Shown here: piece by piece, positions 1-64,000 of the stretch | Layout: each line of letters opens with the position of its first letter | How positions within the stretch are numbered: the first letter of the stretch is position 1 | Assembly (NCBI GenBank): GCA_041576165.1 | Contig: JBFGLM010000005.1 | Span: 74,581 to 138,580 of the forward strand | Source: Acidimicrobiia bacterium | Lineage (GTDB): Bacteria > Actinomycetota > Acidimicrobiia > Spongiisociales > Spongiisociaceae | Reading direction: 5' to 3' | DNA: 64,000 bases | Made by a program: the position numbers and the translations under genes | Notes under the pieces: model-generated | What the model was told of the DNA's origin: nothing | Database searches by the model: none | Seen by the model: the letters and a program-made list of their open reading frames with translations, nothing else

Positions 1-1271
1 ACCGAGAATGTCGAGTCGCGCCGCTCATACTCGAGCGATCCGTGCATCAACTGGGCGAGGCGTTCCGAGAGGCGCAGACCTACGCCGACCTTCAGGTCGT
101 TGCGATCAGCCTCGGCGGCGCGCACCCCCTCCGACGCCAGCACCTCGGTCAGCATGTCGGCCGGCAGGCCGGGCCCGTCGTCTGCTACTTCGACCCATGA
201 GCATTCATCGTCGCGGCCGATTGTGATCGTCACGAACTCGTCGCGATGTTCCCGGGCGTTGGCGATCAAGTGGCGAAGGATCTGCCGCAGGCGCTTGGGA
301 TCGGCCGATGCTTCGGCGTAACCCGCTACGGACACGTAGTCGACATGCTGCATTTCGAGCCCGGTCAGTACCGTTTCGGTGATCCGGCGCAGATCACAGT
401 CGGCAACCTCGACGTCCACGTCCTGGTCATCCGCCCGCGACACCACCCGCAGGTCTTCCATCAGATAGCCGAGGTCGGTGGCCTGCTCTGCGATGGTTTC
501 AATCATGTCGTTTCTCTGGCGGGCATTGAACCGGTGGCGTTCACTCCGCAGTGTCTCGGCGAATCCGAGCACCGATGTCATCGGGGTACGGAGATGGTGG
601 AGCACCGCGTTCACGAACTGCGTCTTGGATGCTTGTACTGCGCGTTCGGTCTCCAGCTCGGCTTCCAGCCGGAGCCGCTCGGCCATGCGGCGCTGGTTCC
701 AGCGAATTGCCAGTATCGCGATGCCCGGCAGTATGACGGCGACCAGCCAGCGCGCCGCCACAGCCACTCGTCCCGCCTGCGTCGCCGAGGCGCTGATTTG
801 CTCAGCGCGGTTGACCCGCTCGCCGTCGGCCATCTCGACCACCTTGCGCAGCTGCTGGGAGGCGAATGGTGATGCCGTGACCGAGCCGACGCTCAACTGT
901 TCGATGGCCTGATCGAGCGCCTCGCCCGCTTTGATGGCCTTGATGGCCGCGCCGCGTCCGGAGACTGCCTGCAAATCCGCCACCGCGTCCGCGTATTGGG
1001 CGCGAGCGACTTTCACCTCTTCGAGTGCGGCGGCCGCGTCGGCCGGGTCGGCTTGACCGGCAGCGACCTGGGTAGCGAGAAAGTCGGCCTGGCTGAGCAG
1101 GGCATCGGCCGTCCAGGCGAACACCAGCACTTCATTGGCCTTGAGCTGCACATCGGCATCCTCTGCGATGGCGATCCGCGCCATGGAGGTGGCCAGCAGG
1201 CTCGCCGCAAGGACAAGAGCGACGCCGAGGGCGAACCCCCCGAGCACGCGCCAGCGGGCGTCGCGCCTCAC
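1..1271 (-). CDS. Membrane sensor histidine kinase (HisKA + HATPase), runs off the left edge
   Basis: Not in the ORF track; translated by hand from GTG 1271, which overlaps the upstream TGA. N-terminal TM (MRRDARWRVLGGFALGVALVLAASLLA), H-box-like FVNAVLHHLRTPMTSVLGFAE, N-box RLRQILRHLIANA, G1 VADDGPG, G2 VGVGL. Frame is open to position 1. Confidence 0.85.
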   Translation of the reverse strand, partial: MRRDARWRVLGGFALGVALVLAASLLATSMARIAIAEDADVQLKANEVLVFAWTADALLSQADFLATQVAAGQADPADAAAALEEVKVARAQYADAVADLQAVSGRGAAIKAIKAGEALDQAIEQLSVGSVTASPFASQQLRKVVEMADGERVNRAEQISASATQAGRVAVAARWLVAVILPGIAILAIRWNQRRMAERLRLEAELETERAVQASKTQFVNAVLHHLRTPMTSVLGFAETLRSERHRFNARQRNDMIETIAEQATDLGYLMEDLRVVSRADDQDVDVEVADCDLRRITETVLTGLEMQHVDYVSVAGYAEASADPKRLRQILRHLIANAREHRDEFVTITIGRDDECSWVEVADDGPGLPADMLTEVLASEGVRAAEADRNDLKVGVGLRLSERLAQLMHGSLEYERRDSTFS

Positions 1272-2374
1272 GTCCGCCCCGTCAGAACTGCGGCCCTAAA
1301 GCGTTTCCGCACTGCCCTCCAATCGATGATGAAGGGGATCACGATAACCAGGGCCCAGATAGTGGCCGCGCCCGTGTCCTGTATGGCGCCGGCGATCACT
1401 CCGATGATCACGAAGGGGCTGACGACCAGGTCTTTGAGGGCCCGGGGAATCGCTTCGGCCAGGTCGCGAAGCGAAAAGGCCTGGACCGGGTCAATTGACA
1501 CCGATCGGAGGACCCGCGGAGGCTCCAGTGCGGCCACGAGCGGCCGCGGCGCCTCCGGCGCCTCTGGAGCCACGGCAGCCGCGGCCTGAGCCGGCGCCGC
1601 CGGCGGCTCTTCCTCCGGCGCTATGGGTGGCGCAGCCAGCACTGTCTCGCGCAAATCCTCGTCGGCAGCAGCTGTCAACGGCACGGTGGTCGTGGTGATG
1701 TCCACCTCCGGTACCGGGCCCGAATTCACCGACGTGGTCGGCGTTTCGGCGGCGGTGGTCGAAGTCACCGGCTGGGTGGCGGGGGGTGGAGGTGGCGGCG
1801 GCTGGGTCGTGACCGGAGGCGGAGTCGTCACCGGGGGTTGGGTGGTGGGCGGCGGAGGGGCGGTGGTTGTCGTGGTCGGCAGCGTGGTGGTCGTAGGCGG
1901 AGGCGGCGGCGGCGGAGCCGTGGGGTCGGTCGTCGTGGTCGTGCCTTCGGGCGCCGTGGTAGTCGTTGTCGTGGGTGGAGCAGCTTGCACCGTCAGCGAG
2001 AACGTCGCGAAGTCCGAGGTCCCTCCCGCTACCTGCGGTGTCTCCGACAGATCGATGACATACGTACCAGCCGGCGTGTCATAGGCGACCGAAACCGAGA
2101 CGGTGGCGCTCCAAGAGCCGGCACCTGAGATGCAACGCGGTGAGACTCCCAGCGTGATCATGCCGGTGGGCGAGATGGCGCCCAGACACGAATCGGACCC
2201 GGACAGGTTGACTCGGAAAGATGTCGAGTTACCCGCGACAACCGTGCCCGACGACGGGCTGACGGAAGTGATGGTGGCATTGACCGGTGATACGACCGCC
2301 ATCACGAGCAACAGGACGAATGCAATCGTCACGGCTCCAACAAGGCGCGTCCCCAACGCCCGCCGCTGTTCCAT
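1268..2374 (-). CDS. Secreted/membrane-anchored protein with Ig-like region, Pro/Thr-rich linker and C-terminal TM
   Basis: Likely start ATG 2374 (MEQRRALG...). Signal-like hydrophobic stretch, beta-rich region, long PPPPTTTT linker, hydrophobic C-terminus followed by basic residues. Confidence 0.7.
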   Translation of the reverse strand: MEQRRALGTRLVGAVTIAFVLLLVMAVVSPVNATITSVSPSSGTVVAGNSTSFRVNLSGSDSCLGAISPTGMITLGVSPRCISGAGSWSATVSVSVAYDTPAGTYVIDLSETPQVAGGTSDFATFSLTVQAAPPTTTTTTAPEGTTTTTDPTAPPPPPPPTTTTLPTTTTTAPPPPTTQPPVTTPPPVTTQPPPPPPPATQPVTSTTAAETPTTSVNSGPVPEVDITTTTVPLTAAADEDLRETVLAAPPIAPEEEPPAAPAQAAAAVAPEAPEAPRPLVAALEPPRVLRSVSIDPVQAFSLRDLAEAIPRALKDLVVSPFVIIGVIAGAIQDTGAATIWALVIVIPFIIDWRAVRKRFRAAVLTGRT

Positions 2375-2501
2375 TCTCGTCGCTCCGTGATCGGGGTCGA
2401 GCCTCCCAGCCACGATCCCCCCAGACCAATGGCCTGGTAGTCCATGGGAGGATACGCGCGCGACGGGCGTTTGGACAATGGAGGCTCCGCCGGGCCTGGT
2501 C

Positions 2502-4691
2502 TCAGCTCGACCCGGCTCCGGCGAGTTTCGCCATCCAGCCGGCGGGATCGAGGCTGTGGGAGATGTTGACCTTTCCCACGCTGGGCCCCGTGCAGCTGTA
2601 GACCATCGTCCACGGCTCGACCGCCGCGCAATGCTCGGGATCAGCCAGCGCACTGGCCAGATTCATGTAGAAGCCGGGTTGTATGTAGTGCTGGGTGGCG
2701 TTGGCGTCGGTGGCGTTCACCAGCCGTTCTCCGTACGGATCCGTGTAGAAGGTGCCCGTACGCAGCGCCAGAGCATGGTTGAACGTGAACCCCTCATCGC
2801 TCCGGATGTTGTCCATCTCGCGCTTGGTCGAGGTTTGGTCCCGGTCCGGAGCATGGAACGTCACCGTGTCACAGGTGAGGTTGGTGCAGAAGGTGAACGG
2901 GTCCCGAATGTCGAACTGATGCTTGAACACCATGCCTAGATTCGACGCCGCCACGGTCTCGTTCGATTTCCACTGCTCGTAGTCGGTGGAGTCCGCCGTC
3001 GTGCGGATGCTCTTCTCGAAGCCGTTGGGGATGCTCTCGGCCAGTTCGTTCATGTCGTAACCACAATTGGTCGGGGTGATCAGCGGATCGCCATCCCGGT
3101 CCGCCGCCTCGGACACCCCAAAATCGGCCTTGAAGCCCGTCCGGAACACCTCATCCCCCGAGGCCGTATACACCATCACATACACGGTGTGCAGCTGCGC
3201 GCACACCCGCCGCACCGAGGCCGTGCTCACGTGGTCGATGAAGCGGACATACGACCCACCGGTTGTCTGAAAGATCGTCTCCTTGAAGCCCATATCCGGC
3301 TCGTCCTGGGGCACCTTGTCGGCGACGTACTGGTACCCGACGAAGGGCGCACCAGGAATGATCCTGGGATCCGAGCCGTGTTCATGGCCGAAGTAGCACC
3401 AGTAGGTCGGATCGATCTGAGGATGCCAAGTGCCGTACGTCTCTCCGTCCCATGCCACAGTCGTGTAGGAGTCGTGGACCCACACGGGACACAGCTGGTT
3501 GGGAATCGGAGTTTCCAGGCCAGCGGGAACCGGCGGCCTGGCGGTGGGCGTCCCGTTCGATTCCGCCAGCAGCACCACGTAGACCTGCGATCCATCGCCG
3601 TCGGGGCTCGGGCCCGGCAGCGAGTGCCACCCGTACCCGAGCGTCTTCTCGTACACGTTGAGCACGTCCCCGTCGATGGCCACAGTCCCCGCCAGCGACC
3701 AGCTGGAAAGCCAGGCCGGTTTGGGATCCCAGCGCTCCCGCCAGACGAGTGCCACCCTGGCCGAGCGGGTCAGGAAGAAGTGGAAGAAGTCGGAATCGGT
3801 GCGGTCACTCCACTGGCTGGCCGGAAGCAGCACGTCCCATCCTGCGTAGTCGTTGGCGTTGGTCACCAGGTCGTCGGCATCCTCCCCGACGGAGAACCCG
3901 GCCGCGAACTGACGCGGGTGGTAGTAGACGTCATCGACCTCATAGCGCTTGATGTCAGATCGAGTCGGATCCCACTGGTAGAAGCGCTCTACCAGGGCCC
4001 GAATTGGATACGGCGGCGTGAGTTCGGCGAGCCCCATCCCGCGTCCCAGAAATGACGCCATCTGGTCGCGGAGGACCGGCTTGGCCGGGCAGTACGCAGC
4101 GGCGCCACATCCGAGGGTGATCCCGGCGTCTGCCACCTTGTTGATGTTCGTCTCGTGTGGGTTTCCGTCATCGTCGGTGAAATGGTCGGTGGAGCCTCCG
4201 CCCAGTTGGAAAGCCCGGGCGAGGAAGGAGGCCATCTCGGCCCGCGTGACCGAGTCAAACGGGCAATAGCTCTTGCCGCCGCAGCCGAGGGTGATCCCGG
4301 CGTCTGCCAGCTTGTTGATGTTGGCCTCGTGGGCCGTCCCGTCGTCATCGGTGAAATGGTCGGTGGTCGAAGTGGGCAGCTCGAGCGCCCGCGCGATGAA
4401 CGACGCCATCTGCTCCCGTGACACTTCTGCACTCGGGCAGTAGGTTTCATAGTCGCAGCCGAGCGTCACTCCCTGTGCAGCTATGGCCTCGATGTACCCC
4501 TCGTGAACGCTGAGATCCTCGTCGACGAAGGTACCCCCGGGCGGCAGGCTTTGCGCATTGGATGCCTGGCCGGCGAACAGGACGAGCAGCATCACGCCCG
4601 CGGTGATGGCGGCCACCGTCATCACTCGCAGAGTAGATCCGGTCCCGGCTCCTGGCGCGGCGGCCCTGACGCGAAAAAGCGGCTCCCTCAA
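2502..4691 (-). CDS. SLH-domain surface protein with uncharacterised C-terminal domain
   Basis: TTG start preceded by AGGAGG; signal peptide; three SLH-like repeats (GITLGC...YCP...VTRAEMASFL); then a ~500-aa region containing WCYFGHEHGSDP. Confidence 0.8.
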   Translation of the reverse strand: MREPLFRVRAAAPGAGTGSTLRVMTVAAITAGVMLLVLFAGQASNAQSLPPGGTFVDEDLSVHEGYIEAIAAQGVTLGCDYETYCPSAEVSREQMASFIARALELPTSTTDHFTDDDGTAHEANINKLADAGITLGCGGKSYCPFDSVTRAEMASFLARAFQLGGGSTDHFTDDDGNPHETNINKVADAGITLGCGAAAYCPAKPVLRDQMASFLGRGMGLAELTPPYPIRALVERFYQWDPTRSDIKRYEVDDVYYHPRQFAAGFSVGEDADDLVTNANDYAGWDVLLPASQWSDRTDSDFFHFFLTRSARVALVWRERWDPKPAWLSSWSLAGTVAIDGDVLNVYEKTLGYGWHSLPGPSPDGDGSQVYVVLLAESNGTPTARPPVPAGLETPIPNQLCPVWVHDSYTTVAWDGETYGTWHPQIDPTYWCYFGHEHGSDPRIIPGAPFVGYQYVADKVPQDEPDMGFKETIFQTTGGSYVRFIDHVSTASVRRVCAQLHTVYVMVYTASGDEVFRTGFKADFGVSEAADRDGDPLITPTNCGYDMNELAESIPNGFEKSIRTTADSTDYEQWKSNETVAASNLGMVFKHQFDIRDPFTFCTNLTCDTVTFHAPDRDQTSTKREMDNIRSDEGFTFNHALALRTGTFYTDPYGERLVNATDANATQHYIQPGFYMNLASALADPEHCAAVEPWTMVYSCTGPSVGKVNISHSLDPAGWMAKLAGAGSS

Positions 4692-4911
4692 GATTCCCTC
4701 CTCGTGAGGTACTTCCTGTCGGTTCCGCCGCCCGGAAATGTATCAGATTTGTGGTCAAACAACAACACCGGGTGCGATTCTGTCTCAACCGAGACGATTC
4801 GCCGACCAGAAATGCCTCAACGAAGCGCGAACAATGGTCGATTCACTCCAAAGAAGGGTCTTGCGGGCGTTGTGGGGGGCATGAGTGCGCAGCGACGATT
4901 CGAGCTCGGCG

Positions 4912-6339
4912 ATGGAAACTGAAAACGTGGACCATCCGGTGACCGGCCGACCGGCGGACTCCGGTTTGACGGCTACTACCTCTACCGAGGTTGATTTGCG
5001 CGCGGGACGCCCCGTTGTCCGGTTCACCTCCGACGGATCCGACGCCGACGAACTGGCCTACTGGGCGACGCACGACCGGCTCACTCGCCTCGCCAACCGC
5101 GACCTGTTCCGGACCGAGCTCGTGCGCGCCATGGCCCTCAGCCAGCGCGCGAGAGACGCGCTGGCAGTTCTGTTCATAGACCTCGACCGATTCAAGCAGG
5201 TGAACGACGTGTTCGGGCATGAGGTGGGTGACCGGGTGCTGGTCCAGGTGGCCGAGCGGATCGTGCGGGTGTCGCGTCCGGCCGACACGGTGGGTCGGTT
5301 CGGCGGCGACGAGTTCGTGGTGCTGTGTAACGACATCCGCGAAGTCGGCCGGGCGTGGTCGATCGCCCAGCGAATCGCATCCGAAATAGACCGCCCGTTC
5401 CAGGTTGGAGAGCTGGAGCTGTCGATCGGGTGCAGCATCGGGATCGCCCTTGCCGAGGACACCCTCGCCCCCGACGAACTGATGCGACGAGCCGATCAAG
5501 CCATGTATCGAGCCAAGAGCGAGCGCACTGAGGTGGCGGCCTATTCCGGCGATCGGGCGCCTCGTCGGATCGGCTCGGAGACGTCCGAATGTCTGCTGAC
5601 GGCGGCTCTGGCCGGCGACGTTGAACTGCGCTACCAGCCCATCGTGGGTCTGCGCGACCGTCAGATGCTTGCCTTGCGAGCATCAATCGCTTGGAGCAAT
5701 GCGGCGGATTCTTCAGCTCCCGCCGGCGATCTCATGGCCACGGTTGCGGACAGTTCGACAGTTCGGGAGCTCGGCCGCTGGGCGCTCGAACGTTCCCTGT
5801 GCGACCTCGCAACTTTCACGCGGCTGGGCCTCAACCCCGATGTGGGTGTGATGGTCTCGCTCACCGCCCAGCAGGCGCTGGACGGCGGTCTGAGCGACGC
5901 GGCTCGCCAGGCCATCGAACGAGCGTCGATCGAGCCGGGCCGGCTCATTCTCGGGGTCGCCGAGTCCATCCTGTCCGACGTTCTGGATCCGTCGAACCGG
6001 CAGCGATTCGCCCCGGTCGGAAACCGATTCGCGATCGAATCGTTCGGTGTGTCCGGCTCATCGCTGCTGCAGCTCGGAGATCTCGGCGCCGCCTATTTGA
6101 CCATTGACCAACGATTTGTCTCCGGCCTGAGCCGAACGCCGCATCTGGCCAAGGTGATCGGTGCGATGACACAACTTGCTGGAGCTTTCGGAATGAAGGC
6201 CATAGCGGCGGGAGCCGAGTCGGAAGCAGACCTTGCGTCCTTGCGTCGGCTCGGCTGCGCGGCCGCGTACGGCCATTGTGTGAGCCCGGCCCTTCCGGCC
6301 GACCAAATCAACGGCCTGGTGGCCAGCGGAGCGGCTTGA
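4912..6339 (+). CDS. GGDEF + degenerate EAL domain protein
   Basis: HDRLTRLANR, FIDLDRFKQVND, RPADTVGRFGGDEF. EAL half has YQPIV but ALRAS in place of EAL and IESFG in place of DDFG. Confidence 0.88.
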   Translation: METENVDHPVTGRPADSGLTATTSTEVDLRAGRPVVRFTSDGSDADELAYWATHDRLTRLANRDLFRTELVRAMALSQRARDALAVLFIDLDRFKQVNDVFGHEVGDRVLVQVAERIVRVSRPADTVGRFGGDEFVVLCNDIREVGRAWSIAQRIASEIDRPFQVGELELSIGCSIGIALAEDTLAPDELMRRADQAMYRAKSERTEVAAYSGDRAPRRIGSETSECLLTAALAGDVELRYQPIVGLRDRQMLALRASIAWSNAADSSAPAGDLMATVADSSTVRELGRWALERSLCDLATFTRLGLNPDVGVMVSLTAQQALDGGLSDAARQAIERASIEPGRLILGVAESILSDVLDPSNRQRFAPVGNRFAIESFGVSGSSLLQLGDLGAAYLTIDQRFVSGLSRTPHLAKVIGAMTQLAGAFGMKAIAAGAESEADLASLRRLGCAAAYGHCVSPALPADQINGLVASGAA

Positions 6340-6381
6340 ACCGCCGGTCGTCTCGGCCCGTCTCCGCCCGAAAACCCTAGA

Positions 6382-7386
6382 TCAGGGGACCGTCCACGTA
6401 CCCTGCGAGCTGAGGAGTTTCGCCAGGTCGCCCCGCCCCTTGGCCTCCCGTGCATCAACCAGCTGGCGGACGACCGCGTCGTCGTAGGCCGGGCGCTCGA
6501 CGTTGCGGAAGATGCCGAGGGGAGTCGGTCCGTACGGCCCGTGTGCCAGTCGGCTGAGCGCGAACGCTTGACTCGGGTCCGGGTGGGTTTCGTCATGCAC
6601 CACGATCGCGGACGGATCAACTGTGGCGGTCAGCACGACCTTGGCGCTGGCGCCTTCCATCACGACCGCCTTCTCCTTGTCGGGGCCAAACACCACCGGC
6701 TGGCCGTGCACCAGATCGATCCGGTTGTGAGTGCGCTCCTGCTTGCCCGTCAGCTCGATGAACGCTTTGTCGTTGAAGACATTGCAGTTCTGATAGATCT
6801 CAATGAACGCTGAGCCTTGGTGGGCGTGGGCTTTGCGCAGAATGTCGATCGTGTGGTTGCGGTCCATGTCCAACGTGCGGGCCACAAAACTGGCCTCGGC
6901 CCCCAGCGCCAGACTGATCGGGTTGAACGGATGATCCACCGAGCCCATCGGAGACGACTTCGTCAGCTTGCCCACCTCCGAGGTGGGGGAGTACTGGCCC
7001 TTCGTAAGGCCGTAGATCTGGTTGTTGAACAACAGGATCTTGATGTTCACGTTCCGCCGCAGGGCGTGGATCAAGTGATTGCCGCCGATCGAGAGCATGT
7101 CCCCGTCTCCACCCACGACCCACACACTGAGGTCGGGGTTGGCGACGGCGACGCCACTCGCAATAGCCGGGGCCCGCCCGTGGATCGAGTGCATCCCGTA
7201 CGTGTTCATGTAGTACGGGAACCGGGCGGCACACCCAATGCCCGACACGAAAACGATGTTCTCGCGGGGGACCCCCATCTCGGCCATGAATGTCTGGACC
7301 GACGCCAGGATGGTGTAATCACCGCACCCGGGGCACCAGCGCACCTCTTGATCGGTCTGAAAGTCTGTCCGGGTATAGGTCGTCAT
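6382..7386 (-). CDS. korB: 2-oxoacid:ferredoxin oxidoreductase beta subunit
   Basis: WCPGCGD, SGIGC, HSIHGRA, TPP motif GDGD...NNQIYGLTKGQYSPT. Confidence 0.93.
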   Translation of the reverse strand: MTTYTRTDFQTDQEVRWCPGCGDYTILASVQTFMAEMGVPRENIVFVSGIGCAARFPYYMNTYGMHSIHGRAPAIASGVAVANPDLSVWVVGGDGDMLSIGGNHLIHALRRNVNIKILLFNNQIYGLTKGQYSPTSEVGKLTKSSPMGSVDHPFNPISLALGAEASFVARTLDMDRNHTIDILRKAHAHQGSAFIEIYQNCNVFNDKAFIELTGKQERTHNRIDLVHGQPVVFGPDKEKAVVMEGASAKVVLTATVDPSAIVVHDETHPDPSQAFALSRLAHGPYGPTPLGIFRNVERPAYDDAVVRQLVDAREAKGRGDLAKLLSSQGTWTVP

Positions 7387-9266
7387 GACTCAAGCATCTC
7401 CGCGATCTTGCGCTCGATTTCGGCCGCCCGAAACACAATCCCCTCAACCTTGTTGAAGGAAATGGCCGGAACGAGGAACTCCGCCCGTAGGAGCCGGGAG
7501 AGGTGTCCGCTGTTCAGCTCGGGGATCAGCACCTTGTCGTAGCTGCTCAGGATGGTGGCCAGATTGTTCGGGAAGGGATTCAGATGCCGGAGGTGGGCTT
7601 GGGCCACCGTCAGCCCGTGGCGGCGAGCGTTCCGCACACCCGCAGTGACTGCCCCATAGGTCGAGCCCCATGAGAGGACCAGCAGGTCGGCGCCCTGGGG
7701 ATCCTCTACTTCGAGGTCGGGGATGTCGTTGGCGATGTTGGCGATCTTCCAGGCGCGGATGTCGGTCATCAGCTGATGGTTGGCAGGGTCGTAGGACACG
7801 TCACCGCTGACTTCTTCCTTCTCGATGCCGCCGAGCCGGTGCTCGAGACCCGGAGTCCCCGGAACCGCCCACTGCCGGGCCATGGTGTGGGCATCCCGGT
7901 AGTAGGGCAGGAAGCGGTCGTCCACATTGGGACGGGTTGCGAATCGGATCGAGATGTCGGGCAGCGAATCGACATCGGGGAGGCGCCATGGCTCGGACCC
8001 GGTGGCGATGTAACCATCGGAGAGGATGAGCACCGGCGTCATGTACTTCAGTGCGATCCGCGCCGCTTCGATGGTTGTATCGAATGCATCGGCCGCGCTG
8101 GCGATTGCCAGCACCGGCAGCGGGGCTTCGCCGTGGCGTCCGTACATCGCCATCATCAGGTCTGATTGCTCGGGCTTGGTCGGCATACCTGTGGATGGAC
8201 CCGCCCGCTGCACGTCGACGACGATCATCGGCAGCTCTGCGACAACCGCCAGCGAGATGGTCTCACTCTTCAAGGCCACGCCGGGACCGCTGGTCCCGGT
8301 GACGGCCAGATGGCCGGTGAAGGCGGCGCCGAGCGCCGCGCCGACTGCGGCGATCTCGTCCTCGGCTTGGAAGGTCTTGACACCGAAGTTCTTGTGGCGA
8401 GACAACTCGTGCAGGATGTCCGAGGCCGGGGTGATCGGGTAGCTCCCGTAGAAGAGCGGCAGGCTGGACAGCTCGGCCGCCGCGATCAGGCCCCACGAGA
8501 GTGCCACGTTGCCGTTGACGTTCGTATAGGTGCCGGAGGGCAACTTGGCCGGCTTGACCTCGAACGTCCGCTGAAATGCTTCAGTGGTGAGCCCGAAGTT
8601 GTAGCCGGCCTTGAGCGCATTGATATTGGCCGTGGCTACCTCCGGCTGCCGGGCCCGGAATTTTTCGTTGACCCAGTTCTCGGTGACGGTGGTGGGGCGC
8701 CCGAACAACCACAGGACCAAGCCCAGGGCCAGGAAGTTCTTGGACCGGAGGACGGCGCGGCCGGTGACACCGGAATCCTTGACCGCCTCCTTGGTCAGGG
8801 TCTCCATCGGGACCTGATAGACCTCCCAATCCGAGAGGCTGGTGTCTTCCAAGGGGTTCTTGTCGTAGCCCGCCTTCGCGAGATTGCGCTCGTCGAATGC
8901 CTCGTGGTTGACGATGAGGATGCCGCCCGAGCGCAGGTCTCCTAGGTTGGACTTCAGAGCCGCTGGGTTCATCGCAACCAGGACGTCGGGTTGATCGCCA
9001 GGGGTGAGGATGTCCCAATCCGCGATCTGGACCTGAAATGACGAAACTCCCGGTAGCGTGCCCTGTGGAGCGCGAATCTCGGCCGGGAAATTGGGCAGCG
9101 TGGCGAGATCGTTACCAAACGCAGCGGAGGCGTCGGTGAATCGATTTCCAGCCAGCTGCATGCCGTCGCCGGAGTCGCCGGCGAAGCGGATGACGACCCG
9201 GTCGATCGGTTGGACGGCGATAGCCGTCTCAGCGTCGGATTCGACGGTTGCAGTGTCGTCAGACAC
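7383..9266 (-). CDS. korA: 2-oxoacid:ferredoxin oxidoreductase alpha subunit
   Basis: RFAGDSGDGMQ, YPITPAS, QAEDEIAA, TSGPG, QRAGPSTGMPTK; ATGA overlap with the beta gene. Confidence 0.93.
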   Translation of the reverse strand: MSDDTATVESDAETAIAVQPIDRVVIRFAGDSGDGMQLAGNRFTDASAAFGNDLATLPNFPAEIRAPQGTLPGVSSFQVQIADWDILTPGDQPDVLVAMNPAALKSNLGDLRSGGILIVNHEAFDERNLAKAGYDKNPLEDTSLSDWEVYQVPMETLTKEAVKDSGVTGRAVLRSKNFLALGLVLWLFGRPTTVTENWVNEKFRARQPEVATANINALKAGYNFGLTTEAFQRTFEVKPAKLPSGTYTNVNGNVALSWGLIAAAELSSLPLFYGSYPITPASDILHELSRHKNFGVKTFQAEDEIAAVGAALGAAFTGHLAVTGTSGPGVALKSETISLAVVAELPMIVVDVQRAGPSTGMPTKPEQSDLMMAMYGRHGEAPLPVLAIASAADAFDTTIEAARIALKYMTPVLILSDGYIATGSEPWRLPDVDSLPDISIRFATRPNVDDRFLPYYRDAHTMARQWAVPGTPGLEHRLGGIEKEEVSGDVSYDPANHQLMTDIRAWKIANIANDIPDLEVEDPQGADLLVLSWGSTYGAVTAGVRNARRHGLTVAQAHLRHLNPFPNNLATILSSYDKVLIPELNSGHLSRLLRAEFLVPAISFNKVEGIVFRAAEIERKIAEMLES

Positions 9267-9593
9267 AGAGAATCACTTCCTTCTGAGCCGGTTGTCGTGC
9301 TTCAACCGCCCGGCTCGGTGTTTCATCCTCGGGGACATCGTCCGTCCAGCTTCCCACCAGTGCGAACCTTCCCGCAGAAGAGTCCATTCCGCCGCGGCCT
9401 GATCTGCCACTCCCGGCTACGCCCGTCACGAACCGGCGATGATGCGACCAAATCCGGCGCTGGTCTTTGTGCAGGATTGCTCTAGTCCGATTGTCCGATA
9501 TTTGCTTTTCTTTGTCGAGTATTCCGCGGCGTACACACATCCAGATCATGAGACGGGTGCCGGCCTCGGAATCCGCTTCTCAGGGTGCCTCAA

Positions 9594-9629
9594 AATGTTG
9601 CACGCCGTCCGTAGACGGCGTGCAACATT
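9594..9629 (-). terminator. Perfect 16-bp hairpin with cUACGg tetraloop; probable intrinsic terminator
   Basis: AATGTTGCACGCCGTC-CGTA-GACGGCGTGCAACATT. On the minus strand the loop is UACG closed by C-G and the stem ends in AUUUUG; about 140 nt downstream of the stop at 9767. Confidence 0.6.
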
Positions 9630-9766
9630 GTAACTCTGCCATCACCTACACAGCGATCATGAGCGAGCGGGAACCCTCCGGTTGGGAACGCTTGGTTCCT
9701 GGGGTTGCGAACCAACTCGATACGACGTCAACGTGGCGCGACCGCTTGCGGATGCGCCGCTCCGTC

Positions 9767-10237
9767 TCAGACCTCAGCCCCCTCCATGGAACCGGTGAGC
9801 TTTGCCAGGTTCAGGTCGTACAACAGGCAGGCGATTTCTCGGTCACCGGCGTCCCAGCTGTCGATCGTTGGCGACAGGTACGAGATGTCGAGGCTGGACG
9901 ACTCGTACGTAGTACCGACGTACGACTCGAAGGCCGGCAGGCAGTTCTCGAACGCGGCGTCATCGATTGCCGTGTCACCCGGGAAATCCCCGTCGGGCAG
10001 ATCGAACGTGTGGTAGATCTCGTTGTCGTGCGGCTGCGCGCACGGCACCGCATCGACATTTGCGATTTCGCCGAACTCCGTCGGGTCATCGAAGCAATCA
10101 CCGACCTGAAGGGCGAAGACGTCCTCGCTGCCGGCCTCGATGATGGCACCGGCGTCATCGCGCTGGGCGCCGCCGCAGGCAGCGAGCGCGAGAAGACAGA
10201 CAATGAAGATCGAGCGTAGGCGGACAGAAGTAGGCAT
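9767..10237 (-). CDS. Septum-formation-family lipoprotein
   Basis: Lipobox LAAC; LQVGDCFD, VPCAQPHDNE, PTIDSWDAGDREIAC pattern of the Septum_form family. Confidence 0.8.
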   Translation of the reverse strand: MPTSVRLRSIFIVCLLALAACGGAQRDDAGAIIEAGSEDVFALQVGDCFDDPTEFGEIANVDAVPCAQPHDNEIYHTFDLPDGDFPGDTAIDDAAFENCLPAFESYVGTTYESSSLDISYLSPTIDSWDAGDREIACLLYDLNLAKLTGSMEGAEV

Positions 10238-10293
10238 GCGTACAAATATCGGAAGTCCCCAGCTGGGCCTGAACGATTTCGGGCGGCCGGCCA

Positions 10294-11661
10294 TCATGGC
10301 GATGGGCGCTCGTATCCGATGAGATCGGTGGCCTCCAAATGGCGACCCAGAGCCAGCAACCTTCGCTCCGACCACCATGGCCCAATGAACTGGATCGAGT
10401 GAGGTGGGGCACCGCTATCTCGCAGCGGAACTGTCAGCGCCGGGCACCACATCTGATTGACAGTTGCAGTGAAATAGGCGAGGACGTGGCGATGATTCTG
10501 TGCAACACCGTTCACGTCGATGGTGTCCCGGCCGATGACCTTGCGGGGGTGTCCGACTGTGGGGGTGGCGAGCACGTCGACCGACCGAAAGACCCGCCGG
10601 GCGGCCCCGACCAAGCCCGCCTGCCAGCGTCTCGCGTCGATGAGTTCGTCCAGCGTGACCTCCATGGCGGCGGCCAGCCTGGCCCCGATTTCTGGGCCGT
10701 ACCGCTTGTCGGGGTCGGTGAACCAACTGCGGTGGTAGGCGGCTGCCTCCGCCGCAGACAGCGTCCAGCCCAGGCGGTCGGGCGCCAGCGTGGGTGCAGC
10801 AAGCTCCCCTATGTCGGCGTCCAGGTCGGACAGGCGGTCGAGTGCCTGTTGGAAGGCGTCGCGGGCCTCCCGTGTGGCCGGCGCCTCGTCCAGCCATTGG
10901 GTGGGCAGCCCGACCCGGAGCCCGGCCAACGCGATATCTTCTGGGCTGTCCTCGACCGCCGCCGACCACGGATCTTGCGGATCATCCCCGGCCATCACCT
11001 CGAAGGCCAGCTGGGCGCCGTCGACCGATGAGGCTATGGGCCCCACGGTGTCCAGCGATTCGGCCAGTGGCACGACGCCGGAAATCGGGATCCGCCCGTG
11101 TGTCACCTTCAAGCCCACGGCGCCGCACAGTGCGGCCGGCACTCGCACCGACCCTCCGGTGTCGGTGCCGATGGCGAGAGGGACGATGCCGGATCCCACT
11201 GCGGCCCCCGAACCGCCGGACGAACCACCAGGCGACAGGCTCGGGTCGTAAGGGTTTCTCACGGGCCCGAACCAGTCGTTTTCAGAGTTGAACCCGTACG
11301 CAAACTCGTGCAGTCCGGTCCGGCCGATGACGATCGCTCCGGCCGACTCCATCCGCTCCAACACGGGCGCGGATCGCTCTGCGGTATGGCGATAGAAGCT
11401 GGAGCCGGCCGTCGTAACGTGGCCGGCGTGGTGGATCAGATCCTTGACTGCGATTGGCACTCCTGCCAACGGTCCGAGTGCTGTGCCATCGCCCACCTGC
11501 TGGTCGATTCTTCGAGCTCGCTCCAGAGCCTCGGTGTGGTGGACGTCGGTGAAGGCGTTGAGCTGGTCGGCCTCGGCCGCCGCAAGCGCGGCCTGAGTGA
11601 CTTCGATGGCTGATTGTGATCGGGATCGGACTGCGGCGGAGAGCTGACCGACGGTTACCAC
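10294..11661 (-). CDS. Amidase signature family enzyme
   Basis: PIAVKDL, PGGSSGGS, IGTDTGGSVRVPA. Start GTG 11661 (alternative 11697). Confidence 0.9.
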   Translation of the reverse strand: MVTVGQLSAAVRSRSQSAIEVTQAALAAAEADQLNAFTDVHHTEALERARRIDQQVGDGTALGPLAGVPIAVKDLIHHAGHVTTAGSSFYRHTAERSAPVLERMESAGAIVIGRTGLHEFAYGFNSENDWFGPVRNPYDPSLSPGGSSGGSGAAVGSGIVPLAIGTDTGGSVRVPAALCGAVGLKVTHGRIPISGVVPLAESLDTVGPIASSVDGAQLAFEVMAGDDPQDPWSAAVEDSPEDIALAGLRVGLPTQWLDEAPATREARDAFQQALDRLSDLDADIGELAAPTLAPDRLGWTLSAAEAAAYHRSWFTDPDKRYGPEIGARLAAAMEVTLDELIDARRWQAGLVGAARRVFRSVDVLATPTVGHPRKVIGRDTIDVNGVAQNHRHVLAYFTATVNQMWCPALTVPLRDSGAPPHSIQFIGPWWSERRLLALGRHLEATDLIGYERPSP

Positions 11662-12746
11662 GACACGTTGCGACTGCTCGGGAATACGTTGATCCACGGC
11701 TTGCCCGGCGGCACGGCGATGTCGTTGCCGCGCTCATCGGTCAGAGCGAAAACCTCCGTGATCTCATCCCTTTCCCAGCTGCCCTCCATCACGCGACCCT
11801 CGGCGAAAACCAGAGCCCGGCCGCTGCCGGTCGTGTCGAACGCCGGAACCGCCGAGCCGGACCGCCCTGAGGCCGTGTAGCGGTCGGCAAACAGAACGAT
11901 GAGCGTGTCCGCAGTTATCTGCTCGACCGTCTCGCCGTCCTCGGTGCGCCAGTTGTGGGGCTCGGACCCGGCGAAGCGGAGGTACTTCTCCCCATCCCAT
12001 TTCCAGGTCACGCTCATCGTGCCCGACCAGTTGAAGAAGATGTCTTCGGCGGCGTTCGTTGCGGGGGCGGCAAACTCGCCGAACGTCCACATTGGGGGCG
12101 GAGGCGCTTGGTCCAGCTCACGCCGCTCCATCACTCCTCGGAGCTCCAGCGTGTTCGTATACAGGTTGTGGGGGGCCCGGCGGAACCCCCGACGGAACGT
12201 GATCGGGGACCCGAGATCACCGATCAGCGGGACGTCGCTGCCCACGATGACGCTCTGGACCCACGGCTGGGCCCCGGAGATAGTCAGCACCCCATTCAGG
12301 GGCCGCACCAGAGTGGGATCGGTCGGCCGTCCTGAGCGCATCGGGCCGAGGAATTCGGCATCGGAGTGATGGAAGATCGAGATGAACCTCGTCAATCCCG
12401 CCTCGACCAGCAGCTCGTACACGGCGTCGGCCTGTTCGATCCCCGACTGGGGACGGGCGTTCCAGTGGTTGTCGATCTTGACGGCCACCACTCGCCGCTC
12501 CAGATTGGCCGCCAGCTCCTCATCCTCAATGGGCAGGCCGTTGATGGGCGAGGTGGGCGCCGCTGGTTCGGTGGTGGTAGTCGTGGGTTGGGTGGTGGTC
12601 GTCGGGGCCCCGGTAGTGGTTGTGGTGGCCACTGTTGTGGTCGTCGACGAGGTTGTGGTGGTCTCTTGAGCGACGTCGCCGGAGCCGCTGCACGCCGTCA
12701 CGACGAGCGCCAGCAACGTGAAAGCAGTGAAGAATATGCGTGGCAC
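11655..12746 (-). CDS. DUF3048-family lipoprotein
   Basis: Lipobox VTAC, Thr-rich linker, KIDN...ARPQSG...ADAVYELLVEAGLTRF, GPMRSGR, RAPHNLY. Confidence 0.85.
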   Translation of the reverse strand: MPRIFFTAFTLLALVVTACSGSGDVAQETTTTSSTTTTVATTTTTGAPTTTTQPTTTTTEPAAPTSPINGLPIEDEELAANLERRVVAVKIDNHWNARPQSGIEQADAVYELLVEAGLTRFISIFHHSDAEFLGPMRSGRPTDPTLVRPLNGVLTISGAQPWVQSVIVGSDVPLIGDLGSPITFRRGFRRAPHNLYTNTLELRGVMERRELDQAPPPPMWTFGEFAAPATNAAEDIFFNWSGTMSVTWKWDGEKYLRFAGSEPHNWRTEDGETVEQITADTLIVLFADRYTASGRSGSAVPAFDTTGSGRALVFAEGRVMEGSWERDEITEVFALTDERGNDIAVPPGKPWINVFPSSRNVSW

Positions 12747-12810
12747 GGCCGGCGAGTGTACCGAGCATGCTGCGTTAGCCGGAAAACGGAAATGCCCCGG
12801 GCGGGCGAAC

Positions 12811-13203
12811 TCAGGCGAGCGTCTTGTCCGACAGCACCCGCTGCGCCTCGTCCATCCGGTCAACCGCCAGGGCGAAGACTTGGTCCTCGTTCGTCGTGTG
12901 AAGCAAGTACATGGCGTCTATATTCACCCGGCACTTGGCCAGCTCGTTGGTGAGGTCGGCCAGGCCGCCAGGTTTGTTCGGCACTGTCGTTATCAGCACG
13001 TCCCGTTCTTCGAACCCGACCCCGGCGTCCCGCAACGTGGCCCGGGTGGCGGCCGCATCATCGGCGACGATGCGGACAAACCCCTCCTCATCCACACCAA
13101 ACGCGGCCATGGCGTCGATGTTTACACCCGCCCGAGCGATCAGGGTGGCCAGCGCAGCCAGCATGCCCGGTCGGTTCGACAGCCAAACCGTGAATTCCGT
13201 CAT
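12811..13203 (-). CDS. Tandem ACT domain protein
   Basis: Two ACT repeats: NRPGMLA...GVNIDA and NKPGGLA...RVNIDAMY. Confidence 0.85.
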   Translation of the reverse strand: MTEFTVWLSNRPGMLAALATLIARAGVNIDAMAAFGVDEEGFVRIVADDAAATRATLRDAGVGFEERDVLITTVPNKPGGLADLTNELAKCRVNIDAMYLLHTTNEDQVFALAVDRMDEAQRVLSDKTLA

Positions 13204-13292
13204 GACCCGAGCCTAGGCGTTCCGACCGGCGTTTTGCAGGGGGAGATTGACCACACCGGCCGGGCCCGTCGGCCTCTAGACATGGCGACCGC

Positions 13293-13433
13293 TCAGATCG
13301 CAGGGCAGTCCCGAGCGATCTGGCCGTCACAACATTCCGCTTGATTGAGGCCGAACATGGGACAGTCCGAACGTAAGCAGGCCCCATGGCCGTGGAGATA
13401 CTCCAGTGGCCGGCGACACCAGGCGCAGAGCAT
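13293..13433 (-). CDS. Small Cys/His-rich protein (46 aa), putative metal binder
   Basis: Hand translation: MLCAWCRRPLEYLHGHGACLRSDCPMFGLNQAECCDGQIARDCPAI*. Below the ORF-track length cut-off; fills the gap between sodX and the ACT gene on the same strand. Confidence 0.6.
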   Translation of the reverse strand: MLCAWCRRPLEYLHGHGACLRSDCPMFGLNQAECCDGQIARDCPAI

Positions 13434-13496
13434 GTCCGGGAGTCAACCAGAAGCCGGCCCCGGGAGCGACCATTTCCGCCCGTGGGGGAAGCACGG

Positions 13497-13967
13497 TCAC
13501 TTGATCGGTCCCATGGTGCCGAGCGGCCAGTACCGAAACGCCACCCGCCCCTCGACCAGGCCGACGGGAATCGGCCCGAGCAGGCGGCTGTCCCCAGCAG
13601 AGACGTACCGGTTGTCTCCCACGACGAAAATGGTTCCGGGAGGCACGGTCCAGCTACCGGCGCCGGGTGTCGGCGCGCCGTCGACCGCCGCCCCGTTTCG
13701 GGTCAGTCGGCCGTCCTGGACGCTGATTTCGTCGCCGGGCAATCCAACGACTCGTTTGACGAGCCAGAAGCCCTGCTCCACCGGGTGTTCGAAGATCACC
13801 ACATCGCCGACGCCGAGTGCCGCACTGCGCCGAGATGCCAGGACGTAGTCGCCCGGTGCCAGGCTCGGCTGCATCGACCGTTCGCTGACTTCGAAGCGGT
13901 GGTAGGTAGAGGCCCAGCGAGCCGCCGCCCAGCCAGCCAGGATCGCAAGGAGAAGTCGAAGGCGCAT
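13497..13967 (-). CDS. sodX: S26 peptidase, NiSOD maturation protease
   Basis: SMQPSLAPGD (Ser), LVKRV (Lys), VVGDN...DSR; divergent from sodN. Confidence 0.8.
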   Translation of the reverse strand: MRLRLLLAILAGWAAARWASTYHRFEVSERSMQPSLAPGDYVLASRRSAALGVGDVVIFEHPVEQGFWLVKRVVGLPGDEISVQDGRLTRNGAAVDGAPTPGAGSWTVPPGTIFVVGDNRYVSAGDSRLLGPIPVGLVEGRVAFRYWPLGTMGPIK

Positions 13968-14066
13968 CGGGGGGCTGGGTTGTCCTATGTCGGGCCGGGA
14001 CCGATCGGCGTCGGCTCTGATGACGGCAGTGTATCGTCTGGGAGCCCACGTCTTTCGGAGGTGACC

Positions 14067-14483
14067 ATGGGACTCTTCAAACCGGCCCGCACGGCCCACG
14101 CACACTGTGACCTCTTTTGCGGTGTGTACGACCCCGCCCAGGCCCGCATCGAGGCCGAGTCGGTCCTCAAGGCGGCCGAGAAGTACCATGCCAGCGATGA
14201 CGATGTCTTCCGGGCACGGGCGATCGCCATCAAGGAATCCCAGGCTGAGCTCGTGAAGCACCATCTCTCGGTGCTCTGGACCGACTTCTTCAAGCCTCAC
14301 CACCTCGAACAATTTCCCCAACTGCATGACATGTTCTGGCAGGCGATCAAGGCGGCGGGTGACGCCAAGAAGTCGATGGATCCGGCGGATTCGCAGGACC
14401 TGATCGACAAGATCGAGGCGATCGCCGACGTCTTCTGGCAGACCGACGAGTCGAAGACTGTGGGGCTGTATCCGCCCAGCTGA
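14067..14483 (+). CDS. sodN: Nickel superoxide dismutase precursor
   Basis: GGAGG RBS, leader MGLFKPARTAHA, Ni-hook HCDLFCGVYDPAQARIEA, VKHHLSVLWTDFFKP. Confidence 0.95.
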   Translation: MGLFKPARTAHAHCDLFCGVYDPAQARIEAESVLKAAEKYHASDDDVFRARAIAIKESQAELVKHHLSVLWTDFFKPHHLEQFPQLHDMFWQAIKAAGDAKKSMDPADSQDLIDKIEAIADVFWQTDESKTVGLYPPS

Positions 14484-14500
14484 TCTGCGCTGGCCGCGCG

Positions 14501-14530
14501 GTGACGGCCGCCCTCGGGGGTGGCCGTCAC
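14501..14530. terminator. GC-rich hairpin between convergent sodN and ABC permease
   Basis: GTGACGGCCGCCC-TCGG-GGGTGGCCGTCAC, 13-bp stem with one G-U pair. Confidence 0.55.
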
Positions 14531-14546
14531 GCGTCGGGCAGGCGGG

Positions 14547-15302
14547 TCATTCGCGGGCCAGGTCCAAGGTCCGCAGTACCCAAGTGGTCAACGCCACGGA
14601 CAGGGTGAACAGGACCGCCACTTTGGCCACAGCTCCGCCAACGCCGGGTACGACGTTGCCTAACAGCTCGTCGAGCACTTCGCGCCCGTCCGCGGTGAGA
14701 CGGCCGACATCGCCGAAAGCCGAGAGGGCGGTCCGGAACACCGAAAAGGTGGAGACGCCCTGCACGAAAGAGCCGAGGATCGATTCCCAGACGAACACGA
14801 AAGCCAGGCCGACCAACGTCGGCCGACCTATCAGCAGCCCGAGGGGGACGAACACCGCGGCGTAGCCGATCGCCGAGATGACCAACGCAACGGTGGGGGT
14901 CAATCCGACCGTGGCATCACCGAGCGCCACGGCCGCCACGATCCAGCCGGCGCCGATTCCGATTCCTCCGACTACCAGTGTCGCCACTATCGCAGTCACG
15001 GTCACCGACGAGGCGATGACCCAGCGCGATACCGGCTTGACGATCAGAAACGGCAGGGTCTGGTTCCTTCGTTCTTCGCCGAACCCGGCACTGGCCAGCA
15101 CCAGCGCGGTCACCGGCAGTGCGATAACCATCAGCACCGTCACGTTGAGTGCGGTGTAGATGGACCTGATGTCTTCTCGTGAATTGCCGAACGTCACGAA
15201 GAACAGGACACCGGCCGGCATCGATGTGAGCAGCGACAGGCCGATGAGGCGTCGCACCCGCAGGAGCCGGGCCAGCACGTTTTGGACGATTGCCAGGTTC
15301 AT
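14547..15302 (-). CDS. ABC-2 type permease
   Basis: About 6 TM segments; GEERRNQTLPFLIVKPVSR motif. Confidence 0.85.
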   Translation of the reverse strand: MNLAIVQNVLARLLRVRRLIGLSLLTSMPAGVLFFVTFGNSREDIRSIYTALNVTVLMVIALPVTALVLASAGFGEERRNQTLPFLIVKPVSRWVIASSVTVTAIVATLVVGGIGIGAGWIVAAVALGDATVGLTPTVALVISAIGYAAVFVPLGLLIGRPTLVGLAFVFVWESILGSFVQGVSTFSVFRTALSAFGDVGRLTADGREVLDELLGNVVPGVGGAVAKVAVLFTLSVALTTWVLRTLDLARE

Positions 15303-16243
15303 CGCCCATCCACCAGGTATCGGAACACCGATTCCAGCGACTCGTCCTCCGGCTCGACCTTGATGATCCGCACCGCGGCGTCCCGGGCGGCGCCGGGCAG
15401 CATTTGTGCGAACGCCACAGGTTCGGCCGACTGCACGTGGAGCATCCCGTCTTCGATTTGGATGCCGGTCACGTATGCAGCTGGAAGCAGGACCTGCGCC
15501 AGACGGCGCGGGTCGGACGCATCGATCCGGATCCGGCGCGGGATATGCGACAAGGAATCACGCAATGCCGAGACCGTGCCGGCGGCCGCGAGGCGGCCAT
15601 CAACCATGGCGATCACCCGATCGGCCATTCGCTCGACTTCGGCCAGGACGTGTGAGGAGACGACGACCGTGCGACCCTGCTGCCCCAGGGTCCGGAACAC
15701 GTTGATCAGCTGCGCCCGCTGGGCCGGGTCGGTGCCGTTCAGCGGCTCATCCAAGAAGAGCACGTCGGGATCGTGGACGAGGGCAGAGGCAACCTTGGCG
15801 CGTTGACGCATCCCTTTCGAATACGTCGCCAGCTTTCGGTCGGCGTCGTCGGACAAACCGACGGTGCGCAGGGCGCGAGCGGCCGCAACCGCAGGCTCCG
15901 GAGTTCTCGTCAGCTCTGCGCTCCAGCGGATGAAGCCGCGGGCCGACAGGTGTTCGTATACCGCCTCGTCCTCCGGAACCAGCCCCACGCGGCGGTAGAT
16001 CTCCGGATGGGCTCTGGGATTACCACCATGTATCGCCACGGACCCGGCGGAGGGAACCAGTATCCCGGTCATGAGGCGCAGTAACGTCGTTTTGCCGGCC
16101 CCGTTCGGGCCGAGCCATCCGGTTACCCCCGGGCCGAAGGAGCAGGCAATGTCGGATACGGCCACCTTCTGGCCGAACCACTTGCTGACGTTGTCCAGCT
16201 CGACGGTCGGCTCCGCCACGAACAAGGCTGCCGGGCCCGTCAC
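15299..16243 (-). CDS. ABC transporter ATP-binding protein
   Basis: GPNGAGKTT, YSKGMRQR, LFLDEP, SSH; GTG 16243 overlaps the upstream TGA. Confidence 0.92.
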   Translation of the reverse strand: MTGPAALFVAEPTVELDNVSKWFGQKVAVSDIACSFGPGVTGWLGPNGAGKTTLLRLMTGILVPSAGSVAIHGGNPRAHPEIYRRVGLVPEDEAVYEHLSARGFIRWSAELTRTPEPAVAAARALRTVGLSDDADRKLATYSKGMRQRAKVASALVHDPDVLFLDEPLNGTDPAQRAQLINVFRTLGQQGRTVVVSSHVLAEVERMADRVIAMVDGRLAAAGTVSALRDSLSHIPRRIRIDASDPRRLAQVLLPAAYVTGIQIEDGMLHVQSAEPVAFAQMLPGAARDAAVRIIKVEPEDESLESVFRYLVDGR

Positions 16244-17145
16244 GCGATCCTCCGATATTGCCATCGCGTCACGAGTGCTGCCACGATCACCAACAGCGCT
16301 GCTACGACCAGCGACGCCCAGGGCGCAAACCCAGCTCGTTCGGGCAGATGCTCGATCGTGTCGATGTCGAAGATCCAGTCCCGCACGTACCGGGGATGCT
16401 GCTCCACAGCCACCAGCCCGAACCAGCGGCCGATCGCGAGGTTGGTTCCTTCGATGAAGAACGCGGCCGTGGCGTTGAGGATGAACATCGTTCCAAGGAA
16501 CAGCCCGGCGGCCGCCCCAACTCGCGGGACGAACGCAGCGATCATCACGGCGACGGAGGCGTGAACCGCGAAATAGACGAGAGCCGCCGCCGGGATCTTC
16601 CACAGTACGTCCAGATGGGCGCCGAGATAGGAGAGAAAGCCCGCCCGGTCCACTGCAGCCAGACCGATGTGGAAAGCGAGTTGCGGCACCAGATAGAAAC
16701 TGAGGATCAGTGAGCCGAGCGCCGCCAGCTTGCCCAGCAGGTAGAGATCGCTGTCGAGCGGCCGCGAGAAATAGACGTTGAGCACACCTTGGACCCGGTC
16801 CGGCACAAATAGCTCGGCCGCCGCCAGCGACATGAACAGCAGGGCCACGACCGAGATGAAATCGAAGTATTCGCCGTAACCGGGGAGCAGCTCCTGTCCT
16901 TCGCCGGGAGCGATGGGGGCGTTTGCGGCCACCCAGTGGATGCCGATGAGGATGGCCACCGAGGCGAGCGCCAAGCTGATGAGAAACCATGGCAGAACTT
17001 TGCGCCGCGCCTTGCGGCGTAGGCCCAGCACCCGACGGTAGCCCTCCCGGACGATCGCGCCGACCGCACCTCGCGATCCGGTGCGGTGGCCGTCGTAGCC
17101 GCGGTAGCCGCGATCGACGATGACGGCGTCGCTGCGCTCACTCAC
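16240..17145 (-). CDS. ABC transporter permease
   Basis: Multi-TM; DRGYRGYDG N-terminus, PDRVQGVLNVYFSRPL...YLLGK. Confidence 0.85.
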   Translation of the reverse strand: MSERSDAVIVDRGYRGYDGHRTGSRGAVGAIVREGYRRVLGLRRKARRKVLPWFLISLALASVAILIGIHWVAANAPIAPGEGQELLPGYGEYFDFISVVALLFMSLAAAELFVPDRVQGVLNVYFSRPLDSDLYLLGKLAALGSLILSFYLVPQLAFHIGLAAVDRAGFLSYLGAHLDVLWKIPAAALVYFAVHASVAVMIAAFVPRVGAAAGLFLGTMFILNATAAFFIEGTNLAIGRWFGLVAVEQHPRYVRDWIFDIDTIEHLPERAGFAPWASLVVAALLVIVAALVTRWQYRRIA

Positions 17146-18044
17146 CGGGCGCCTCCCAGGAAGAGATCCTCGAGACTGGTCAGCGACGTCCCCATGCGCC
17201 GCAAGCCGAGCTGGTGCTCGGCGAGCGTGTCGCGGACCAGATCGAACACGTCCGCGCCGCCCCGATAGACGACGCGCACGATCTGGCCGTCGACACGGGC
17301 TTCGGCCCCCCTGGCGGAGAGGGCAGCTGCCAGCTTGCGGGGATCACCGATTATCTCCACGCTGACCTCGTCGCCCCCGGCCGGCGGCTCGAGCGGGGCG
17401 TTGCGGATCAGCCGACCGGCGTCGAACATCACGACCCAATCGCACGTCTGCTCGATGTCCTCGAGTATGTGCGATGAGAAGATCACGTTGATCCCGAACT
17501 CGCGCAGGCGCCGGATCAGCGACAGCATCTGCTCGCGCCCCGCCGGATCCAACCCCGAGGCGGGCTCGTCGAGCAGCACGAGTTCCGGATCGCCCACGAT
17601 GCTCTGCGCCAGCTTGACCCGCTGTTGCATTCCGGTCGAGAAGTCGCCCAGGTAGCGGAACCGCTCCTCGTGCAATCCGACCAGGAATAGTGTCTCGGAC
17701 GACCGCCGGCGAGCTTCGCTGGCTGGCATTCCCGCCAGCTCCGCGGCAAATGCGACGAAGTCGGCCGCGGTTTGATCGAGCGGCAGACATTTGCCTTCGG
17801 GCATGTAGCCAACTCGGGCTCGCACCGCCAGCGGGTCGGCGGCCACGGGCGTGCCGAGCACTGTGACGGAGCCGGCCGCAGGATGGAGCAATCCCAGGAT
17901 GATTCGTAGGAGGGTGGTCTTGCCGGCACCATTGGCGCCGACCAATCCGACGACCCCCTGGGGAATCTCGACGTCGACGTTGTCGAGGGCGAGGACTGTT
18001 CCCCCGTAGTCGTGGCTGAGGGCCGACGTCTCGACGAGGGTCAT
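17142..18044 (-). CDS. ABC transporter ATP-binding protein
   Basis: GANGAGKTT, FSTGMQQR, LLDEP, SSH. Confidence 0.92.
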   Translation of the reverse strand: MTLVETSALSHDYGGTVLALDNVDVEIPQGVVGLVGANGAGKTTLLRIILGLLHPAAGSVTVLGTPVAADPLAVRARVGYMPEGKCLPLDQTAADFVAFAAELAGMPASEARRRSSETLFLVGLHEERFRYLGDFSTGMQQRVKLAQSIVGDPELVLLDEPASGLDPAGREQMLSLIRRLREFGINVIFSSHILEDIEQTCDWVVMFDAGRLIRNAPLEPPAGGDEVSVEIIGDPRKLAAALSARGAEARVDGQIVRVVYRGGADVFDLVRDTLAEHQLGLRRMGTSLTSLEDLFLGGAR

Positions 18045-18048
18045 CCGG

Positions 18049-18279
18049 TCAGGAGGCGTCGGGGCTGCTGCGCCGCCGGATGATGCCGCGCCGTTCGAGC
18101 GGTTCCCGGATCTTGTTGACCGTCCGCCGCGCCCACAGGAACTCCCGGCTCAGCACGAGCAGCCCGCCGATCACCAGGGCCCATCCCGGCAGTATCGGCA
18201 AGACGATGCCGGCCAGGCCCAGGACGATCAGCGCGATGCCGATCAGTCCGGTTCCGATGCGCACGATTGCTCGCCCCAT
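18049..18279 (-). CDS. Small membrane protein (PGPGW-like)
   Basis: Two hydrophobic helices joined by LPILPGW, then LSREFLWARR. Confidence 0.7.
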   Translation of the reverse strand: MGRAIVRIGTGLIGIALIVLGLAGIVLPILPGWALVIGGLLVLSREFLWARRTVNKIREPLERRGIIRRRSSPDAS

Positions 18280-18366
18280 AGCCGTGAGGCTATCCGAATC
18301 TCCGGTCAACGGTGACGGCCTGGGCAACCGAACGGCGGCGCCCAAGGTTTGCCGAAGCGGCCGGAG

Positions 18367-20004
18367 TCACTCGGCCACGTCGATCTTCTTGAACAGCGGG
18401 ACGACCTCGCCCAGTGGCGTGCCCGGTTCGAGATCCTCCCGGTTCCATAGATGGTCCTCCACCGCCCCCTTGTGGCCGAGCATCTCATGCACCCTTTGAC
18501 TGCTGACCGGCAGATAAGGGGCCATTGCCACTTTCACTCCGTTGATGGCGCTCAATGCCACAAACAAGGTGGTCGCAGTTCGTTCTGGATCGGTCTTGGC
18601 CGTTTTCCATGGCTCGGTGCTGTTCAGGTAAACGTTGATCTCCTGAGCGGCGTCCATGGCCGTTCGTAACGCTGCCCGGAGCTCGACCTTCTCCAGCTGA
18701 TCGGACGCCGTCTCGAGGGCGGCATCGACCGTCCCCAGCAACCTGAGGTCTTGATCATCGAGTGAACCCGGCGCCGGGATCGACCCTGCAAAGTTCTTGT
18801 GGGTCAACGACAGGACTCGGTTGACCAGGTTGCCCCACGTGGCGACCAGCTCATCGTTGATGCGACGAGCGATCTCATCTTCCGACATGTCCGTGTCGTT
18901 TTGCTCCGGCAGGTTGGCGGCCAATGCGTAGCGGAGGGCGTCCGGCTCGTACCGATCGAGCGCCTCGCCGATCGTGAGTCCCACCCCCCGGCTGGCCGAG
19001 GCCTTCCCGCCTTTGAACGTGACGTATTGGTTGGCCGGGACGTTGGTGGGGAGCTGCAGCCCGCCGTAGCCCATCAGCATTGCCGGCCAGATGATCGTGT
19101 GGAACGGGATGTTGTCTTTCCCGATGAAGTACACGTGTTCGGCGTGCTCGTTATGCCACCAGTCTTTCCAGGCACCCGGGTTGCCGTGGATCTTTGCCCA
19201 CTCCTTCGCGGCTGAGAGATAGCCGATCACGGCGTCGAACCAGACATAGATCTTCTTGCCGGGCCCCAGGTCGTCGACCGGGATATCAACTCCCCAATCG
19301 ATATCGCGGGTGATGGCCCGATCCTGCAGGCCCTCCTCGATCCAGCCGAGTGAGAAGTTGAGCACATGCTTGCGCCAGCCTCGCCGGGAGCGGAGCCAGT
19401 CGCCCAGCCGCTGCTGGAAATCGGACAACCGCAGATAGAAATGCTCGGTGGGCCGGGTCTCGGGAGTAGCTCCGCTGAGTTTGGACCGCGGGTTGATCAG
19501 ATCGGTCGGGTCGAGGGTTCGGCCGCAGTTGTCGCACTGGTCGCCCCGGGCGTCCGGGTAGTCGCAGTGGGGGCATTGGCCCTCGATGTAGCGATCCGGT
19601 AGGAAACGCTCGACCTGGGGATCGAACATCTGCTCGGACGTTCGTTTGTCGATGTAACCCTTTTCGAGCAGCCGCAAGAAGAGGTCCTGGGTAACAGCAT
19701 GATGGTTGGGAGTGCCGGTGGTGGTGAACAGATCCCACGACATTGACAGGCGGTCCCACTCGTCCAGGAATTCGGCGTGGTAGCGATCGACGATCTCCTG
19801 AGGTGGTACACCTTCCTCGTCCGCCCGGACCGTGATCGGGGTGCCATGGACGTCGCTGCCCGACACCATGAGCACCCGGTTGCCGGCGTGGCGGTGGTAG
19901 CGGGCAAAGATGTCGGCGGGCAGATAGGCGCCGGCGAGGTGTCCGATGTGGCGGGAGCCGCTGGCATATGGCCACGCGACGGCCACCAGTACGTGCTTGC
20001 TCAT
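18367..20004 (-). CDS. metG: Methionine--tRNA ligase (short form)
   Basis: AWPYASG..HIGH, SGSDVHG, Zn knuckles CPHC/CDNC, YVWFDA, IGKDNIPFH; KMSKS equivalent is KASAS. Confidence 0.96.
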   Translation of the reverse strand: MSKHVLVAVAWPYASGSRHIGHLAGAYLPADIFARYHRHAGNRVLMVSGSDVHGTPITVRADEEGVPPQEIVDRYHAEFLDEWDRLSMSWDLFTTTGTPNHHAVTQDLFLRLLEKGYIDKRTSEQMFDPQVERFLPDRYIEGQCPHCDYPDARGDQCDNCGRTLDPTDLINPRSKLSGATPETRPTEHFYLRLSDFQQRLGDWLRSRRGWRKHVLNFSLGWIEEGLQDRAITRDIDWGVDIPVDDLGPGKKIYVWFDAVIGYLSAAKEWAKIHGNPGAWKDWWHNEHAEHVYFIGKDNIPFHTIIWPAMLMGYGGLQLPTNVPANQYVTFKGGKASASRGVGLTIGEALDRYEPDALRYALAANLPEQNDTDMSEDEIARRINDELVATWGNLVNRVLSLTHKNFAGSIPAPGSLDDQDLRLLGTVDAALETASDQLEKVELRAALRTAMDAAQEINVYLNSTEPWKTAKTDPERTATTLFVALSAINGVKVAMAPYLPVSSQRVHEMLGHKGAVEDHLWNREDLEPGTPLGEVVPLFKKIDVAE

Positions 20005-20107
20005 GGGGGAGGAGCGTAGCGACGTCCCCATGCGCACGAATCGGGATTACTGGGCGGGCTAGCGCACGTCCGGATGATGCGCCATCATCCGGACAGAGGA
20101 GGCACAC

Positions 20108-21334
20108 ATGGCCCAGATCAGCCGCACCCTCGCGACGTTACGGTCGGTCATCCGATTTCGCGAGTTCGAGCGTGACCCGGTGCTCCGGAGGCTGGCGACC
20201 GCCGCCGACATCGGTGATCTCCGCCGCATCGCCCGGAAGCGTCTGCCGGGCGGCGTGTTCGATTACATCGATGGCGCGGCTGAAGACGAGCGCACCAAGG
20301 CGAAAAACGAGGATTCGTTCCGCCGTCTGGAGTTCCGTCCCCGCGTCCTGCGCGACGTCAGCGGTATCGACCCGTCTTCCACGCTGCTGGGCCGGCCGCT
20401 TGCCTATCCGCTGGTCTTGGCCCCCACGGGATTTTCCCGCATCGCCCATCCCGACGGGGAGCTGGCGGTGGCCCGCGCCGCCCAGCGGGCCGGCATCCCC
20501 TACAGCCTCTCGACGCTGAGCACCCGTTCGATCGAGGAGGTGGCGGCGGTCAGCTCAGGGCGCAATTGGTTCCAGGTGTACGTCTGGAAGGACCGGGGGT
20601 TGGTCAAGGAGATGCTGGAGCGGGCGGCGGAGAGCGGTTATGAGGCCATAGTCATCACCGTCGACACTGCCGTGCTGGGCCGCAGGGAGCGTGATGTGCG
20701 TCGAGGGTTCAGCCTGCCCCCCAAGATCGGCCTCGACACCATCATCGACGGCTTCCTGCATCCGGGCTGGACGCTCGAGTTCATGCGCTCGGAGCCGATC
20801 GCGTTCGCCAATGTGGTGGGTCGGTCGGTGGGCGATGGATCAGATCCGGTGTCACTCTCCGAGTACATCAACTCACAGTTTGACCAGAGCTTGTCCTGGG
20901 CGGACATCGAATGGTTTCGGTCGGCGTGGAACGGGCCGGTGATCATCAAGGGCGTCCAGACCGTCGCGGATGCTGTTTTGGCGGCAGATGCCGGTGTGGA
21001 GGCGATCGCACTGTCCAATCACGGCGGGCGGCAGCTCGACGATGCGCCGGCCCCCATCGATCTCGTTGCTCCCGTGGCCGAAGCTGTGGGCGACCGCCTC
21101 GAGATCATTTGTGACGGAGGCGTTCGTCGGGGCAGTGACATCGTCAAGGCATTGGCCCTGGGAGCAACGGCCTGCATGGCGGGCCGTGCCTACCTGTACG
21201 GCCTGGGGGCGGGAGGCGAGCGCGGGGTCGATCACGTGCTCACATTCCTACGCAGCGGCGTCGAGCGGACGATGGCATTGTGCGGCGTCCGGCGGATCGC
21301 AGACCTCTCCCACGATCTCGTGGTCCGTCGCTGA
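20108..21334 (+). CDS. FMN-dependent alpha-hydroxy acid oxidase/dehydrogenase (LldD-like)
   Basis: FDYIDGAAEDE, LAPTG, WFQVY, SNHGGRQLD, DGGVRRGSDIVKALALGA. Confidence 0.9.
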   Translation: MAQISRTLATLRSVIRFREFERDPVLRRLATAADIGDLRRIARKRLPGGVFDYIDGAAEDERTKAKNEDSFRRLEFRPRVLRDVSGIDPSSTLLGRPLAYPLVLAPTGFSRIAHPDGELAVARAAQRAGIPYSLSTLSTRSIEEVAAVSSGRNWFQVYVWKDRGLVKEMLERAAESGYEAIVITVDTAVLGRRERDVRRGFSLPPKIGLDTIIDGFLHPGWTLEFMRSEPIAFANVVGRSVGDGSDPVSLSEYINSQFDQSLSWADIEWFRSAWNGPVIIKGVQTVADAVLAADAGVEAIALSNHGGRQLDDAPAPIDLVAPVAEAVGDRLEIICDGGVRRGSDIVKALALGATACMAGRAYLYGLGAGGERGVDHVLTFLRSGVERTMALCGVRRIADLSHDLVVRR

Positions 21335-21392
21335 GCCGGCGCCTGGGATCGCAGTTCGCGCGGCCAATGGGCGATGCTTCAATAGTGGGACC

Positions 21393-22082
21393 ATGGATAC
21401 GACGCTCTCGGCCCTGGCGGCAGTGGCGGCGACCGCCTTCTTCGTCGATCTGGCTCGCAACTACCTGTCGAAGGAGCGCCCGCACGTGGCCGCGTACGCG
21501 GCCGGGATAGGAACGTTCGCGGTCGCAACCTGGGCTCTGTTCTTCGGGGTTCTCGCCGGCTGGACCTCCGCTTCCTATCGCACGTTCTATCTGTTCGGTG
21601 CGATCGTGTCCGTACCGCTGCTGGCATTGGGGTCGATGTTTCTCGTCGTGGGCCGCCGGTCGGGTCATCTGATGACTTTTGCGCTGTTTCCGCTATTCGC
21701 CATCTCCATCCCCATGACGTTGGCGGAACCCTTCGTCGGTCCCCTTCCGTCGGGCGGGGTGCCGGCCGGGTCCGAACTGTTCGAAGCCGGGTTCGGCCCG
21801 CGGATGTGGGCGGCCATCGGGAGCGGGGTGGGGGCGACAATCTTGATCAGCCTGGCGTTGGTCTCCGTGTTTCGATTCTGGCGGGCGAACCGGCGGGTGG
21901 TGTGGGGCAACCTGCTGATCCTCGCCGGAACTTTCGCCGCCAGCTCCGGCGGGACGGTCCTGGCCCTGGGGGAGCAAAGCGGGTTTGCGCTTTCGCTCTT
22001 GCTGGCCGCCGGCTTGATATGGGCGGGCTACCGGGTGGCGTCCGGCGCCCGCCGGCGGGCGCCCGAGCCCGTCACCCGCTGA
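21393..22082 (+). CDS. Multi-pass membrane protein, unknown function
   Basis: ATG 21393; about 6-7 TM segments; YRTFYLFGA...LALGS. Confidence 0.75.
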   Translation: MDTTLSALAAVAATAFFVDLARNYLSKERPHVAAYAAGIGTFAVATWALFFGVLAGWTSASYRTFYLFGAIVSVPLLALGSMFLVVGRRSGHLMTFALFPLFAISIPMTLAEPFVGPLPSGGVPAGSELFEAGFGPRMWAAIGSGVGATILISLALVSVFRFWRANRRVVWGNLLILAGTFAASSGGTVLALGEQSGFALSLLLAAGLIWAGYRVASGARRRAPEPVTR

Positions 22083-22141
22083 TCGACCTGCCGGAGTCCC
22101 GGTCGGGTGGAGACCGGGACCCCTCAGGCGTTGCTCCAGGA

Positions 22142-22897
22142 TCACGAGTTGTGGTCGTCGATTGCGTCGCGCAATGCTTCGACCGACGCTCGCAGGCCCC
22201 GCACGGCGCTGTGCGCCAAATCTCCGGCGTCGTGGAGTGTTCCCCGGGCGCCCTGCAGCTGCGATTGGGCCGGTTCGGGCCAGTCCGAAGCCGCCAGGCC
22301 GATGATGTCTTCGGCCACCGGGTCAGCGGTCGCCGCCGCCCCAGCTGCGTCGGCCAATGCAGCGTCAAGCAGCTCCTGAGCCGCCGATACGTCGATTCCT
22401 GAATCCGATGCCCGATCGACGGCGGCCTGGATCTCCGCGCCGGCTTCGGCGATGCGGTCGCCGGCGGCCACGATGGTGTCGGAAACCACGACGCCGTGGG
22501 ACTTGGGCACGATGACGAGGAAGACCCGATACTCGGTGGCGATCTTCGGCGTCAGGGTCAGCGCCTCTTCCAGATCTGTGGCCGCCTGAATCTCGGCGTT
22601 GAGATCGGTTAGCCCGGATTCTGCCGCGGCGTAGTCGGACAGCAGGTCAGTTTGGTGGTTGAATGCGATGTGTTCGTTGTCGTTGATCGCCTCGGTCAGG
22701 CGAGCCAGCGCGTCGAGCCGGCGGTCGACGGCTTTTTGTGCATGCACTTTGACACGCTCCAGCGCTTTGTCCGGGTCGTGGCGCTCGACCTGGTCCAGTC
22801 GGTTCTCATCGGGCCCCGTATTCGTCTGGGCCGCGGCCGGCAAGGCGGCGACCATGATGATCAGGCCGGCGGTCAACAGGGTGGCGATTCGTTTCAT
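22142..22897 (-). CDS. Secreted alpha-helical hypothetical protein
   Basis: Signal peptide MKRIATLL...AAAQ; Ala/Asp/Glu-rich helices; ATGA overlap with the upstream gene. Confidence 0.75.
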   Translation of the reverse strand: MKRIATLLTAGLIIMVAALPAAAQTNTGPDENRLDQVERHDPDKALERVKVHAQKAVDRRLDALARLTEAINDNEHIAFNHQTDLLSDYAAAESGLTDLNAEIQAATDLEEALTLTPKIATEYRVFLVIVPKSHGVVVSDTIVAAGDRIAEAGAEIQAAVDRASDSGIDVSAAQELLDAALADAAGAAATADPVAEDIIGLAASDWPEPAQSQLQGARGTLHDAGDLAHSAVRGLRASVEALRDAIDDHNS

Positions 22898-23271
22898 TGG
22901 CTGACGTCTCCTTCGTCGGCGGTGAGGCTGTTGCTGAGTTCGGTGAGTAGCCCATCGATGTCGGCCATCAGAACGTCCAGTTCGCCGGTGTCCGGGACCG
23001 AGATAGCGGGGGTCTGCGGCACGACCTGTTCTGCGGCCGGCTGCGTCATGGGGTCTGCCGGGGCCGCAGCCGGGGTTGTCGTTGGCTGCCCGGTGGTGGT
23101 GGTCGGCATCTCCGCCCGTTCGGCCGGAACCGATACGCCCGCGGCCGCGACGGCCGGCTCGGAAGTGCGCGGCGCAACTCGGGGCTGGTCGGGGACCTCG
23201 GACGGAGCTGCCAGCCCGTCGCCACACGCCCCCAAGAGGAGCATGCCGATGACAAACACCCTTTTCTTCAT
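22894..23271 (-). CDS. Small lipoprotein
   Basis: MKKRVFVIGMLLLGAC lipobox, Pro/Thr/Ala linker, acidic C-terminal helix. Confidence 0.7.
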   Translation of the reverse strand: MKKRVFVIGMLLLGACGDGLAAPSEVPDQPRVAPRTSEPAVAAAGVSVPAERAEMPTTTTGQPTTTPAAAPADPMTQPAAEQVVPQTPAISVPDTGELDVLMADIDGLLTELSNSLTADEGDVSQ

Positions 23272-23436
23272 GACGAGCACTCTCCTGATCGGCATCATCT
23301 CCAGCTTCGGGAAGACGGATTGGGAGGCTGTGAGTCAATCGTTAGAAGTCTGTTAGTTGGCGTCACGGGCCGGCACGAGGCTTGGGGCGTTCCCGGCTGG
23401 TTCCGAACGGCGGGTGAGCCGTTAGCCTCCCCGCCC

Positions 23437-23802
23437 ATGGCTATCGCAAGTTTCAGTCTGGTTGCGATCGACTGCCCTGATCCGCACCGGCTAGCCGAGT
23501 TCTACAGCATCGTTACTGGCTGGCAAATCGGCTACGAGGAAGAGGATTGGGTGCAGCTCGAAAGCGACGTTGGCGCCACTATCGCCTTTCAACGTGTCTT
23601 GGATCACGTGCCACCCGTCTGGCCGGGAACCGAGCACCCGCAGCAGCTGCACATCGACTTCGACGTGCCCGACCTCGACGAAGGAGAGGCCCGGGTGCTG
23701 GAGGCCGGTGCTCGCAAGGCGGGCGTGCAACCGGGGACCAGCTGGCGGGTCTACCTAGACCCCGCGGGCCATCCGTTCTGTCTGGTCAAAGCAGATTCCT
23801 GA
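23437..23802 (+). CDS. VOC/glyoxalase family protein
   Basis: IDCPDPHRLAEFY, QQLHIDFDV, DPAGHPFCL. Confidence 0.88.
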   Translation: MAIASFSLVAIDCPDPHRLAEFYSIVTGWQIGYEEEDWVQLESDVGATIAFQRVLDHVPPVWPGTEHPQQLHIDFDVPDLDEGEARVLEAGARKAGVQPGTSWRVYLDPAGHPFCLVKADS

Positions 23803-23844
23803 GCCGGACCGCAAGCGGGGGGATATTCATCACAGCGTCGGCGG

Positions 23845-24981
23845 TCAGTGGTCGTGCGCGGCGGCTCCGTCTGGCACCACCACGGTCGCCAGCCACGTAG
23901 TGAATGGCACGGAGGCGATCAGCCCCATCGAACCGATCAGGGTGCGGATGATCTCGGTAGCCACCACCTCGCTGTTGGCCACAGTGCCGAGCGATTGCTG
24001 GGATACGAGGAACAGCAGCAGCAGCGGTAGCGAAGCGCCCGCATATGCGAGCGCAAGGGTGTTGACCGTGCTCCCGATGTGCGCTCGGCCGATGCGAAGC
24101 GTGGCGGCGAATATGTCGGCCCGGGACATCTCGGCCGAAGCGGCTCGCAGTTCCCACACCGCTTCTGTCTGGGTGATGGTCACGTCGTCGATGGCGCCGA
24201 TCGCCCCAAGCACGATCCCGGCCAGGACCAGCCCCCGCAGGTCGAAATCGCTGGAGAGGAGCGGCAGAAAGAGTGACTCCTCGCTGGTCAGGCCGGACAG
24301 CTCCGCCACGGCGATGACCAGCCAAGACAAGATGGCGACAGCACCGAGGCTGCCGAGCGCACCGGCCAGCGCGACGGTTGTGCGAAGCGTGATTCCATGT
24401 CCGATGTAGAACGCCACATACGCGATCGCGGACGCTCCCACGACCGCTATGACCACGGGGTTCGCCCCGTTGACGATACTGGGTAAAACAAACCACAGCA
24501 GCAGCAGGAATGACGACCCCAGCGCCGCGAGCGCGGCTATCCCGCGCCAGCCTCCCAACGCCACCACCGCCAGGGCGAAGAGTGCAGCAACGGCCCACAG
24601 CACGTCGCGACGCTGGCGATCGGCGAAGGAATACTGGAAGTCCGGCTCGGCCTCCGCCACATAGTTCAGGACGACTCGGTCTCCCGGCTCGAGATCCGGA
24701 TCGGTCGCATCGCCGAAGAAGTCCTGCCGGCTGCGCTGGCCGCCGTCCGAGCCGTCGGTGATCTCGTATTCGACTGCGATGCACTCCAGGTCGGGCACGT
24801 TGGTGCAGGGGGCCGGGCCGACCGCCACCACCTCGGCCGGCACCACGTCGGTGGCGAAGATGCGGGCCGTGTCTGTCTCCTGGATCGGCCCCGGCCACAG
24901 CGCAACGATCAGCGCCAGTATCGTAATCCCGGTAACGGCGATGACGGCCACGAGCGTCCGGGCGGTGCTCGAGCTGCTCAT
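23845..24981 (-). CDS. YibE/F family membrane protein
   Basis: GAIGAIDDVTITQ, GRAHIGSTVNTLALAYAGASLPLL, EIIRTLIGS. Confidence 0.88.
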   Translation of the reverse strand: MSSSSTARTLVAVIAVTGITILALIVALWPGPIQETDTARIFATDVVPAEVVAVGPAPCTNVPDLECIAVEYEITDGSDGGQRSRQDFFGDATDPDLEPGDRVVLNYVAEAEPDFQYSFADRQRRDVLWAVAALFALAVVALGGWRGIAALAALGSSFLLLLWFVLPSIVNGANPVVIAVVGASAIAYVAFYIGHGITLRTTVALAGALGSLGAVAILSWLVIAVAELSGLTSEESLFLPLLSSDFDLRGLVLAGIVLGAIGAIDDVTITQTEAVWELRAASAEMSRADIFAATLRIGRAHIGSTVNTLALAYAGASLPLLLLFLVSQQSLGTVANSEVVATEIIRTLIGSMGLIASVPFTTWLATVVVPDGAAAHDH

Positions 24982-25103
24982 CGGACCAGGTAAGCACAGG
25001 AAGCGTCCCGCTCGTCGTCTTGCGGTGGATCTAGCATTACCGCACCGGGTGCGACCGCGGCAACGGTCGCCACCTACGATCCCGGCGGCGAAGGGGTGCA
25101 CGA

Positions 25104-25889
25104 GTGCCGTATGCCACCCACGGCGACATACAGATCTATTACGAGCTGCACGGTTCCGGAGATCCCGTCATGTTGCTGACCGGTCTGGGCGGCGTCGGCG
25201 CGGCGTGGGGCCCCCAGATCGAACTGTTCGCGTCCGACTACCTCACCATCGTTCCCGACCACCGCGGGACTGGGAGATCCTCAAAGCCGGCCGACGGTTA
25301 CACCATCGAGGCGCTGGCGGCCGACATGGCCGAAACGCTGCGCCAGGTGGACGTCGGTCCGGCCCATATCGTGGGGTCATCCACCGGTGGAGCTTTCGGC
25401 CAGGTGATGGCTCTTGATCATCCTGAGGTCGTTCGCAGCCTCATCCTGGCGTCCTCCTGGGCTCGACCCGACAACCACTTCCTCCACCAGTTCGCGACCC
25501 GGCGCCGGGTGCTACACGAAGCGGGGCCGGCGGCGTACGTCGAAACGACCGCGCTGTTTCTGTTCTCGCCGCGATACATGCGGGATCACTATCCGGAGGT
25601 GCAGGCGTGGTGCGCCCGAACTGCGGCCGCCACCGATCGTGAGCTCATGTCGGCCCGAATCGACATGATCACGGCCCACGACACCTTCGACCGGCTGGGG
25701 TCGATCAACGTCCCCACGCTGGTTGTTGTTGGCGCCGAGGACGCGTGCACACCGCCGGCGTTGTCGCGCGAGCTCGCGGAGCGCGTCGTCCAGGCCGAGT
25801 ACGTGGAGCTGCCCGGCGGCCACCTTCTCTACCGAGAGGACCCCAACGCATTCTTCAACGCAGTCCGTGAGTTCATCGATCACCACTGA
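25104..25889 (+). CDS. Alpha/beta hydrolase (RutD/PcaD-like)
   Basis: DHRGTGRS, GSSTGG nucleophile elbow, GAEDACTPP, GGH. Confidence 0.85.
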   Translation: MPYATHGDIQIYYELHGSGDPVMLLTGLGGVGAAWGPQIELFASDYLTIVPDHRGTGRSSKPADGYTIEALAADMAETLRQVDVGPAHIVGSSTGGAFGQVMALDHPEVVRSLILASSWARPDNHFLHQFATRRRVLHEAGPAAYVETTALFLFSPRYMRDHYPEVQAWCARTAAATDRELMSARIDMITAHDTFDRLGSINVPTLVVVGAEDACTPPALSRELAERVVQAEYVELPGGHLLYREDPNAFFNAVREFIDHH

Positions 25890-26505
25890 CGCCACCTCGG
25901 TCGGAAGGGAAGCCCAGGTCGAGGCGGGGTAGAAGAATTTGGACCAGCGGACCGATGGTGACGGCGAAGACGATGGTGCCCAGCCCCACATTGCCCCCCA
26001 AGAGCCAGCCGATCAGCAGCGCCGACCCCTCGACCACGGTGCGGGCCAGCCGCAGTGATATGCCCCGGGCGGCAATGCCGGTCATCAACCCGTCCCGCGG
26101 TCCCGGGCCCAATCTGACGCCAATGTAGAAACCAGATCCGATGGCCACTATCACGATCCCGGCCAGAAACAGGGGCCAGCGGATCCACAGAGGTCCGACA
26201 TCGGGCAGCAGAAAAAGCACGACGTCGATGATCAGGCCGATCCAGATCGAGTTGACAACCGTCCCGATGCCGATCCGCTGCCTCAGCGGAATCCAGAAGA
26301 ACAAGACCAGAAACGACACCAGGATCCCGGCCACACCGATGGTGATGGGCGTGTTGAGGGAGATGCCTTGATGGAGCACTTCCCAGGGAGAGAGCCCAAC
26401 CGCGGCCCGTATCTGCATCGCCCCGCCGATACCGAACAACGTCAGTCCGAACATGAGTCTGGGCAGGCGGCGAACCACGTCCTGCAACGGCATCGCGACG
26501 GCCAT
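25873..26505 (-). CDS. YczE/YyaS-like membrane protein
   Basis: GLSPWEVLHQG, LGPGPRDGLMTG, GWLLGGNVGLGT. Confidence 0.85.
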   Translation of the reverse strand: MAVAMPLQDVVRRLPRLMFGLTLFGIGGAMQIRAAVGLSPWEVLHQGISLNTPITIGVAGILVSFLVLFFWIPLRQRIGIGTVVNSIWIGLIIDVVLFLLPDVGPLWIRWPLFLAGIVIVAIGSGFYIGVRLGPGPRDGLMTGIAARGISLRLARTVVEGSALLIGWLLGGNVGLGTIVFAVTIGPLVQILLPRLDLGFPSDRGGVSGDR

Positions 26506-26538
26506 AGCCGGCGCAGATTAGGGGTGCGGCTGCACGTT

Positions 26539-28146
26539 TCAGGCCCGCTCGCGCAGCTCTACCCGCCGGATCTTGCCGGAGATCGTTTTCGGCAACTCGT
26601 CGACGAACTCGATCTCCCGTGGGTATTTGTAAGGTGCCGTGATCGACTTCACGTGGTCCTGAATGTCGGCGCGCAGCGCGTCAGAACCAGTGTGGCCCGG
26701 CGCCAGGATCACATAGGCCTTGACGATATGGCCGCGCTCAGGGTCGGGTTTGCCGACCACCGCCGCCTCGGCCACCGCCGGGTGTTCGATGAGCGCCGAC
26801 TCGACCTCGAAGGGACCGATCCGGTACGCAGCGGACAGGATCACGTCATCGGCGCGGCCCACGAACCAGAAGTAGCCGTCCTCGTCCCGATACGCGCGGT
26901 CCCCGGTGTAGTACCAGCCGTGGCGGAACACCTCGGCGTTGCGTTCCTCGTCCTGCCAGTATCCGCGGAACAGCCCGACCGGCCACGGCTCGGTGCGAAC
27001 GGCGATGTGACCCTCCACTCCATCGGGGCAGATCGCGCCGTCGTCGTCCACGATATCGACGTCCATGCCTGGGGCCGGTCGCCCCATAGAGCCGGGCTTG
27101 ACCTCGAGTGCCGGATAGTTGGCAACCAAACACACCGATTCCGTCTGCCCGTAGCCGTCGTACGGGACAGTGCCGGTGGCGGCATGCCACGTTTCGATCA
27201 CTTCCGGGTTGAGCGGCTCACCGGCGCTGGTGCAGTGGCGCAGGGTCGACCAGTTGAAGGAGCTCAGATCCATCTGGGCGAATGCGCGATACAAAGTGGG
27301 AGGGGCACAGAACGAGGTGACCCCCAATTCGCCGATCAAGTGAAGCATCCGTTCGAAATCGGGTTTGCCCACGATGTCCCACATGACAACCGTCGCTCCC
27401 ATGATCCACTGGCCGAACAGCTTGCCCCACGCGGCCTTGGCCCAACCGGTGTCCGAGACCGTCCAATGGATGTCGTTGGGCCCCAGGTCGTGCCAGAAGC
27501 GGGCGGTGATCTCATGGCCCAGCGCGTAGGAGCCGGCATGCTGAACCATCTTCGGCCCGGCTGTTGTGCCCGATGTGAAGTACAGGAGCAGCGGGTCGCC
27601 GGCTCGGGTCGGCTCCACCGGCGCCGGGCCGGCGCCGACGCCGTCGAGTTCCGATCCGAGTGAGCGCCAGCCGGGCTGGTTGGCTCCCACCACGAACCGT
27701 GCCGTGAGTGATGGACAGTCGTCAGCTACCTGCGCCAGTCGGGCCGCGCCCGTCGCGTCGCACACGGCGGCGGTCGCGCCGGCCCGGTTGATGCGGTATT
27801 GCTGATCTTTGGGCATCAGCTGGGTGGTGCCGGGCATCGGCACGGCCCCTATCTGAAAGCAGCCCAGCAGAACGGCATACCACTCGACAATCCTGGGAAG
27901 CTGCACGAACACCCGATCCCCCGCACCAATGCCGCAGCCACGGAGCAGGTGGGCGGTGCGATGAGCCAGGTCGGATAGGTCGGCATATGTATACCGGTTG
28001 ATCGTCTCGCCGTCGGCTTCGACGCCGATCAACGCTACCTCATCGGGCCCTTCGGAGGCCCGGCGGTGCATGACGTCGCCGGTGAAGTTGTAGTACTCCG
28101 GCACCTCGACCCCAAACTCGGCCCGAGTTTCCTCATAGCTGGTCAT
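26539..28146 (-). CDS. Medium-chain acyl-CoA synthetase (ACSM-like)
   Basis: YFTSGTTAGPK, SDTGWAK, AGEPLN, YGQTE, TGDRA, GRADD, YKYPR, PKTISGKI. Confidence 0.92.
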   Translation of the reverse strand: MTSYEETRAEFGVEVPEYYNFTGDVMHRRASEGPDEVALIGVEADGETINRYTYADLSDLAHRTAHLLRGCGIGAGDRVFVQLPRIVEWYAVLLGCFQIGAVPMPGTTQLMPKDQQYRINRAGATAAVCDATGAARLAQVADDCPSLTARFVVGANQPGWRSLGSELDGVGAGPAPVEPTRAGDPLLLYFTSGTTAGPKMVQHAGSYALGHEITARFWHDLGPNDIHWTVSDTGWAKAAWGKLFGQWIMGATVVMWDIVGKPDFERMLHLIGELGVTSFCAPPTLYRAFAQMDLSSFNWSTLRHCTSAGEPLNPEVIETWHAATGTVPYDGYGQTESVCLVANYPALEVKPGSMGRPAPGMDVDIVDDDGAICPDGVEGHIAVRTEPWPVGLFRGYWQDEERNAEVFRHGWYYTGDRAYRDEDGYFWFVGRADDVILSAAYRIGPFEVESALIEHPAVAEAAVVGKPDPERGHIVKAYVILAPGHTGSDALRADIQDHVKSITAPYKYPREIEFVDELPKTISGKIRRVELRERA

Positions 28147-28327
28147 GTTCGGCAAAGTGGTCACCTCCCGGCACGCAGGGTACCGATCGTGCCCAGGGGC
28201 AGGCCGGCTGCGGCGCCCGGTTTGCGGCCGCGTTCCGATAATCGCCGCCGGGGACAAGGTCCGTCTTTGCTACTTTGACGGGACAGTCCCGGTCCAACGG
28301 GAGACCCGGCGCACAGGAGACTTGCGG

Positions 28328-30922
28328 GTGAAAGGCGGTGTGGAGACTCGTCTGGTCTACACCCTCAGCGTTGATCTGATCGAGTCAACGCTCGAGGGCA
28401 TCGCCATGACTCAGCGCGAACTGGACCGCTTCAATCGAGCGCTGGTGGCGCAGATCGAACCGCACCTCGACGCGCTGGGGTTCGAAGATCTACTCGCGAA
28501 GTTCACCGGAGACGGCTGGCTGCTCATGAGCCCGGAGCTGCACGACGCCGAACGCCTGTGCGCACTGGCTGCCATCATGAAGATCAGCTTTCATCGTGAC
28601 ATCGAGGAACGAACCGGACTGTCGCGGTCCCGGATCCCCGATTTGCGCATGGCGCTGTGCAGCGGCCGTGACATCCGCATTCACCTGTGGCAGGGCTCCT
28701 TTGACTGGGTGGGCGATAGTGCCCGGCGGGCCGCCCGCAGCGCTCAGTTTGCCTATCCGAACGAGGTGCTGATCGATGCTTCGGTCAATTCCCTCGTCAT
28801 GCGCGACTTCGTGACCACCCAGATCGATCCGGGCGTGCGGCCTACTGCGCCCAAACGACTCGAGGAAGACATTCCGCTGTGGGCGCTGGGCGAGCTGCGG
28901 ATCGAGGCGGCCGAGGACTGGGAAACCGCCGCGGCCTACGTGTACGCGCTCGGACAGGTGGGACGAACCGAAGACGCGGCCGCCGCCTCTTTACGCGCTG
29001 CGGACCGGCTGGAGTCCGAAGGCCTGCTCACCAACCCGGAGCCGGGTTCCACGATCGGGCGCTGGAACCGGCTGATCAGCACCGCTCCGACCTACGAGGC
29101 GGTACTCGACCTGTGGAGACGGCTGGAAGAGTGCGGCGCCCGTCCCAACCTCGTCACCCTCAACACGCTGATCGAACGTTCCCCGTCCCATGACGAAATC
29201 GAGCGATGGACGGACACGCTGACTGAACGCGGGATCCGCCTCGACGCAACGACCTATCGATTGATGATCGGACGGGCGCCGGACTTCGACGCCGCGCTGA
29301 AGGTCTTGTCCGAGATGGATTCGGCCGGGGTTGAGCCCGATGCGGAGATCCTCGAAGCGCTGGTTGTCCGGGCTCCGACCTACCGTGCCGCGGTCCGGCT
29401 CGTACGCATGATGCTCACCCGCGACGTGCGACCAACCGTCGAGATCTTCCGCCGGCTCGTCGCCAAGGCCCCCGGCTACGACGTGGCGATCGGGGTGCTG
29501 GACCTGATGGACCAGTGGCGGGTGGCGCCGGATGTTTCGATATTCAACCGACTCGTGCAGCGGGCTCCCTCCTACGACGATGCCGTGTCGTGGCTGGACA
29601 CGATGGCCGGCCGCAGTGTCATGCCCGACATCACCACCTTCAACACGCTCATTGCGCGGGCCGGGCGCTACGGCGCTGCGGTCGGCTGGCTGGACGACAT
29701 GGAGGCGCGGGGGGTGCGCCCGGATGTCTCGACCTTCAACGTCTTGGTCTCCCGCGCCCCCGACTACGAAGTGGCGGTGGCGCTGCTGCGGCGCATGCCC
29801 GAGCGCGGAGTCCGCCCCAACTCGGAAACGTACAAGACGCTGATCGGTCACGCTCCCCACTACGGGGCCGCAGTGGGCTGGCTCGACGAGATGCGCACGG
29901 AAGGCATCCGCCCCAACAATGAGGTCTTCAAAGCCCTCATCGAAAAGGCACCCGATTACGACAGCGCCGTCCGGTGGCTCAACGACATGGGGCAGGCGGG
30001 AGTGGCTCCCAACACCGAGACGTACCGCACGCTCATGTCCAAGGCTCCGGATCTCCTCGAAGCGCTGAACCTGCTGGACAACATGGCTGAGAACGGGGTG
30101 CAGGCCACGTCTGAGACGTTCAAGACCTTGGTTGGTTGCACGGGGTCAAGCGACGAGGCATTGGATGTGATCGCCAGGATGCCGGCGGCGGGTGTGAGAG
30201 CCACAGCCGAGATCTACCAGCCCCTCATAGCCGGGGCCGGATCGCTGCAAGAGGCGCGAGCCTGGCTGGATCACATGTATGCCAGCGGGGTGGAGCCCAC
30301 GACGGAAACGCTGACCGCCGTTTTGCGGAAATCCTCGACGTACGACGAGGCGGAGGTCCTGCTCGACACGATGCGAACGAGTATCGAGCCCAACGAGGGC
30401 GCATACCGGGTGCTGGTCGAGTTGTCGCCGGACATGCTGACTGCGCAGGGGTGGGTGGAGGAGATGAGGGAAGAGGGCATGCGGCCCAGCGCCGCGATTC
30501 TCGAAGCGCTTCTGGGCAAGGATCCAGGAGACATCTCGGCCCAGGCGCTGCTGGATTGGTATCTCAGTCTCGACTATCACCCTGCCGGTCCTATGGCTGC
30601 TGCGATCGACTCCTATGTCGAGCGTGGCTCGGTCCAGGATGCGCTGCGGCTCACGCTCGACTATCCGCACCTGGAGGCCGCCCGGCAGGTGTTCGCCGAT
30701 CACGGGGATGACGCGCTGGTGTACTTCAATGATGTGGTCAGCCGTGAACCGGGACACCCGAACGGTCGCTATGCCATGGGGCTGGCGCTGATCGAGGCGG
30801 GCAAGCCCCACGAAGCGCTGTCCCATCTCGAGGTCGCCATGGAACTCGCCCGGCCCGGGCCTCGGGTGGCGGCGCTCGACGAGATCATCCGCTCCATCCG
30901 CAGTCAGCTCGAAACACCGTGA
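28328..30922 (+). CDS. Class III nucleotidyl-cyclase-like domain + 15 PPR-like repeats + TPR
   Basis: AGGAGA RBS then GTG 28328 (alternative 28340). Cyclase motifs SVDLIEST, KFTGDG, LRMALCSG, DWVGDSARRAAR, PNEVLID; repeats such as VSTFNVLVSRAPDYEVAVALLRRMPERGVRPN; C-terminal TPR-like RYAMGLALIEAGKPHEALSHLEVA. Confidence 0.85.
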   Translation: MKGGVETRLVYTLSVDLIESTLEGIAMTQRELDRFNRALVAQIEPHLDALGFEDLLAKFTGDGWLLMSPELHDAERLCALAAIMKISFHRDIEERTGLSRSRIPDLRMALCSGRDIRIHLWQGSFDWVGDSARRAARSAQFAYPNEVLIDASVNSLVMRDFVTTQIDPGVRPTAPKRLEEDIPLWALGELRIEAAEDWETAAAYVYALGQVGRTEDAAAASLRAADRLESEGLLTNPEPGSTIGRWNRLISTAPTYEAVLDLWRRLEECGARPNLVTLNTLIERSPSHDEIERWTDTLTERGIRLDATTYRLMIGRAPDFDAALKVLSEMDSAGVEPDAEILEALVVRAPTYRAAVRLVRMMLTRDVRPTVEIFRRLVAKAPGYDVAIGVLDLMDQWRVAPDVSIFNRLVQRAPSYDDAVSWLDTMAGRSVMPDITTFNTLIARAGRYGAAVGWLDDMEARGVRPDVSTFNVLVSRAPDYEVAVALLRRMPERGVRPNSETYKTLIGHAPHYGAAVGWLDEMRTEGIRPNNEVFKALIEKAPDYDSAVRWLNDMGQAGVAPNTETYRTLMSKAPDLLEALNLLDNMAENGVQATSETFKTLVGCTGSSDEALDVIARMPAAGVRATAEIYQPLIAGAGSLQEARAWLDHMYASGVEPTTETLTAVLRKSSTYDEAEVLLDTMRTSIEPNEGAYRVLVELSPDMLTAQGWVEEMREEGMRPSAAILEALLGKDPGDISAQALLDWYLSLDYHPAGPMAAAIDSYVERGSVQDALRLTLDYPHLEAARQVFADHGDDALVYFNDVVSREPGHPNGRYAMGLALIEAGKPHEALSHLEVAMELARPGPRVAALDEIIRSIRSQLETP
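29054..30490 (+). repeat. Array of 15 PPR-like protein repeats (14 x 32 aa, 1 x 31 aa; 96-nt period)
   Basis: Hand alignment: each unit has xxT(F/Y)xxL(I/V)xxAPxYxxAxxxLxxMxxxGVxP(D/N/T), which matches the PPR consensus minus three residues at the helix A-B turn. Confidence 0.85.
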
Positions 30923-30993
30923 TGGCGGCACCCGGCCGGGACCGATCCCCCGACCTGGCAGAACCCTCGGCGGGCGCGGAGGGTGAGCACGGC

Positions 30994-31872
30994 ATGAGGG
31001 TGGGGGTCCAGGTGCCTGAGGTCGAACGCTTCGTCCCGTGGTCCGAGTACGCGCACATCGCACACGCAGCCGAGCGGGGCGGCCTGGATTCGCTGTGGGT
31101 GGGAGACCATTTGCTCTACGACTTGCCGGACGGCACGACTCGGGGGCCGTGGGAGTGCTGGACGCTGCTCGCCGGCCTGGCGGCGGTGACGCAACGGGTC
31201 ACGCTGGCCCCGCTGGTGGCCTCCACAAGCTTCCACGCACCCGCCATGCTGGCCAAGCTCGCTAGCACCGTCGACGCGATCTCCGGCGGGCGGCTCGTCT
31301 TGGGCCTCGGAGCGGGATGGAACGAGCGGGAGTACCAGGCGTACGGTTTCCCGTTTGACCGCCGGGTCAGTCGCTTCGAGGAGGCGTTCATGATCATCCA
31401 CACCCTCGTGCGGGAGGGTCGAATCGATTTCGAGGGGGAGTTCTACAGGTTGCAGAACATGGTCCTGGACCCTCCCGCTCGGGCGGACATGCCAATCCTC
31501 GTGGGGTCGACGGGTCCCCGCATGCTCGCCATCACCGCCCCGTTCATGGATATGTGGAACACGTGGTACGCCGACTTCAACAACGATCCTGCGCGGTTGG
31601 GGGAACGCCTCGCCCTGGTGGACGAAGCCGCCATCGCGGCCGGTCGAGACCCGGCCGAGATCGAACGCACCGCGGCATTGTTGTTGCAGCTGGGTGACGC
31701 CCCGACTCGCCGGAACAGTCAGAACCCCATCACGGATCTGGACCGGCTGCCGGCAGCGCTCGACGCCCTGGCGGAGGCGGGGATTTCACACGCCCAGCTG
31801 GTGCTCGACCCGATCACGGCCGAGACTGTTGCCACTGCCGCCCAACTCGTCGAGGCGTGGCGTTCCGGTTGA
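30994..31872 (+). CDS. LLM-class flavin/F420-dependent oxidoreductase
   Basis: DSLWVGDH, LAKLASTVDAISGGRLVLGLGAGW; alternative start GTG 30919 overlaps the PPR gene stop. Confidence 0.88.
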   Translation: MRVGVQVPEVERFVPWSEYAHIAHAAERGGLDSLWVGDHLLYDLPDGTTRGPWECWTLLAGLAAVTQRVTLAPLVASTSFHAPAMLAKLASTVDAISGGRLVLGLGAGWNEREYQAYGFPFDRRVSRFEEAFMIIHTLVREGRIDFEGEFYRLQNMVLDPPARADMPILVGSTGPRMLAITAPFMDMWNTWYADFNNDPARLGERLALVDEAAIAAGRDPAEIERTAALLLQLGDAPTRRNSQNPITDLDRLPAALDALAEAGISHAQLVLDPITAETVATAAQLVEAWRSG

Positions 31873-31928
31873 ACTCCCGGTCCGGCCCGCTGACGCCCGT
31901 GTCGTGCCCACCCGCTAGCGTCCTCGCC

Positions 31929-32825
31929 GTGGAGAAGAGCCGCACATTGCTGCCGCATCGCCCGCTGGACCTACGTCGCACGTTTCACGTGACTGGTCTG
32001 AAGGGCCCGAACCAGCGCGTGGCCGATGGGGGGCTGTGGCGGGCCAGCCGCACCCCGGAAGGTCCGGGCACGATCCGGCTTTCGATAACGGCGGCCGGCG
32101 AGCTGGAAGCCACTGCGTGGGGACGGGGCAGTGAATGGCTACTCGAGCGGCTGCCCGCCATCGTCGGCGAAACCGACGATCTGGCCGGGTTCCGGGCACG
32201 TGACGACGTTGTGCGCGGCCTTCTTCGGCAAGCCCGGGGGCTGCGGCTCCCGGCTGTCGGCGCCATGGTCGAGGTGCTGATCCCGATCATCCTCGCGCAG
32301 AAGGTCACCGGGGTTGCGGCCGGTCGCAGTTACCGCAGGCTGATGGCCCGCTTCGGTGAGTCGGCACCTGGGCCGGCCGGGCTGCGTCTCTCCCCGGACC
32401 CAGCGGTGCTCGGCGCCCTGCCCTACTACGACCTGCACCCCATGGGGATCGAAAAACGGAAGGCAGACGTGATCGGCCGGGTGTGCCGGGAGGCTGTCAG
32501 GCTGCAGGCTGCGGTGAACATGGATCGGACCACGGCGTACGCGGCGCTGCAGGCCATCCGTGGAATCGGCCCCTGGTCGTCCGCGCGCGCGATGATGGTC
32601 GTGGCGGGTGACCCGGACGCAGTGCCGGTCGGTGATTACCACATTCCCAACTCCGTCACATGGGCGCTGGCCAACGAACCGCGGGGGACCGACGAGCGGA
32701 TGCTCGAGTTGCTCGAACCATATGCCGGGCAACGAGGCAGGGTGGTCAGGATGATCGAGGCCTACGCCGGACAGGCGCCGGCATACGGTCCGAAGCTGGC
32801 GCCCCGGGCGTTCGGGACGCAGTAG
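31929..32825 (+). CDS. HhH-GPD DNA glycosylase (AlkA / 3-methyladenine glycosylase II family)
   Basis: ILAQKV, HhH IRGIGPWS, GDPDAVPVGDYH, LLEPYAGQR. Confidence 0.85.
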   Translation: MEKSRTLLPHRPLDLRRTFHVTGLKGPNQRVADGGLWRASRTPEGPGTIRLSITAAGELEATAWGRGSEWLLERLPAIVGETDDLAGFRARDDVVRGLLRQARGLRLPAVGAMVEVLIPIILAQKVTGVAAGRSYRRLMARFGESAPGPAGLRLSPDPAVLGALPYYDLHPMGIEKRKADVIGRVCREAVRLQAAVNMDRTTAYAALQAIRGIGPWSSARAMMVVAGDPDAVPVGDYHIPNSVTWALANEPRGTDERMLELLEPYAGQRGRVVRMIEAYAGQAPAYGPKLAPRAFGTQ

Positions 32826-32848
32826 CAGGAGCCGGCGGCCGGCGGCTC

Positions 32849-33844
32849 TCAGCCGGCGTCTGCAGCAGCCTTGCGCAGTTCCGGTAAAACCTCGACTTCC
32901 ATCATGTTCATCAGCTCGTCGACCCGGGTGGTGGCTACCTGGATCGAGATGTAGTCGGCGCCGATCTCGTTCACCAACGGCAGGTAGGCGTCGATGAGGC
33001 CCGCCACGTCCCCGACGATGGTGTAGCGGTCCAGTATGTCGGAGCGTTCCATCTCATCGGCCCGCTGGCGCAGCACCATCGGGTCGACCGCTTCCAGCCG
33101 GCCCGGCGCCCGTAGTCCCCGCATCGAGCCGAGGGCCCGCCAGGCATCATCGGCGTCGGCCGCGAACACCGTCCAGCGGGTGGCCAGAATCCGGCCCGCG
33201 TTGCCGTGCTTCTCGGATGACTCCCGAAAAGGTCCAATCACCCGCTCGATGGTCTCCGACGGGTTTTTCACCGACGTGATCAGACCGTCCGCCCGCCGGC
33301 CGGCGAAAGTTGCCGACTGGGGACCCCCGGCTGCCATCAGGATCGGCAGCTTCTCGGTCAGCGGAGGACTGTACAGCTGGGCCTTGTCGGTGGTGTACCA
33401 GTCACCTGCGAAATCGAGCTTCTCTCCGGCGAGGAGGCGATGCATGATCTCGAGGGCCTCGCGCATCCTGCCGATGCGTTCCTTGTAGTCGCCGAACTCG
33501 AATCCGAGCGGGCCCTCGTTGATGTTCTCGCCGGTACCCACTCCCAGGATGAAACGCCCGCCGCTGAGCCGGTCGACCGTGGCGGCCGCCTGGGCGATGA
33601 GCGCAGGGTGATAGTGATACAGCGGGCACGTGACCGACGTCGCAAGTTCCAGGTCGGTCCGCGCGGCGACGGAACCCAGCCAGCTCCACACGAAGCCTGA
33701 TGCCGACTCATCATCGACCCAGGGGTGGAAATGATCCGAACCCAGCACCAGGTCGAACCCTGCCTCCTCAGCCCGAACCGCCTGGTCGACCAGGACCTCC
33801 GGTTGGAAGGATTCATGCGAACAGAGCCAGCCGAACTTCACCAT
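32849..33844 (-). CDS. F420-dependent LLM oxidoreductase (Fgd-like family)
   Basis: SHESFQP, SDHFHPW, TSVTCP..YHPALIAQAAAT, GVGTGENINE. Confidence 0.85.
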   Translation of the reverse strand: MVKFGWLCSHESFQPEVLVDQAVRAEEAGFDLVLGSDHFHPWVDDESASGFVWSWLGSVAARTDLELATSVTCPLYHYHPALIAQAAATVDRLSGGRFILGVGTGENINEGPLGFEFGDYKERIGRMREALEIMHRLLAGEKLDFAGDWYTTDKAQLYSPPLTEKLPILMAAGGPQSATFAGRRADGLITSVKNPSETIERVIGPFRESSEKHGNAGRILATRWTVFAADADDAWRALGSMRGLRAPGRLEAVDPMVLRQRADEMERSDILDRYTIVGDVAGLIDAYLPLVNEIGADYISIQVATTRVDELMNMMEVEVLPELRKAAADAG

Positions 33845-33925
33845 GGAACCAATCCCTTCAAAACGTGAGCCGATCCTATCGGTGCGCCCGGTGGCGCGGA
33901 AACGCCCGCCTCGGCGACTGGGGAC

Positions 33926-34927
33926 TCAGCCCCCTGCCAGTTCCCAAACGTGATGGGCGATGGCGTCAGCGGTGGGCCGGCCATTCTCGGCCATGTCGAC
34001 AATCGAGAAATGTCCGACCCCATCGAGCTCACGGTATTTCACGGAGTAGCCGCCGGAGTCGAGTGCGGCCGCGAACTGGACTGAGAACTCCGGGTCCACA
34101 ACCGGGTCGCGCCCCCCGTGCAGCATCAGCACGGACACGTCGGGATTCCGTCCCAGGTACGTGTACGGATTGCCCGTTGCCCACGCCTCCGGGATCTCGG
34201 TACGCAACCCTCCGAATTGGAGCGCAAGGAACGGGAATTGGTCTGAATCGTACGGTCCCGAGATGCCCACGAAGCCGGCGACTGGAGAGGGCTCCTCGAT
34301 GCATTCAGCACTGAATTCCTCAGGGGCGAGCGCTACCACCGCCCCGATGTGGGCGCCGGCCGAGAATCCAACAAGGGTCGTGGGCGGACCGCCCCCGTAG
34401 TCGGCGGAACGGGTCTCGGCGAAAGCGAGGGCACAGGCCACCTCTTGGAACATCTGCGGAAAGGCGCCATCCCGCTCCAGGGGCCGGTACTCGACGTTGA
34501 ATACCACCACCCCGTGACGGGCCAGCGTACGGGCCAGACCGGCCAGATCCTCCTTACGGCCCGAAACCCAGCCGCCCCCGTGGATCGTGATCGCCACCGG
34601 CCAGGGCCCCGGATCCGCCGGGAAGAACACGTCCGCCGGCAGACCCCCGGGGACCGCCACATCGTGGTCCTCCCGGATCGCGAGGTCGTCGGGAGTGTGA
34701 CGCGGAATGGGTGCGGTCGTGGGCGGGGCGGGAGCCCGGGTGATCGAGGTGGTCGCGTTGCCGGCGGGCGCGAAGGTGGCGACCGTCGAACTCGCCGTGC
34801 TCGCAGGCGGAAACCTGTCGACCGCCGGGCTCTCGCCTGCTGCTGCGTCCCCATCTGCGGCCGGCGCAGTTTCGCAGGCTGCCAGCAGCGTCACCAGAAT
34901 CACGAGACCCGTCAGCGCGCGTTTCAT
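33926..34927 (-). CDS. Lipoprotein esterase/lipase (alpha/beta hydrolase)
   Basis: Lipobox LAAC; HGGGW, GFSAG, HGGRDPVV, GVGH. Confidence 0.85.
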   Translation of the reverse strand: MKRALTGLVILVTLLAACETAPAADGDAAAGESPAVDRFPPASTASSTVATFAPAGNATTSITRAPAPPTTAPIPRHTPDDLAIREDHDVAVPGGLPADVFFPADPGPWPVAITIHGGGWVSGRKEDLAGLARTLARHGVVVFNVEYRPLERDGAFPQMFQEVACALAFAETRSADYGGGPPTTLVGFSAGAHIGAVVALAPEEFSAECIEEPSPVAGFVGISGPYDSDQFPFLALQFGGLRTEIPEAWATGNPYTYLGRNPDVSVLMLHGGRDPVVDPEFSVQFAAALDSGGYSVKYRELDGVGHFSIVDMAENGRPTADAIAHHVWELAGG

Positions 34928-35781
34928 GCGCCCGACAACCGCTCCAGCAGGAGGTGCGTGGCCCAGTTGGCGCCCTCCCCCCATTCGGCCACGACGACCC
35001 GCACCTGATCTTCGTCGAGGAGGTCATCTTGCTCCGCGACATACCGGCTGATGGCCTTGCGGACGCCGAGATCGCCGGCCGCAATCACATGACCGCGACC
35101 CAGACACCGGGCCAGGAGCCAGTCGGCGCTCCAGCGACCGATACCTCGAATCGCGGTGACGTGGTCCATCACGGCTGCATCGCTCATGTTTTCCAACCCG
35201 GCGAGGTGGCCGTCCGCCGCCGCCTGGGCGAGGCCGACGATGTACTCGGCCTTGCGCATGGTGAACTGCATGTCTCGCAGCGCGGCCGGGTCGACCGGTG
35301 CCAGCATCTCGGGGGACGGGAACCGCCAGACCGTCTGCCCGTCGATGTGATGCGCCGAACCGAATCGTCCGACGAGGCGCCGTCGAGTGGTAGTCGCCCA
35401 CGTCAGATTCACCTGTTGAGCCGTGATCGCGGTGACCAGCGCTTCGAAGGGGTCGGCGACCAGCGGAGGTCGGTAACCGGCGAGGCGCCGTGACTGCTCG
35501 GCCACCGGCGGCACGGCCAGTGCAGCCGGAGTGGGCCGGGGAAGCGCTTCGGCTAGGCGGTGCGACAGATCGGCATTGGCCCGGCCCGGGTCTCCCAATA
35601 CGTGCAGCTCGACCGCGTACGCGTCGAGCTGGCGTGCCCGGTAGACGGTGCCATCGGGTGTGACCCGGTGGTAGCACCCGTCTGTCACCGTGTTGACCGG
35701 ATCGTCCCCCCACCGGGTGTATCGGGCGATACACGCTCGGAGATCGAGCGGCCGGTCGGTTATCCAGGTGGTGCGCTCCAT
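34924..35781 (-). CDS. alkA: DNA-3-methyladenine glycosylase II (AlkA family)
   Basis: DPFEALVTAITAQQV, FPSPE, RKAEYI, IRGIGRWSA, AGDLGVRKA. Confidence 0.85.
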   Translation of the reverse strand: MERTTWITDRPLDLRACIARYTRWGDDPVNTVTDGCYHRVTPDGTVYRARQLDAYAVELHVLGDPGRANADLSHRLAEALPRPTPAALAVPPVAEQSRRLAGYRPPLVADPFEALVTAITAQQVNLTWATTTRRRLVGRFGSAHHIDGQTVWRFPSPEMLAPVDPAALRDMQFTMRKAEYIVGLAQAAADGHLAGLENMSDAAVMDHVTAIRGIGRWSADWLLARCLGRGHVIAAGDLGVRKAISRYVAEQDDLLDEDQVRVVVAEWGEGANWATHLLLERLSGA

Positions 35782-35886
35782 GGCCGCGGAGAGTGTATGC
35801 GGCCCGTGGACGTAGCCGGATCGCCCCCGGTGCCGGGCCGTGGGCCGTTTCAAGATTTCGGCCTAACCCGTCGATAACCACTGGGA

Positions 35887-37563
35887 GTGACGGGCGAACG
35901 CAAGGAGTGTCGTTTGAGTCTGGTTTCCCGTGGCCGCTGGATCCTGATCCTGGCGGCCGTCGCCGTGTCCGCCGCCCTTTTGCCGCGCTCGCAGTCAGCG
36001 GCGGGTGACGTCGACCCGGTGTCGGTGATCGTGCAAGTCGAGCCCGGGGACCTCGATCGGGTCCGCGCGGCAGTGATGGGAATCGGAGGTCGGGTGACCA
36101 TCGATCTGCCGATCATCAACGGGTTTGCCGCCTCCTTGCCGGCGACCGCCCGCGCCTGGCTGTCAGACCTGCCCGGGGTCAGCCGGGTCACCGAGGATTC
36201 CACTGTCTTTCTGCACGGCCGTCGGACAGACCACGACGTGGAGGGGCCACCGATCTCCACCCTCACCACGACCGTACTGGATGTCGACCGGCTATGGCGG
36301 CGAGGTGTGACCGGCGACGGTGTCGGCGTTGCCCTGATCGATTCAGGCGTCGCCCCGGTAGGTGGTCTCGACGCCGACGGCAAGATCGTCAACGGGCCCG
36401 ACCTCTCCTTCGACTCGCAGTTCGAGAACCTGCGCTATCTGGACATCTACGGGCACGGCACCCATCTGGCCGGGATTATCGCCGGCGCCGATCCGGCGGT
36501 CGGGCCGCAACCGGATTCCGCCGTGGTCCGGGAGCATTTCGCTGGGATCGCCCCAGGCGCTCACATCGTCAACGTCAAGGTGGCAGACGGACTTGGCACC
36601 GCCGACGTGTCCCAGGTGATAGCCGGCATCCAGTGGGTTGTGGCGCACAAAGACGACCCCGAAGCGAATATCGAGATCCTGACCCTGGCTTTTGGGACCG
36701 ACGGCGTTCAGGACTACCGGATCGATCCGCTGGCATATGCGATTGAGCGAGCCTGGCATTCCGGTCTCGTTGTTGTCGCTGCCGCCGGCAATGACGGCAA
36801 CGGACACGCCTTGCGCAACCCCGCCTCCGATCCATATGTCATCGCCGTCGGGGCGGCTGATTACGGAGATCCAAAGCGTCGTCACGACGACGTAGTCCTC
36901 GACTTCTCCAACTGTGGGCTGGGTGACCGCAGGGTCGACGTGATTGCCCCCGGGCGCTCGGTTTCCTCGCTGCGCGTTCCCAACTCTTACATCGATTCGA
37001 CATACCCGGACGCAGCGGACGGGGAGCGATTCTTCCGGGGGACGGGCACTTCTCAGGCCGCCGCGGTCACGGCTGGGGTTGTTGCTCTCATGCTCGATGC
37101 CCGGCCCGAGCTGACGCCGGATCAAGTCAAGGCTTTGCTGGTGGGTACCGCCGATCGGATTCGGAGCGCCGAGGGTGCCTGCGCCGGTCGGGGCATGATC
37201 GATGCCCGGCAGGCGGCGACCAGGATAGCTCCGCGCGACGCCGGCCAGAGTTGGGCCGTCGCGGATGGCAGCGGTTCGCTCGAGGCGGCACGTGGGTCGT
37301 ACCACGTGTACCAGAACGGTGTGCCGTTGATCGGCGAGGTCGACGTCACGGGCACTCTCTGGTCGGGTGGCACGTGGTCGGGTGGTACGTGGTCGGGTGG
37401 TACGTGGTCGGGTGGTACGTGGTCGGGTGGTACGTGGTCGGGTGGCACGTGGTCGGGTGGTACGTGGTCGGGTGGCACGTGGTCGGGTGGCACGTGGTCG
37501 GGCGGTACCTGGTCGGGCGGTACCTGGTCGGGCGGTACCTGGTCGGTGAGCGACTGGGATTGA
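35887..37563 (+). CDS. Secreted S8 subtilase with C-terminal (WSGGT)12 tail
   Basis: Signal peptide, I9-like propeptide (LPIINGFAA), triad IDSG / HGTHLAG / GTSQAA, oxyanion AAGN; exact start uncertain. Confidence 0.92.
   Translation: MTGERKECRLSLVSRGRWILILAAVAVSAALLPRSQSAAGDVDPVSVIVQVEPGDLDRVRAAVMGIGGRVTIDLPIINGFAASLPATARAWLSDLPGVSRVTEDSTVFLHGRRTDHDVEGPPISTLTTTVLDVDRLWRRGVTGDGVGVALIDSGVAPVGGLDADGKIVNGPDLSFDSQFENLRYLDIYGHGTHLAGIIAGADPAVGPQPDSAVVREHFAGIAPGAHIVNVKVADGLGTADVSQVIAGIQWVVAHKDDPEANIEILTLAFGTDGVQDYRIDPLAYAIERAWHSGLVVVAAAGNDGNGHALRNPASDPYVIAVGAADYGDPKRRHDDVVLDFSNCGLGDRRVDVIAPGRSVSSLRVPNSYIDSTYPDAADGERFFRGTGTSQAAAVTAGVVALMLDARPELTPDQVKALLVGTADRIRSAEGACAGRGMIDARQAATRIAPRDAGQSWAVADGSGSLEAARGSYHVYQNGVPLIGEVDVTGTLWSGGTWSGGTWSGGTWSGGTWSGGTWSGGTWSGGTWSGGTWSGGTWSGGTWSGGTWSGGTWSVSDWD
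37360..37539 (+). repeat. 12 x 15-bp coding tandem repeat (TGGTCGGGYGGYACS) encoding WSGGT
   Basis: Read directly; all differences between units are synonymous third-position changes. Confidence 0.97.
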
Positions 37564-37572
37564 TGAGGCGTC

Positions 37573-40104
37573 ATGACCGCAGAGGCGATTGCGTCTGAGC
37601 CGAAACGGCGGAGGTTGTCCGGGGTCGGACGCGTTTGGGTTCTCACTGCGGTAGCCGCCCTAGCGGCGGTCGGCCTGTCTGCACTGATCTGGCGGATGCA
37701 TTCGTTCGCACCTCCGATCCGGATCCCCATGGTCGTCTTCGGGGTGCTGTTCTACGTCGCCGAGATCACCGTGGTGCACGTCCGGTTCCGACGAGACGCG
37801 CACTCGTTTTCAATGAGCGAGGTTCCGCTGGTTCTGTCACTCTTCTTCCTCGCTCCGGGCCAGATCATCACGGCCCAGTTTCTCGGAACCACTCTGGCAT
37901 TGGCCGTCAACCGCCGTCAGAGATCGGTCAAGCTGGCGTTCAATGCGTCCCAACTGACGCTGCAGGCTGCCGTCTTCATCGGCATCTTCATGGCTATCAC
38001 CACCGGTGCGGACCCGCTCGGCCCGATGGGTTGGCTGGGGGTGGCGGCAGGGATCGGGGCCACTGTTGTCGTGTCGAACACCATGATCGGTGCGGCGATC
38101 CGTATGTCGGGTGGGACGCTGTCGACGGACGATCGCAACACGATGTACCTCCTCAGCCTCGGCGCGGCGGTCCTCAACGCGGCATTGGCACTGATCGCCG
38201 CCACGATCCTGTGGGCCCGTCCGAGCAGCGCCTGGATTGCGCTCATCCCATTCGCCGTATTGTTCTTCGCGTACCGGGCCTATCTGGCGCAACGGCTCGA
38301 TCGCGACCGGCTGCACGCGCTGTACGAAATCAGCGGTGAGCTTCACCGCCTCCCCCGCATTGACGACGCCCTGGCCGCGGCCGCCGATCGGGCGCGGTCC
38401 ATGTTCGATGCCGAGAGCGCCGCAGTCTTGCTCTACCCGGAGGGTGAGCAGGGTCCGGGTTTGCGCACCGAAGCCCTGGTCGACGCCCCCACCACGGCGA
38501 TGCAGCCGGTCGAGGACATGGATGCGGATGTTGCCGAGTTCGTCCAGCGAGGTGGTGGTCCATGGCTGGCAACCGACGAAAACGATCGAGGGATCGCAAT
38601 GATCGTCCCGGTACCGGGATCCGATTCAGGGTTCGGGGCGATGGCGGTGCGCAGCCCGTTGAGCGACATCGGCAGTTTCGGCCCTCGTGATCTTGCGCTG
38701 CTGGAAACTCTGGCCGACCACGTTGGGGTCTCGCTCAAAAACGGTCGCCTGCAGGACTCGCTGGCCCGCCTCACCGAGCTCAAAGATGAGCTACACCAAC
38801 GGGCATTGCACGACAGCTTGACCGGCCTCGCCAACCGTACGTTGTTGTTTCAGGAATTGGAGCGAGTGCTGGGAGCGAGCAGCAATCGGGGCGCCGTGAT
38901 GTTCATCGATCTCGATGATTTCAAGGCCATCAACGATACCCACGGACACGAAACCGGGGATCTCGTCCTGATCGAGGTGGCCGCCCGCCTCCGATCCTCC
39001 TGCCGCCCCCACGACCTCGTCGCCCGGCTCGGCGGGGACGAATTCGCGCTGCTGCTGGAAAACCTCACTTCCCATGACGACGCCATCCGGGTGGCCGAGC
39101 GCATCATCCGGTTGGTGGGCGAGCCGATCGTCACCCAGGGGGGCGCAGTCGAGACGCAGGTCAGCGTCGGGGTGGCGATGACCGATGGCACCGGCGAACC
39201 GGACGAGGTGCTGCGCCGTGCCGACGAAGCCATGTATGCCGCCAAGTTCGACGGTAAAGGCTGCTACCGGCTCCACAGTCCCGGCATGAGCAGCAAACAC
39301 GCGGCGGAACTGGCCACCGTGACCAGCCTGCGCCACGCGATCGACTCGGACGAGCTCGAGCTGTACTACCAGCCGCTGGTCGACTTGAAGACGCGGCAGG
39401 TCCACGGCGTGGAGGCCCTCGTGCGCTGGAACCATCCGACCGAAGGACTGTTGCTACCGGCCGCCTTCGTGCCGGTGGCCGAACGTCGCGGGCTGACCGC
39501 CGCCATGGGTGAGTGGGTGCTGAAGGCGGCCATTGGCCAGATCGCAAGCTGGCAGGCCGAGCACGATACCGTGCCGCTCGTTTCGATCAATCTCTCGGCC
39601 GCCGAGATCTCCGAAGGATTGATACCGATGGTCGATGCTCTGACCCGGGCGAAGGGGGTTGAGCCGTCCAACCTCCAGATCGAGATCACCGAAGGTGTCA
39701 TGATGTCGAGTGACAGTGCGTTCCTGGAGCGGCTCCGCGCCCTCGGCGTCCAGGTCGCTCTCGACGATTTCGGAACCGGGTATTCCTCGCTGGCGTACCT
39801 CGACAGGTTGCCGGTCGACACCATCAAGTTCGATCAATCGTTCATCGCCCGCCTCGACGACGAACGAACGGCCCGGATCCTTCAGCTGATGACCGACTTC
39901 GGTGTGGCCATGGGCTACCGCACCGTGGCCGAGGGGATCGAAACGACCGAACAGCTGGCGGCGCTCACCAAGTTCGGCTGTCAAATGGGCCAGGGCTACC
40001 TGTTGGGCCGGCCGATGCCGGTGGCGGAAGTGGAGCGGCTGATCTTCGGACCGGAGGAACGGCTGGCCGACGTCGTCGTGCTGCGCCCGGCCTCCAACGG
40101 CTGA
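37573..40104 (+). CDS. Membrane sensor-GAF-GGDEF-EAL c-di-GMP enzyme
   Basis: About 7-8 N-terminal TMs, GAF-like segment, RPHDLVARLGGDEF, VEALVRW, IEITE, DDFGTGYSSL, AEGIET, QGY; starts 9 nt after the subtilase stop. Confidence 0.92.
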   Translation: MTAEAIASEPKRRRLSGVGRVWVLTAVAALAAVGLSALIWRMHSFAPPIRIPMVVFGVLFYVAEITVVHVRFRRDAHSFSMSEVPLVLSLFFLAPGQIITAQFLGTTLALAVNRRQRSVKLAFNASQLTLQAAVFIGIFMAITTGADPLGPMGWLGVAAGIGATVVVSNTMIGAAIRMSGGTLSTDDRNTMYLLSLGAAVLNAALALIAATILWARPSSAWIALIPFAVLFFAYRAYLAQRLDRDRLHALYEISGELHRLPRIDDALAAAADRARSMFDAESAAVLLYPEGEQGPGLRTEALVDAPTTAMQPVEDMDADVAEFVQRGGGPWLATDENDRGIAMIVPVPGSDSGFGAMAVRSPLSDIGSFGPRDLALLETLADHVGVSLKNGRLQDSLARLTELKDELHQRALHDSLTGLANRTLLFQELERVLGASSNRGAVMFIDLDDFKAINDTHGHETGDLVLIEVAARLRSSCRPHDLVARLGGDEFALLLENLTSHDDAIRVAERIIRLVGEPIVTQGGAVETQVSVGVAMTDGTGEPDEVLRRADEAMYAAKFDGKGCYRLHSPGMSSKHAAELATVTSLRHAIDSDELELYYQPLVDLKTRQVHGVEALVRWNHPTEGLLLPAAFVPVAERRGLTAAMGEWVLKAAIGQIASWQAEHDTVPLVSINLSAAEISEGLIPMVDALTRAKGVEPSNLQIEITEGVMMSSDSAFLERLRALGVQVALDDFGTGYSSLAYLDRLPVDTIKFDQSFIARLDDERTARILQLMTDFGVAMGYRTVAEGIETTEQLAALTKFGCQMGQGYLLGRPMPVAEVERLIFGPEERLADVVVLRPASNG

Positions 40105-40120
40105 TGGTCGGGCGAACGTC

Positions 40121-40855
40121 CTAAGGCGATTCCGGGCGCACCGCGGCAGACGTGAGTGATGCGGCCGCGGCTTCGTCCACATACCAGCTCACCTCACCTG
40201 ACCCGTCCATGATCCGGGCCGCCGGCAAGGGTTCACGACGAGGGCCCGGCTCCAGCACCCGGGCCAGCGCTTCTGACTTGGCGGCGCCCGCAACCAGGAA
40301 GATGATGTGGCGCGCTCGGTGCGCGAGAGGATACGTAGCGGTCAAGCGCCACGACTCTTTTGACTCGACCCAGGTCTCGACGAACCACCGGTTGGTCACG
40401 TCCAGCGCGCTAGAACCCGGAAACAGGGACAGTGTGTGTCCGTCGTCGCCCATCCCGAGCAGCATGATGTCGGGACGGGGGCCGTCGGCGTCGTGGTCGA
40501 GAAGGTCTACCAACGTCGCCTCATAGGCAGCGGCCGTCTCGGTGGGCGACCAGTCGTCACGCCAGGGAACCGGGGCAAATGTCGCCTCCACCCTGTCCAT
40601 GAGGCTGGCCCGAATCATGGTGCCGTTGTTGTCCGGGTGATCGGGCGGAACAAAACGCTCATCGCCCACCCACCCGTGCACCCGCGACCACGGCACGTCT
40701 TCATGCCGGAGAGCGGCGTAGGTCCCGGCCGGGGTGCCACCTCCGGCTAGGGCAAGCGTGACCGGTCCATCGTCCGAGTCGCGAATCAACTGTGCGATGG
40801 CGCCGGCCGCGGCGTGCGCCATCGCCTCAGGGTCGGGGAAGACGTGAACATGCAT
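40121..40855 (-). CDS. pgl: 6-phosphogluconolactonase
   Basis: LAGGGTP, GDERFVPPDHPDNN, LLGMGDDGHTLSLFPG, RLTATYP. Confidence 0.92.
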   Translation of the reverse strand: MHVHVFPDPEAMAHAAAGAIAQLIRDSDDGPVTLALAGGGTPAGTYAALRHEDVPWSRVHGWVGDERFVPPDHPDNNGTMIRASLMDRVEATFAPVPWRDDWSPTETAAAYEATLVDLLDHDADGPRPDIMLLGMGDDGHTLSLFPGSSALDVTNRWFVETWVESKESWRLTATYPLAHRARHIIFLVAGAAKSEALARVLEPGPRREPLPAARIMDGSGEVSWYVDEAAAASLTSAAVRPESP

Positions 40856-40942
40856 GCGGTGAGCCTACCCAGCCGCACGAGGTCCCAGCAGGACGCCCGG
40901 CGTGCTCAATAAGATGCGGCGAGTGGCGACGCTCGGATTCTC

Positions 40943-41611
40943 ATGAGCCGGACCGTTCGGATCAGATGGCACGATGGCGCCGTCACCGGGCGGTGGCGGA
41001 GGCCGCGTTCGGCGCGCGGTCCGGCCGTCTTGCTGGCTCACGGCGCTGGGACCGACCAGGACCACGCCTCGATCGTTGCGCTCCGTGAGGGGATCGCCGC
41101 CGCCGGCCATCCGGTGCTGACCTTCAACTACCCCTACACCGAAGCCGGCCGGGGCCGCCCCGACCGCCAGCCGCTGCTGCTCGACTGCCATCGGGCAGCC
41201 GCTCGGTGGCTGCGGTCGCACTACCCGGGCCCAGTGGTCTTGGCCGGAAGGTCGATGGGCGGGCGAATGGCAAGTTATCTGGCCGCCGAGGGAGCCCCCA
41301 TGGCGGGCCTGGTGCTCTACGCCTATCCCCTGCACCCGCCGGGCAAGCCGGAGCGGCTCCGCCGCGACCACCTCGCCGCGATCCGGGTTCCAATGCTGTT
41401 CTTTGCCGGCACTCGGGACGCGCTTTCCCGAGGAGACCTCTTCGACCGATGGGTGCGGCCGCTTCCGACCGCCACGGTGATCCTGATCGAAGAGGGTGAT
41501 CACTCGTTCCGGGTTCCGAAGCGAACGGGCCGCACCCCGCAGGACGTCACCGACTCGATCATCTCCGATACCGTGGCCTGGATCCGTCAGCTCGACCCGG
41601 ACGAAGGCTGA
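40943..41611 (+). CDS. Alpha/beta-fold hydrolase
   Basis: LAHGAG, FNYPY, GRSMGGR, YPLHPPGKP, GTRDAL, GDHSF. Confidence 0.85.
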   Translation: MSRTVRIRWHDGAVTGRWRRPRSARGPAVLLAHGAGTDQDHASIVALREGIAAAGHPVLTFNYPYTEAGRGRPDRQPLLLDCHRAAARWLRSHYPGPVVLAGRSMGGRMASYLAAEGAPMAGLVLYAYPLHPPGKPERLRRDHLAAIRVPMLFFAGTRDALSRGDLFDRWVRPLPTATVILIEEGDHSFRVPKRTGRTPQDVTDSIISDTVAWIRQLDPDEG

Positions 41612-41629
41612 GCGGGGCATTCAGGCTGT

Positions 41630-41646
41630 GTTCCACGATGTGGTAC
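41630..41646. promoter_or_regulatory. Putative IclR operator
   Basis: GTTCCACGATGTGGTAC, imperfect 17-bp palindrome 53 nt upstream of an IclR gene; resembles the sites at 57519 and 62341. Confidence 0.55.
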
Positions 41647-41699
41647 GGTTTCGCCATGCGGTGTTGGGCCCGCCTGCTGCGTGACTGGCGAGGATCACG

Positions 41700-42455
41700 A
41701 TGAAGACCGTCCAATCCATCGAGCGAGCATTCGCCATTCTCGATGCAGTCGCGGCTCGGGAACTGGGTCTGAGCGAGATCGCCGACGAGGTCGACCTCCC
41801 CAAGAGCACCGTGTCACGGATTCTGCGCACCCTCGAACAGGTCGGGGTAGTAACCCGGGATGCGTCCCAGGGTGCCTACCAGATCGGACCCAAAGTCAGG
41901 ACTTTGGGCCGGGGCTCCGGCAGCCCCGCAGATATTGCAATCACGGCTCGGCCCTACCTGGCGATGCTGGCGCGGGAACTGGGCGAGGATGCCGGTCTCA
42001 GTATCGCCGACCGGCGCGACGTGAGGATCATCGCGCAAGAGAACGCTGAGAACGCTGTGCTGGTCGCCGACTGGACCGGTGCGATCATTCCGATGCATGT
42101 GGTGCCGGCCGGGTTGGTGATCCTGGCGAACTGGCCGGCGGCGCGAGTCGACCAGGTCCTGGCCGGCCCGCTCGAGGCGGCCACCGCCAAGAGCGTGACC
42201 GATCCGGGCAAGATCAGGCAGCGGCTGGAGAAGATCCGCCGCGACGGCTATTGCTGGGTGTTCGGGGAATTCTCGGAGGACCTCAACTCGGTGGCAGCCC
42301 CCGTGTTCGCGACGGAGGGCGTCATAGCGGCCGTCACCGTGCACGGTCCCGCCTACCGGTTCCCGCAGCGGGGAACCGATGATACCGTCGCGCAGCGGGT
42401 GGTGGAGGTGGCCGGCCTGCTGTCCGAGCGGTTCCGGGACCTCGTCGCGTCCTAG
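41700..42455 (+). CDS. IclR family regulator
   Basis: VQSIERAFAIL, LPKSTVSRIL, IRRDGY...E...SVAAPV. Confidence 0.92.
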   Translation: MKTVQSIERAFAILDAVAARELGLSEIADEVDLPKSTVSRILRTLEQVGVVTRDASQGAYQIGPKVRTLGRGSGSPADIAITARPYLAMLARELGEDAGLSIADRRDVRIIAQENAENAVLVADWTGAIIPMHVVPAGLVILANWPAARVDQVLAGPLEAATAKSVTDPGKIRQRLEKIRRDGYCWVFGEFSEDLNSVAAPVFATEGVIAAVTVHGPAYRFPQRGTDDTVAQRVVEVAGLLSERFRDLVAS

Positions 42456-43006
42456 CTGAACGGCCGGGGTGGACGGCCCAGGATCTCGCGGACCAGCGGT
42501 TCGAACGTGCTCAGCGGCTCAGTTGGGTACTCGGGGTCGAAGGACACTTGGTCGTATTCCTCGCAAAAACGCACGGTGTCCTCGTACCACTCGTGGTCCC
42601 GGTACCGTTCGCGCTGGTTCCGGTCTCCGCCGCCGTGGTGAAGGTAGTAGTAGCCCTGGAATACGCCATGGTGCTTGATGATCCAGTGGATCCGATCGGA
42701 CACGTAGGGACGCAGCATGGCCGCCGCTACTTCGGAGTGGTTGGCGGGAGACAGCACATCACCAACGTCGTGCAGCAAGGCGGCCACGATCATCTCGGTG
42801 TCCTCCCCGGCCCGCATGGCACGGGTGGCGGCCTGGAGCGAATGCCCCAGCCGGCTGATCTGATACCCGGTGTGATCGTCCATATCCCGGAGCCAGCCGA
42901 GGACGCGATCGGGGAACCGTGCGAGTTCGGCTGCCTCGAACTCACCAAGCAGTTCGTAGTCCTCCTTGGTTCCCTCATCCATTCGGGTGAAGCTCACGGA
43001 TTTCAT
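42452..43006 (-). CDS. HD-domain protein, PhnZ/MIOX-like diiron oxygenase superfamily
   Basis: GHSLQAATRA, ALLHDVGD, NHSEV, KHHGVFQ, YDQ: H...HD...H...H...D ligand set. Confidence 0.75.
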   Translation of the reverse strand: MKSVSFTRMDEGTKEDYELLGEFEAAELARFPDRVLGWLRDMDDHTGYQISRLGHSLQAATRAMRAGEDTEMIVAALLHDVGDVLSPANHSEVAAAMLRPYVSDRIHWIIKHHGVFQGYYYLHHGGGDRNQRERYRDHEWYEDTVRFCEEYDQVSFDPEYPTEPLSTFEPLVREILGRPPRPFS

Positions 43007-44325
43007 TGTTCGCTCCCGGGGCTGGCCTCTTCGCTGCCCATTCTGCCCGCCGGCTGCCGATCGCGGCGCTCCGATCGCCCGTTTCGCGCCAGCTGAAAGA
43101 TCACGCCACCGGCCCGAGCGGGCACTGATGTGAAGCGGCGCTGGCGGTCGATGGGCAGTCCCTCACGGATGATTATCCGGACGAGAGCCGCCACGCCAAT
43201 CGCCGCATGAACGGCGGCAAGGGTCAAGAAGAACCCCTCCGGTCCGAACGCGTCCAGGGTGGTCGCCGCCAGCGGCGGTCCGATGATCGCTCCGATCCCG
43301 GTGACGAAGACGTACAGCGAGCTCACTGCGACGGTGCTCCCGGCCGGAACCTGGTCGTTGATGTGGCTCAGGCCCAGGGAGTAGAGGGGGAAACTGAGCC
43401 CTCCCAGCAAGAACACGGCTGCGATCATGACGATCGACAGAGGGTCGACTGTCACGGCCCACATTGCCACCAGCGCTGCGCCCATTGTGACGAGGAACAC
43501 CGCCCAGCGCCGGCGAATCCGATCGGACATGGACCCGATCGGGATCTGGGTCACCAGCGGCCCTGCCACCGCGGCCGCCAGGAACAGACCCACCCGGCTC
43601 GAGCTCATGCCCACCCGGGTGGCGTAGACCGCGCCGAGGCCCCACAGCGCGCCGTTGGCAATCCCCACGCCGAGGCCGGTCATGATCCCGAGAGGTGCCA
43701 GCCGCCAAATCTCGCGCACCGCCAGCTTGGTCGCGTATTTGAACTCGGGAGCGGGCCCGACCGACAGCGTCACGGGTATGACCGAGGCGGACACCAGCAC
43801 GGAAGACGCCACGAAGAGCGTGACCTTGGTGGGATCGCCCAACGCCAGCAGACCCTGCCCGGCGGCGATGCCCCCCATGATCACGACCATGTACACGGAC
43901 AGCAGCAATCCTCGGTTGCGGTTGGTGGCCGAGTCGTTGATCCAGCTCTCCGCCGTGATGTACAGGCCGGCGTAGGCGAAGCCCGTGATCAGGCGCATCG
44001 CCCCCCAGGTGAACGGCGAGAGATCGATGGCGTGGATCAGCGGCGCAACGGACGCCAGCGATGCCAGCGCGGCGAAGACCCGGATGTGGCCCACGCTGCC
44101 GACGAAATGGGGAACGAGCCGGGCCCCGCCCAGAAAGCCGACGTAGTAGGAGGCCATGACTACGCCGGTGGTCTGTGTGGTGAAACCCTCGAGCTCTGCC
44201 CGCAAGCCGATCAGGGTCACCAACAACCCATTGCTCAGCATCATCAGCAGCAGCCCGGCGAACAACCCCCACGAACGCAATGCGATTCGTGCGGTGTAGC
44301 GAGACCGGGTAGAGGTTACTGACAT
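43003..44325 (-). CDS. MFS transporter (YcaD-like)
   Basis: About 12 TMs; VGHIRVFAA, ESWIN..A...NRG, QIPIGSMSDR. Confidence 0.88.
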   Translation of the reverse strand: MSVTSTRSRYTARIALRSWGLFAGLLLMMLSNGLLVTLIGLRAELEGFTTQTTGVVMASYYVGFLGGARLVPHFVGSVGHIRVFAALASLASVAPLIHAIDLSPFTWGAMRLITGFAYAGLYITAESWINDSATNRNRGLLLSVYMVVIMGGIAAGQGLLALGDPTKVTLFVASSVLVSASVIPVTLSVGPAPEFKYATKLAVREIWRLAPLGIMTGLGVGIANGALWGLGAVYATRVGMSSSRVGLFLAAAVAGPLVTQIPIGSMSDRIRRRWAVFLVTMGAALVAMWAVTVDPLSIVMIAAVFLLGGLSFPLYSLGLSHINDQVPAGSTVAVSSLYVFVTGIGAIIGPPLAATTLDAFGPEGFFLTLAAVHAAIGVAALVRIIIREGLPIDRQRRFTSVPARAGGVIFQLARNGRSERRDRQPAGRMGSEEASPGSEQ

Positions 44326-44507
44326 GGTTGATCCGAGGTATCCCGTGGCGTGGGGTGCGGTTTGGGCTGTGAATGAGAAGCCGGCCCGGGCGGTGGACGG
44401 TTTCGGCGACGGGACACTACTCCTGTTCACGCGATAACAACAGAACATATTTGCGCGAATTCCCCGGCCGGACGCGGTCCCCGTCCGGTGGCTACGCTCC
44501 CGGGCAG

Positions 44508-46715
44508 ATGCAGTCGGGTCTGGTGCGAGGTTCCTTCGTATTTGGAGGGGAAGCCGTTCCGTTCGCGGAGCGCGATTCGGTGCTGACGGCCCTCGCCCGG
44601 AGTGGTATCCATCCCACCGGCGGCGGCTGTTTGTGCTTTGGAGGCGATTGCCCGCACTGTCTGGTGCAGATCGACGGAGTTGCCTACGTCCGGGCGTGCC
44701 AGACCCAGGCCCTCCCGGGGCTCGTCGTCGACCCGCATCCGCCCGACGGTGATCCACCGCTACCGGCCGGCGGCCCCGCGAAGGCCGATGTTGCAGTTCG
44801 GCATGTGCACGTGGATGTGGCCGTGGTGGGTGGAGGCGAGTCGGGTAGCGCCGCTGCCGACGCCGTCCGGGCTGACGGCCGCCATGCGGTCGTGCTTGAC
44901 GCTCAGGACGGTATCGAGGTGGTCGGGATCTATGCCGGCCCGCTCGTGATTGCCCGATCCGACGATGAGATGGTTCAGGTCCATTGTGATGAGGTAGTGG
45001 TTGCCACCGGCGCGGCTGAGATACAGCCGGTGTGTCCGGGCAGCGACCTAACAGGCATCCTCACTGCGCGGGCGGCCCAACACCTGCGTATTGCCGGCGT
45101 TGACCTCGGGGAGGTCGTTGCGGTCGGTCCAGGCGCCACGAGCGATCCGGCCTGGATCGAGGGCGACCTGGTGCGCTTCGAAGGCGAACGCGCGGTTGAC
45201 GCTGTCGTTCTTCGTGGCGGGGACGGGGCGGAACACCGCTACCCGTGTGAGACGGTCGTGGTCGGGCTCGGCCGAGCGCCCCGGGACACCCTGGCCCGGA
45301 TGGGACGCGGACTGGCTGTTCGGGTCGTCGGCGAGGCGGCCGCGGCCGCCGAGCTGCCCGTCTGTCCCGACACCGGTACAGCCTGTCCTTGTGCCGGGGT
45401 GACGTTCGAGCAACTCGACGACGTGTGGCAGCGCGGATTTCGAGAGATGGAGCTTCTCAAGCGGGCGACCCTGGCCGGCACCGGCACCTGCCAGGGCGGC
45501 GTATGCCTCCCATACCTCCGCGCCTTCCTGCTGGACCGGGGCGGCGAGCTGCAGCCCGCCTTCACCGCAAGGCCGGTGAGCCGTCAGATGACCATCGGTG
45601 AGGCGGCCGCCGGACACCACCTCCACGCCTTTCCGCGCACCGGGCTCGATGCCGAACACCGGCGGCTGGGAGCCCGCATGGATCGGATCGGCGGCTGGTG
45701 GCGGCCGTGGACCTACGGCGATGCCGAGGGGGAGTACCGGGCGGTACGCACCGCAGTGTCCATCGGAGATGTGAGCACGTTGGGCAAGATGATCCTTGCC
45801 GGGCCCGACGCCGAGACGGCGCTGCAGAAGCTCTATCCGACGGACGTTTCAACGATCAAGCCGGGACGGATGCGCTACGTCCTGCTCCTGAACGAGCGCG
45901 GCTATGTGCTCGACGATGGGATGGTATGCCGGGAAGCCGACGGCGAGCGTTTCTACCTCACCTTTACCTCGGGTGGAGCCAGCTTCGCAGAGATGTGGGT
46001 GCGCGACTGGACCTCGACCTGCGACGTCCGGTGGATGAACGTCACCACCTCGCTAGGAGCCATAAACGTGACCGGGCCCCGGGCCCGGGAGCTACTGGCC
46101 CGGGCCGGTTTTGCCGACGATCTCCCGTATCTGGGTCACACCCAGGCCGACGTGGCGGAAGTGCCGTGCAAGATCTTGCGGCTCAGTTTCACGGGCGAAC
46201 TCTCGTACGAGCTCCACCATCCCTACGGCGCCTCGGTGGAGTTGTGGCGCCGGCTGCTGGACCTCGGTGCCGGCCTCGGGATGCGGCCCCACGCCATCGA
46301 GGCCCTGCTGCAGGTGCGGTTGGAGAAGGGTCACATCCTGGTGGGACAGGACACCGACTATGACTCGACCCCGCGCCGAATCCAGCACGAGTGGGCGGTG
46401 CGCCTCGACAAGGGCGATTTCATCGGCCGACACGCCATCATCCGGACCGATCGGATCCCGCTCGACCGGATGCTGGTCGGGCTCGAGGTCGACGGGCCGG
46501 CTCCGTTCGAAGGTGCAGTGATCTGGCACGGCGAGGAGTACGCCGGCTATGTCACGTCCGCCACCTGGTCGCCGGTGCTCGGGAAGTCGGTGATGCTGGC
46601 CTGGCTCTACGCCTTCGACGGTGAGTTTCCCGAGACCGTTACCGTGGAGGGTCGCTCGGCCCGGCGGTCTTCGGTGCCGTTCTACGATCCGGAGGGGGCC
46701 CGTGCACGAGCGTGA
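44508..46715 (+). CDS. Sarcosine oxidase alpha-like subunit (2Fe-2S + Rossmann + BFD-like + GcvT folate domain)
   Basis: CLCFGGDCPHC...RAC, VVGGGESG, CPC...GTCQGGVC, FTARP, DVSTLGK, LSFTGELSYE, RLEKGH. Confidence 0.82.
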   Translation: MQSGLVRGSFVFGGEAVPFAERDSVLTALARSGIHPTGGGCLCFGGDCPHCLVQIDGVAYVRACQTQALPGLVVDPHPPDGDPPLPAGGPAKADVAVRHVHVDVAVVGGGESGSAAADAVRADGRHAVVLDAQDGIEVVGIYAGPLVIARSDDEMVQVHCDEVVVATGAAEIQPVCPGSDLTGILTARAAQHLRIAGVDLGEVVAVGPGATSDPAWIEGDLVRFEGERAVDAVVLRGGDGAEHRYPCETVVVGLGRAPRDTLARMGRGLAVRVVGEAAAAAELPVCPDTGTACPCAGVTFEQLDDVWQRGFREMELLKRATLAGTGTCQGGVCLPYLRAFLLDRGGELQPAFTARPVSRQMTIGEAAAGHHLHAFPRTGLDAEHRRLGARMDRIGGWWRPWTYGDAEGEYRAVRTAVSIGDVSTLGKMILAGPDAETALQKLYPTDVSTIKPGRMRYVLLLNERGYVLDDGMVCREADGERFYLTFTSGGASFAEMWVRDWTSTCDVRWMNVTTSLGAINVTGPRARELLARAGFADDLPYLGHTQADVAEVPCKILRLSFTGELSYELHHPYGASVELWRRLLDLGAGLGMRPHAIEALLQVRLEKGHILVGQDTDYDSTPRRIQHEWAVRLDKGDFIGRHAIIRTDRIPLDRMLVGLEVDGPAPFEGAVIWHGEEYAGYVTSATWSPVLGKSVMLAWLYAFDGEFPETVTVEGRSARRSSVPFYDPEGARARA

Positions 46716-47097
46716 GGTTCTGGCCGTGACCCGCATAGTCGCAGAGCGCACCGCCATCGACGTGGGAACGTGGCCCCCGCAGTCACTGGTGTTGCGCACG
46801 GCCCCCGACGAGGTGCTGATGATCGGCTCCGGGTCGCCACGGGTTCCCGATCCGGCGGCGATTGTCCACGTCGACACGAGCTGGGTCGGATATCGGGTGG
46901 CGGCGCCCAACGCCGCAATCTGCATCGAGCAGTTGGCGGATTGGCCGCTACCGTCCGAGGGCTTTGCGCAGGGCATGGTGGGCGGGATCGCCGCCAAAGT
47001 CTGGGTGGGTCGCACCGAGGTGTTGTTCGTCGTGCCGGCCGCAGTCGCCGCAGATTTCGAGGACCGCCTCGACGCCGTGTGGGGGCGGTCGCTGTGA
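46702..47097 (+). CDS. Sarcosine oxidase gamma-like subunit
   Basis: LRTAPDEVL, position between the alpha and beta genes, overlapping both. Confidence 0.55.
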   Translation: MHEREVLAVTRIVAERTAIDVGTWPPQSLVLRTAPDEVLMIGSGSPRVPDPAAIVHVDTSWVGYRVAAPNAAICIEQLADWPLPSEGFAQGMVGGIAAKVWVGRTEVLFVVPAAVAADFEDRLDAVWGRSL

Positions 47098-48305
47098 ACG
47101 AACACTGGGAAGCGCAGGTAGCTCTGCGGTGGCCAGAGCTGAAACCGTCCTATGACGTGGTCATTGTTGGCGGCGGCGGGCACGGACTGTCGACGGCCTA
47201 CCACCTTGCCACCCGGCACGGAATCACCGATGTGGCCGTGCTCGAGCGCTCGTACATCGGAGGGGGAAACAGCGGCCGCAACACCACTGTGATCCGTGCC
47301 AACTACGGGATCCCTGAGGCCGTGCGTTTCTACCAGCGCAGCGTCGAGTTGTACGAACGGTTGGAGGAAGAGACCGGCCGCTGGCTCATGCACTCCACCA
47401 AGGGGATCCTTTGGCTGATCCACACCGAGGCCGGAATCCGCACCGAACATGCCCGGGCGGCGGTCAACCGCGCGTTTGGCGCAGCCACCGACTTCGTCAC
47501 GCCCGAAGAGATCAAGTCGATCGTCCCCGAAGTCGACCTCAATGCGGGCGGGGGGCGGTACCCGGTGTTGGGCGGTTCGTACTATCACCAGGGAGCCACC
47601 GCCCGTCACGACCGGGTCAATTGGGCACTCGCCGAAGGTGCGATGAAGAAGGGCGTACACGTTCATCAGCGGACCGCCGTCACCGGGATCAAGATGGCGG
47701 GCAATCGGGTGATCGGGGTCGAGACCGACCGTGGCCCGATTGCGGCCGGCACGGTGGTGGGCGCCGTCGGCGGCCACGTGACCTCGCTGGCGACGATGGC
47801 CGGCGTCCGCCTGCCGATTCGCAGCCATCCCCTGCAAGCATTCGTGACGAATCATTACGCGCAAACATTTCACCCGATCGTGGCTTCGACCGATTTGCTG
47901 TTCTACGCATCCCAGACTGCGCGGGGAGAGATGCTGATCGGCGCCGAGATCGACCGCCAGCCCAGCTATTCCTATCGCTCGGGGTACTACTTCCTGTCAT
48001 CGTGTTCGCATAGGGCGATGACGCTGCTGCCGTTCTTGCGCGACCTGCGGATCCTCCGGCAGTGGACCGGCATCTGCGACATGTCTCCTGACTATTCGCC
48101 GATCATGGGCTACACCGGCGTCGACGGGTTCCTGATCACCACCGGCTGGGGCACCTGGGGCTTCAAGGCCATACCGGCCGGGGGAGAACAGATGGCCGAG
48201 TTGATCGCCACCGGACGGGTCCCGTCACTGATCGCTCCGTTCGCGCTCGATCGGTTTGCGCAGGACCGCACCATGGCCGACCGAGGTTCGGCGGGGACGC
48301 ACTGA
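47094..48305 (+). CDS. soxB: Sarcosine oxidase beta subunit
   Basis: YDVVIVGGGGHGLSTAY, GGGNSGRNTTVIRANY, ARHD, HPLQAFV, GWGTWGFKA. Confidence 0.88.
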   Translation: MNEHWEAQVALRWPELKPSYDVVIVGGGGHGLSTAYHLATRHGITDVAVLERSYIGGGNSGRNTTVIRANYGIPEAVRFYQRSVELYERLEEETGRWLMHSTKGILWLIHTEAGIRTEHARAAVNRAFGAATDFVTPEEIKSIVPEVDLNAGGGRYPVLGGSYYHQGATARHDRVNWALAEGAMKKGVHVHQRTAVTGIKMAGNRVIGVETDRGPIAAGTVVGAVGGHVTSLATMAGVRLPIRSHPLQAFVTNHYAQTFHPIVASTDLLFYASQTARGEMLIGAEIDRQPSYSYRSGYYFLSSCSHRAMTLLPFLRDLRILRQWTGICDMSPDYSPIMGYTGVDGFLITTGWGTWGFKAIPAGGEQMAELIATGRVPSLIAPFALDRFAQDRTMADRGSAGTH

Positions 48306-48538
48306 TGAGCATTCGTCTGCCGTGCCCTCACTGCGGAGATCGCGCTTTGGAGGAGTGGGTGTACGGCGAAGTGTTTGCGGTGCCCGACTCGATCACCGAC
48401 CCGGATGCCCGCGACGTAGATCGCGCCTATATGCACAACAACCCCGAAGGGTCGGTGGAGGAGGCCTGGTTCCACCTCTACGGCTGCCGCCGATGGGTCT
48501 ATCTCACCAGAGACACCCGCACCGACGAGCTGTTGTGA
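48305..48538 (+). CDS. soxD: Sarcosine oxidase delta subunit
   Basis: CPHCGDR..EEW.YG, NPEG..EEAWFH..GCRRW...RDT. Confidence 0.88.
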   Translation: MSIRLPCPHCGDRALEEWVYGEVFAVPDSITDPDARDVDRAYMHNNPEGSVEEAWFHLYGCRRWVYLTRDTRTDELL

Positions 48539-48558
48539 GTTCACGGCGGAAGGGCTGG

Positions 48559-49188
48559 TCACCCGGTGAGCGGGCGGACGGCGTGCCACACAGGGTCGCA
48601 CCGATAGTCCCAGTATTTGACGCTGGACAGCGTGAGCGCATCGGGCTGGGAGAGCGCCGGCGTCGGTATCGAGCCGTAGTAGATCCGCACGTATTCGTAG
48701 TAGCAGGGAGCCACCTCGGAAGTGGCGGCCCGATGGGCGGTCGACGCCGTCCATTCGGTGATGGTCTCGCTGTGGCGCATGAGCACGAGGTTGGCGTAGT
48801 TGCGCTCGTCGGCCAGTAGATGGGTGGTGTAGCCGAGCATGCCCGGGGCGTCGATCACGGCGTCAATCATCTGGTCGTTCAGCTGCGCCATCCGTTGGGA
48901 GATGTCCTCGGGAATGAGGTCTCGCATTCGGCCGAAAAAGCCGACGACAGTGAGCGTCGCCCGCCGGGGAAGCGGGCGCGGGATCACAACCCGCCGGTAC
49001 CAGTCCTCGGGCGCCGGGAGGTACCTGACGGTGGGGCGGCGCGGGTCGGCGCGAGCGGCCTGAGCGGCAAAGTCGCGCAACAACATGCACACCACAGCGC
49101 GGTCGGCCGGGATATGGTCCGGGTGGGCGAAAGCCCGCCGCTCGACGGGGTCGGTGTGGCCGAGCGCCACCGGAGATCCGATCACCAC
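48559..49188 (-). CDS. Hypothetical protein with ABM-like C-terminal half
   Basis: ORF overlapping the upstream IclR stop; PGMLGY...YANLV...EW...AH pattern. Confidence 0.6.
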   Translation of the reverse strand: MVIGSPVALGHTDPVERRAFAHPDHIPADRAVVCMLLRDFAAQAARADPRRPTVRYLPAPEDWYRRVVIPRPLPRRATLTVVGFFGRMRDLIPEDISQRMAQLNDQMIDAVIDAPGMLGYTTHLLADERNYANLVLMRHSETITEWTASTAHRAATSEVAPCYYEYVRIYYGSIPTPALSQPDALTLSSVKYWDYRCDPVWHAVRPLTG

Positions 49189-49970
49189 GCGCGTGCCGTC
49201 CCCACGACGTGGCCGCGCCGCATCCCGAGGTCGGATGCAATGGCGTCGGCCGCATCGATCAACCGGGCTGCCACCGCCGTACGCGTGTCGTGACCGAAAC
49301 GGGTCGTCGGTGCGCTGATCGAGACGGCCGCTGCCGCCGCCCCCGACTGATCGAGCACCGGAGCTGCAACGGCTGACGTGCCGATTTCGAACTCATCGGA
49401 TTCTGTCGCGTAGCCGCGCCGGGTGATGGTCGCCAGCTCTGTCGACAGCCTTGCCTCCAGCTCGGCCGGCCCCTCCGTCCTGGCGATGCCGACCAGATCC
49501 CGCCAGTCCTCCCCGCGATCGTGCATGGCGGCCAGGAGAACTCTGCCGCTGGCGGTGGTCCGAAGCGGGATGCGCCGTCCGATCCAGACGACGTGGCGTA
49601 CGGAATGAGTGCTGGGCAGGTGAGCGACCGTCACAGCCTCCCGGCCCCGGCGGACCGAAACACTTATCGTCTCGTTGATCTCGGCGTGGAGCTGTTCCAT
49701 GTGCGGCATGGCGGCGGCCCGGACGTCGATCTGGCCGAGCGCAACCCCCGCCATTTCCACTACCGCCATGCCGAGGGAGTAGCGCCCGGTCTCGGCGTTG
49801 TGCCAGACCATGCCCTCGTCGGCCAGTGCGGCCAGGATGCGGGATACGGTGCTCTTGTGCAGCCCGAGCCGGCGGCTGATTTCGCCCACTGTCAGTGTGG
49901 GTTCGAGCTCGGAGAACTCGCGCAGTATGGCGATCGCTCGTTGCAGGGACTGATGGGTTGATCCGGCCAT
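49182..49970 (-). CDS. IclR family regulator
   Basis: QSLQRAIAIL, LHKSTVSRIL, TASGRVLLA, RGYA...E...AVAAPV. Confidence 0.92.
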   Translation of the reverse strand: MAGSTHQSLQRAIAILREFSELEPTLTVGEISRRLGLHKSTVSRILAALADEGMVWHNAETGRYSLGMAVVEMAGVALGQIDVRAAAMPHMEQLHAEINETISVSVRRGREAVTVAHLPSTHSVRHVVWIGRRIPLRTTASGRVLLAAMHDRGEDWRDLVGIARTEGPAELEARLSTELATITRRGYATESDEFEIGTSAVAAPVLDQSGAAAAAVSISAPTTRFGHDTRTAVAARLIDAADAIASDLGMRRGHVVGTARAW

Positions 49971-50040
49971 CTCCCGCCTCCCGCGGACTAACCCGTCGGG
50001 TGGGTCGCAGTTCCTCGACCGGCGCCGACGGACATGCCAG

Positions 50041-50061
50041 GTGTTGCATGCCATGCAACAC
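50041..50061. promoter_or_regulatory. Perfect palindrome, putative autoregulatory IclR operator
   Basis: GTGTTGCATG-C-CATGCAACAC, about 70 nt upstream of the IclR start at 49970. Confidence 0.6.
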
Positions 50062-50116
50062 CTGCTCATACTATGCGACGACTATACCGCATGGCGCCAC
50101 TCAAAGTGGTGGGCTT

Positions 50117-52273
50117 CTAGACCAGTTGTTTCTGCTGCGCCCGCCACCGGTGGAGGATCGGTTCGGTGTAGCCGGAGGGCTGCCGGGTGCCCTCGAAGAC
50201 GAGTTCACAGGCGGCCCGGAATGCCGGCCCATCGAACTGGGGGGCCATGGGTGAATACAGGGGGTCGCCGGCGTTCTGGGCGTCGACCACGCTGGCCATT
50301 CGCTGCATCGTCTCGCGTACCTGGTCGGGGCTGACCACGCCGTGGCGGAGCCAGTTGGCAATGTGCTGGGAGGAGATGCGACACGTCGCCCGATCTTCCA
50401 TCAGCCCGATGTTGTGGATGTCGGGCACCTTGGAGCATCCGATGCCATGGTCGATCCAGCGGACCACATACCCGAGTATCCCCTGGGCGTTGTTGTCGAG
50501 TTCGGCCTGGATCAGATCCGCACTCCAGTCAGCCGGGCTGCCGAGAGGGATCGTGAGAATGTCATCGAGGGTGGCCCGCGGTCCGGCCGCCGCAAGCTCG
50601 GCCTGCCGGGCGAGCACATCGACTCGGTGGTAATGGGTGGCATGAAGAGTGGCGGCGGTGGGTGATGGCACCCAGGCGCAATTGGCCCCTGCCAGCGGGT
50701 GAGCAATCTTCTCTTCGAGCATGGCCGCCATCCGGTCGGGAGCGGCCCACATCCCCTTGCCGATCTGAGCAGTCCCGCGCAGTCCGCACGCCAGCCCCAC
50801 GTCGACGTTCCAGTCCTCGTACGCCTTGATCCACTGCTGGGACTTCATTTCGGTCTTCGGGACCATGGGCCCGGCCTCCATCGAGGTGTGGATCTCGTCC
50901 CCGGTCCGGTCCAGAAAACCGGTGTTGATGAAGGCCACCCGGGAGCGTGCAGCCCGGATGCACTCGGCCAGGTTCACTGTGGTGCGGCGCTCTTCATCCA
51001 TAATGCCGATCTTGACCGTGCCGGCGTCGAGGCCCAGTGTTTCTTCGACGAAGGCGAAAACCTCATCGGCGAAGGCAACCTCCGTGGGGCCATGCATCTT
51101 CGGCTTCACGACGTAGATCGAGCCTTGGCGCGAGTTGCGGCGGCCGGCCAGGTCGTGCTGGGCGATCAGCACGGTGCACATCGCATCCAACAGCCCCTCG
51201 AAGACCTCGTCCCCGTCCCTATCGAGCACAGCAGGTGTTGTCATCAGATGGCCAACGTTGCGGACCAGCATCAAGGAACGGCCGGGCAGCGTGAAGCTTT
51301 GCCCGTCAGGGGCCGTGAAGTTGCGGTCGTCGTTGAGGGCCCGGGTGAAAGTGTTCCCGGCCTTGGTGACCTGCTCAGTGAGATCGCCTTTGACCAGGCC
51401 GAGCCAGTTGCGGTACGCGTGTGCTTTGTCGAAGGCGTCCACGGCCGCGATCGAATCTTCGCAATCCATGATCGTCGTCACCGCAGCTTCGAGGACAACG
51501 TCCGCGAGGCCGGCCCGATCGGTCTTCCCCACTGGATGCTTGGGGTCTATGACAAGTTCGATGTGCAGGCCATGGTTGCGCAGCAGCACGCCGGTAGGTT
51601 TCTCGGGCGGCCCGTTGTAGCCGGCGAAGTGGCTGGGGTCGGCCAGACCGACACGGCCGTCGCCAAGCGTGGCGTGGAGTCCGCCGTCGATCACGAGGTA
51701 GGCGGCGACGTCGGCGTGTGAGCCGTCGGCGAGGGGCACCACGTCATCGAGGAAACGGCGGGTCCAGGCGATCACCCGGTGACCGCGCGCCGGGTCGTAC
51801 GGCCCGTCGGGAGGTACGTCACCGAGCGCATCGGTGCCGTAGAGCGCGTCGTACAAGGAGCCCCAGCGGGCATTGGCTGCATTCAGGGCGTAGCGGGCAT
51901 TCGTGACCGGGACCACCAGCTGCGGTCCCGGAATCGCCGCAATCTCGGCGTCCACGCCCCGGGGATCGATCGTGAAGGGTGCGCCCGTCGGTCTCAGATA
52001 GCCGATCTCTTCCAGAAACTCTCGATACGCGGCGGCATCGTGGAGCCGGCCGGCCCGGGCCCGATGCCAGTCATCGATCCGGGCCTGTAGGGAGGCGCGC
52101 ACCTCGAGCAGCTCCCGGTTGCGCGGCCCGAATGTGTGGATCAGGTCGGAGAGCCGCCCCCAGAACCTGTCCGGGGTCACGTCGGATCCCGGCAGCGCTT
52201 CCTCGGTGAGGAAGTCGTACAGGGGCTGGCCGACCGAAAGCTCACCGACCGTGACGCGGCCGGAATCCTGCAT
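50117..52273 (-). CDS. glcB: Malate synthase G
   Basis: [60 protein letters not shown]. Confidence 0.96.
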
Positions 52274-52512
52274 ATTCAGCACCTTTTTTCGGGTTCGGGG
52301 CCAGGCTAACGGGCGGCGTGGGCACCCGAGCCGATGCATTGCTTGAGAACCGCTGATCTTGTGCGCGGCATGGCGCCGTCCCGGCGATTCGCCAAAGCTG
52401 GGGATCTTTGATGGAGAGTAGAAGCGCGCTCTCGTCCGGCGCCGCCCGAGCCCGCCGGTCAAGGCTTTTTGGGATGTGCCGATATACTCACCGGTCATCG
52501 CCCGGGGAGTCC

Positions 52513-53874
52513 ATGCGCCAATCTGTCTTCATCGCGCTCGTCGTCGCCATCCTGGCCGGCGTGGTGCCGGCCGCCGCCCAGAGCGACCGTTGGCTCGACG
52601 AGGACTTTTCGAGCGGGGTCGACGTGTTCAATGCGGGGGCATGGGGGATGAATCCGACCTCCGATGGGCATGTCGGCGGAGGGCTGCTGTCGGTCATCCC
52701 GCAGGGTGAGCATTGGGGATCGAGTGGGCACTGGAACTTCGCCGACCATGGCATCAACGACCCGGACGAGTTGTGGTGGCGCTATTGGGTGCGGTTCGAC
52801 GCCGACAATTACATTGCTCCGCCCGACCGGGGCAAGTTGCCCGGTCCGGCCGGCCTGTACAACTATCGCTGCCTGGGTGGGCGCCCGTCGACCGAAGCGG
52901 AGCCCTGTTTCTCGGCCCGGATGATGTTCGGGCGGGATTACCCCCGCTGGAACGAGCCCGGGATCTACCCCAACGGCGAGGAGGGCGTCACCCGCATCGG
53001 GTTCTACGTCTACCACCTCGACCAGGAAACGGAGTACGGCGACACTTGGGACTGGGACCGGGACGTGTCGGTATTGCCCAACGGCCGGTGGTACTGCTTG
53101 GAGGGCCACATCACTATGAACACTCCGGGCGAGAACGACGGGCTGCTGGAAGGCTGGGTGGACGACCAGCTTGCCTTCCAGAAGACGGACATGCGGTGGC
53201 GGCGAGCGACCGAGAGCTGGATGGGGGTCAAGAGCTTCTGGTTCGACATCTACTACGGCGGCGGGAACGCGTCACCACAGCGCAACGACATCACCTTCGA
53301 CTCGCTGGCGTTGGGACCCGAACGCATCGGTTGCGACGACATCGGACGCTTCGACGGCCGGTTCTACGACGACGACGACTCCACCTTCGAAGCCGATATC
53401 GAGTGGCTAGCTGCGGCCGGCATCACGCTGGGGTGCAACCCGCCGGCTAACAACGCCTTCTGTCCGGACTTGCCGGTCACGCGGGGGCAGATGGCGGCCT
53501 TTTTGGCTCGAGCCCTCGGCCTGCCCGACGATCCGACCGACTGGTTCGTGGACGACGACGGCTCCACGTTCGAAGCCGACATCCAGAAGATCGCTGCGGC
53601 CGGGATCACCCTGGGCTGCGGGGCCGGGCAGTACTGTCCGGATGACTACGTCACGCGGGGGCAGATGGCGGCGTTCCTGGTCCGGGCCTACGGCCTCACG
53701 GGCGGCGGGTTGGTTCAGTTCCGCGACGACGACGGCTCGACCTTCGAGGCTGAGATCGAGGCGTTGGCGCAGGCCGGCGTCACCCTGGGCTGCGGGTCCG
53801 GTATCTACTGCCCTAGCGACTACGTGACCCGTGGGCAGATGGCCGCATTCCTGCATCGGGCCGACGGCTCGTAA
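52513..53874 (+). CDS. Secreted polysaccharide-lyase-like (PL14-type jelly roll) protein with 3 C-terminal SLH repeats
   Basis: Signal peptide; RYWVRF...GKLPG...FSARMMF...YVYH...MNTPG.NDG...WVD...YYGG; three [11 protein letters not shown]...GITLGC...[10 protein letters not shown] repeats. Confidence 0.75.
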
Positions 53875-53891
53875 GCCGACGCCCGCACCCC

Positions 53892-55019
53892 TCAACGCAG
53901 CCTGAAATCGGCCCCCCGTCGCTCGAGCGCCCGCAGTTTGCCGAGGAAATCGTCGCGATCGAGGTAGCAGCCCTGGAGGCGACGCGCCCCGGAGGCCGGA
54001 TTGAACTCAGCTCTCCCGTGCAGCACCCGAACGTTATCGAACACCTGGCAATCACCGGGCGCCATCTTGAAGGCGAACTCCACCGCCGGGTCCCGCAGGG
54101 CCTGGCCGAATGCCCGAATGGCGTCGTAAACCGGGCCCACGAGTTCGGGATCGACGTCGAGCGGCGCCATCAACGCGGTGTGGTACCGGACCTGGCGGAG
54201 CCGCCCATCGCCATCGACATCCAGGACCGGCGCATGGTTGGCGATGTCGGTCGTGACGTCCTGGAACCGCCAGGGCAGCTCGACCTCGGTGAGCAGCTCA
54301 TACGCGGCCGGATGGGTTTTGGCGAAGCGTTGTGCCACTGCGAAGCCGTCGACCAGCAGACTCTCGCCCCCCTCGGCGTCGAACTCGAGGCAGTGCAGAA
54401 ACTGGAGGTTGACCGAGCTGTGCCGGTTCGGGATGTCGCTGTGGGCGTTGAGCTTGTGCGATGTATAGGCCAGGTTCTCGGGGTCGGGCTTGGAGATCAC
54501 GTGAAAGGTGTGCCCGAAGTTCGTGTCCTGCACGAAGGAGATCCGCTCGGCCAGGGCGAGCACCGCGTCTGGTTCGATGGGTACTTCCCGGATGAGCGAG
54601 AATCCGTAGTCCCGGATCAGCGCCAGCCACCGCAGCATCCCCTCGGCACCTGAGTCGATCTCTTCGAATGTGATCTCGGGTGGGTTGTCGGCGATGGACG
54701 CATCCCACAGCACGGGTTGGGGCGCCCGCGCCCGCCGTCCCTGCGGACCGTATTCGTTCTCCCGCAGCCAGGCGGGCGACATGGTGGTGAGATGGCCGTC
54801 GGGCCACGTGAGCTGGAGGTCACCGTTGGTCGCGACTGATGTCGGTGCCGGGTTGGGCGGCATCGCCGCGGTGTCGTACAGCCGCTCCCATGCGTCTGGA
54901 TGACGGCACTCGGGGCAGGTGCAGTTGTCCCGCAGCCATGTGTAGTGATAGTCGCAAGTGGACGCGTCGTCCCACGTCACGCTGAGACGGTCCTCGTGTG
55001 TAACCACTGATGCAATCAC
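53892..55019 (-). CDS. Gamma-butyrobetaine hydroxylase-like Fe(II)/2-oxoglutarate dioxygenase
   Basis: AGGAGA RBS + GTG 55019; GBBH N-domain WLRDNCTCPECRH, AHSD facial triad, FDNVRVLHGR. Confidence 0.88.
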   Translation of the reverse strand: MIASVVTHEDRLSVTWDDASTCDYHYTWLRDNCTCPECRHPDAWERLYDTAAMPPNPAPTSVATNGDLQLTWPDGHLTTMSPAWLRENEYGPQGRRARAPQPVLWDASIADNPPEITFEEIDSGAEGMLRWLALIRDYGFSLIREVPIEPDAVLALAERISFVQDTNFGHTFHVISKPDPENLAYTSHKLNAHSDIPNRHSSVNLQFLHCLEFDAEGGESLLVDGFAVAQRFAKTHPAAYELLTEVELPWRFQDVTTDIANHAPVLDVDGDGRLRQVRYHTALMAPLDVDPELVGPVYDAIRAFGQALRDPAVEFAFKMAPGDCQVFDNVRVLHGRAEFNPASGARRLQGCYLDRDDFLGKLRALERRGADFRLR

Positions 55020-55072
55020 GGGTGGTCTCCTTGGAGCTGCGGCCTGTTTCAAGGTACAGGCTGGTGGGTGTT

Positions 55073-57502
55073 TCACATGTGTACACGAGCCGGATAGAAC
55101 GGTCTGACGGAGGCGGTGGCAGGGATTCGTTCACCCGCGACCTCTATTTCAAACGACGAGGCTTGTACGAAATCGTTGGTCACGCCGTCCGGGTGGTTCA
55201 GGTAACCCATGGCTAGCGGCCGGTCCTCGACGTAGCTCCACATGGCCGAGGACGTCCGGCCGATCATCTCGCCTTCGGCGTAGATGGGTTCGTCGTGATA
55301 CAGCAGGCGGTCTGAGTTCTCCAGCCGGAACTGGATCAAACGTTTCGTGCGGGGCAACTCCCGCTGTGCCGCCAGCGCGTCGCGACCGATGAACCCGCCC
55401 GCCTTGTCCCAGGCCACTGCAAAGCCCAGCCCGGCTTCGAGCGGGGTGTCCTCGTCGGTGATGTCGTGGCCCCAATGGCGGTAGCCGGCCTCGAGACGCA
55501 GCGTGTTCATGGCGTGGTACCCCGCGTGGTGCAGGCCAAAGCTCTCCCCAACCGCGAGAACGGCGTCGTGGGCGACGACGGCTCGAGCGGCCGGCACGTA
55601 CAGCTCCCAGCCCAGCTCGCCGACGTAGCTGACCCGCAACGCCAGCGCGGTCACCTCGCCCATCGTGATGTCTTGCGCCGTCGCGAAAGGGAACGCCTCG
55701 TTGGCCAGCGCAGCGTCCGTCAGCTTTGACAGCAGATCGCGGGACGCCGGGCCCATCACGCCCAGCACCGCCAGGTCGTCGGTCACGTCGGCGATGGCCA
55801 CCTCGTAGCCCCGGATGTGGCGACGCAGCCAGGCCCAGTCCCGGGTGGCCACTGCCGCGCCGGTGACCACCAGGTAGCGGTGCTCGGCCTGCCGGGTGAC
55901 GGTCAGGTCGGCCTCGATCCCGCCTCGTTCGTTCAGCCACTGCGTGTAGACGACCTTGCCGACTTCCGTGTCCACGTCGTTGGCGCAGATCCGGTTGAGC
56001 ACCCGCATGGCATCGGGTCCCTGCACATCGAATTTGGCGAATGACGTCTGATCGAACAACCCGACCCTGTTCCGAACGGCGTGGCACTCCGTCCCCGAGG
56101 CCTCGAACCAGTTCTGCTTGCCGTAGGAATATTCGTAGACCCGTTCGTTGCCGGCGGGGGCGTACCAGTTCGGTCGTTCCCACCCGGCCGTCTCGCCGAA
56201 CACCGCCCCGGCCGCGTCCAGCCGGTCATGCAGCGGCGACCGCCGGATACCGCGAGCGCTTTCGTACTGGAAGAACGGCCAGTGCATCGCGTACAACAAG
56301 CCGAGGCTCTCCGATATTCGCTCGCTCAGGTAGGCGGGGTCGGCCTGGAACCGGAACGTGCGGCGGATGTCGACGGGCCACAGATCCATCGGCGGATGAC
56401 CGTCGACAATCCAGTCGGCCAGTACGCAACCGGCGCCCCCAGCGGACTGAATACCGACCGAGTTGAACCCGGCCGCGATGAAGCACCGGTCGATCTCCGG
56501 CGACTCGCCGAGGTGATAGACCCCGTCGGGAGTGAACGCCTCGGGGCCGTTGAAGAACAGCTGGATGCCCGCATCGGCCAGGGCCGGTACCCGGTGGATG
56601 GAGCGTTCGAAGATGGGTCCAATGTGATCCCAGTCCTCGGCCAGAGTTCCGAACGAAAAGTCGCGGGGGACGTCGTGGTGCCACACCTTGCCTCGCGGCT
56701 CGAAGAAACCGGCCATGATCTTGCCGGTCTCCTCTTTGAAATACGTGTAGTTACCCGGATCGCGCAGAGTCGGTAGCCCGGCGCCGATTCCCTCGATCGG
56801 CTCCGTGACGACGTAGAAATGTTCGCAGGCCTGGAGCGGCACGCTGATGCCGGCGGTAGCGGCCAGCTGGCGTGTCCACATCCCGGCGGCCAGCACCACC
56901 GTCTCCGCTTCGACGTAACCCTGTTCGGTTTCGACCCCGGCGACTCGGTCTCCTGTGGTACGCACATCGGTGACGGCAACCCCCTCGATGATCCGCACTC
57001 CCCGGTCCCGCGCTCCCTTGGCCAGCGCCATGGTGGTATCGACCGGACTGGTCTGGCCGTCGCGGGGGATCCACGCTGCGCCGACCAGATCGTCCACGTT
57101 CAGTAAAGGCCACCTCTCCTGCGCTTCATCGAGCGTTATCTCGTGCATCTCGACGCCGACGGTGCGGGCCATGGACAGGCCGCGCACGATCTCCTCCCAC
57201 CGCTCGCCGTCGCTGGCGACCGAGATCGAGCCGGTGGTCCGATACCCGGTGGCTTGTCCCGTCTCGACTTCGAGTTCCTCGAAGAGCCGAGTGGAGTAGG
57301 TGGCGAGTTTCGTGAGGCTGTGGGACGACTTCAGCTGGCTGACGAGGCCGGCCGCGTGCCAGGTGGTGCCGCCGGTGAGCTGCCCCTGCTCGAGCAGCAG
57401 GACATCGGTCATCCCGCGCCGGGCGAGGTGGTATGCGATCGAGCATCCGATGATGCCCCCGCCGACGATGACAACTTCGGCTCGATCGGGCAGCGATGTC
57501 AC
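55073..57502 (-). CDS. Dimethylglycine/sarcosine dehydrogenase-like flavoprotein (DAO + GcvT)
   Basis: AAGGAGG RBS; VVIVGGGIIG, GTTWHAAGL, NGPEAFTPD, GWERP, YVGELGWE. Confidence 0.9.
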   Translation of the reverse strand: MTSLPDRAEVVIVGGGIIGCSIAYHLARRGMTDVLLLEQGQLTGGTTWHAAGLVSQLKSSHSLTKLATYSTRLFEELEVETGQATGYRTTGSISVASDGERWEEIVRGLSMARTVGVEMHEITLDEAQERWPLLNVDDLVGAAWIPRDGQTSPVDTTMALAKGARDRGVRIIEGVAVTDVRTTGDRVAGVETEQGYVEAETVVLAAGMWTRQLAATAGISVPLQACEHFYVVTEPIEGIGAGLPTLRDPGNYTYFKEETGKIMAGFFEPRGKVWHHDVPRDFSFGTLAEDWDHIGPIFERSIHRVPALADAGIQLFFNGPEAFTPDGVYHLGESPEIDRCFIAAGFNSVGIQSAGGAGCVLADWIVDGHPPMDLWPVDIRRTFRFQADPAYLSERISESLGLLYAMHWPFFQYESARGIRRSPLHDRLDAAGAVFGETAGWERPNWYAPAGNERVYEYSYGKQNWFEASGTECHAVRNRVGLFDQTSFAKFDVQGPDAMRVLNRICANDVDTEVGKVVYTQWLNERGGIEADLTVTRQAEHRYLVVTGAAVATRDWAWLRRHIRGYEVAIADVTDDLAVLGVMGPASRDLLSKLTDAALANEAFPFATAQDITMGEVTALALRVSYVGELGWELYVPAARAVVAHDAVLAVGESFGLHHAGYHAMNTLRLEAGYRHWGHDITDEDTPLEAGLGFAVAWDKAGGFIGRDALAAQRELPRTKRLIQFRLENSDRLLYHDEPIYAEGEMIGRTSSAMWSYVEDRPLAMGYLNHPDGVTNDFVQASSFEIEVAGERIPATASVRPFYPARVHM

Positions 57503-57518
57503 CAGACCCCTCCTTACC

Positions 57519-57552
57519 GTTCCGATGAATGAAACGTTCCACTGGATAGAAT
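57519..57552. promoter_or_regulatory. Tandem putative IclR operators in a divergent promoter
   Basis: GTTCCGATGAATGAAAC + GTTCCACTGGATAGAAT, two adjacent 17-mers. Confidence 0.6.
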
Positions 57553-57588
57553 GCCTGTGCACAGCGGCACACTGAAAGGACCGGGCCC

Positions 57589-58335
57589 ATGCAGACGGTC
57601 GAGCGGGCGTTTGCCGTGCTGCGCGCACTGGCCGCCTCGCACGGCAGCGCCGGGGTGAGCCACGTGGCCCGCCAGACCGGTTTGGCCAAGAGCACGGTGT
57701 CGCGCCTGCTGACCAGCCTCGAGGCAATCGGCATGATCGAACGCCTGGACGACGGTGGCCGGTACGCGATCGGAGCTGGACTGGCCGCGCTGACCGGCCG
57801 GGTGTCGCCGGCCGGTTCGCTGCGGGAGGTGTGTCGCTCCTATTTGCGGGATCTGGTCGATGACCTCGATGAGAGCGCCGGCCTGACCGTGCCCGACGGC
57901 GCCACCGCGCTCTACATCGACCACGTCGCAGCCGAAGGTTCGGTACGGACCCGGGATTGGACCGGGATGCGTTTCCCGTTCCACACCGTGGCAGGTGGGC
58001 ACGCCATGATGATGACCTGGTCGGATGACCAGATCAGGGACTACGCCGCCGAGGGACTGGAGAGGTTCACGGCATCCACTGCCACGACCTTCACCGAGCT
58101 GGCCGCCCGGATCCGGGCGGCCCGACGGCAGGGATACGCCTGGACCCGGCAGGACTTCGACGACGAGATCAACGGGGTGGCGGCACCGATCCGGGCTGCC
58201 GCCGGGCCGGCTATCGGGGCCGTGAGTGTGTACGGACCCAGTTTTCGGTTTCCACCCGACGACAGCGCCGATACGATCGGCGAGCGGGTAGCAGCGGCCG
58301 CCGCCGCGATCGAAGACCGATATCGGGCGATTTGA
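57589..58335 (+). CDS. IclR family regulator
   Basis: MQTVERAFAVL, LAKSTVSRLL, RQGYAW...GVAAPI. Confidence 0.92.
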   Translation: MQTVERAFAVLRALAASHGSAGVSHVARQTGLAKSTVSRLLTSLEAIGMIERLDDGGRYAIGAGLAALTGRVSPAGSLREVCRSYLRDLVDDLDESAGLTVPDGATALYIDHVAAEGSVRTRDWTGMRFPFHTVAGGHAMMMTWSDDQIRDYAAEGLERFTASTATTFTELAARIRAARRQGYAWTRQDFDDEINGVAAPIRAAAGPAIGAVSVYGPSFRFPPDDSADTIGERVAAAAAAIEDRYRAI

Positions 58336-58337
58336 GG

Positions 58338-59903
58338 TCACCAGCGGCCGTCCGACCCTGATTTGGCGGCAGGCGTCAACCGGATCAGGAATTTCTCCCG
58401 GATGAGCTCGTCGGTTGCGGGGTCGATGTGTTGCGGATGATGCGAGGACAGAACCTCGCGCACCCGCAGATGCGCCCGGTCGGCGGCGGAAGTGGCGCCG
58501 GCCTCGGTCCAGTCGTCGGGGCTCAGGCGATCCCCGACGGCCGGATAGAGGTACTCCTTTTGCATCAGTCCCAGCGTTTGGGCGTGACCGAGGAAATGGC
58601 CGGGCCCGCTGATCACGTCTCGGATCACGGCGGCGGCCAGCGACTCGTCGGTCACATCGATGCCGCGCACTGTTCGGTTGACCGCTCCCAGCAGGTCGTT
58701 GTCGATGACCAGCATCTCCAGCGAGCAGGCGAGCAGTGACGCCAGCATCCCGGCCGATTCGTACACCAGATTGGCGCCGGCGTGCGCGGCCAACGCGACG
58801 GTGAGGCCCTTCTCGTGGCCGGCCTGGGCGTCCGGGATCTTCGAGTCGGCCATCCCGGCCGGTACCCCGGAGGGAAGGCCCAGCCAGTTGGCCACCTGGG
58901 CCGCACCGGCCGCCAGGACCGCCTCTTCTCCGCTGCCCCCGCTCATGGCACCGGTACGCAGGTCTGAGACGAAGGGCCAGAGTCCCATCACACAGGGGTG
59001 GCCGGGAGACAGCAGATTCACGCTCGTCAACGCGGCCAAGCATTCCGCCAGGGCTTGCGCCAGCGAGCCGGCCAGTGAGGCGGGAGAGGTGGCGCCCGCC
59101 TGGCCCGCCGACAACAGGTTGATAGGCATGCCGGTCTGGACCTGAGCCACCATGCATTTGGCCGAATCGACCGCGAACCGGAGCGGTGGAACCACGAACG
59201 TGTTGTTGGCCACGACGAACGGGCGGCGGGCGAACTCTCCCGGCGCCCCCAGCACCATGTCGAACATCTCCACGGACTCATAGACATGCTCGGGGCTGAA
59301 ATACGAAGTCCCGACTGGTTTGGTGGTTCCGGCCATAGTGGCGTAGGCCGTGTTGATGTCCAGCTCTCTCGACGTCTCGCAGTCGCGGGTCACGACGGGG
59401 CGGGCGAAAAAGTGGATATGTTCTAGTGTGTCGGCCAGCCGGGACAGGTCGTAGAGATCGGCCGTTGTCGAATCCCGGAACTTCTGGGTCCGGTGGTCCA
59501 GCATCAGTACTGCGGCTCCGGCCGTGCCAAAGTGCACTCTCTGTTCGGATAGCTCGATGCTCCGATCCTCGTCGATCCCGTGCCAGACCCACGATTTGGC
59601 CGCCGTTTGTATGGCGCCTTCGACGACTCCCCGGGGATAGCGCAGCCGGTCGCGTTCGTCGACGCGGCCCCCGGCCGCCGTCACGACCTCGATGAACTCA
59701 GGAATCGGGTCGCCCATCCCGACGTTCTCCAGCAGATCGAACGCGGTGTCAGCGATCCGAACGAGGTCGGCCTCTGTCAGCGGCCGGTAGGCGCCGCCCA
59801 TCTGACCCGGCCAGACTGCCCGTTCGTCTTGGCTCGGCCCGGCAGCCCGGGCCGCGATCCGGGCCGACCGGCCGCCGCTGCGCCGCCGGGCGGTCTGGGC
59901 CAT
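58338..59903 (-). CDS. MttB-superfamily methyltransferase without pyrrolysine (MtgB-like)
   Basis: FGTAGAAV, PPLRFA, AGATSPASLAG, SDLRTGAMSGGSGE, DSKIPDAQAGHEK, GPGHFLG; no in-frame amber codon. Confidence 0.9.
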   Translation of the reverse strand: MAQTARRRSGGRSARIAARAAGPSQDERAVWPGQMGGAYRPLTEADLVRIADTAFDLLENVGMGDPIPEFIEVVTAAGGRVDERDRLRYPRGVVEGAIQTAAKSWVWHGIDEDRSIELSEQRVHFGTAGAAVLMLDHRTQKFRDSTTADLYDLSRLADTLEHIHFFARPVVTRDCETSRELDINTAYATMAGTTKPVGTSYFSPEHVYESVEMFDMVLGAPGEFARRPFVVANNTFVVPPLRFAVDSAKCMVAQVQTGMPINLLSAGQAGATSPASLAGSLAQALAECLAALTSVNLLSPGHPCVMGLWPFVSDLRTGAMSGGSGEEAVLAAGAAQVANWLGLPSGVPAGMADSKIPDAQAGHEKGLTVALAAHAGANLVYESAGMLASLLACSLEMLVIDNDLLGAVNRTVRGIDVTDESLAAAVIRDVISGPGHFLGHAQTLGLMQKEYLYPAVGDRLSPDDWTEAGATSAADRAHLRVREVLSSHHPQHIDPATDELIREKFLIRLTPAAKSGSDGRW

Positions 59904-62317
59904 CAGGCCCGGAGCCTCTCGCTCTGGGGATCCCACGCCGGAGCGTCCAGCACTGCCGCGTCCCGCCGCTCGTCCATGACCCTGATTTGGAACTTCGACC
60001 CGGCCGGGACGAACTCAGGCGTCACATACGCAAAGAACAAGCTCTTGCCAACCGAGTAGCCGTACGCGCCGCTGGTCGTGAGACCGATCACCTGCTCGCC
60101 CGCGTACACTGGCTCGTTCCCGCGACAGTCGGCGTCGGTCGCATCCAACTCACCGTACACACACACCATCTCGAGTGGTCCGTCTCGGCGGGCCAGCGTG
60201 GCGTCTTTGCCGAGGAAGTCCTTGTCGTAAGCCACGAAGCGTTCGATGGCGGCCTCTACCGGGGTGATCTCGGTCGTGAGCTCGCTGCCCCATGCTTTGT
60301 AGGCCTTCTCGATCCGCATCACGTTCATGGCCCGGCTGCCGAAATCGACGATGCCGTACGGCGCGCCGGCAGTCTGGATCGCCTCGTACAGCTCCAGCAT
60401 CCGATCAAGCGGATGATGAAGCTCCCATCCGAGCTCGCCGACGTAGGAAACGCGCAGGGCGATGCACGGGACACCCGCCACCGTGATCTGCCGGCCAGTC
60501 AGCCAGCGGAACGCCGGATTGGTGAGGTCCGCATCGGTCAACCCGGCGAGCAGGTCTCGGGCGCGGGGCCCGGTGACCGCCAGGATACCCAGATCGTTTG
60601 TCACGTCCCTGATCTGGATGTCCTCGTTGCGAGACGCATGGAACTGGAGCCAGTCGAGATCGTGTTGCTGTCCCACCACCGCGCTGTTCAAGTAGAAGCG
60701 CTCGGGTTCGAGCCGGGTGACGGTCATCTCGCATTCGATCCCGCCCAGTTCGGTGAGCATATGCACGAGCCGGATGCCGCCGTCGGCGGAGGGGAGCCGG
60801 TTGGCCGACAGCCGGTCGAGGAGCGCCGCAGCATCACGGCCGGCCACCTCGAACTTCGAAAACGCAGTCAGGTCGGCCACTCCGACCCGTTCGCGAATGC
60901 CCCGGACTTCCTCGCCAACCGGCTCGAACGCTGAGCCTCGGCGGAAGGAGTAGACCTCGGGTTGGCCGTCGGGTGAGAAGTACTGGACGCGTTCCCAACC
61001 GTAGACCTCCTGCCACTGTGCGCCTTTGCCGTTCAGCGTTTCGTACAGCGGAGTCTGGAGCAGGGGCCGGCCGGCCGCTCGGTATTCGCCCGGCATCCGC
61101 ACCTGGTACATCTCGTGGTATTCGTCGAGCGCCCTTTCATAGGTGTAGTGGCCCGGGGCGTACTCACCGAAGCGGCGAGGGTCCATCTCCCGCACGTTGA
61201 TTTCGGTCTGGCCGTGAACCATCCATTGGGCAAGGTATTTGCCGGCGCCCGGCCCTTGGGTGACGCCGATCGAGGCGCCGACGCACATCCAATAGTTCTC
61301 CAGCCCGGGGGCGGGGCCCATCAGGTAGCCGGCGTCGGGGGTGTGCGTGATGGGCCCGCTCACGACTTGCTTGATCCCCGCTTGTTCGAACGCCGGGATC
61401 CGCTGGGCGGCCAGTCCCAGCCAGGGGAGCAGCCTTTCGACCTCGGGCGGAGTGAGGTGAAACGCCAAGTCCCAGTCGATCCCCTCTACTCCATACGGCT
61501 TTGATCCTTCGGTCTCGTACGGCCCGATGATCAGGCCGTCGTGTTCTTGGCGGTAGTAGCAGGACGCCCGGGGGTCGCGCACGACCGGCAGCTCGGTGCT
61601 CACCGCCGCCACCTCTGGAATCGTCTCGGTGACGATGTACTGGTGGATCACCGAGACGATCGGCACGTCCAGCCCCACCATTGCCCCCAGTTGCGGCCCG
61701 TAGTGGCCGGCCGCGTTCACGACGTTTTCGGCGACGATTCGGCCCTTTTCGGTGAGGACCTCCCAGCGGCCGTCGGCGAGATGATTCATATCGAGTACCC
61801 GGTTGTGCCGGGAGATTTCGGCGCCGAGCTGGCGGGCCCCGGCCGCCATGGCATTGGTGGCGGCCGAAGGATCGGCCCAGCCGTCGTTCGGCGTGTGCAA
61901 TCCCAGCGCCACATCGGAGACGTCAAGCAACGGATGGAGATCGGGTATTTCGCTCGGACCAACCAGGTGGGCCTCTACCCCCACCAGCTCGAGGATGCCG
62001 TGGACATACCGAAACCAATCGACCTCGTCGGCCGTGTGGGCCAGCCGCACGGCGCCACATCCATGCCAGCCGGGGTGCATCCCGGTTTCCGCCTCGAGCT
62101 CCGTGTAGAGCTGGGAGCCGTAGGCGTGCACCTTCGCCATGTTGAGACTGCCGATGAAGTGGGGAACCAGCCCGGCGGCGTGCCACGTAGAGCCGGAGGT
62201 GAGTTCGTCCTTCTCGACGAGGACCGTGTCGGTCCAGCCTTCGTGCGCCAGGTGATAGAGCAGGCCAACCCCCATGGCGCCGCCACCGACAATCACACAC
62301 TGCGCTTCTTCGCGCAC
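59903..62317 (-). CDS. Dimethylglycine dehydrogenase-like flavoprotein (DAO + GcvT)
   Basis: VIVGGGAMG, LTSGSTWHAAG, GPITHTPD, GWER, YVGELGWELH, RIEKAY. Confidence 0.9.
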   Translation of the reverse strand: MREEAQCVIVGGGAMGVGLLYHLAHEGWTDTVLVEKDELTSGSTWHAAGLVPHFIGSLNMAKVHAYGSQLYTELEAETGMHPGWHGCGAVRLAHTADEVDWFRYVHGILELVGVEAHLVGPSEIPDLHPLLDVSDVALGLHTPNDGWADPSAATNAMAAGARQLGAEISRHNRVLDMNHLADGRWEVLTEKGRIVAENVVNAAGHYGPQLGAMVGLDVPIVSVIHQYIVTETIPEVAAVSTELPVVRDPRASCYYRQEHDGLIIGPYETEGSKPYGVEGIDWDLAFHLTPPEVERLLPWLGLAAQRIPAFEQAGIKQVVSGPITHTPDAGYLMGPAPGLENYWMCVGASIGVTQGPGAGKYLAQWMVHGQTEINVREMDPRRFGEYAPGHYTYERALDEYHEMYQVRMPGEYRAAGRPLLQTPLYETLNGKGAQWQEVYGWERVQYFSPDGQPEVYSFRRGSAFEPVGEEVRGIRERVGVADLTAFSKFEVAGRDAAALLDRLSANRLPSADGGIRLVHMLTELGGIECEMTVTRLEPERFYLNSAVVGQQHDLDWLQFHASRNEDIQIRDVTNDLGILAVTGPRARDLLAGLTDADLTNPAFRWLTGRQITVAGVPCIALRVSYVGELGWELHHPLDRMLELYEAIQTAGAPYGIVDFGSRAMNVMRIEKAYKAWGSELTTEITPVEAAIERFVAYDKDFLGKDATLARRDGPLEMVCVYGELDATDADCRGNEPVYAGEQVIGLTTSGAYGYSVGKSLFFAYVTPEFVPAGSKFQIRVMDERRDAAVLDAPAWDPQSERLRA

Positions 62318-62340
62318 GTCGTGCCCCTCTCCTCACTCGC

Positions 62341-62374
62341 GTTCCACTCAACGGAACGATCTACTCAGTGGTAC
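62341..62374. promoter_or_regulatory. Tandem putative IclR operators
   Basis: GTTCCACTCAACGGAAC + GATCTACTCAGTGGTAC, just upstream of the RBS of the 62317 gene. Confidence 0.62.
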
Positions 62375-62458
62375 ATGTTGGGGCAGCATACCGGACAGGT
62401 AGTGCGCTGAACGGGCTGGTTGGAGAAATCCTCACCGGAGCGCACCAGCGCGGCCGCT

Positions 62459-63694
62459 TCAGCGCGCGGCGCGGTTGTCCCAGCCGAACTGCTCCCAGTC
62501 AACCGGTGTGTCGAGCCGAGGCAAGGGCTCGCCGTCCATCACTTCGATGTACTTCTGGGCGGCGCCCGTGTTGTAGATCACGATCCGCTCGTCGGGGTCG
62601 ACGGCGTTCTCTTCGACGAGCTGTTCCAGCACGCCCAAGCAGGCACCGGTTTCGGGTGCAATCGAGATACCGGTGAGAGCGGACGCTCGCTGCGCCCACC
62701 ACAGCAGTCGCTTCTCGGGTGTGGCCCGAGCCTGACCACCCGACTCGACGACTGCATCGATGATCATGAAGTCGCCCACTGCCGCCGGAACCCGCAGACC
62801 GCTGGCCGCGGTGTGGGCGTCGGGGAAGGGGTCGGCAAATCGTTCGCCCCTTTCCCAGGCGGTGGCGATCGGGGCGCAGCCATCGGATTGACACGAGATC
62901 ATCCGGGGGCGGCGCTCTGACGTCAGCCAGCCCATCTCGGCCAGCTCGGCGAAGGCCTTCCACATGCCGATCAAGCCGGTGCCACCCCCGGTGGGATACA
63001 GGATGACGTCGGGCAGTTCCCAGTCGAGCTGTTCGGCGAGTTCCAGTCCCATTGTCTTCTTGCCTTCGATCCGGTAGGGCTCCTTCAGGGTCGACACATC
63101 GAACCAGTTCATATGCGGCATGCCGTCGCGCACGACGGCACCGCAGTCGGTGATCAGCCCGTCGACCAGGAACGCCTTCGCTCCGTACCAGCCGGCCTCG
63201 AGTTGATTTACTGCCGGGGTGTCGGCCGGCATGAAAACGAACGCCTCCATCCCGGCTCGGGCTGCGTAGGCGGCCAGAGCGCCACCGGCATTGCCCGCCG
63301 TCGGGATCGCCAGCCGGGTTGCACCGAGTTCTTTGGCGCGACTGACGGCCATCGAAAGGCCGCGGCTTTTGAACGATCCGGTCGGAAGCTGGGACTCGTC
63401 CTTGATCCAGAGGTCGTCCAGTCCGAGTTCGGCGCCCAGTCGCTCGACCGGCAGCAAAGGCGTCATACCCTCTCCAAGCGTCACCACGTTCGCGCCGTCC
63501 CGCACCGGGAGTAGCTCGCGGTAGCGCCACATGGTCGGCGCTCGGGCCGCCACGCCGGTTTTGCTCATGGCAGCCGCCACCGCCTCCAGGTCGTAACGAA
63601 CCCAGAGGGGCCGATCTCTATGGAGTGTTTGGAGTTGCTCGGCCGCGAGCCAGGTGCCGTCCAGCGCCGACTCGAGGTGTGTGACGTAGCTCAT
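62459..63694 (-). CDS. thrC: Threonine synthase-like PLP enzyme
   Basis: MWRYRELLP, TLGEGMTPL, KDESQLPTGSFKSRG, PTAGNAG, PYRIEGKKT, YPTGGG. Confidence 0.75.
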   Translation of the reverse strand: MSYVTHLESALDGTWLAAEQLQTLHRDRPLWVRYDLEAVAAAMSKTGVAARAPTMWRYRELLPVRDGANVVTLGEGMTPLLPVERLGAELGLDDLWIKDESQLPTGSFKSRGLSMAVSRAKELGATRLAIPTAGNAGGALAAYAARAGMEAFVFMPADTPAVNQLEAGWYGAKAFLVDGLITDCGAVVRDGMPHMNWFDVSTLKEPYRIEGKKTMGLELAEQLDWELPDVILYPTGGGTGLIGMWKAFAELAEMGWLTSERRPRMISCQSDGCAPIATAWERGERFADPFPDAHTAASGLRVPAAVGDFMIIDAVVESGGQARATPEKRLLWWAQRASALTGISIAPETGACLGVLEQLVEENAVDPDERIVIYNTGAAQKYIEVMDGEPLPRLDTPVDWEQFGWDNRAAR

Positions 63695-63736
63695 ACCGGG
63701 CGAGGGTACTCGCGGCGGTCTTCGACCGGGCCTGGG

Positions 63737-64000
63737 CTACTCGGCCTGATCGATCTCGATGACGACGGCCACTTCGGCCTCGAGACGCTCGAGTTCGGCG
63801 AAAGAACGGGCGAAGGGGCCATCCTCTGCGCGGGATGGGTCGCAGTCGAAAAAGGCTCCCTCGGCCACTTCCACCCATGTTCCGACCGCGCCGTCCAGCG
63901 CCGGGTCGGGAGTTGGTTCGAGAGCCGGCGCCACCGAGCGTAGTTCGGCCAGCACTTCACGGCACGTGCCCCGGTCGGGCGCCAAACTGTCGGGCGCAGC
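63737..64000 (-). CDS. Hypothetical protein, 3' part only
   Basis: Frame is open to the window edge (…APDSLAPDRGTCREVLAELR…IEIDQAE*). Confidence 0.5.
   Translation of the reverse strand, partial: AAPDSLAPDRGTCREVLAELRSVAPALEPTPDPALDGAVGTWVEVAEGAFFDCDPSRAEDGPFARSFAELERLEAEVAVVIEIDQAE

Follow-up and report, generated by a model that had tools for sequence, protein, structure and literature searches.

Class III nucleotidyl cyclases are active only as head-to-tail dimers, with the active site formed across the interface, and in Pycsar, a pyrimidine cyclase anti-phage system, the cyclase gene adjoins one for an effector that carries a cNMP-binding domain. Textbooks treat PPR proteins as factors of eukaryotic organelles, and most of what is known of them comes from those of plants. 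Arabidopsis AtPPR-AC (At1g62590) is a PPR protein to which cAMP synthesis has been attributed, a case that is said to depend on a short motif used in searches and not on a class III cyclase domain; we see no evidence of kinship between that protein and the N-terminal domain described here. Adenylate cyclase activity of AtPPR-AC has been reported (PMC6243130), and the PPR motif was called exclusively eukaryotic in a 2013 paper (PMC4029402). The reported structures of designer PPRs with RNA show that the code positions read the bases, that Val2 sandwiches the bases and that Lys13 holds the phosphates, and the K13A substitution is described as abolishing RNA binding in designer PPRs (PMC4837458).

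Comparison with these systems of a gene in the window, that is, the whole 64,000-nucleotide stretch of an Acidimicrobiia genome that was analysed, leads us to propose tentatively that it encodes a solenoid-regulated nucleotide cyclase, with RNA as the likeliest ligand of the solenoid and ligand binding as the switch of the cyclase. The relevant features are the following.

26539..28146, reverse strand: divergent AMP-binding (acyl-CoA synthetase-type) gene (Pfam AMP-binding 3.6e-68)
28315..28319, forward strand: putative Shine-Dalgarno-like AGGAG, 8 nt before the GTG, read from the sequence
28328..30922, forward strand: whole cyclase-PPR gene, 864 codons plus stop, GTG start (ORF list and translation)
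28349..28912, forward strand: divergent class III cyclase-homology domain (CHD), residues ~8-195 (profile comparison: hhalign, PDB profile matches)
28373..28375, forward strand: codon of D16, predicted metal-binding Asp 1, aligned to the FxD motif (Asp in 184/187 sequences)
28499..28513, forward strand: codons of K58-F-T-G-D62, predicted substrate-specifying Lys and metal-binding Asp 2, aligned to KxxGD
28703..28738, forward strand: codons of D126...R133...R137, predicted substrate-specifying Asp, Arg replacing Asn, and kept Arg, aligned to yDvwGDxVNxAxR
28913..29053, forward strand: acidic linker (net -6), residues 196-242, no Pfam match
29054..30583, forward strand: PPR-like alpha-solenoid, residues 243-752 (Pfam PPR_2 9.2e-49; period 32)
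30707..30877, forward strand: C-terminal TPR-like unit, residues 794-850 (Pfam TPR_19 E 2.9e-4, 21.5 bits, under the cut-off of 25)
30919..31872, forward strand: downstream luciferase-like monooxygenase gene (ORF list; Pfam Bac_luciferase 5.4e-45)

The open frame spans 28145..30922 on the forward strand; the GTG at 28328 is the likely start of the gene, judging from the AGGAG upstream of it and from the homologue P0003 (98% identity), which is also 864 aa long. The intergenic region on the upstream side measures 181 nt if the AMP-binding gene uses ATG 28146, a start chosen from the sequence. Downstream, the GTG start of the monooxygenase gene overlaps the stop of the cyclase-PPR gene by 4 nt, so co-transcription is possible; the monooxygenase gene is not kept beside homologues, no neighbour cluster being common to the window and 60 related loci. 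The GC3 of the gene (0.81) lies within the range of eight neighbouring genes (0.76-0.84), as the original prediction had said.

The N-terminal domain is confirmed, by sequence comparison, as a divergent class III CHD. The Pfam model Guanylate_cyc (PF00211) matches neither the whole protein (E<=1) nor its N-terminal pieces (E<=10), and a whole-genome scan with this model, which matched 12 other places, many of them in open frames of 900-1980 aa, missed the cyclase-PPR gene. Support comes instead from profile comparison: the family profile aligns with 11 Pfam-confirmed cyclase domains of the same genome at an hhalign probability of 96.1% (E 3.2e-9, 131 columns), as against 0.4% in a control with 9 GGDEF domains, and in a PDB profile search each of the 19 matches at E<=10, the best of them at E 0.002, is to a class III cyclase-domain entry. 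The PDB matches are weak individually. The contrast between true cyclases and GGDEF domains, together with residues that are near-invariant in 187 sequences, indicates that the CHD match is more than chance. Among the entries recovered are the mycobacterial Cya/Rv1625c-type enzymes (PDB 4p2f, 5o5k, 1yk9) and a rhodopsin-guanylyl cyclase (6aoa), with which the domain, at ~190 residues, shares the metal Asp pair, the Lys/Asp pair and the Arg in register; it differs from them in being PF00211-negative, in an invariant Arg in place of Asn, in its own residues W64, D115 and S131 and in the attached PPR-like array.

The cyclase motifs named in the original prediction stand in order and in register by profile alignment, with SVD16...ST opposite the class III FxDIxGFT. 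In the family alignment, whose 187 sequences span bacteria and archaea, the metal Asp pair and the adenine-type Lys/Asp pair are conserved in 173-187 sequences (K58 in 180, D62 in all 187, D126 in 173, with Glu in 8 more). The third motif of the window sequence reads D126-W-V-G-D-S-A-R133-R-A-A-R137. The transition-state Asn...Arg pair is incomplete, as had been noticed: the Arg is kept as R137 (181/187), and the Asn position is occupied by Arg (R133) in 186/187. R107 is kept in 179/187, and D115, W64 and S131, each in 185/187, are near-invariant and specific to the family. The N-terminal domain is also the best-conserved part of the protein, with a mean identity of 0.83 among 23 orthologues (repeats 0.67, linker 0.68, C-terminal part 0.74). 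Conservation of the catalytic residues across the 187 sequences argues for a working active site, and from the Lys/Asp pair the predicted substrate is ATP and the predicted product cAMP. Nevertheless, the absence of the transition-state Asn means that activity and product may differ from those of a normal cyclase, and the family-invariant Arg at this ribose-positioning site predicts altered catalysis. Of the 11 Pfam-positive cyclase domains in this genome, 5 likewise have another residue than Asn at this site, namely V, D, H, H or S.

The repeats that follow are confirmed as true PPR homologues, again at the level of sequence. Among the Pfam models, PPR_2 scores 163.8 bits (cut-off 30), PPR_3 93 (25; E 1.2e-26), PPR_long 49.1 (27), PPR_1 48.4 (23.8) and PPR 43.1 (25), and TIGR00756 reaches 94.5 bits (cut-off 20; E 1e-27). 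The array comprises 13 clean 32-residue repeats (residues 243-658), one 31-mer and one or two degenerate units up to residue ~752, 15-16 in total. The PPR assignment first proposed stands, and the TPR first proposed is seen as a TPR-like C-terminal unit, TPR_19 falling below its cut-off; PF14559 is present in many homologues. One correction concerns the period, which is exactly 32, not 35 (autocorrelation 1.21 at lag 32 and 1.07 at lag 64; all other lags <= -0.63). Of the 171 family members whose tail measures 200 aa or more, 143 have period 32, in contrast to period 35 in 30 of 34 further PPR matches without the N-terminal domain. In a phmmer search of the PDB, the proteins matched by the solenoid are PPR proteins, dPPR10 best at 4.6e-63 and PPR10 at 6.9e-40. 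Homology to the eukaryotic P-class and designer PPRs (PPR10, dPPR10; PDB 4m59, 6een, 5i9f) is clear, and the helix-a/helix-b repeats are kept; furthermore, the Atlas model of the homologue P0014 compares with plant PPR models at TM 0.51-0.56. The differences lie in the period, the aligned repeats being 3 residues shorter than designer PPRs at the end of helix a, in the prokaryotic setting and in the fusion to a cyclase-like enzyme. The protein has 18 Pfam matches, and none of them is to an NTPase family, such as the central P-loop NTPase (NACHT, NB-ARC or nSTAND) that marks STAND/AVAST-type sensors.

With respect to the ligand, the RNA-contact positions point in two directions. Across the family, repeats retain the code vocabulary, the Val at position 2 and a basic residue where P-class and designer PPRs have Lys13: in 415 repeats from 133 proteins, a sample biased by a repeat model built from the window's own repeats, position 5 is N in 52%, S in 18%, T in 6%, R in 8% and K in 8%, and the last position is N in 56%, D in 35% and T in 9%, the commonest position-5/last pairs being ND (107), NN (94) and SN (58). 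In the same 415 repeats, position 2 is Val in 71%, and position 10, which in the 32-mer aligns with Lys13 of the 35-mer PPRs, is K/R in 74%. D, N or T at the last position could, however, merely reflect helix N-capping. The copy in the window departs from P-class PPRs in many repeats: position 2 is Glu in 8/15 and Val in 1/15, and position 5 is K/R, outside the known PPR code, in 7/15; the code pairs are ND or NN in 5/15, TN in 1 and outside the known code in 9. Position 10 is K/R in 10/15. The window solenoid is acidic overall (net -23, pI 4.78), with helix a of its repeats at net +9 and the rest at net -21. Compared repeat by repeat among 23 orthologues, position 5 (0.74) and the last position (0.73) are more conserved than surface positions (0.44-0.55); retention of the code positions in this manner fits one conserved ligand.

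We hypothesize that the protein is a cytosolic single-polypeptide signalling enzyme, the catalytic part of which would be the N-terminal 195 residues, a divergent class III nucleotidyl-cyclase domain expected to act only as a head-to-tail dimer that builds its active site at the interface. The solenoid, with its 15-16 PPR-like 32-residue units and its TPR-like end, would serve as the sensor. Its inner face may bind one specific conserved ligand, most likely single-stranded RNA, and binding might turn the cyclase on or off, through control of dimerisation or relief of autoinhibition. The sensor role of the solenoid is suggested by distant family members, in which the N-terminal domain is kept and the PPRs are swapped for other ligand-binding modules, namely an FG-GAP propeller with or without LRR, TPR_12 or FGE-sulfatase. 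Here we infer the enzymatic activity, the product, the RNA ligand and the coupling of the two halves alike; the evidence for an RNA-gated cyclase is mixed, and the mechanism is plausible. In a more specific form, base-by-base reading of one single-stranded RNA by the 32-residue array would assemble or release the remodelled class III cyclase dimer and so convert RNA into a cyclic-nucleotide or other nucleotide-derived signal, a proposition that we regard as doubtful. A corollary of reading the protein as an RNA sensor would be that bacteria and archaea have a PPR lineage of their own, built on a 32-residue unit.

The family comprises 154 representatives at 50% identity and occurs in 60 species genomes, including Acidimicrobiia (Actinomycetota), Armatimonadota, Chloroflexota, Planctomycetota, archaea of the ANME type or that oxidise methane or ethane, and others. 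All carriers seen are MAGs or single-cell assemblies. Each of the 6 genomes checked has a single copy of the gene, and its distribution is patchy: it is present in 0 of 300 further genomes sampled from the class and in 1 of 20 relatives. In the tree, cross-phylum and cross-domain pairings are strongly supported. The statement that no described protein has this architecture holds for the searchable literature, in which we found no description of a cyclase-PPR architecture, and fails for sequence databases, where the family is common and 7 of 120 listed homologues carry the JGI label 'class 3 adenylate cyclase', in some cases alongside 'TPR repeat protein'. In ESM-Atlas, the clusters nearest to the homologue P0014 are of Guanylate_cyc+TPR_19 and Guanylate_cyc+TPR-S proteins (score 0.84, to be taken as a lead only). 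These clusters and the actinobacterial cyclase-ATPase-TPR proteins likewise have an N-terminal cyclase, an alpha-solenoid and a TPR_19-like end; the present family differs in having no NTPase between the halves, a solenoid that is PPR-like and not TPR, and a far more divergent cyclase domain.

The same enzyme logic could operate with a solenoid that senses a protein, a peptide or a small molecule, as in STAND/Avs arms and cyclase-TPR proteins. We rate this alternative as somewhat unlikely: all PPR tracts with a determined ligand, to our knowledge, bind single-stranded nucleic acid, repeats throughout the family retain Val2, the Lys13 equivalent and the code-position residues that RNA-binding PPRs use, and helix a of the window repeats is net positive. 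It nevertheless draws strength from the fact that the modules that replace the PPRs in distant members are not RNA binders, from the low pI of the window solenoid and the Glu at the base-sandwiching position in over half of its repeats, from the TPR-like end after the array and from P0267, a STAND NTPase with TPR_12 and PPR-like repeats. In PaAvs5-3, too, PPR-like repeats are described as a STAND sensor arm, for which the authors expect protein ligands (PMC12931631). PPR-type repeats form the C-terminal sensor module in these proteins as they do here; theirs is coupled to a STAND NTPase and to effectors of the Sir2 type or other types, in contrast to the cyclase-like effector of the present protein. 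A Pycsar-like sensor, in which phage RNA or protein would elicit a cNMP that activates a toxic effector encoded elsewhere, is improbable, and the anti-phage hint of the original prediction has not been borne out. PycC is likewise a class III-type cyclase encoded by a patchily distributed prokaryotic gene, and the cross-phylum and cross-domain pairings in the tree agree with such a role, as does the fact that the N-terminal enzyme stays constant while the repeat sensors vary, an arrangement reported from cNMP-cyclase-based conflict systems (PMC7159879). However, the cyclase described here has a purine-type Lys/Asp pair, no adjacent effector and no defence-island context: the protein has no PADLOC match at E<=1, and none of the 5 cNMP_binding (PF00027) matches of the genome lies on the window's contig, in line with the earlier observation that no cNMP-binding effector is visible nearby. 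Moreover, no neighbour is conserved in 61 loci (the best non-self cluster occurs in 4/61), and, of the 99 immediate neighbours, at most 2 match PADLOC, no Pfam family appears more than twice and most are housekeeping genes (MutS, YbeY, RtcB, RNR, tRNA synthetase), so that the suggested search for defence genes beside homologues yielded no recurrent family. The gene was not found in the phage, plasmid and IMG/VR viral-contig collections searched, it is single-copy, and its code positions are conserved, not diversifying, among orthologues.

Two further alternatives bear on the enzyme itself. In eukaryotes, the catalytic domains found together with PPR arrays typically act on RNA, and, by analogy with PPR-DYW, PPR-SMR and PRORP proteins, the array might deliver the palm domain to RNA, on which it would act, for example by nucleotidyl transfer, with no free messenger. 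The replacement of Asn by Arg together with D115, W64 and S131 suggests a remodelled active site compatible with this possibility, and two of five other carrier genomes, G301 and G304 (archaeal MAG), have no match to PF00027 or PF00211, so that no conventional cAMP receiver is evident in these two, a result that also tells against the RNA-gated cyclase proposed above. RNA-processing genes also occur among the neighbours (YbeY twice, Ribo_biogen_C twice, RtcB, RNB), in counts too small to weigh. Yet the Lys/Asp pair of adenine type and the two metal Asp residues are exactly as in adenylate cyclases, the same N-terminal domain sits on non-RNA-binding modules in distant members, and we are aware of no enzyme with a class III cyclase fold that works on the ends of RNA; an RNA-directed enzyme is the least probable of the alternatives considered. 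Scarcely better are the prospects of a pseudo-cyclase, in which the N-terminal domain would only bind nucleotide or dimerise and the protein would be an RNA- or protein-binding scaffold. Loss of the transition-state Asn, failure of the Pfam model to recognise the domain and the absence of this Asn from nearly half of the Pfam-positive cyclase domains of the same genome are all consistent with it, and inactive cNMP-cyclase domains are reported from bacterial multidomain proteins (PMC7159879). Against this, the metal Asp pair, Lys, Asp and Arg, each kept in 173-187 of 187 sequences across bacteria and archaea, are hard to explain without catalysis, and the invariance of the Arg found at the Asn position speaks for function and not decay.

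The family stands apart in being broadly distributed in prokaryotes, in its distinct 32-residue repeat, in the retention of RNA-contact residues and in the fusion of the array to a signalling and not an RNA-processing enzyme. If the array binds a protein, the class of cyclase-plus-solenoid sensors would be extended all the same, and even then the invariant Asn-to-Arg replacement would represent an unstudied variation in class III cyclase catalysis. If, as we tentatively propose, the cyclase is gated by an array that reads RNA, the protein would be a direct RNA-to-second-messenger transducer and, potentially, a modular and reprogrammable RNA sensor with an easily measured output. Furthermore, it would then offer a testable handle on the origin of PPRs, as a prokaryotic lineage of 32-residue PPRs bears on the source of the eukaryotic organellar PPR family.

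Profile comparisons indicate that the N-terminal domain (residues ~8-195) of P0002, the 864-aa product of the cyclase-PPR gene at 28328-30922 of the + strand, belongs, though divergent, to the class III cyclase-homology superfamily. Single-sequence searches with this domain yielded no Pfam family beyond a chance-level HTH_46 match (E 0.06) and no solved structure beyond a DUF433 chain at E 1.1, and P0002 matched no PADLOC family. The Pfam Guanylate_cyc match that the original prediction had named as a check did not materialize: the domain falls below threshold, and a PF00211 scan of the whole genome recovered 12 ordinary cyclase domains elsewhere and missed the cyclase-PPR gene. An exhaustive phmmer search with residues 1-197 retrieved 154 cluster representatives (E≤1e-3), and 127 reached E≤1e-10. 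A family profile (A1) built from 29 short members matched 19 distinct PDB sequences at E≤10 (best E 0.002), all of them class III cyclase catalytic domains as judged by molecule names, except for Ma1120, Rv1264, and LipJ, which we take to be such domains; some of these alignments span profile positions 12-168. Furthermore, hhalign comparison of A1 with a profile of 11 Pfam-confirmed cyclase domains from the same genome (A3) gave a probability of 96.1% (E 3.2e-9, 131 columns). In contrast, the value for the N-domain against a control profile of nine GGDEF domains from this genome was 0.4%, whereas the genuine cyclase profile matched the same control weakly (76.9%), as expected of related folds. 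The 0.4% value rules out a GGDEF-like or generic palm domain, and the match to A3 combined with this non-match thus points to a divergent class III cyclase homologue.

The roles of individual active-site residues in class III cyclases are textbook knowledge, and the alignments with the PDB hits and between A1 and A3 place the corresponding positions in P0002. D16 is in register with the first metal Asp, K58 and D62 with the Lys of KxxGD and the second metal Asp, R107 with the Arg of the RxGxxxG strand, D126 with the substrate Asp, R133 with the transition-state Asn, and R137 with the transition-state Arg. Among 187 sequences, comprising the window protein and 186 homologues that cover nearly the full domain, D16 is conserved in 184, K58 in 180, D62 in all 187, R107 in 179, D126 in 173 (with Glu in 8 others), R133 in 186, and R137 in 181; the family-specific W64, D115, and S131 are equally fixed (185 each). 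The alignments and these counts bear out the residue assignments made earlier, namely a metal Asp pair, a Lys/Asp pair, a retained Arg, and an Asn replaced by Arg. Given that R133 is present in 186 of the 187 sequences, the Asn-to-Arg change is a fixed character of the family rather than decay. Asn is also absent from 5 of 11 ordinary cyclase domains in the genome, which have V, D, H, H, or S instead. With respect to class III membership, the homology and the metal- and substrate-binding residues are present, whereas the Pfam threshold is not reached and the Asn is missing.

The repeat region is called strongly as PPR by Pfam and NCBIfam, and it matches 32 PDB sequences at E≤1e-3, nearly all of them named PPR proteins, including dPPR10 (4.6e-63), PPR10 (6.9e-40), mitoribosomal rPPRs, and LRPPRC. 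The proposal of PPR-like repeats is upheld by these matches; cut in register, the array comprises 13 clean 32-mers (residues 243-658), one 31-mer, and one or two degenerate units extending to ~752. The BLOSUM autocorrelation (residues 231-790) is highest at lag 32 (1.21), followed by lag 64 (1.07), no other lag exceeding -0.63, and the period is exactly 32 residues. The HMMER alignments with designer PPRs that were printed show a three-residue gap at the end of helix a in every matched repeat. The same period is found in 143 of the 171 family members that have a tail of at least 200 aa, with 23 lacking a period. Thus, these repeats are recognized by PPR profiles but depart from the defining length of 35 residues. 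A search with the repeat region recovered 34 further proteins, two of which contain the N-domain and show period 32. Another, P0254 (665 aa, from a Rhodoblastus sp. MAG, with weak Pentapeptide_3 and bpX3 matches), has period 32 without the N-domain, indicating that the short PPR is not strictly tied to the cyclase-like domain. In P0267 (778 aa, from a metagenome), a STAND-type NTPase (AAA_16, nSTAND3) is followed by TPR_12 and then PPR-like repeats, which indicates that prokaryotic STAND proteins, too, use PPR-type repeats in their sensor arms. In the remaining 30, the N-domain is absent and the period is 35; going by source names, many come from plants or algae.

As for what the solenoid might bind, in the designer-PPR/RNA structures described in PMC4837458, base recognition is by residues 5 and 35 (ND for U, NS for C, SN for A, TD for G), Val2 sandwiches the base, and the phosphate is bound by Lys13, located where helix a ends, with K13A abolishing binding. 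Among 415 full-length repeats from 133 proteins, a set biased by its search model, which derives from the window's own repeats, position 5 is N in 52%, S in 18%, R in 8%, K in 8%, and T in 6%; the last position is N in 56%, D in 35%, and T in 9%; the commonest pairs at these positions are ND (107), NN (94), and SN (58); position 2 is Val in 71%; and K or R occupies position 10, the aligned counterpart of Lys13, in 74%. The preference for D, N, or T at the last position could reflect plain helix capping. In 23 orthologues from the window's clade (excluding P0003, a database homologue 98% identical to P0002), the mean repeat-by-repeat identity is 0.74 at position 5 and 0.73 at the last position versus 0.44-0.55 at outward-facing positions, as would suit an inner face that reads a single conserved ligand. 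Several features of the window solenoid are evidence against RNA as the ligand: its acidity (pI 4.78, net charge -23), the residues at position 2 (Glu in 8 of the 15 repeats, Val in a single one), the presence of K or R at position 5 in 7 repeats, and the occurrence of a pair from the PPR code in only 6. The objection from acidity is mitigated by the location of the negative charge outside helix a (in 13 repeats, positions 1-12 carry net +9 and positions 13-32 net -21) and by the wide pI range of C-terminal parts across the family (median 5.7, 5th-95th percentile 4.7-9.3, n=151). Read with the plant PPR code, the window repeats spell Y-U-?-?-?-U-U-Y-?-?-?-?-?-A-?, which is too degenerate for a target search. 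With these observations weighed, RNA would be the likeliest ligand of the solenoid.

A length-limited search matched the N-domain in 121 proteins; among the 120 listed, 118 contain PPR Pfam families, one has FGE-sulfatase instead (P0118), one has nothing, and seven bear the JGI name 'class 3 adenylate cyclase', with or without 'TPR repeat protein'. PPR_2 was detected in 25 of 37 more distant or atypical members, and other partners of the N-domain include FG-GAP (P0206), LRR plus FG-GAP (P0217), TPR_12 (P0247), and weak NUDIX matches (P0190, P0207). A constant N-terminal enzyme combined with interchangeable ligand-binding repeats is the pattern expected of a sensor-regulated output domain. A pattern scan of 185,579 species (one genome each) located at least 60 loci, a lower bound given that exact motif patterns were required, and each of these lies in a MAG or a single-cell assembly. 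Judged by record titles, they include 21 from Armatimonadota, 7 from Chloroflexota, 5 from Planctomycetota, 4 from Acidimicrobiia, and 5 from archaea (Methanotrichaceae, Methanophagales twice, Argoarchaeum, and Micrarchaeota), among others. One copy was present in the gene's own genome and in each of five other carriers tested. A search of 300 other sampled genomes of the class did not find the gene, and of 20 closer relatives one (G309) has an orthologue that is 67% identical at the nucleotide level.

In the N-domain tree (56 rows, arbitrarily rooted, with three long-branch rows; partial matches L039, L066, L068, and L070 and the stop-containing L065 omitted), the window belongs to a clade of eight Acidimicrobiia-type rows (100/100) that includes three records besides those titled Acidimicrobiia, and Armatimonadota form a 17-row clade (100/99). 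The Argoarchaeum/Methanophagales pair (L033/L034) groups with Dehalococcoidia and Acetothermia rows (95/97), Neomarinimicrobiota and Acidobacteriota rows (L046/L060) are paired on short branches (100/100), and a row from Verrucomicrobiaceae is placed with one from Planctomycetota (100/99). The L033/L034 and L046/L060 groupings suggest transfers between domains and between phyla. A recent eukaryotic import of the window's gene is a different matter: against it stand the eight-row clade, the period of 32 rather than 35, and a GC3 of 0.81 within the 0.76-0.84 of eight neighbours, so the earlier view that this is not an obvious import holds.

The open frame extends from 28145 to 30922 on the + strand, and the GTG start proposed at 28328 is probable, with AGGAG 8 nt upstream (28315-28319) and P0003 likewise 864 aa long. 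No transmembrane or secretion family occurs among the Pfam matches of P0002, and the protein is presumably cytosolic. Its gene is flanked as follows:

Upstream, divergent: AMP-binding enzyme gene
30919-31872, + strand: luciferase-like monooxygenase gene, overlapping the stop of the cyclase-PPR gene by 4 nt
31857-32825, + strand: HhH-GPD gene, next after the monooxygenase gene
32849-33844, - strand: second luciferase-like monooxygenase gene
33926-34984, - strand: BD-FAE/alpha-beta hydrolase gene, between the second monooxygenase/HhH-GPD pair
34924-35853, - strand: second HhH-GPD gene

The two monooxygenase and two HhH-GPD genes in 30919-35853 are arranged roughly as a mirror image. Other genes of this region encode hydrolases, a subtilase, and a GAF-GGDEF-EAL protein, and no defence-like or mobile-DNA-like genes were seen in these surroundings. 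The window contains no tRNA, and Rfam shows neither a riboswitch nor any other family in the vicinity of the gene. The single Rfam match of the whole window, far off, is PYLIS_3, the pyrrolysine insertion sequence of mttB (58754-58853, - strand; 55.6 bits versus a gathering score of 38); it sits inside a 532-aa MttB-family gene (58338-59936, - strand; Pfam MTTB 5.1e-109) with no in-frame stop and is probably explained by conservation of the coding sequence in an MttB homologue of the non-pyrrolysine type. Eleven sequencing runs from five studies contain the gene or part of it; none is listed as RNA, and they have no bearing on expression. A 13-kb DNA query around the gene found only scattered single genes in 20 relatives and no syntenic empty site, so that no insertion boundary can be drawn.

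As for where a cyclic nucleotide from P0002 might go, the genome has 12 canonical cyclase (PF00211) matches, many of them within open reading frames 900-1980 aa long, and 5 cNMP_binding matches, counts that may include foreign contigs given the 7.5% contamination of the assembly (96.5% complete, 161 contigs). None of the five is on the window's contig, in agreement with the earlier observation of no cNMP-binding effector nearby. The GAF-GGDEF-EAL protein (843 aa, 37573-40104, + strand) and a second GGDEF domain (~5065-5526, + strand) are on this contig, and the GGDEF proteins together with the 12 cyclase matches indicate an organism rich in nucleotide signalling. Any cAMP made by P0002 could feed an existing network. 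Among five other carriers, PF00027 (cNMP_binding) is matched in three and PF00211 in two. The genomes G301 (4.56 Mb) and G304 (an archaeal MAG, 2.0 Mb), for which completeness is not given, have neither, which is real evidence against a simple cAMP-CRP reading and leaves room for an unusual product or an RNA-directed activity.

The analysis shows the homologies, the conservation of residues, the 32-residue period, and the distribution of the family directly. With respect to activity, product, ligand, and coupling, we infer, tentatively, that the solenoid would gate the class III-type cyclase domain, likeliest by binding RNA. The same cyclase could instead be gated by a protein or a small ligand, an alternative that we regard as rather unlikely; the acidic window solenoid speaks for it, and the family-wide residues at the base-reading positions speak for RNA. 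It is improbable that the domain is a pseudo-cyclase scaffold: the transition-state Asn is replaced, and the metal, substrate, and transition-state Arg positions are retained. Least probable, in our estimate, is a PPR-guided enzyme that acts on RNA itself, for which G301 and G304 leave room and against which the retained Lys/Asp pair and metal Asp count.

An equally improbable reading as the scaffold is that of a Pycsar-like defence sensor, which the original prediction had hinted at in view of anti-phage cyclases. P0002 is not a member of Pycsar, has no PADLOC family, and lies near nothing defence-like. An all-against-all comparison of ORFs from 61 loci revealed no conserved neighbour, as clusters present in more than four loci were the gene itself or an overlapping ORF. 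Among the immediately adjacent ORFs on either side (99 of the 182 located within two positions, from simple longest-first calls), no Pfam family occurred more than twice and PADLOC matched at most 2; these neighbours are mostly housekeeping genes, including MutS, YbeY, RtcB, ribonucleotide reductase, tRNA synthetase, and NAD synthase. Moreover, searches did not find the N-domain in 50,697 phage records, 72,556 plasmids, or IMG/VR contigs (0 of 39 candidate stretches).

Solenoid-gated cyclization would make P0002 akin to cyclase-plus-solenoid proteins in its manner of working; it is not a STAND protein. In ESM-Atlas, P0014, a stored homologue standing in for P0002 (69% identical in the N-domain), has Guanylate_cyc+TPR_19 and Guanylate_cyc+TPR-S clusters as neighbours at a score of 0.84, a lead only. 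Searches of the full-text literature outside subscription journals and supplements turned up no paper on either a cyclase-PPR fusion or prokaryotic PPRs of 32 residues, and within that literature the claim that no protein with this architecture has been described stands. PPR has no occurrence in a survey of conflict systems using cNMP cyclases (PMC7159879), predicted PPRs appear in one Avs5 sensor arm (PMC12931631), and the unrelated plant AtPPR-AC is listed (PMC6243130). P0002 is best placed with a known kind of protein, class III cyclases with a solenoid sensor, within which it has two unusual features, a putative short-PPR sensor and a fixed Asn-to-Arg active site.

Follow-up and report, generated by a model that had tools for sequence, protein, structure and literature searches.

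A rare prokaryotic family of predicted fusions between a class III cyclase-like domain and an array of 32-residue PPR-type repeats

The gene described here lies in the window, meaning the whole 64,000-nucleotide stretch of Acidimicrobiia DNA that was analysed. As modelled, its product joins an N-terminal class III nucleotidyl-cyclase domain to fifteen PPR-type hairpins of 32 residues arranged in a superhelix, and ends in a TPR cap (Table 1). The presence of a PPR-type array of 32-residue units within a cyclase fusion can be stated with high confidence. An earlier note on this DNA had described the array, but overlooked both its cyclase-PPR-TPR context and the family of such proteins that extends across prokaryotes. 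The listed open reading frame (28145-30922) opens with an ATG at 28145, and its first 61 codons are unmatched in homologues, which are 857-888 aa long and align from about residue 62 of that frame. One homologue that is 98% identical to the window protein (P0002) begins with MKGG at the position of the proposed GTG start. Residues of the cyclase domain are numbered below from this start (GTG = 1), and residues of the array are numbered in ORF 28145-30922, where bases 29054 and 30490 open residue 304 and close residue 782, respectively.

Table 1. Features of the cyclase-PPR32-TPR gene, in window coordinates.
Feature	Position	Strand	Description	Basis
SD-like AGGAG	28315..28319	+	8 nt 5' of the proposed GTG start	Sequence inspection
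Whole gene	28328..30922	+	864-aa cyclase-PPR32-TPR protein; proposed GTG start to TGA stop	
N-terminal domain	28328..29053	+	242 aa	AlphaFold, Foldseek, VIA, motif alignments, conservation
PPR-type array	29054..30490	+	Fifteen tandem units, 32 aa each (unit 14 = 31 aa)	Profiles, PDB matches, model
Degenerate 16th hairpin	30491..30586	+	AAILEALLGKDPGD...; opens the conserved C-terminal module	Register continues; model helices; family alignment
Conserved C-terminal module	30491..30919	+	143 aa; motifs W..YL, LDYPHL, H.N..YA.G	Family-built HMM, 35 loci
TPR pair	30707..30877	+	Genuine TPR pair within the C-terminal module	TPR_19 E = 2.7e-8

In the AlphaFold model of the N-terminal part (pLDDT 93.9), the cyclase fold spans residues ~3-192 and is followed by three linker helices. 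Foldseek searches with this model returned the class III cyclases CyaC, Cya2 and Rv1625c (E 5e-10 to 8e-10, probability 1.00, TM(target) 0.73-0.79), while VIA gave Z scores of ~19 with an rmsd of 2.1-2.8 Å over 166-188 residues. In profile alignments, D16 and D62 coincide with the two metal-binding Asp residues of CyaC, and K58 with the CyaC Lys. D126 aligns with the Asp created by the C566D exchange, which makes a rhodopsin guanylyl cyclase use ATP (6aoa, 5oyh), R137 with the catalytic Arg, and R133 with the transition-state Asn found in 'GDTVN' and 'GPSVN'. The catalytic roles assigned to these aligned positions are those given in PDB entry titles and in the literature. Across 144 family sequences, D62 is present in all, R133 in 143, D16 in 142, R137 in 138, K58 in 136 and D126 in 128 (with Glu in a further nine). 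That the five positions other than R133 hardly vary points to selection on an active site. Because Arg stands in for the catalytic Asn in 143/144 sequences, the reaction may be something other than cAMP synthesis.

The Pfam Guanylate_cyc profile (PF00211) has no match on the window protein at E <= 1, and the 12 matches that a scan of the whole genome with this profile gave all lie outside the window gene, in different frames. A profile of the cyclase domain itself reaches PDB sequences marginally (E 0.013-0.4), and the PycC structure 8jsz is a weak sequence match only (E = 1.2).

The earlier note had proposed that the tandem units are 32 rather than 35 residues long, and this is borne out by a register in which 13 units follow one another at exactly 32 residues (304-719), with a unit of 31 (720-750), a unit of 32 (751-782) and the degenerate sixteenth behind them. 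In the DNA itself, Tandem Repeats Finder detected no tandem repeat (0 rows). The pairs of residues at position 5 and the last position, which agree in 15/15 units with those listed earlier, are, from unit 1 to unit 15, NN, ND, RD, ET, RD, ND, ND, NN, KN, KN, RT, KT, QT, TN and RS. An HMM built from the window units, as the earlier note had suggested, gave spacings of 32 aa in 627/678 cases and of 31 aa in 30/678 among 89 family proteins; given the origin of the HMM, only the spacings of the window protein itself are circular. In the AlphaFold model, each unit consists of helix a (~10 aa), a turn (3), helix b (~13) and a loop (6). The shorter unit had been attributed to a shortened turn between helices A and B, a reading contradicted by both HMMER and the model. 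HMMER puts the three-residue gap directly behind 'TLI', at the C terminus of helix a ('DGL' in the designer consensus), and helix a has ~10 residues in the model, compared with 14 in dPPR as described in an excerpt of Shen 2016 (PMC4837458). Thus, one turn of helix a is lost and the A-B turn is not, and it is this shorter helix a that makes the unit 32 residues long instead of 35.

Though the 32-residue unit departs from the 35 residues of the PPR family, the repeats of the array are PPR-type rather than TPR or HEAT, with PPR models clearly ahead. Among Pfam profiles, PPR_2 scores 162.2 bits on the window protein (E = 2.9e-48, cut-off 30), followed by PPR_3 (92 bits, cut-off 25), PPR_long (48.4, cut-off 27), PPR_1 (47.4, cut-off 23.8) and PPR (41.8, cut-off 25), and TIGR00756 reaches 92.9 bits (cut-off 20). 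In phmmer searches against the PDB, 32 sequences matched at E <= 0.01, all of them PPR proteins or designed PPR-type solenoids, headed by dPPR10 (6een, E = 3e-49). The model of the array (pLDDT 88.3) shows two helices per unit. Its top Foldseek match is PPR10 (4m59, E = 7e-15), with TM(target) values of 0.54-0.63 for designer PPRs, so that PPR structures are also its nearest neighbours and the PPR assignment made earlier is upheld. By VIA, designer PPRs score Z 16.8-21.7, the highest value being that of dPPR-U8C2 (Z 21.7, rmsd 7.6 Å over 345 residues), and stretches of five repeats fit 4ozs and 4pjr with an rmsd of 3.0-3.1 Å over 160-163 residues. Across ~10 repeats, the rmsd between the model and RNA-bound dPPR is 5-8 Å, and thus the geometry of the groove may misfit one nucleotide per unit. 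The array has a pI of 4.85 and a net charge of -19. This charge is uninformative on RNA binding, because the consensus of RNA-binding designer PPRs is also net negative, and it was dropped as an objection.

The residues at the code positions differ between the family at large and the clade of the window protein. Among 302 ungapped units of 56 proteins from outside the Acidimicrobiia, the pairs are ND (99), NN (63), SN (22), NS (15), SD (14), TD (9) and TN (7), such that the seven main plant pairs account for 229/302 units (76%). The same seven lead in land-plant P-type motifs, according to an excerpt of Yan 2019 (PMC6468296). In these non-Acidimicrobiia units, position 2 is Val in 42%, with Ile and Phe in addition, and position 10, which aligns with Lys13, is Lys or Arg in 74%. 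In crystals of dPPR with RNA, the base is sandwiched by Val2 and the phosphate is held by Lys13, as part of the text of Shen 2016 (PMC4837458) describes. A further observation concerns the cultured Portibacter marinus (locus L055), which encodes a fully canonical protein of 11 units whose code-predicted target is YGUYAYUGAYG. A Dehalococcoidia protein (L011/L041) is likewise canonical throughout.

In the window protein, canonical pairs occupy only 6/15 units (1, 2, 6, 7, 8 and 14), the count that the earlier note had given. Canonical units need a hydrophobic residue at position 2, where 8/15 units of this protein have Glu. Units 9-12 combine Lys or Arg at position 5 with Asn or Thr at the last position, and always have Glu at position 2, which in canonical units is the base-stacking Val. 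Alignments of orthologues identify this combination in units 9-12 as a fixed, derived surface of the Acidimicrobiia clade and not a family-wide trait; it may bind a backbone, a protein or nothing. Across 24 orthologues of the window clade, position 5 has the largest gap between its variation among units and its variation among orthologues (2.37 vs 0.87 bits). It is fixed unit by unit, as Asn in 24/24 orthologues in units 1, 6 and 8 and as Lys or Arg in 24/24 in units 10-12 and 15. This supports the view that position 5 behaves as a specificity position in the window clade. When the same variability test was applied to a 5-unit clade of Armatimonadota, in which three rows are poorly aligned, Asn5 was fixed in nearly all units. 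In both this clade and that of the window protein, position 2 is mostly polar or acidic. The earlier reading is therefore sustained in part: the units are PPR-type and position 5 is specificity-like, but Arg or Lys at position 5, taken there as a possible sign of a different code, falls within known PPR usage. RD and RS are known as frequent natural pairs in plants that, in designer PPRs, bind none of the four bases, as the consulted portion of Yan et al. 2019 (PMC6468296) reports, and the Lys or Arg of units 9-12 is clade-derived. The same portion records a smeared C-binding band for the KN pair (PMC6468296).

On the evidence of profile searches, cyclase-PPR32 is a rare and undescribed prokaryotic family, in which a run of 32-aa units, numbering 2-16 depending on the lineage, nearly always comes after the cyclase domain. 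At E <= 1e-3, a search of 1.84 billion representatives with the cyclase-domain profile yields only 207 clusters. Among representatives of at least 400 aa, 56/69 have two or more units, with 261/301 spacings of 32 aa. Among its carriers are bacteria of 10 or more phyla and several archaea, including one Micrarchaeota contig (L018). In a sample of 201 genomes from one phylum, PPR_2 matches occur in 5 genomes and the cyclase in 6, and all 5 lie in cyclase-matching frames. Short stand-alone arrays were limited to two contig-end fragments and one weak plant match. In rare members, the cyclase domain is instead fused to LRR and FG-GAP repeats (P0130, P0132) or to NUDIX. The C-terminal cap is equally recurrent: TPR_19 scores 34.4 bits on the isolated C-terminal piece (cut-off 25) and matches in 33/36 family members, and a profile of the C-terminal TPR pair matches consensus TPR proteins in the PDB.

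The surroundings of the gene vary. No conserved neighbour gene was found in 91 flanking ORFs at 23 loci, and the neighbours of the window gene are housekeeping genes. RNA-metabolism genes (RNase R, RRM, RNase Y, YbeY) are scattered among the neighbours at other loci, as are defence-like genes, such as DndB, Schlafen and AbiU2 at L023, and SIR2 and an SMC-like ATPase at L053. PADLOC assigned no defence family at the window gene, and with no conserved partner in 23 loci, a defence system, including one of the Pycsar type, was rejected as the main reading, though some members may differ. The genome of the window encodes 5 cNMP-binding frames, which are candidate readers of a cyclic-nucleotide signal.

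The best overall explanation, which we consider evenly poised between right and wrong, is that the protein is a signalling enzyme that stands alone in the cytoplasm, and that its array senses a ligand, with single-stranded nucleic acid as the favoured candidate, and controls the cyclase. An extended ligand would bind the inner face formed by helices a; this would most likely be single-stranded RNA (or ssDNA), read through the position-5/last pairs in the way that eukaryotic PPRs do. Ligand binding by the array would change how the cyclase domains dimerise or which conformation they adopt, and so turn cyclic-nucleotide synthesis on or off. The Lys/Asp pair suggests cAMP as the most likely product, and the cNMP-binding proteins of the cell would read it. 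The parts of this explanation differ in strength: it is somewhat probable that the array serves as a ligand sensor for the cyclase, and a nucleic acid as its ligand is a tentative proposal, rather less than an even prospect. The fullest version, in which a native prokaryotic PPR lineage converts recognition of ssRNA (or DNA) by a plant-type code into a cyclic-nucleotide signal, as an RNA-sequence-gated class III cyclase, is unlikely to be correct in all its parts.

The strongest alternative keeps the ligand-controlled cyclase and changes the ligand, so that the array senses a protein, a peptide or a small ligand in the manner of TPR or LRR domains; this is possible, if on the unlikely side. 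It is consistent with the LRR and FG-GAP repeats that replace the array in two members, with the true TPR pair that closes it, with the mostly polar or acidic position 2 in the window clade and in Armatimonadota, and with the invariant Glu2 that accompanies Lys or Arg at position 5 in units 9-12. In Avs5-3 of Pseudomonas, PPRs are predicted within a repeat domain that is described, in an excerpt of the source, as binding protein ligands (PMC12931631). Together with the LRR/FG-GAP or NUDIX fusions, these Avs5 PPRs indicate that such arrays need not read RNA. However, the family-wide plant code pairs and the equivalents of Val2 and Lys13 are hard to explain without contact with nucleic acid, at least ancestrally, and a partner gene conserved nearby is absent from the loci surveyed.

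Distinctly improbable is a reading in which no ligand-gated cNMP signal exists, the array being a mere structural or dimerisation scaffold, the cyclase-like domain being inactive or chemically different, or both. The Arg in place of the transition-state Asn, the unmatched Pfam Guanylate_cyc profile and the spacer-like variation in unit number across lineages agree with it, whereas the almost invariant state of the other five catalytic positions and the conservation of position 5 unit by unit in orthologues would be unexpected of an inactive enzyme and a passive spacer, respectively.

That a PPR gene was recently imported from a eukaryote (plant or alga) and has no native prokaryotic role is very improbable. 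By language-model similarity, the closest clusters are without exception eukaryotic PPRs, and bacterial PPR proteins, most of those reported being from host-associated bacteria, have been ascribed to transfer from eukaryotic hosts in the portions of the sources seen (PMC8190603, PMC2824747). Against such an import, 55 loci of free-living bacteria and archaea have in common the 32-aa unit, the fusion to a cyclase and the TPR cap, and copies from Acidimicrobiia and Armatimonadota form their own clades in a quick tree (SH-aLRT 99 and 95, respectively). Additionally, the base composition of the window gene is that of the surrounding housekeeping genes, and no 35-aa intermediate was encountered, 2/301 spacings among the representatives being 35 aa. 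Finally, two readings are refuted, namely that the periodicity arose by chance and that a common TPR or HEAT array was mistaken for PPR; a better match to TPR or HEAT than to PPR was an outcome that the earlier note had named as overturning its reading. The sole TPR-profile match within residues 304-782 is a weak one to TPR-S (22.7 bits, under the cut-off of 27.6), PPR models score 42-162 bits, all over their cut-offs, no TPR or HEAT protein occurs among the 32 PDB sequence matches, and all remaining TPR-profile matches in the same protein fall in the C-terminal cap.

Compared with organelle P-class PPRs and designer PPRs (PPR10, 4M57/4M59; dPPR, 5I9D-5I9H and 6EEN; cPPR, 4PJR and 5ORM), the window array has a helix-turn-helix superhelix in common and a similar unit consensus, xxTYNxLI...A..L...M...G..PD. 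The cyclase-PPR32 family also shares with P-class PPRs the dominance of Asn, Ser or Thr at position 5 and of Asp or Asn at the last position, along with the Val2 and Lys13 equivalents. Unlike P-class PPRs, the window protein has a unit of 32 aa instead of 35, a prokaryotic host, and a fused cyclase and TPR cap; half of the units in its clade carry Glu2 and Lys or Arg at position 5, and RNA binding is here a prediction. With class III cyclases (CyaC, 1WC0; Cya2, 2W01; Rv1625c, 7YZ9; Ma1120, 4WP8), the N-terminal domain has in common the fold, the two metal Asp residues, the Lys/Asp pair and the Arg, and differs in being too divergent for PF00211 and in its invariant Arg for the catalytic Asn. 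Multidomain class III cyclases likewise have an attached, presumed regulator module, which in the window protein is the PPR-type array. In mycobacteria, some cyclases, Rv0386 among them, have regulatory modules built of helical repeats. The combination with a PPR-type array as the regulator was not found in searches of the published literature.

PPR proteins are described as essentially eukaryotic in the excerpts of three sources (PMC4029402, PMC8190603, PMC2824747). Those reported in bacteria include proteins of Ralstonia solanacearum, Rhodobacter sphaeroides and Legionella longbeachae (Llo1404/Llo2643), next to the predicted Avs5-3 of Pseudomonas, as far as parts of two articles cover them (PMC2824747, PMC12931631). 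The cyclase-PPR32 family differs from these in being free-living and environmental, in including archaea, and in having its own unit length and a fixed architecture. A PPR protein with in vitro adenylyl-cyclase activity, the 'moonlighting' AtPPR of Arabidopsis, is described in an excerpt (PMC12237933). However, AtPPR has a short motif-defined 'AC centre' and no class III catalytic domain, an architecture unrelated to that of the window protein.

The family represents a 32-residue form of PPR, spread over many phyla of free-living bacteria and archaea, which bears the specificity residues of plant PPRs and is nearly always fused to a cyclase. If the array lacks RNA binding, the PPR scaffold would have been reused as a generic sensor. 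If it binds RNA, it would provide a new second-messenger input, leading from nucleic-acid sequence to cNMP, as well as a naturally compact, programmable 32-aa scaffold for designer RNA binders, and the origin of the PPR code would become testable. Should the array read RNA by the plant code, the PPR code would not be a eukaryotic invention.

Cut every 32 residues from residue 304 (base 29054), the translation of the listed ORF shows 13 units in perfect register. One unit of 31 aa and one of 32 aa follow, the latter closing at residue 782 (base 30490), and a degenerate 16th hairpin comes after them. A repeat at the DNA level was sought and none was found. The array matches Pfam PPR_2 at 2.9e-48 (162 bits), exceeds every cut-off of PPR_2, PPR_3, PPR_long, PPR_1 and PPR, and scores 92.9 bits with TIGR00756. 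Each of the 32 PDB sequences matched by phmmer at E <= 0.01 is a PPR protein or a designed PPR-type solenoid, the best being dPPR10 (6een, 3e-49) and maize PPR10 (1.7e-37). In these alignments every unit shows a three-residue gap after 'TLI', and Asn5 and the last Asp/Asn fall on positions 5 and 35 of the designer consensus. The register and these independent matches confirm the 32-aa PPR variant that the earlier note had proposed for this region, and all 15 of its position-5/last pairs agree with ours, though its account lacked the fusion to cyclase and TPR domains and the family context.

The predicted structure of the whole protein (pLDDT 88.3) lays out each unit as a helix a of ~10 residues, a 3-residue turn, a helix b of ~13 residues and a 6-residue loop. 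In designer PPRs (dPPRs), as described in part of Shen (2016, PMC4837458), helices at residues 1-14 and 17-30 are followed by a 5-residue loop. In Foldseek, PPR10 was the top match (E = 7e-15) and designer PPRs reached TM(target) 0.54-0.63; among the 50 rows, PPR-titled entries occupy ranks 1-3, 6-11, 14-16, 20, 25, 44 and 45, and the others are plant plastid RNA polymerase, mitoribosome or spliceosome chains whose identity is absent from the table. The structure comparison VIA gave Z 21.7 against dPPR-U8C2, yet an rmsd of 7.6 A over 345 residues, while five-unit stretches superpose at 3.0-3.1 A. Thus, in the model, the local fold is that of a PPR, and the superhelix departs from the RNA-bound form across longer stretches.

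Among 302 ungapped units from 56 proteins outside Acidimicrobiia, 229 carry one of seven pairs (ND 99, NN 63, SN 22, NS 15, SD 14, TD 9, TN 7), position 2 is Val in 42%, and 74% have K/R at the Lys13 equivalent. The commonest land-plant pairs in passages of Yan et al. (2019, PMC6468296) are ND, NN, TD, SD, TN, SN and NS. In 24 orthologues of the window clade, variability across units most exceeds that across orthologues at position 5 (2.37 vs 0.87 bits). Asn5 is found in 24/24 in units 1, 6 and 8 and in 22/24 in unit 7, whereas units 9-12 have Glu2 in 24/24 and K/R at position 5 in 24/24 (units 10-12) or 21/24 (unit 9). Set against these units, the plant-like pairs, Val2 and Lys13 equivalent make the family overall look like a nucleic-acid reader, and the window protein is a partly derived member. 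Some of the pairs that had been taken as non-standard are known in plants as non-base-binding: in the same passages RD and RS bound no base, and KN gave a smeared band with C (Yan et al., 2019).

Coordinates of the features discussed, in the window unless a family locus (L) is named
Feature	Position	Strand	Remark
Nickel superoxide dismutase ORF	13386-14480		365 aa; domain confined to residues 236-353; long N-terminal part probably an over-called start
Acyl-CoA synthetase gene	26539-28257	-	Divergent
Listed ORF	28145-30922	+	Start most likely over-called
First 61 codons of listed ORF	28145-28327	+	No counterpart in homologues; overlap 5' end of acyl-CoA synthetase gene
Cyclase-PPR-TPR gene	28328-30922	+	GTG to TGA
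PPR-type array	29054-30490	+	Fifteen units
Two luciferase-like (LLM) oxidoreductase and two HhH-GPD glycosylase-like genes	30919-33841, 34924-35850		GTG of first LLM gene overlaps cyclase-PPR stop (GTGA)
GAF-GGDEF-EAL protein	37573-40101		7 kb downstream
L023	3275-8625		Amid DndB-like, Schlafen/AlbA_2 and HEPN AbiU2 genes (defence-like)
L053	2645-12248		Amid sacsin-like, SMC-like ATPase and SIR2_2 genes (defence-like)
L040	3416-6286		16 units, NN pair in almost all

Alignment with homologues of 857-888 aa begins only at about residue 62 of the listed ORF, and the GTG at 28328 lies 8 nt behind an AGGAG; together these suggest that the protein is most likely 864 aa long. Its N-terminal domain (242 residues) has no match in Pfam. 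A model from a 47-sequence alignment (pLDDT 93.9) finds its best structural matches in class III cyclases, with CyaC, Cya2 and Rv1625c at E 5e-10 to 8e-10 and TM(target) 0.73-0.79 in Foldseek, and Z ~19 and rmsd 2.1-2.8 A in VIA. In profile alignments, numbering from the GTG, D16 and D62 correspond to the metal-binding Asp pair, K58 to the substrate Lys and R137 to the catalytic Arg, R133 occupies the site of the catalytic Asn, and D126 aligns with the Asp that C566D introduces to convert rhodopsin guanylyl cyclase to ATP use; these catalytic roles are taken from PDB titles and general background literature. Conservation across 144 family sequences is high (D16 142, K58 136, D62 144, D126 128, R133 143, R137 138). 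The conserved C-terminal module (143 residues) holds a real TPR pair: TPR_19 matches it in 33 of 36 members, and its profile matches consensus-TPR proteins in the PDB. Profile libraries therefore tell PPR-type from TPR-type repeats within one protein.

Scanning a single genome for each species turned up 55 family loci, all keeping the order of cyclase domain, 2-16 units and C-terminal module. Across 89 family proteins, the spacing is 32 aa in 627 of 678 unit-to-unit intervals. The nearest relatives (54-58% identity, 15 units) are Acidimicrobiia; other carriers are Chloroflexota (Dehalococcoidia and others), Armatimonadota (about 5 units), Planctomycetota, Ignavibacteriota, Acidobacteriota, Bacteroidota and Verrucomicrobiota, and, in archaea, Methanotrichaceae, Methanophagales, Argoarchaeum and Micrarchaeota. 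Overall, the family has few members and a patchy distribution. Only 207 clusters among 1.84 billion representatives match the cyclase-domain profile at E <= 1e-3, and 56 of the 69 clusters of at least 400 aa have at least two units. The gene is single-copy in its own genome, the only carrier among 301 sampled genomes of the class. In the phylum of L038, a Chthonomonadaceae (Armatimonadota) record, 6 of 201 genomes carry it, and all five with PPR_2 matches have them in cyclase-match frames. In a quick tree, the Acidimicrobiia form one group (SH-aLRT 99), 15 of 16 Armatimonadota copies form another (SH-aLRT 95), and the archaeal copies are nested among Chloroflexota.

Unit number appears to evolve quickly, and near-identical units in distant members, such as L040 and the 887-aa metagenome protein P0025, which repeats 'TYNTLINKAPDYDAAKAWVDTMRGEGIQPD', suggest recent amplification. 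In other proteins (P0125, P0135, P0130, P0132, P0082, P0099), the cyclase-like domain is partnered with NUDIX, LRR and FG-GAP repeats, a kinase-like region or an N-terminal HTH. Of the members found, L055 (Portibacter marinus strain 10MBP4-2-1, 3333-base contig) alone comes from a named cultured strain. It retains 6/6 cyclase positions, and each of its 11 units has a canonical pair and V or I at position 2, making it a convenient entry point for experiments.

Among 91 flanking ORFs of 23 family loci, no conserved neighbours were found. The window gene lies among housekeeping genes, and the LLM neighbour differs in relatives (L003, L004, L005); two loci have defence-like surroundings (table), a setting lacking in most members. 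In the genome as a whole, Guanylate_cyc matches 12 times in other frames and five frames are cNMP-binding; with the GAF-GGDEF-EAL protein, these indicate an organism rich in nucleotide second-messenger signalling.

Passages of earlier work treat PPRs as in essence a eukaryotic family and attribute the bacterial examples to transfer (PMC2824747, 2010; PMC4029402, 2013; PMC8190603, 2021), and part of a recent report predicts PPRs in a bacterial Avs5 sensor (PMC12931631, 2026). Literature searches yielded nothing relevant on a PPR-cyclase fusion or a prokaryotic PPR origin. The best reading is that the PPR-type array would sense a ligand, probably a nucleic acid, and thereby control a divergent class III cyclase.
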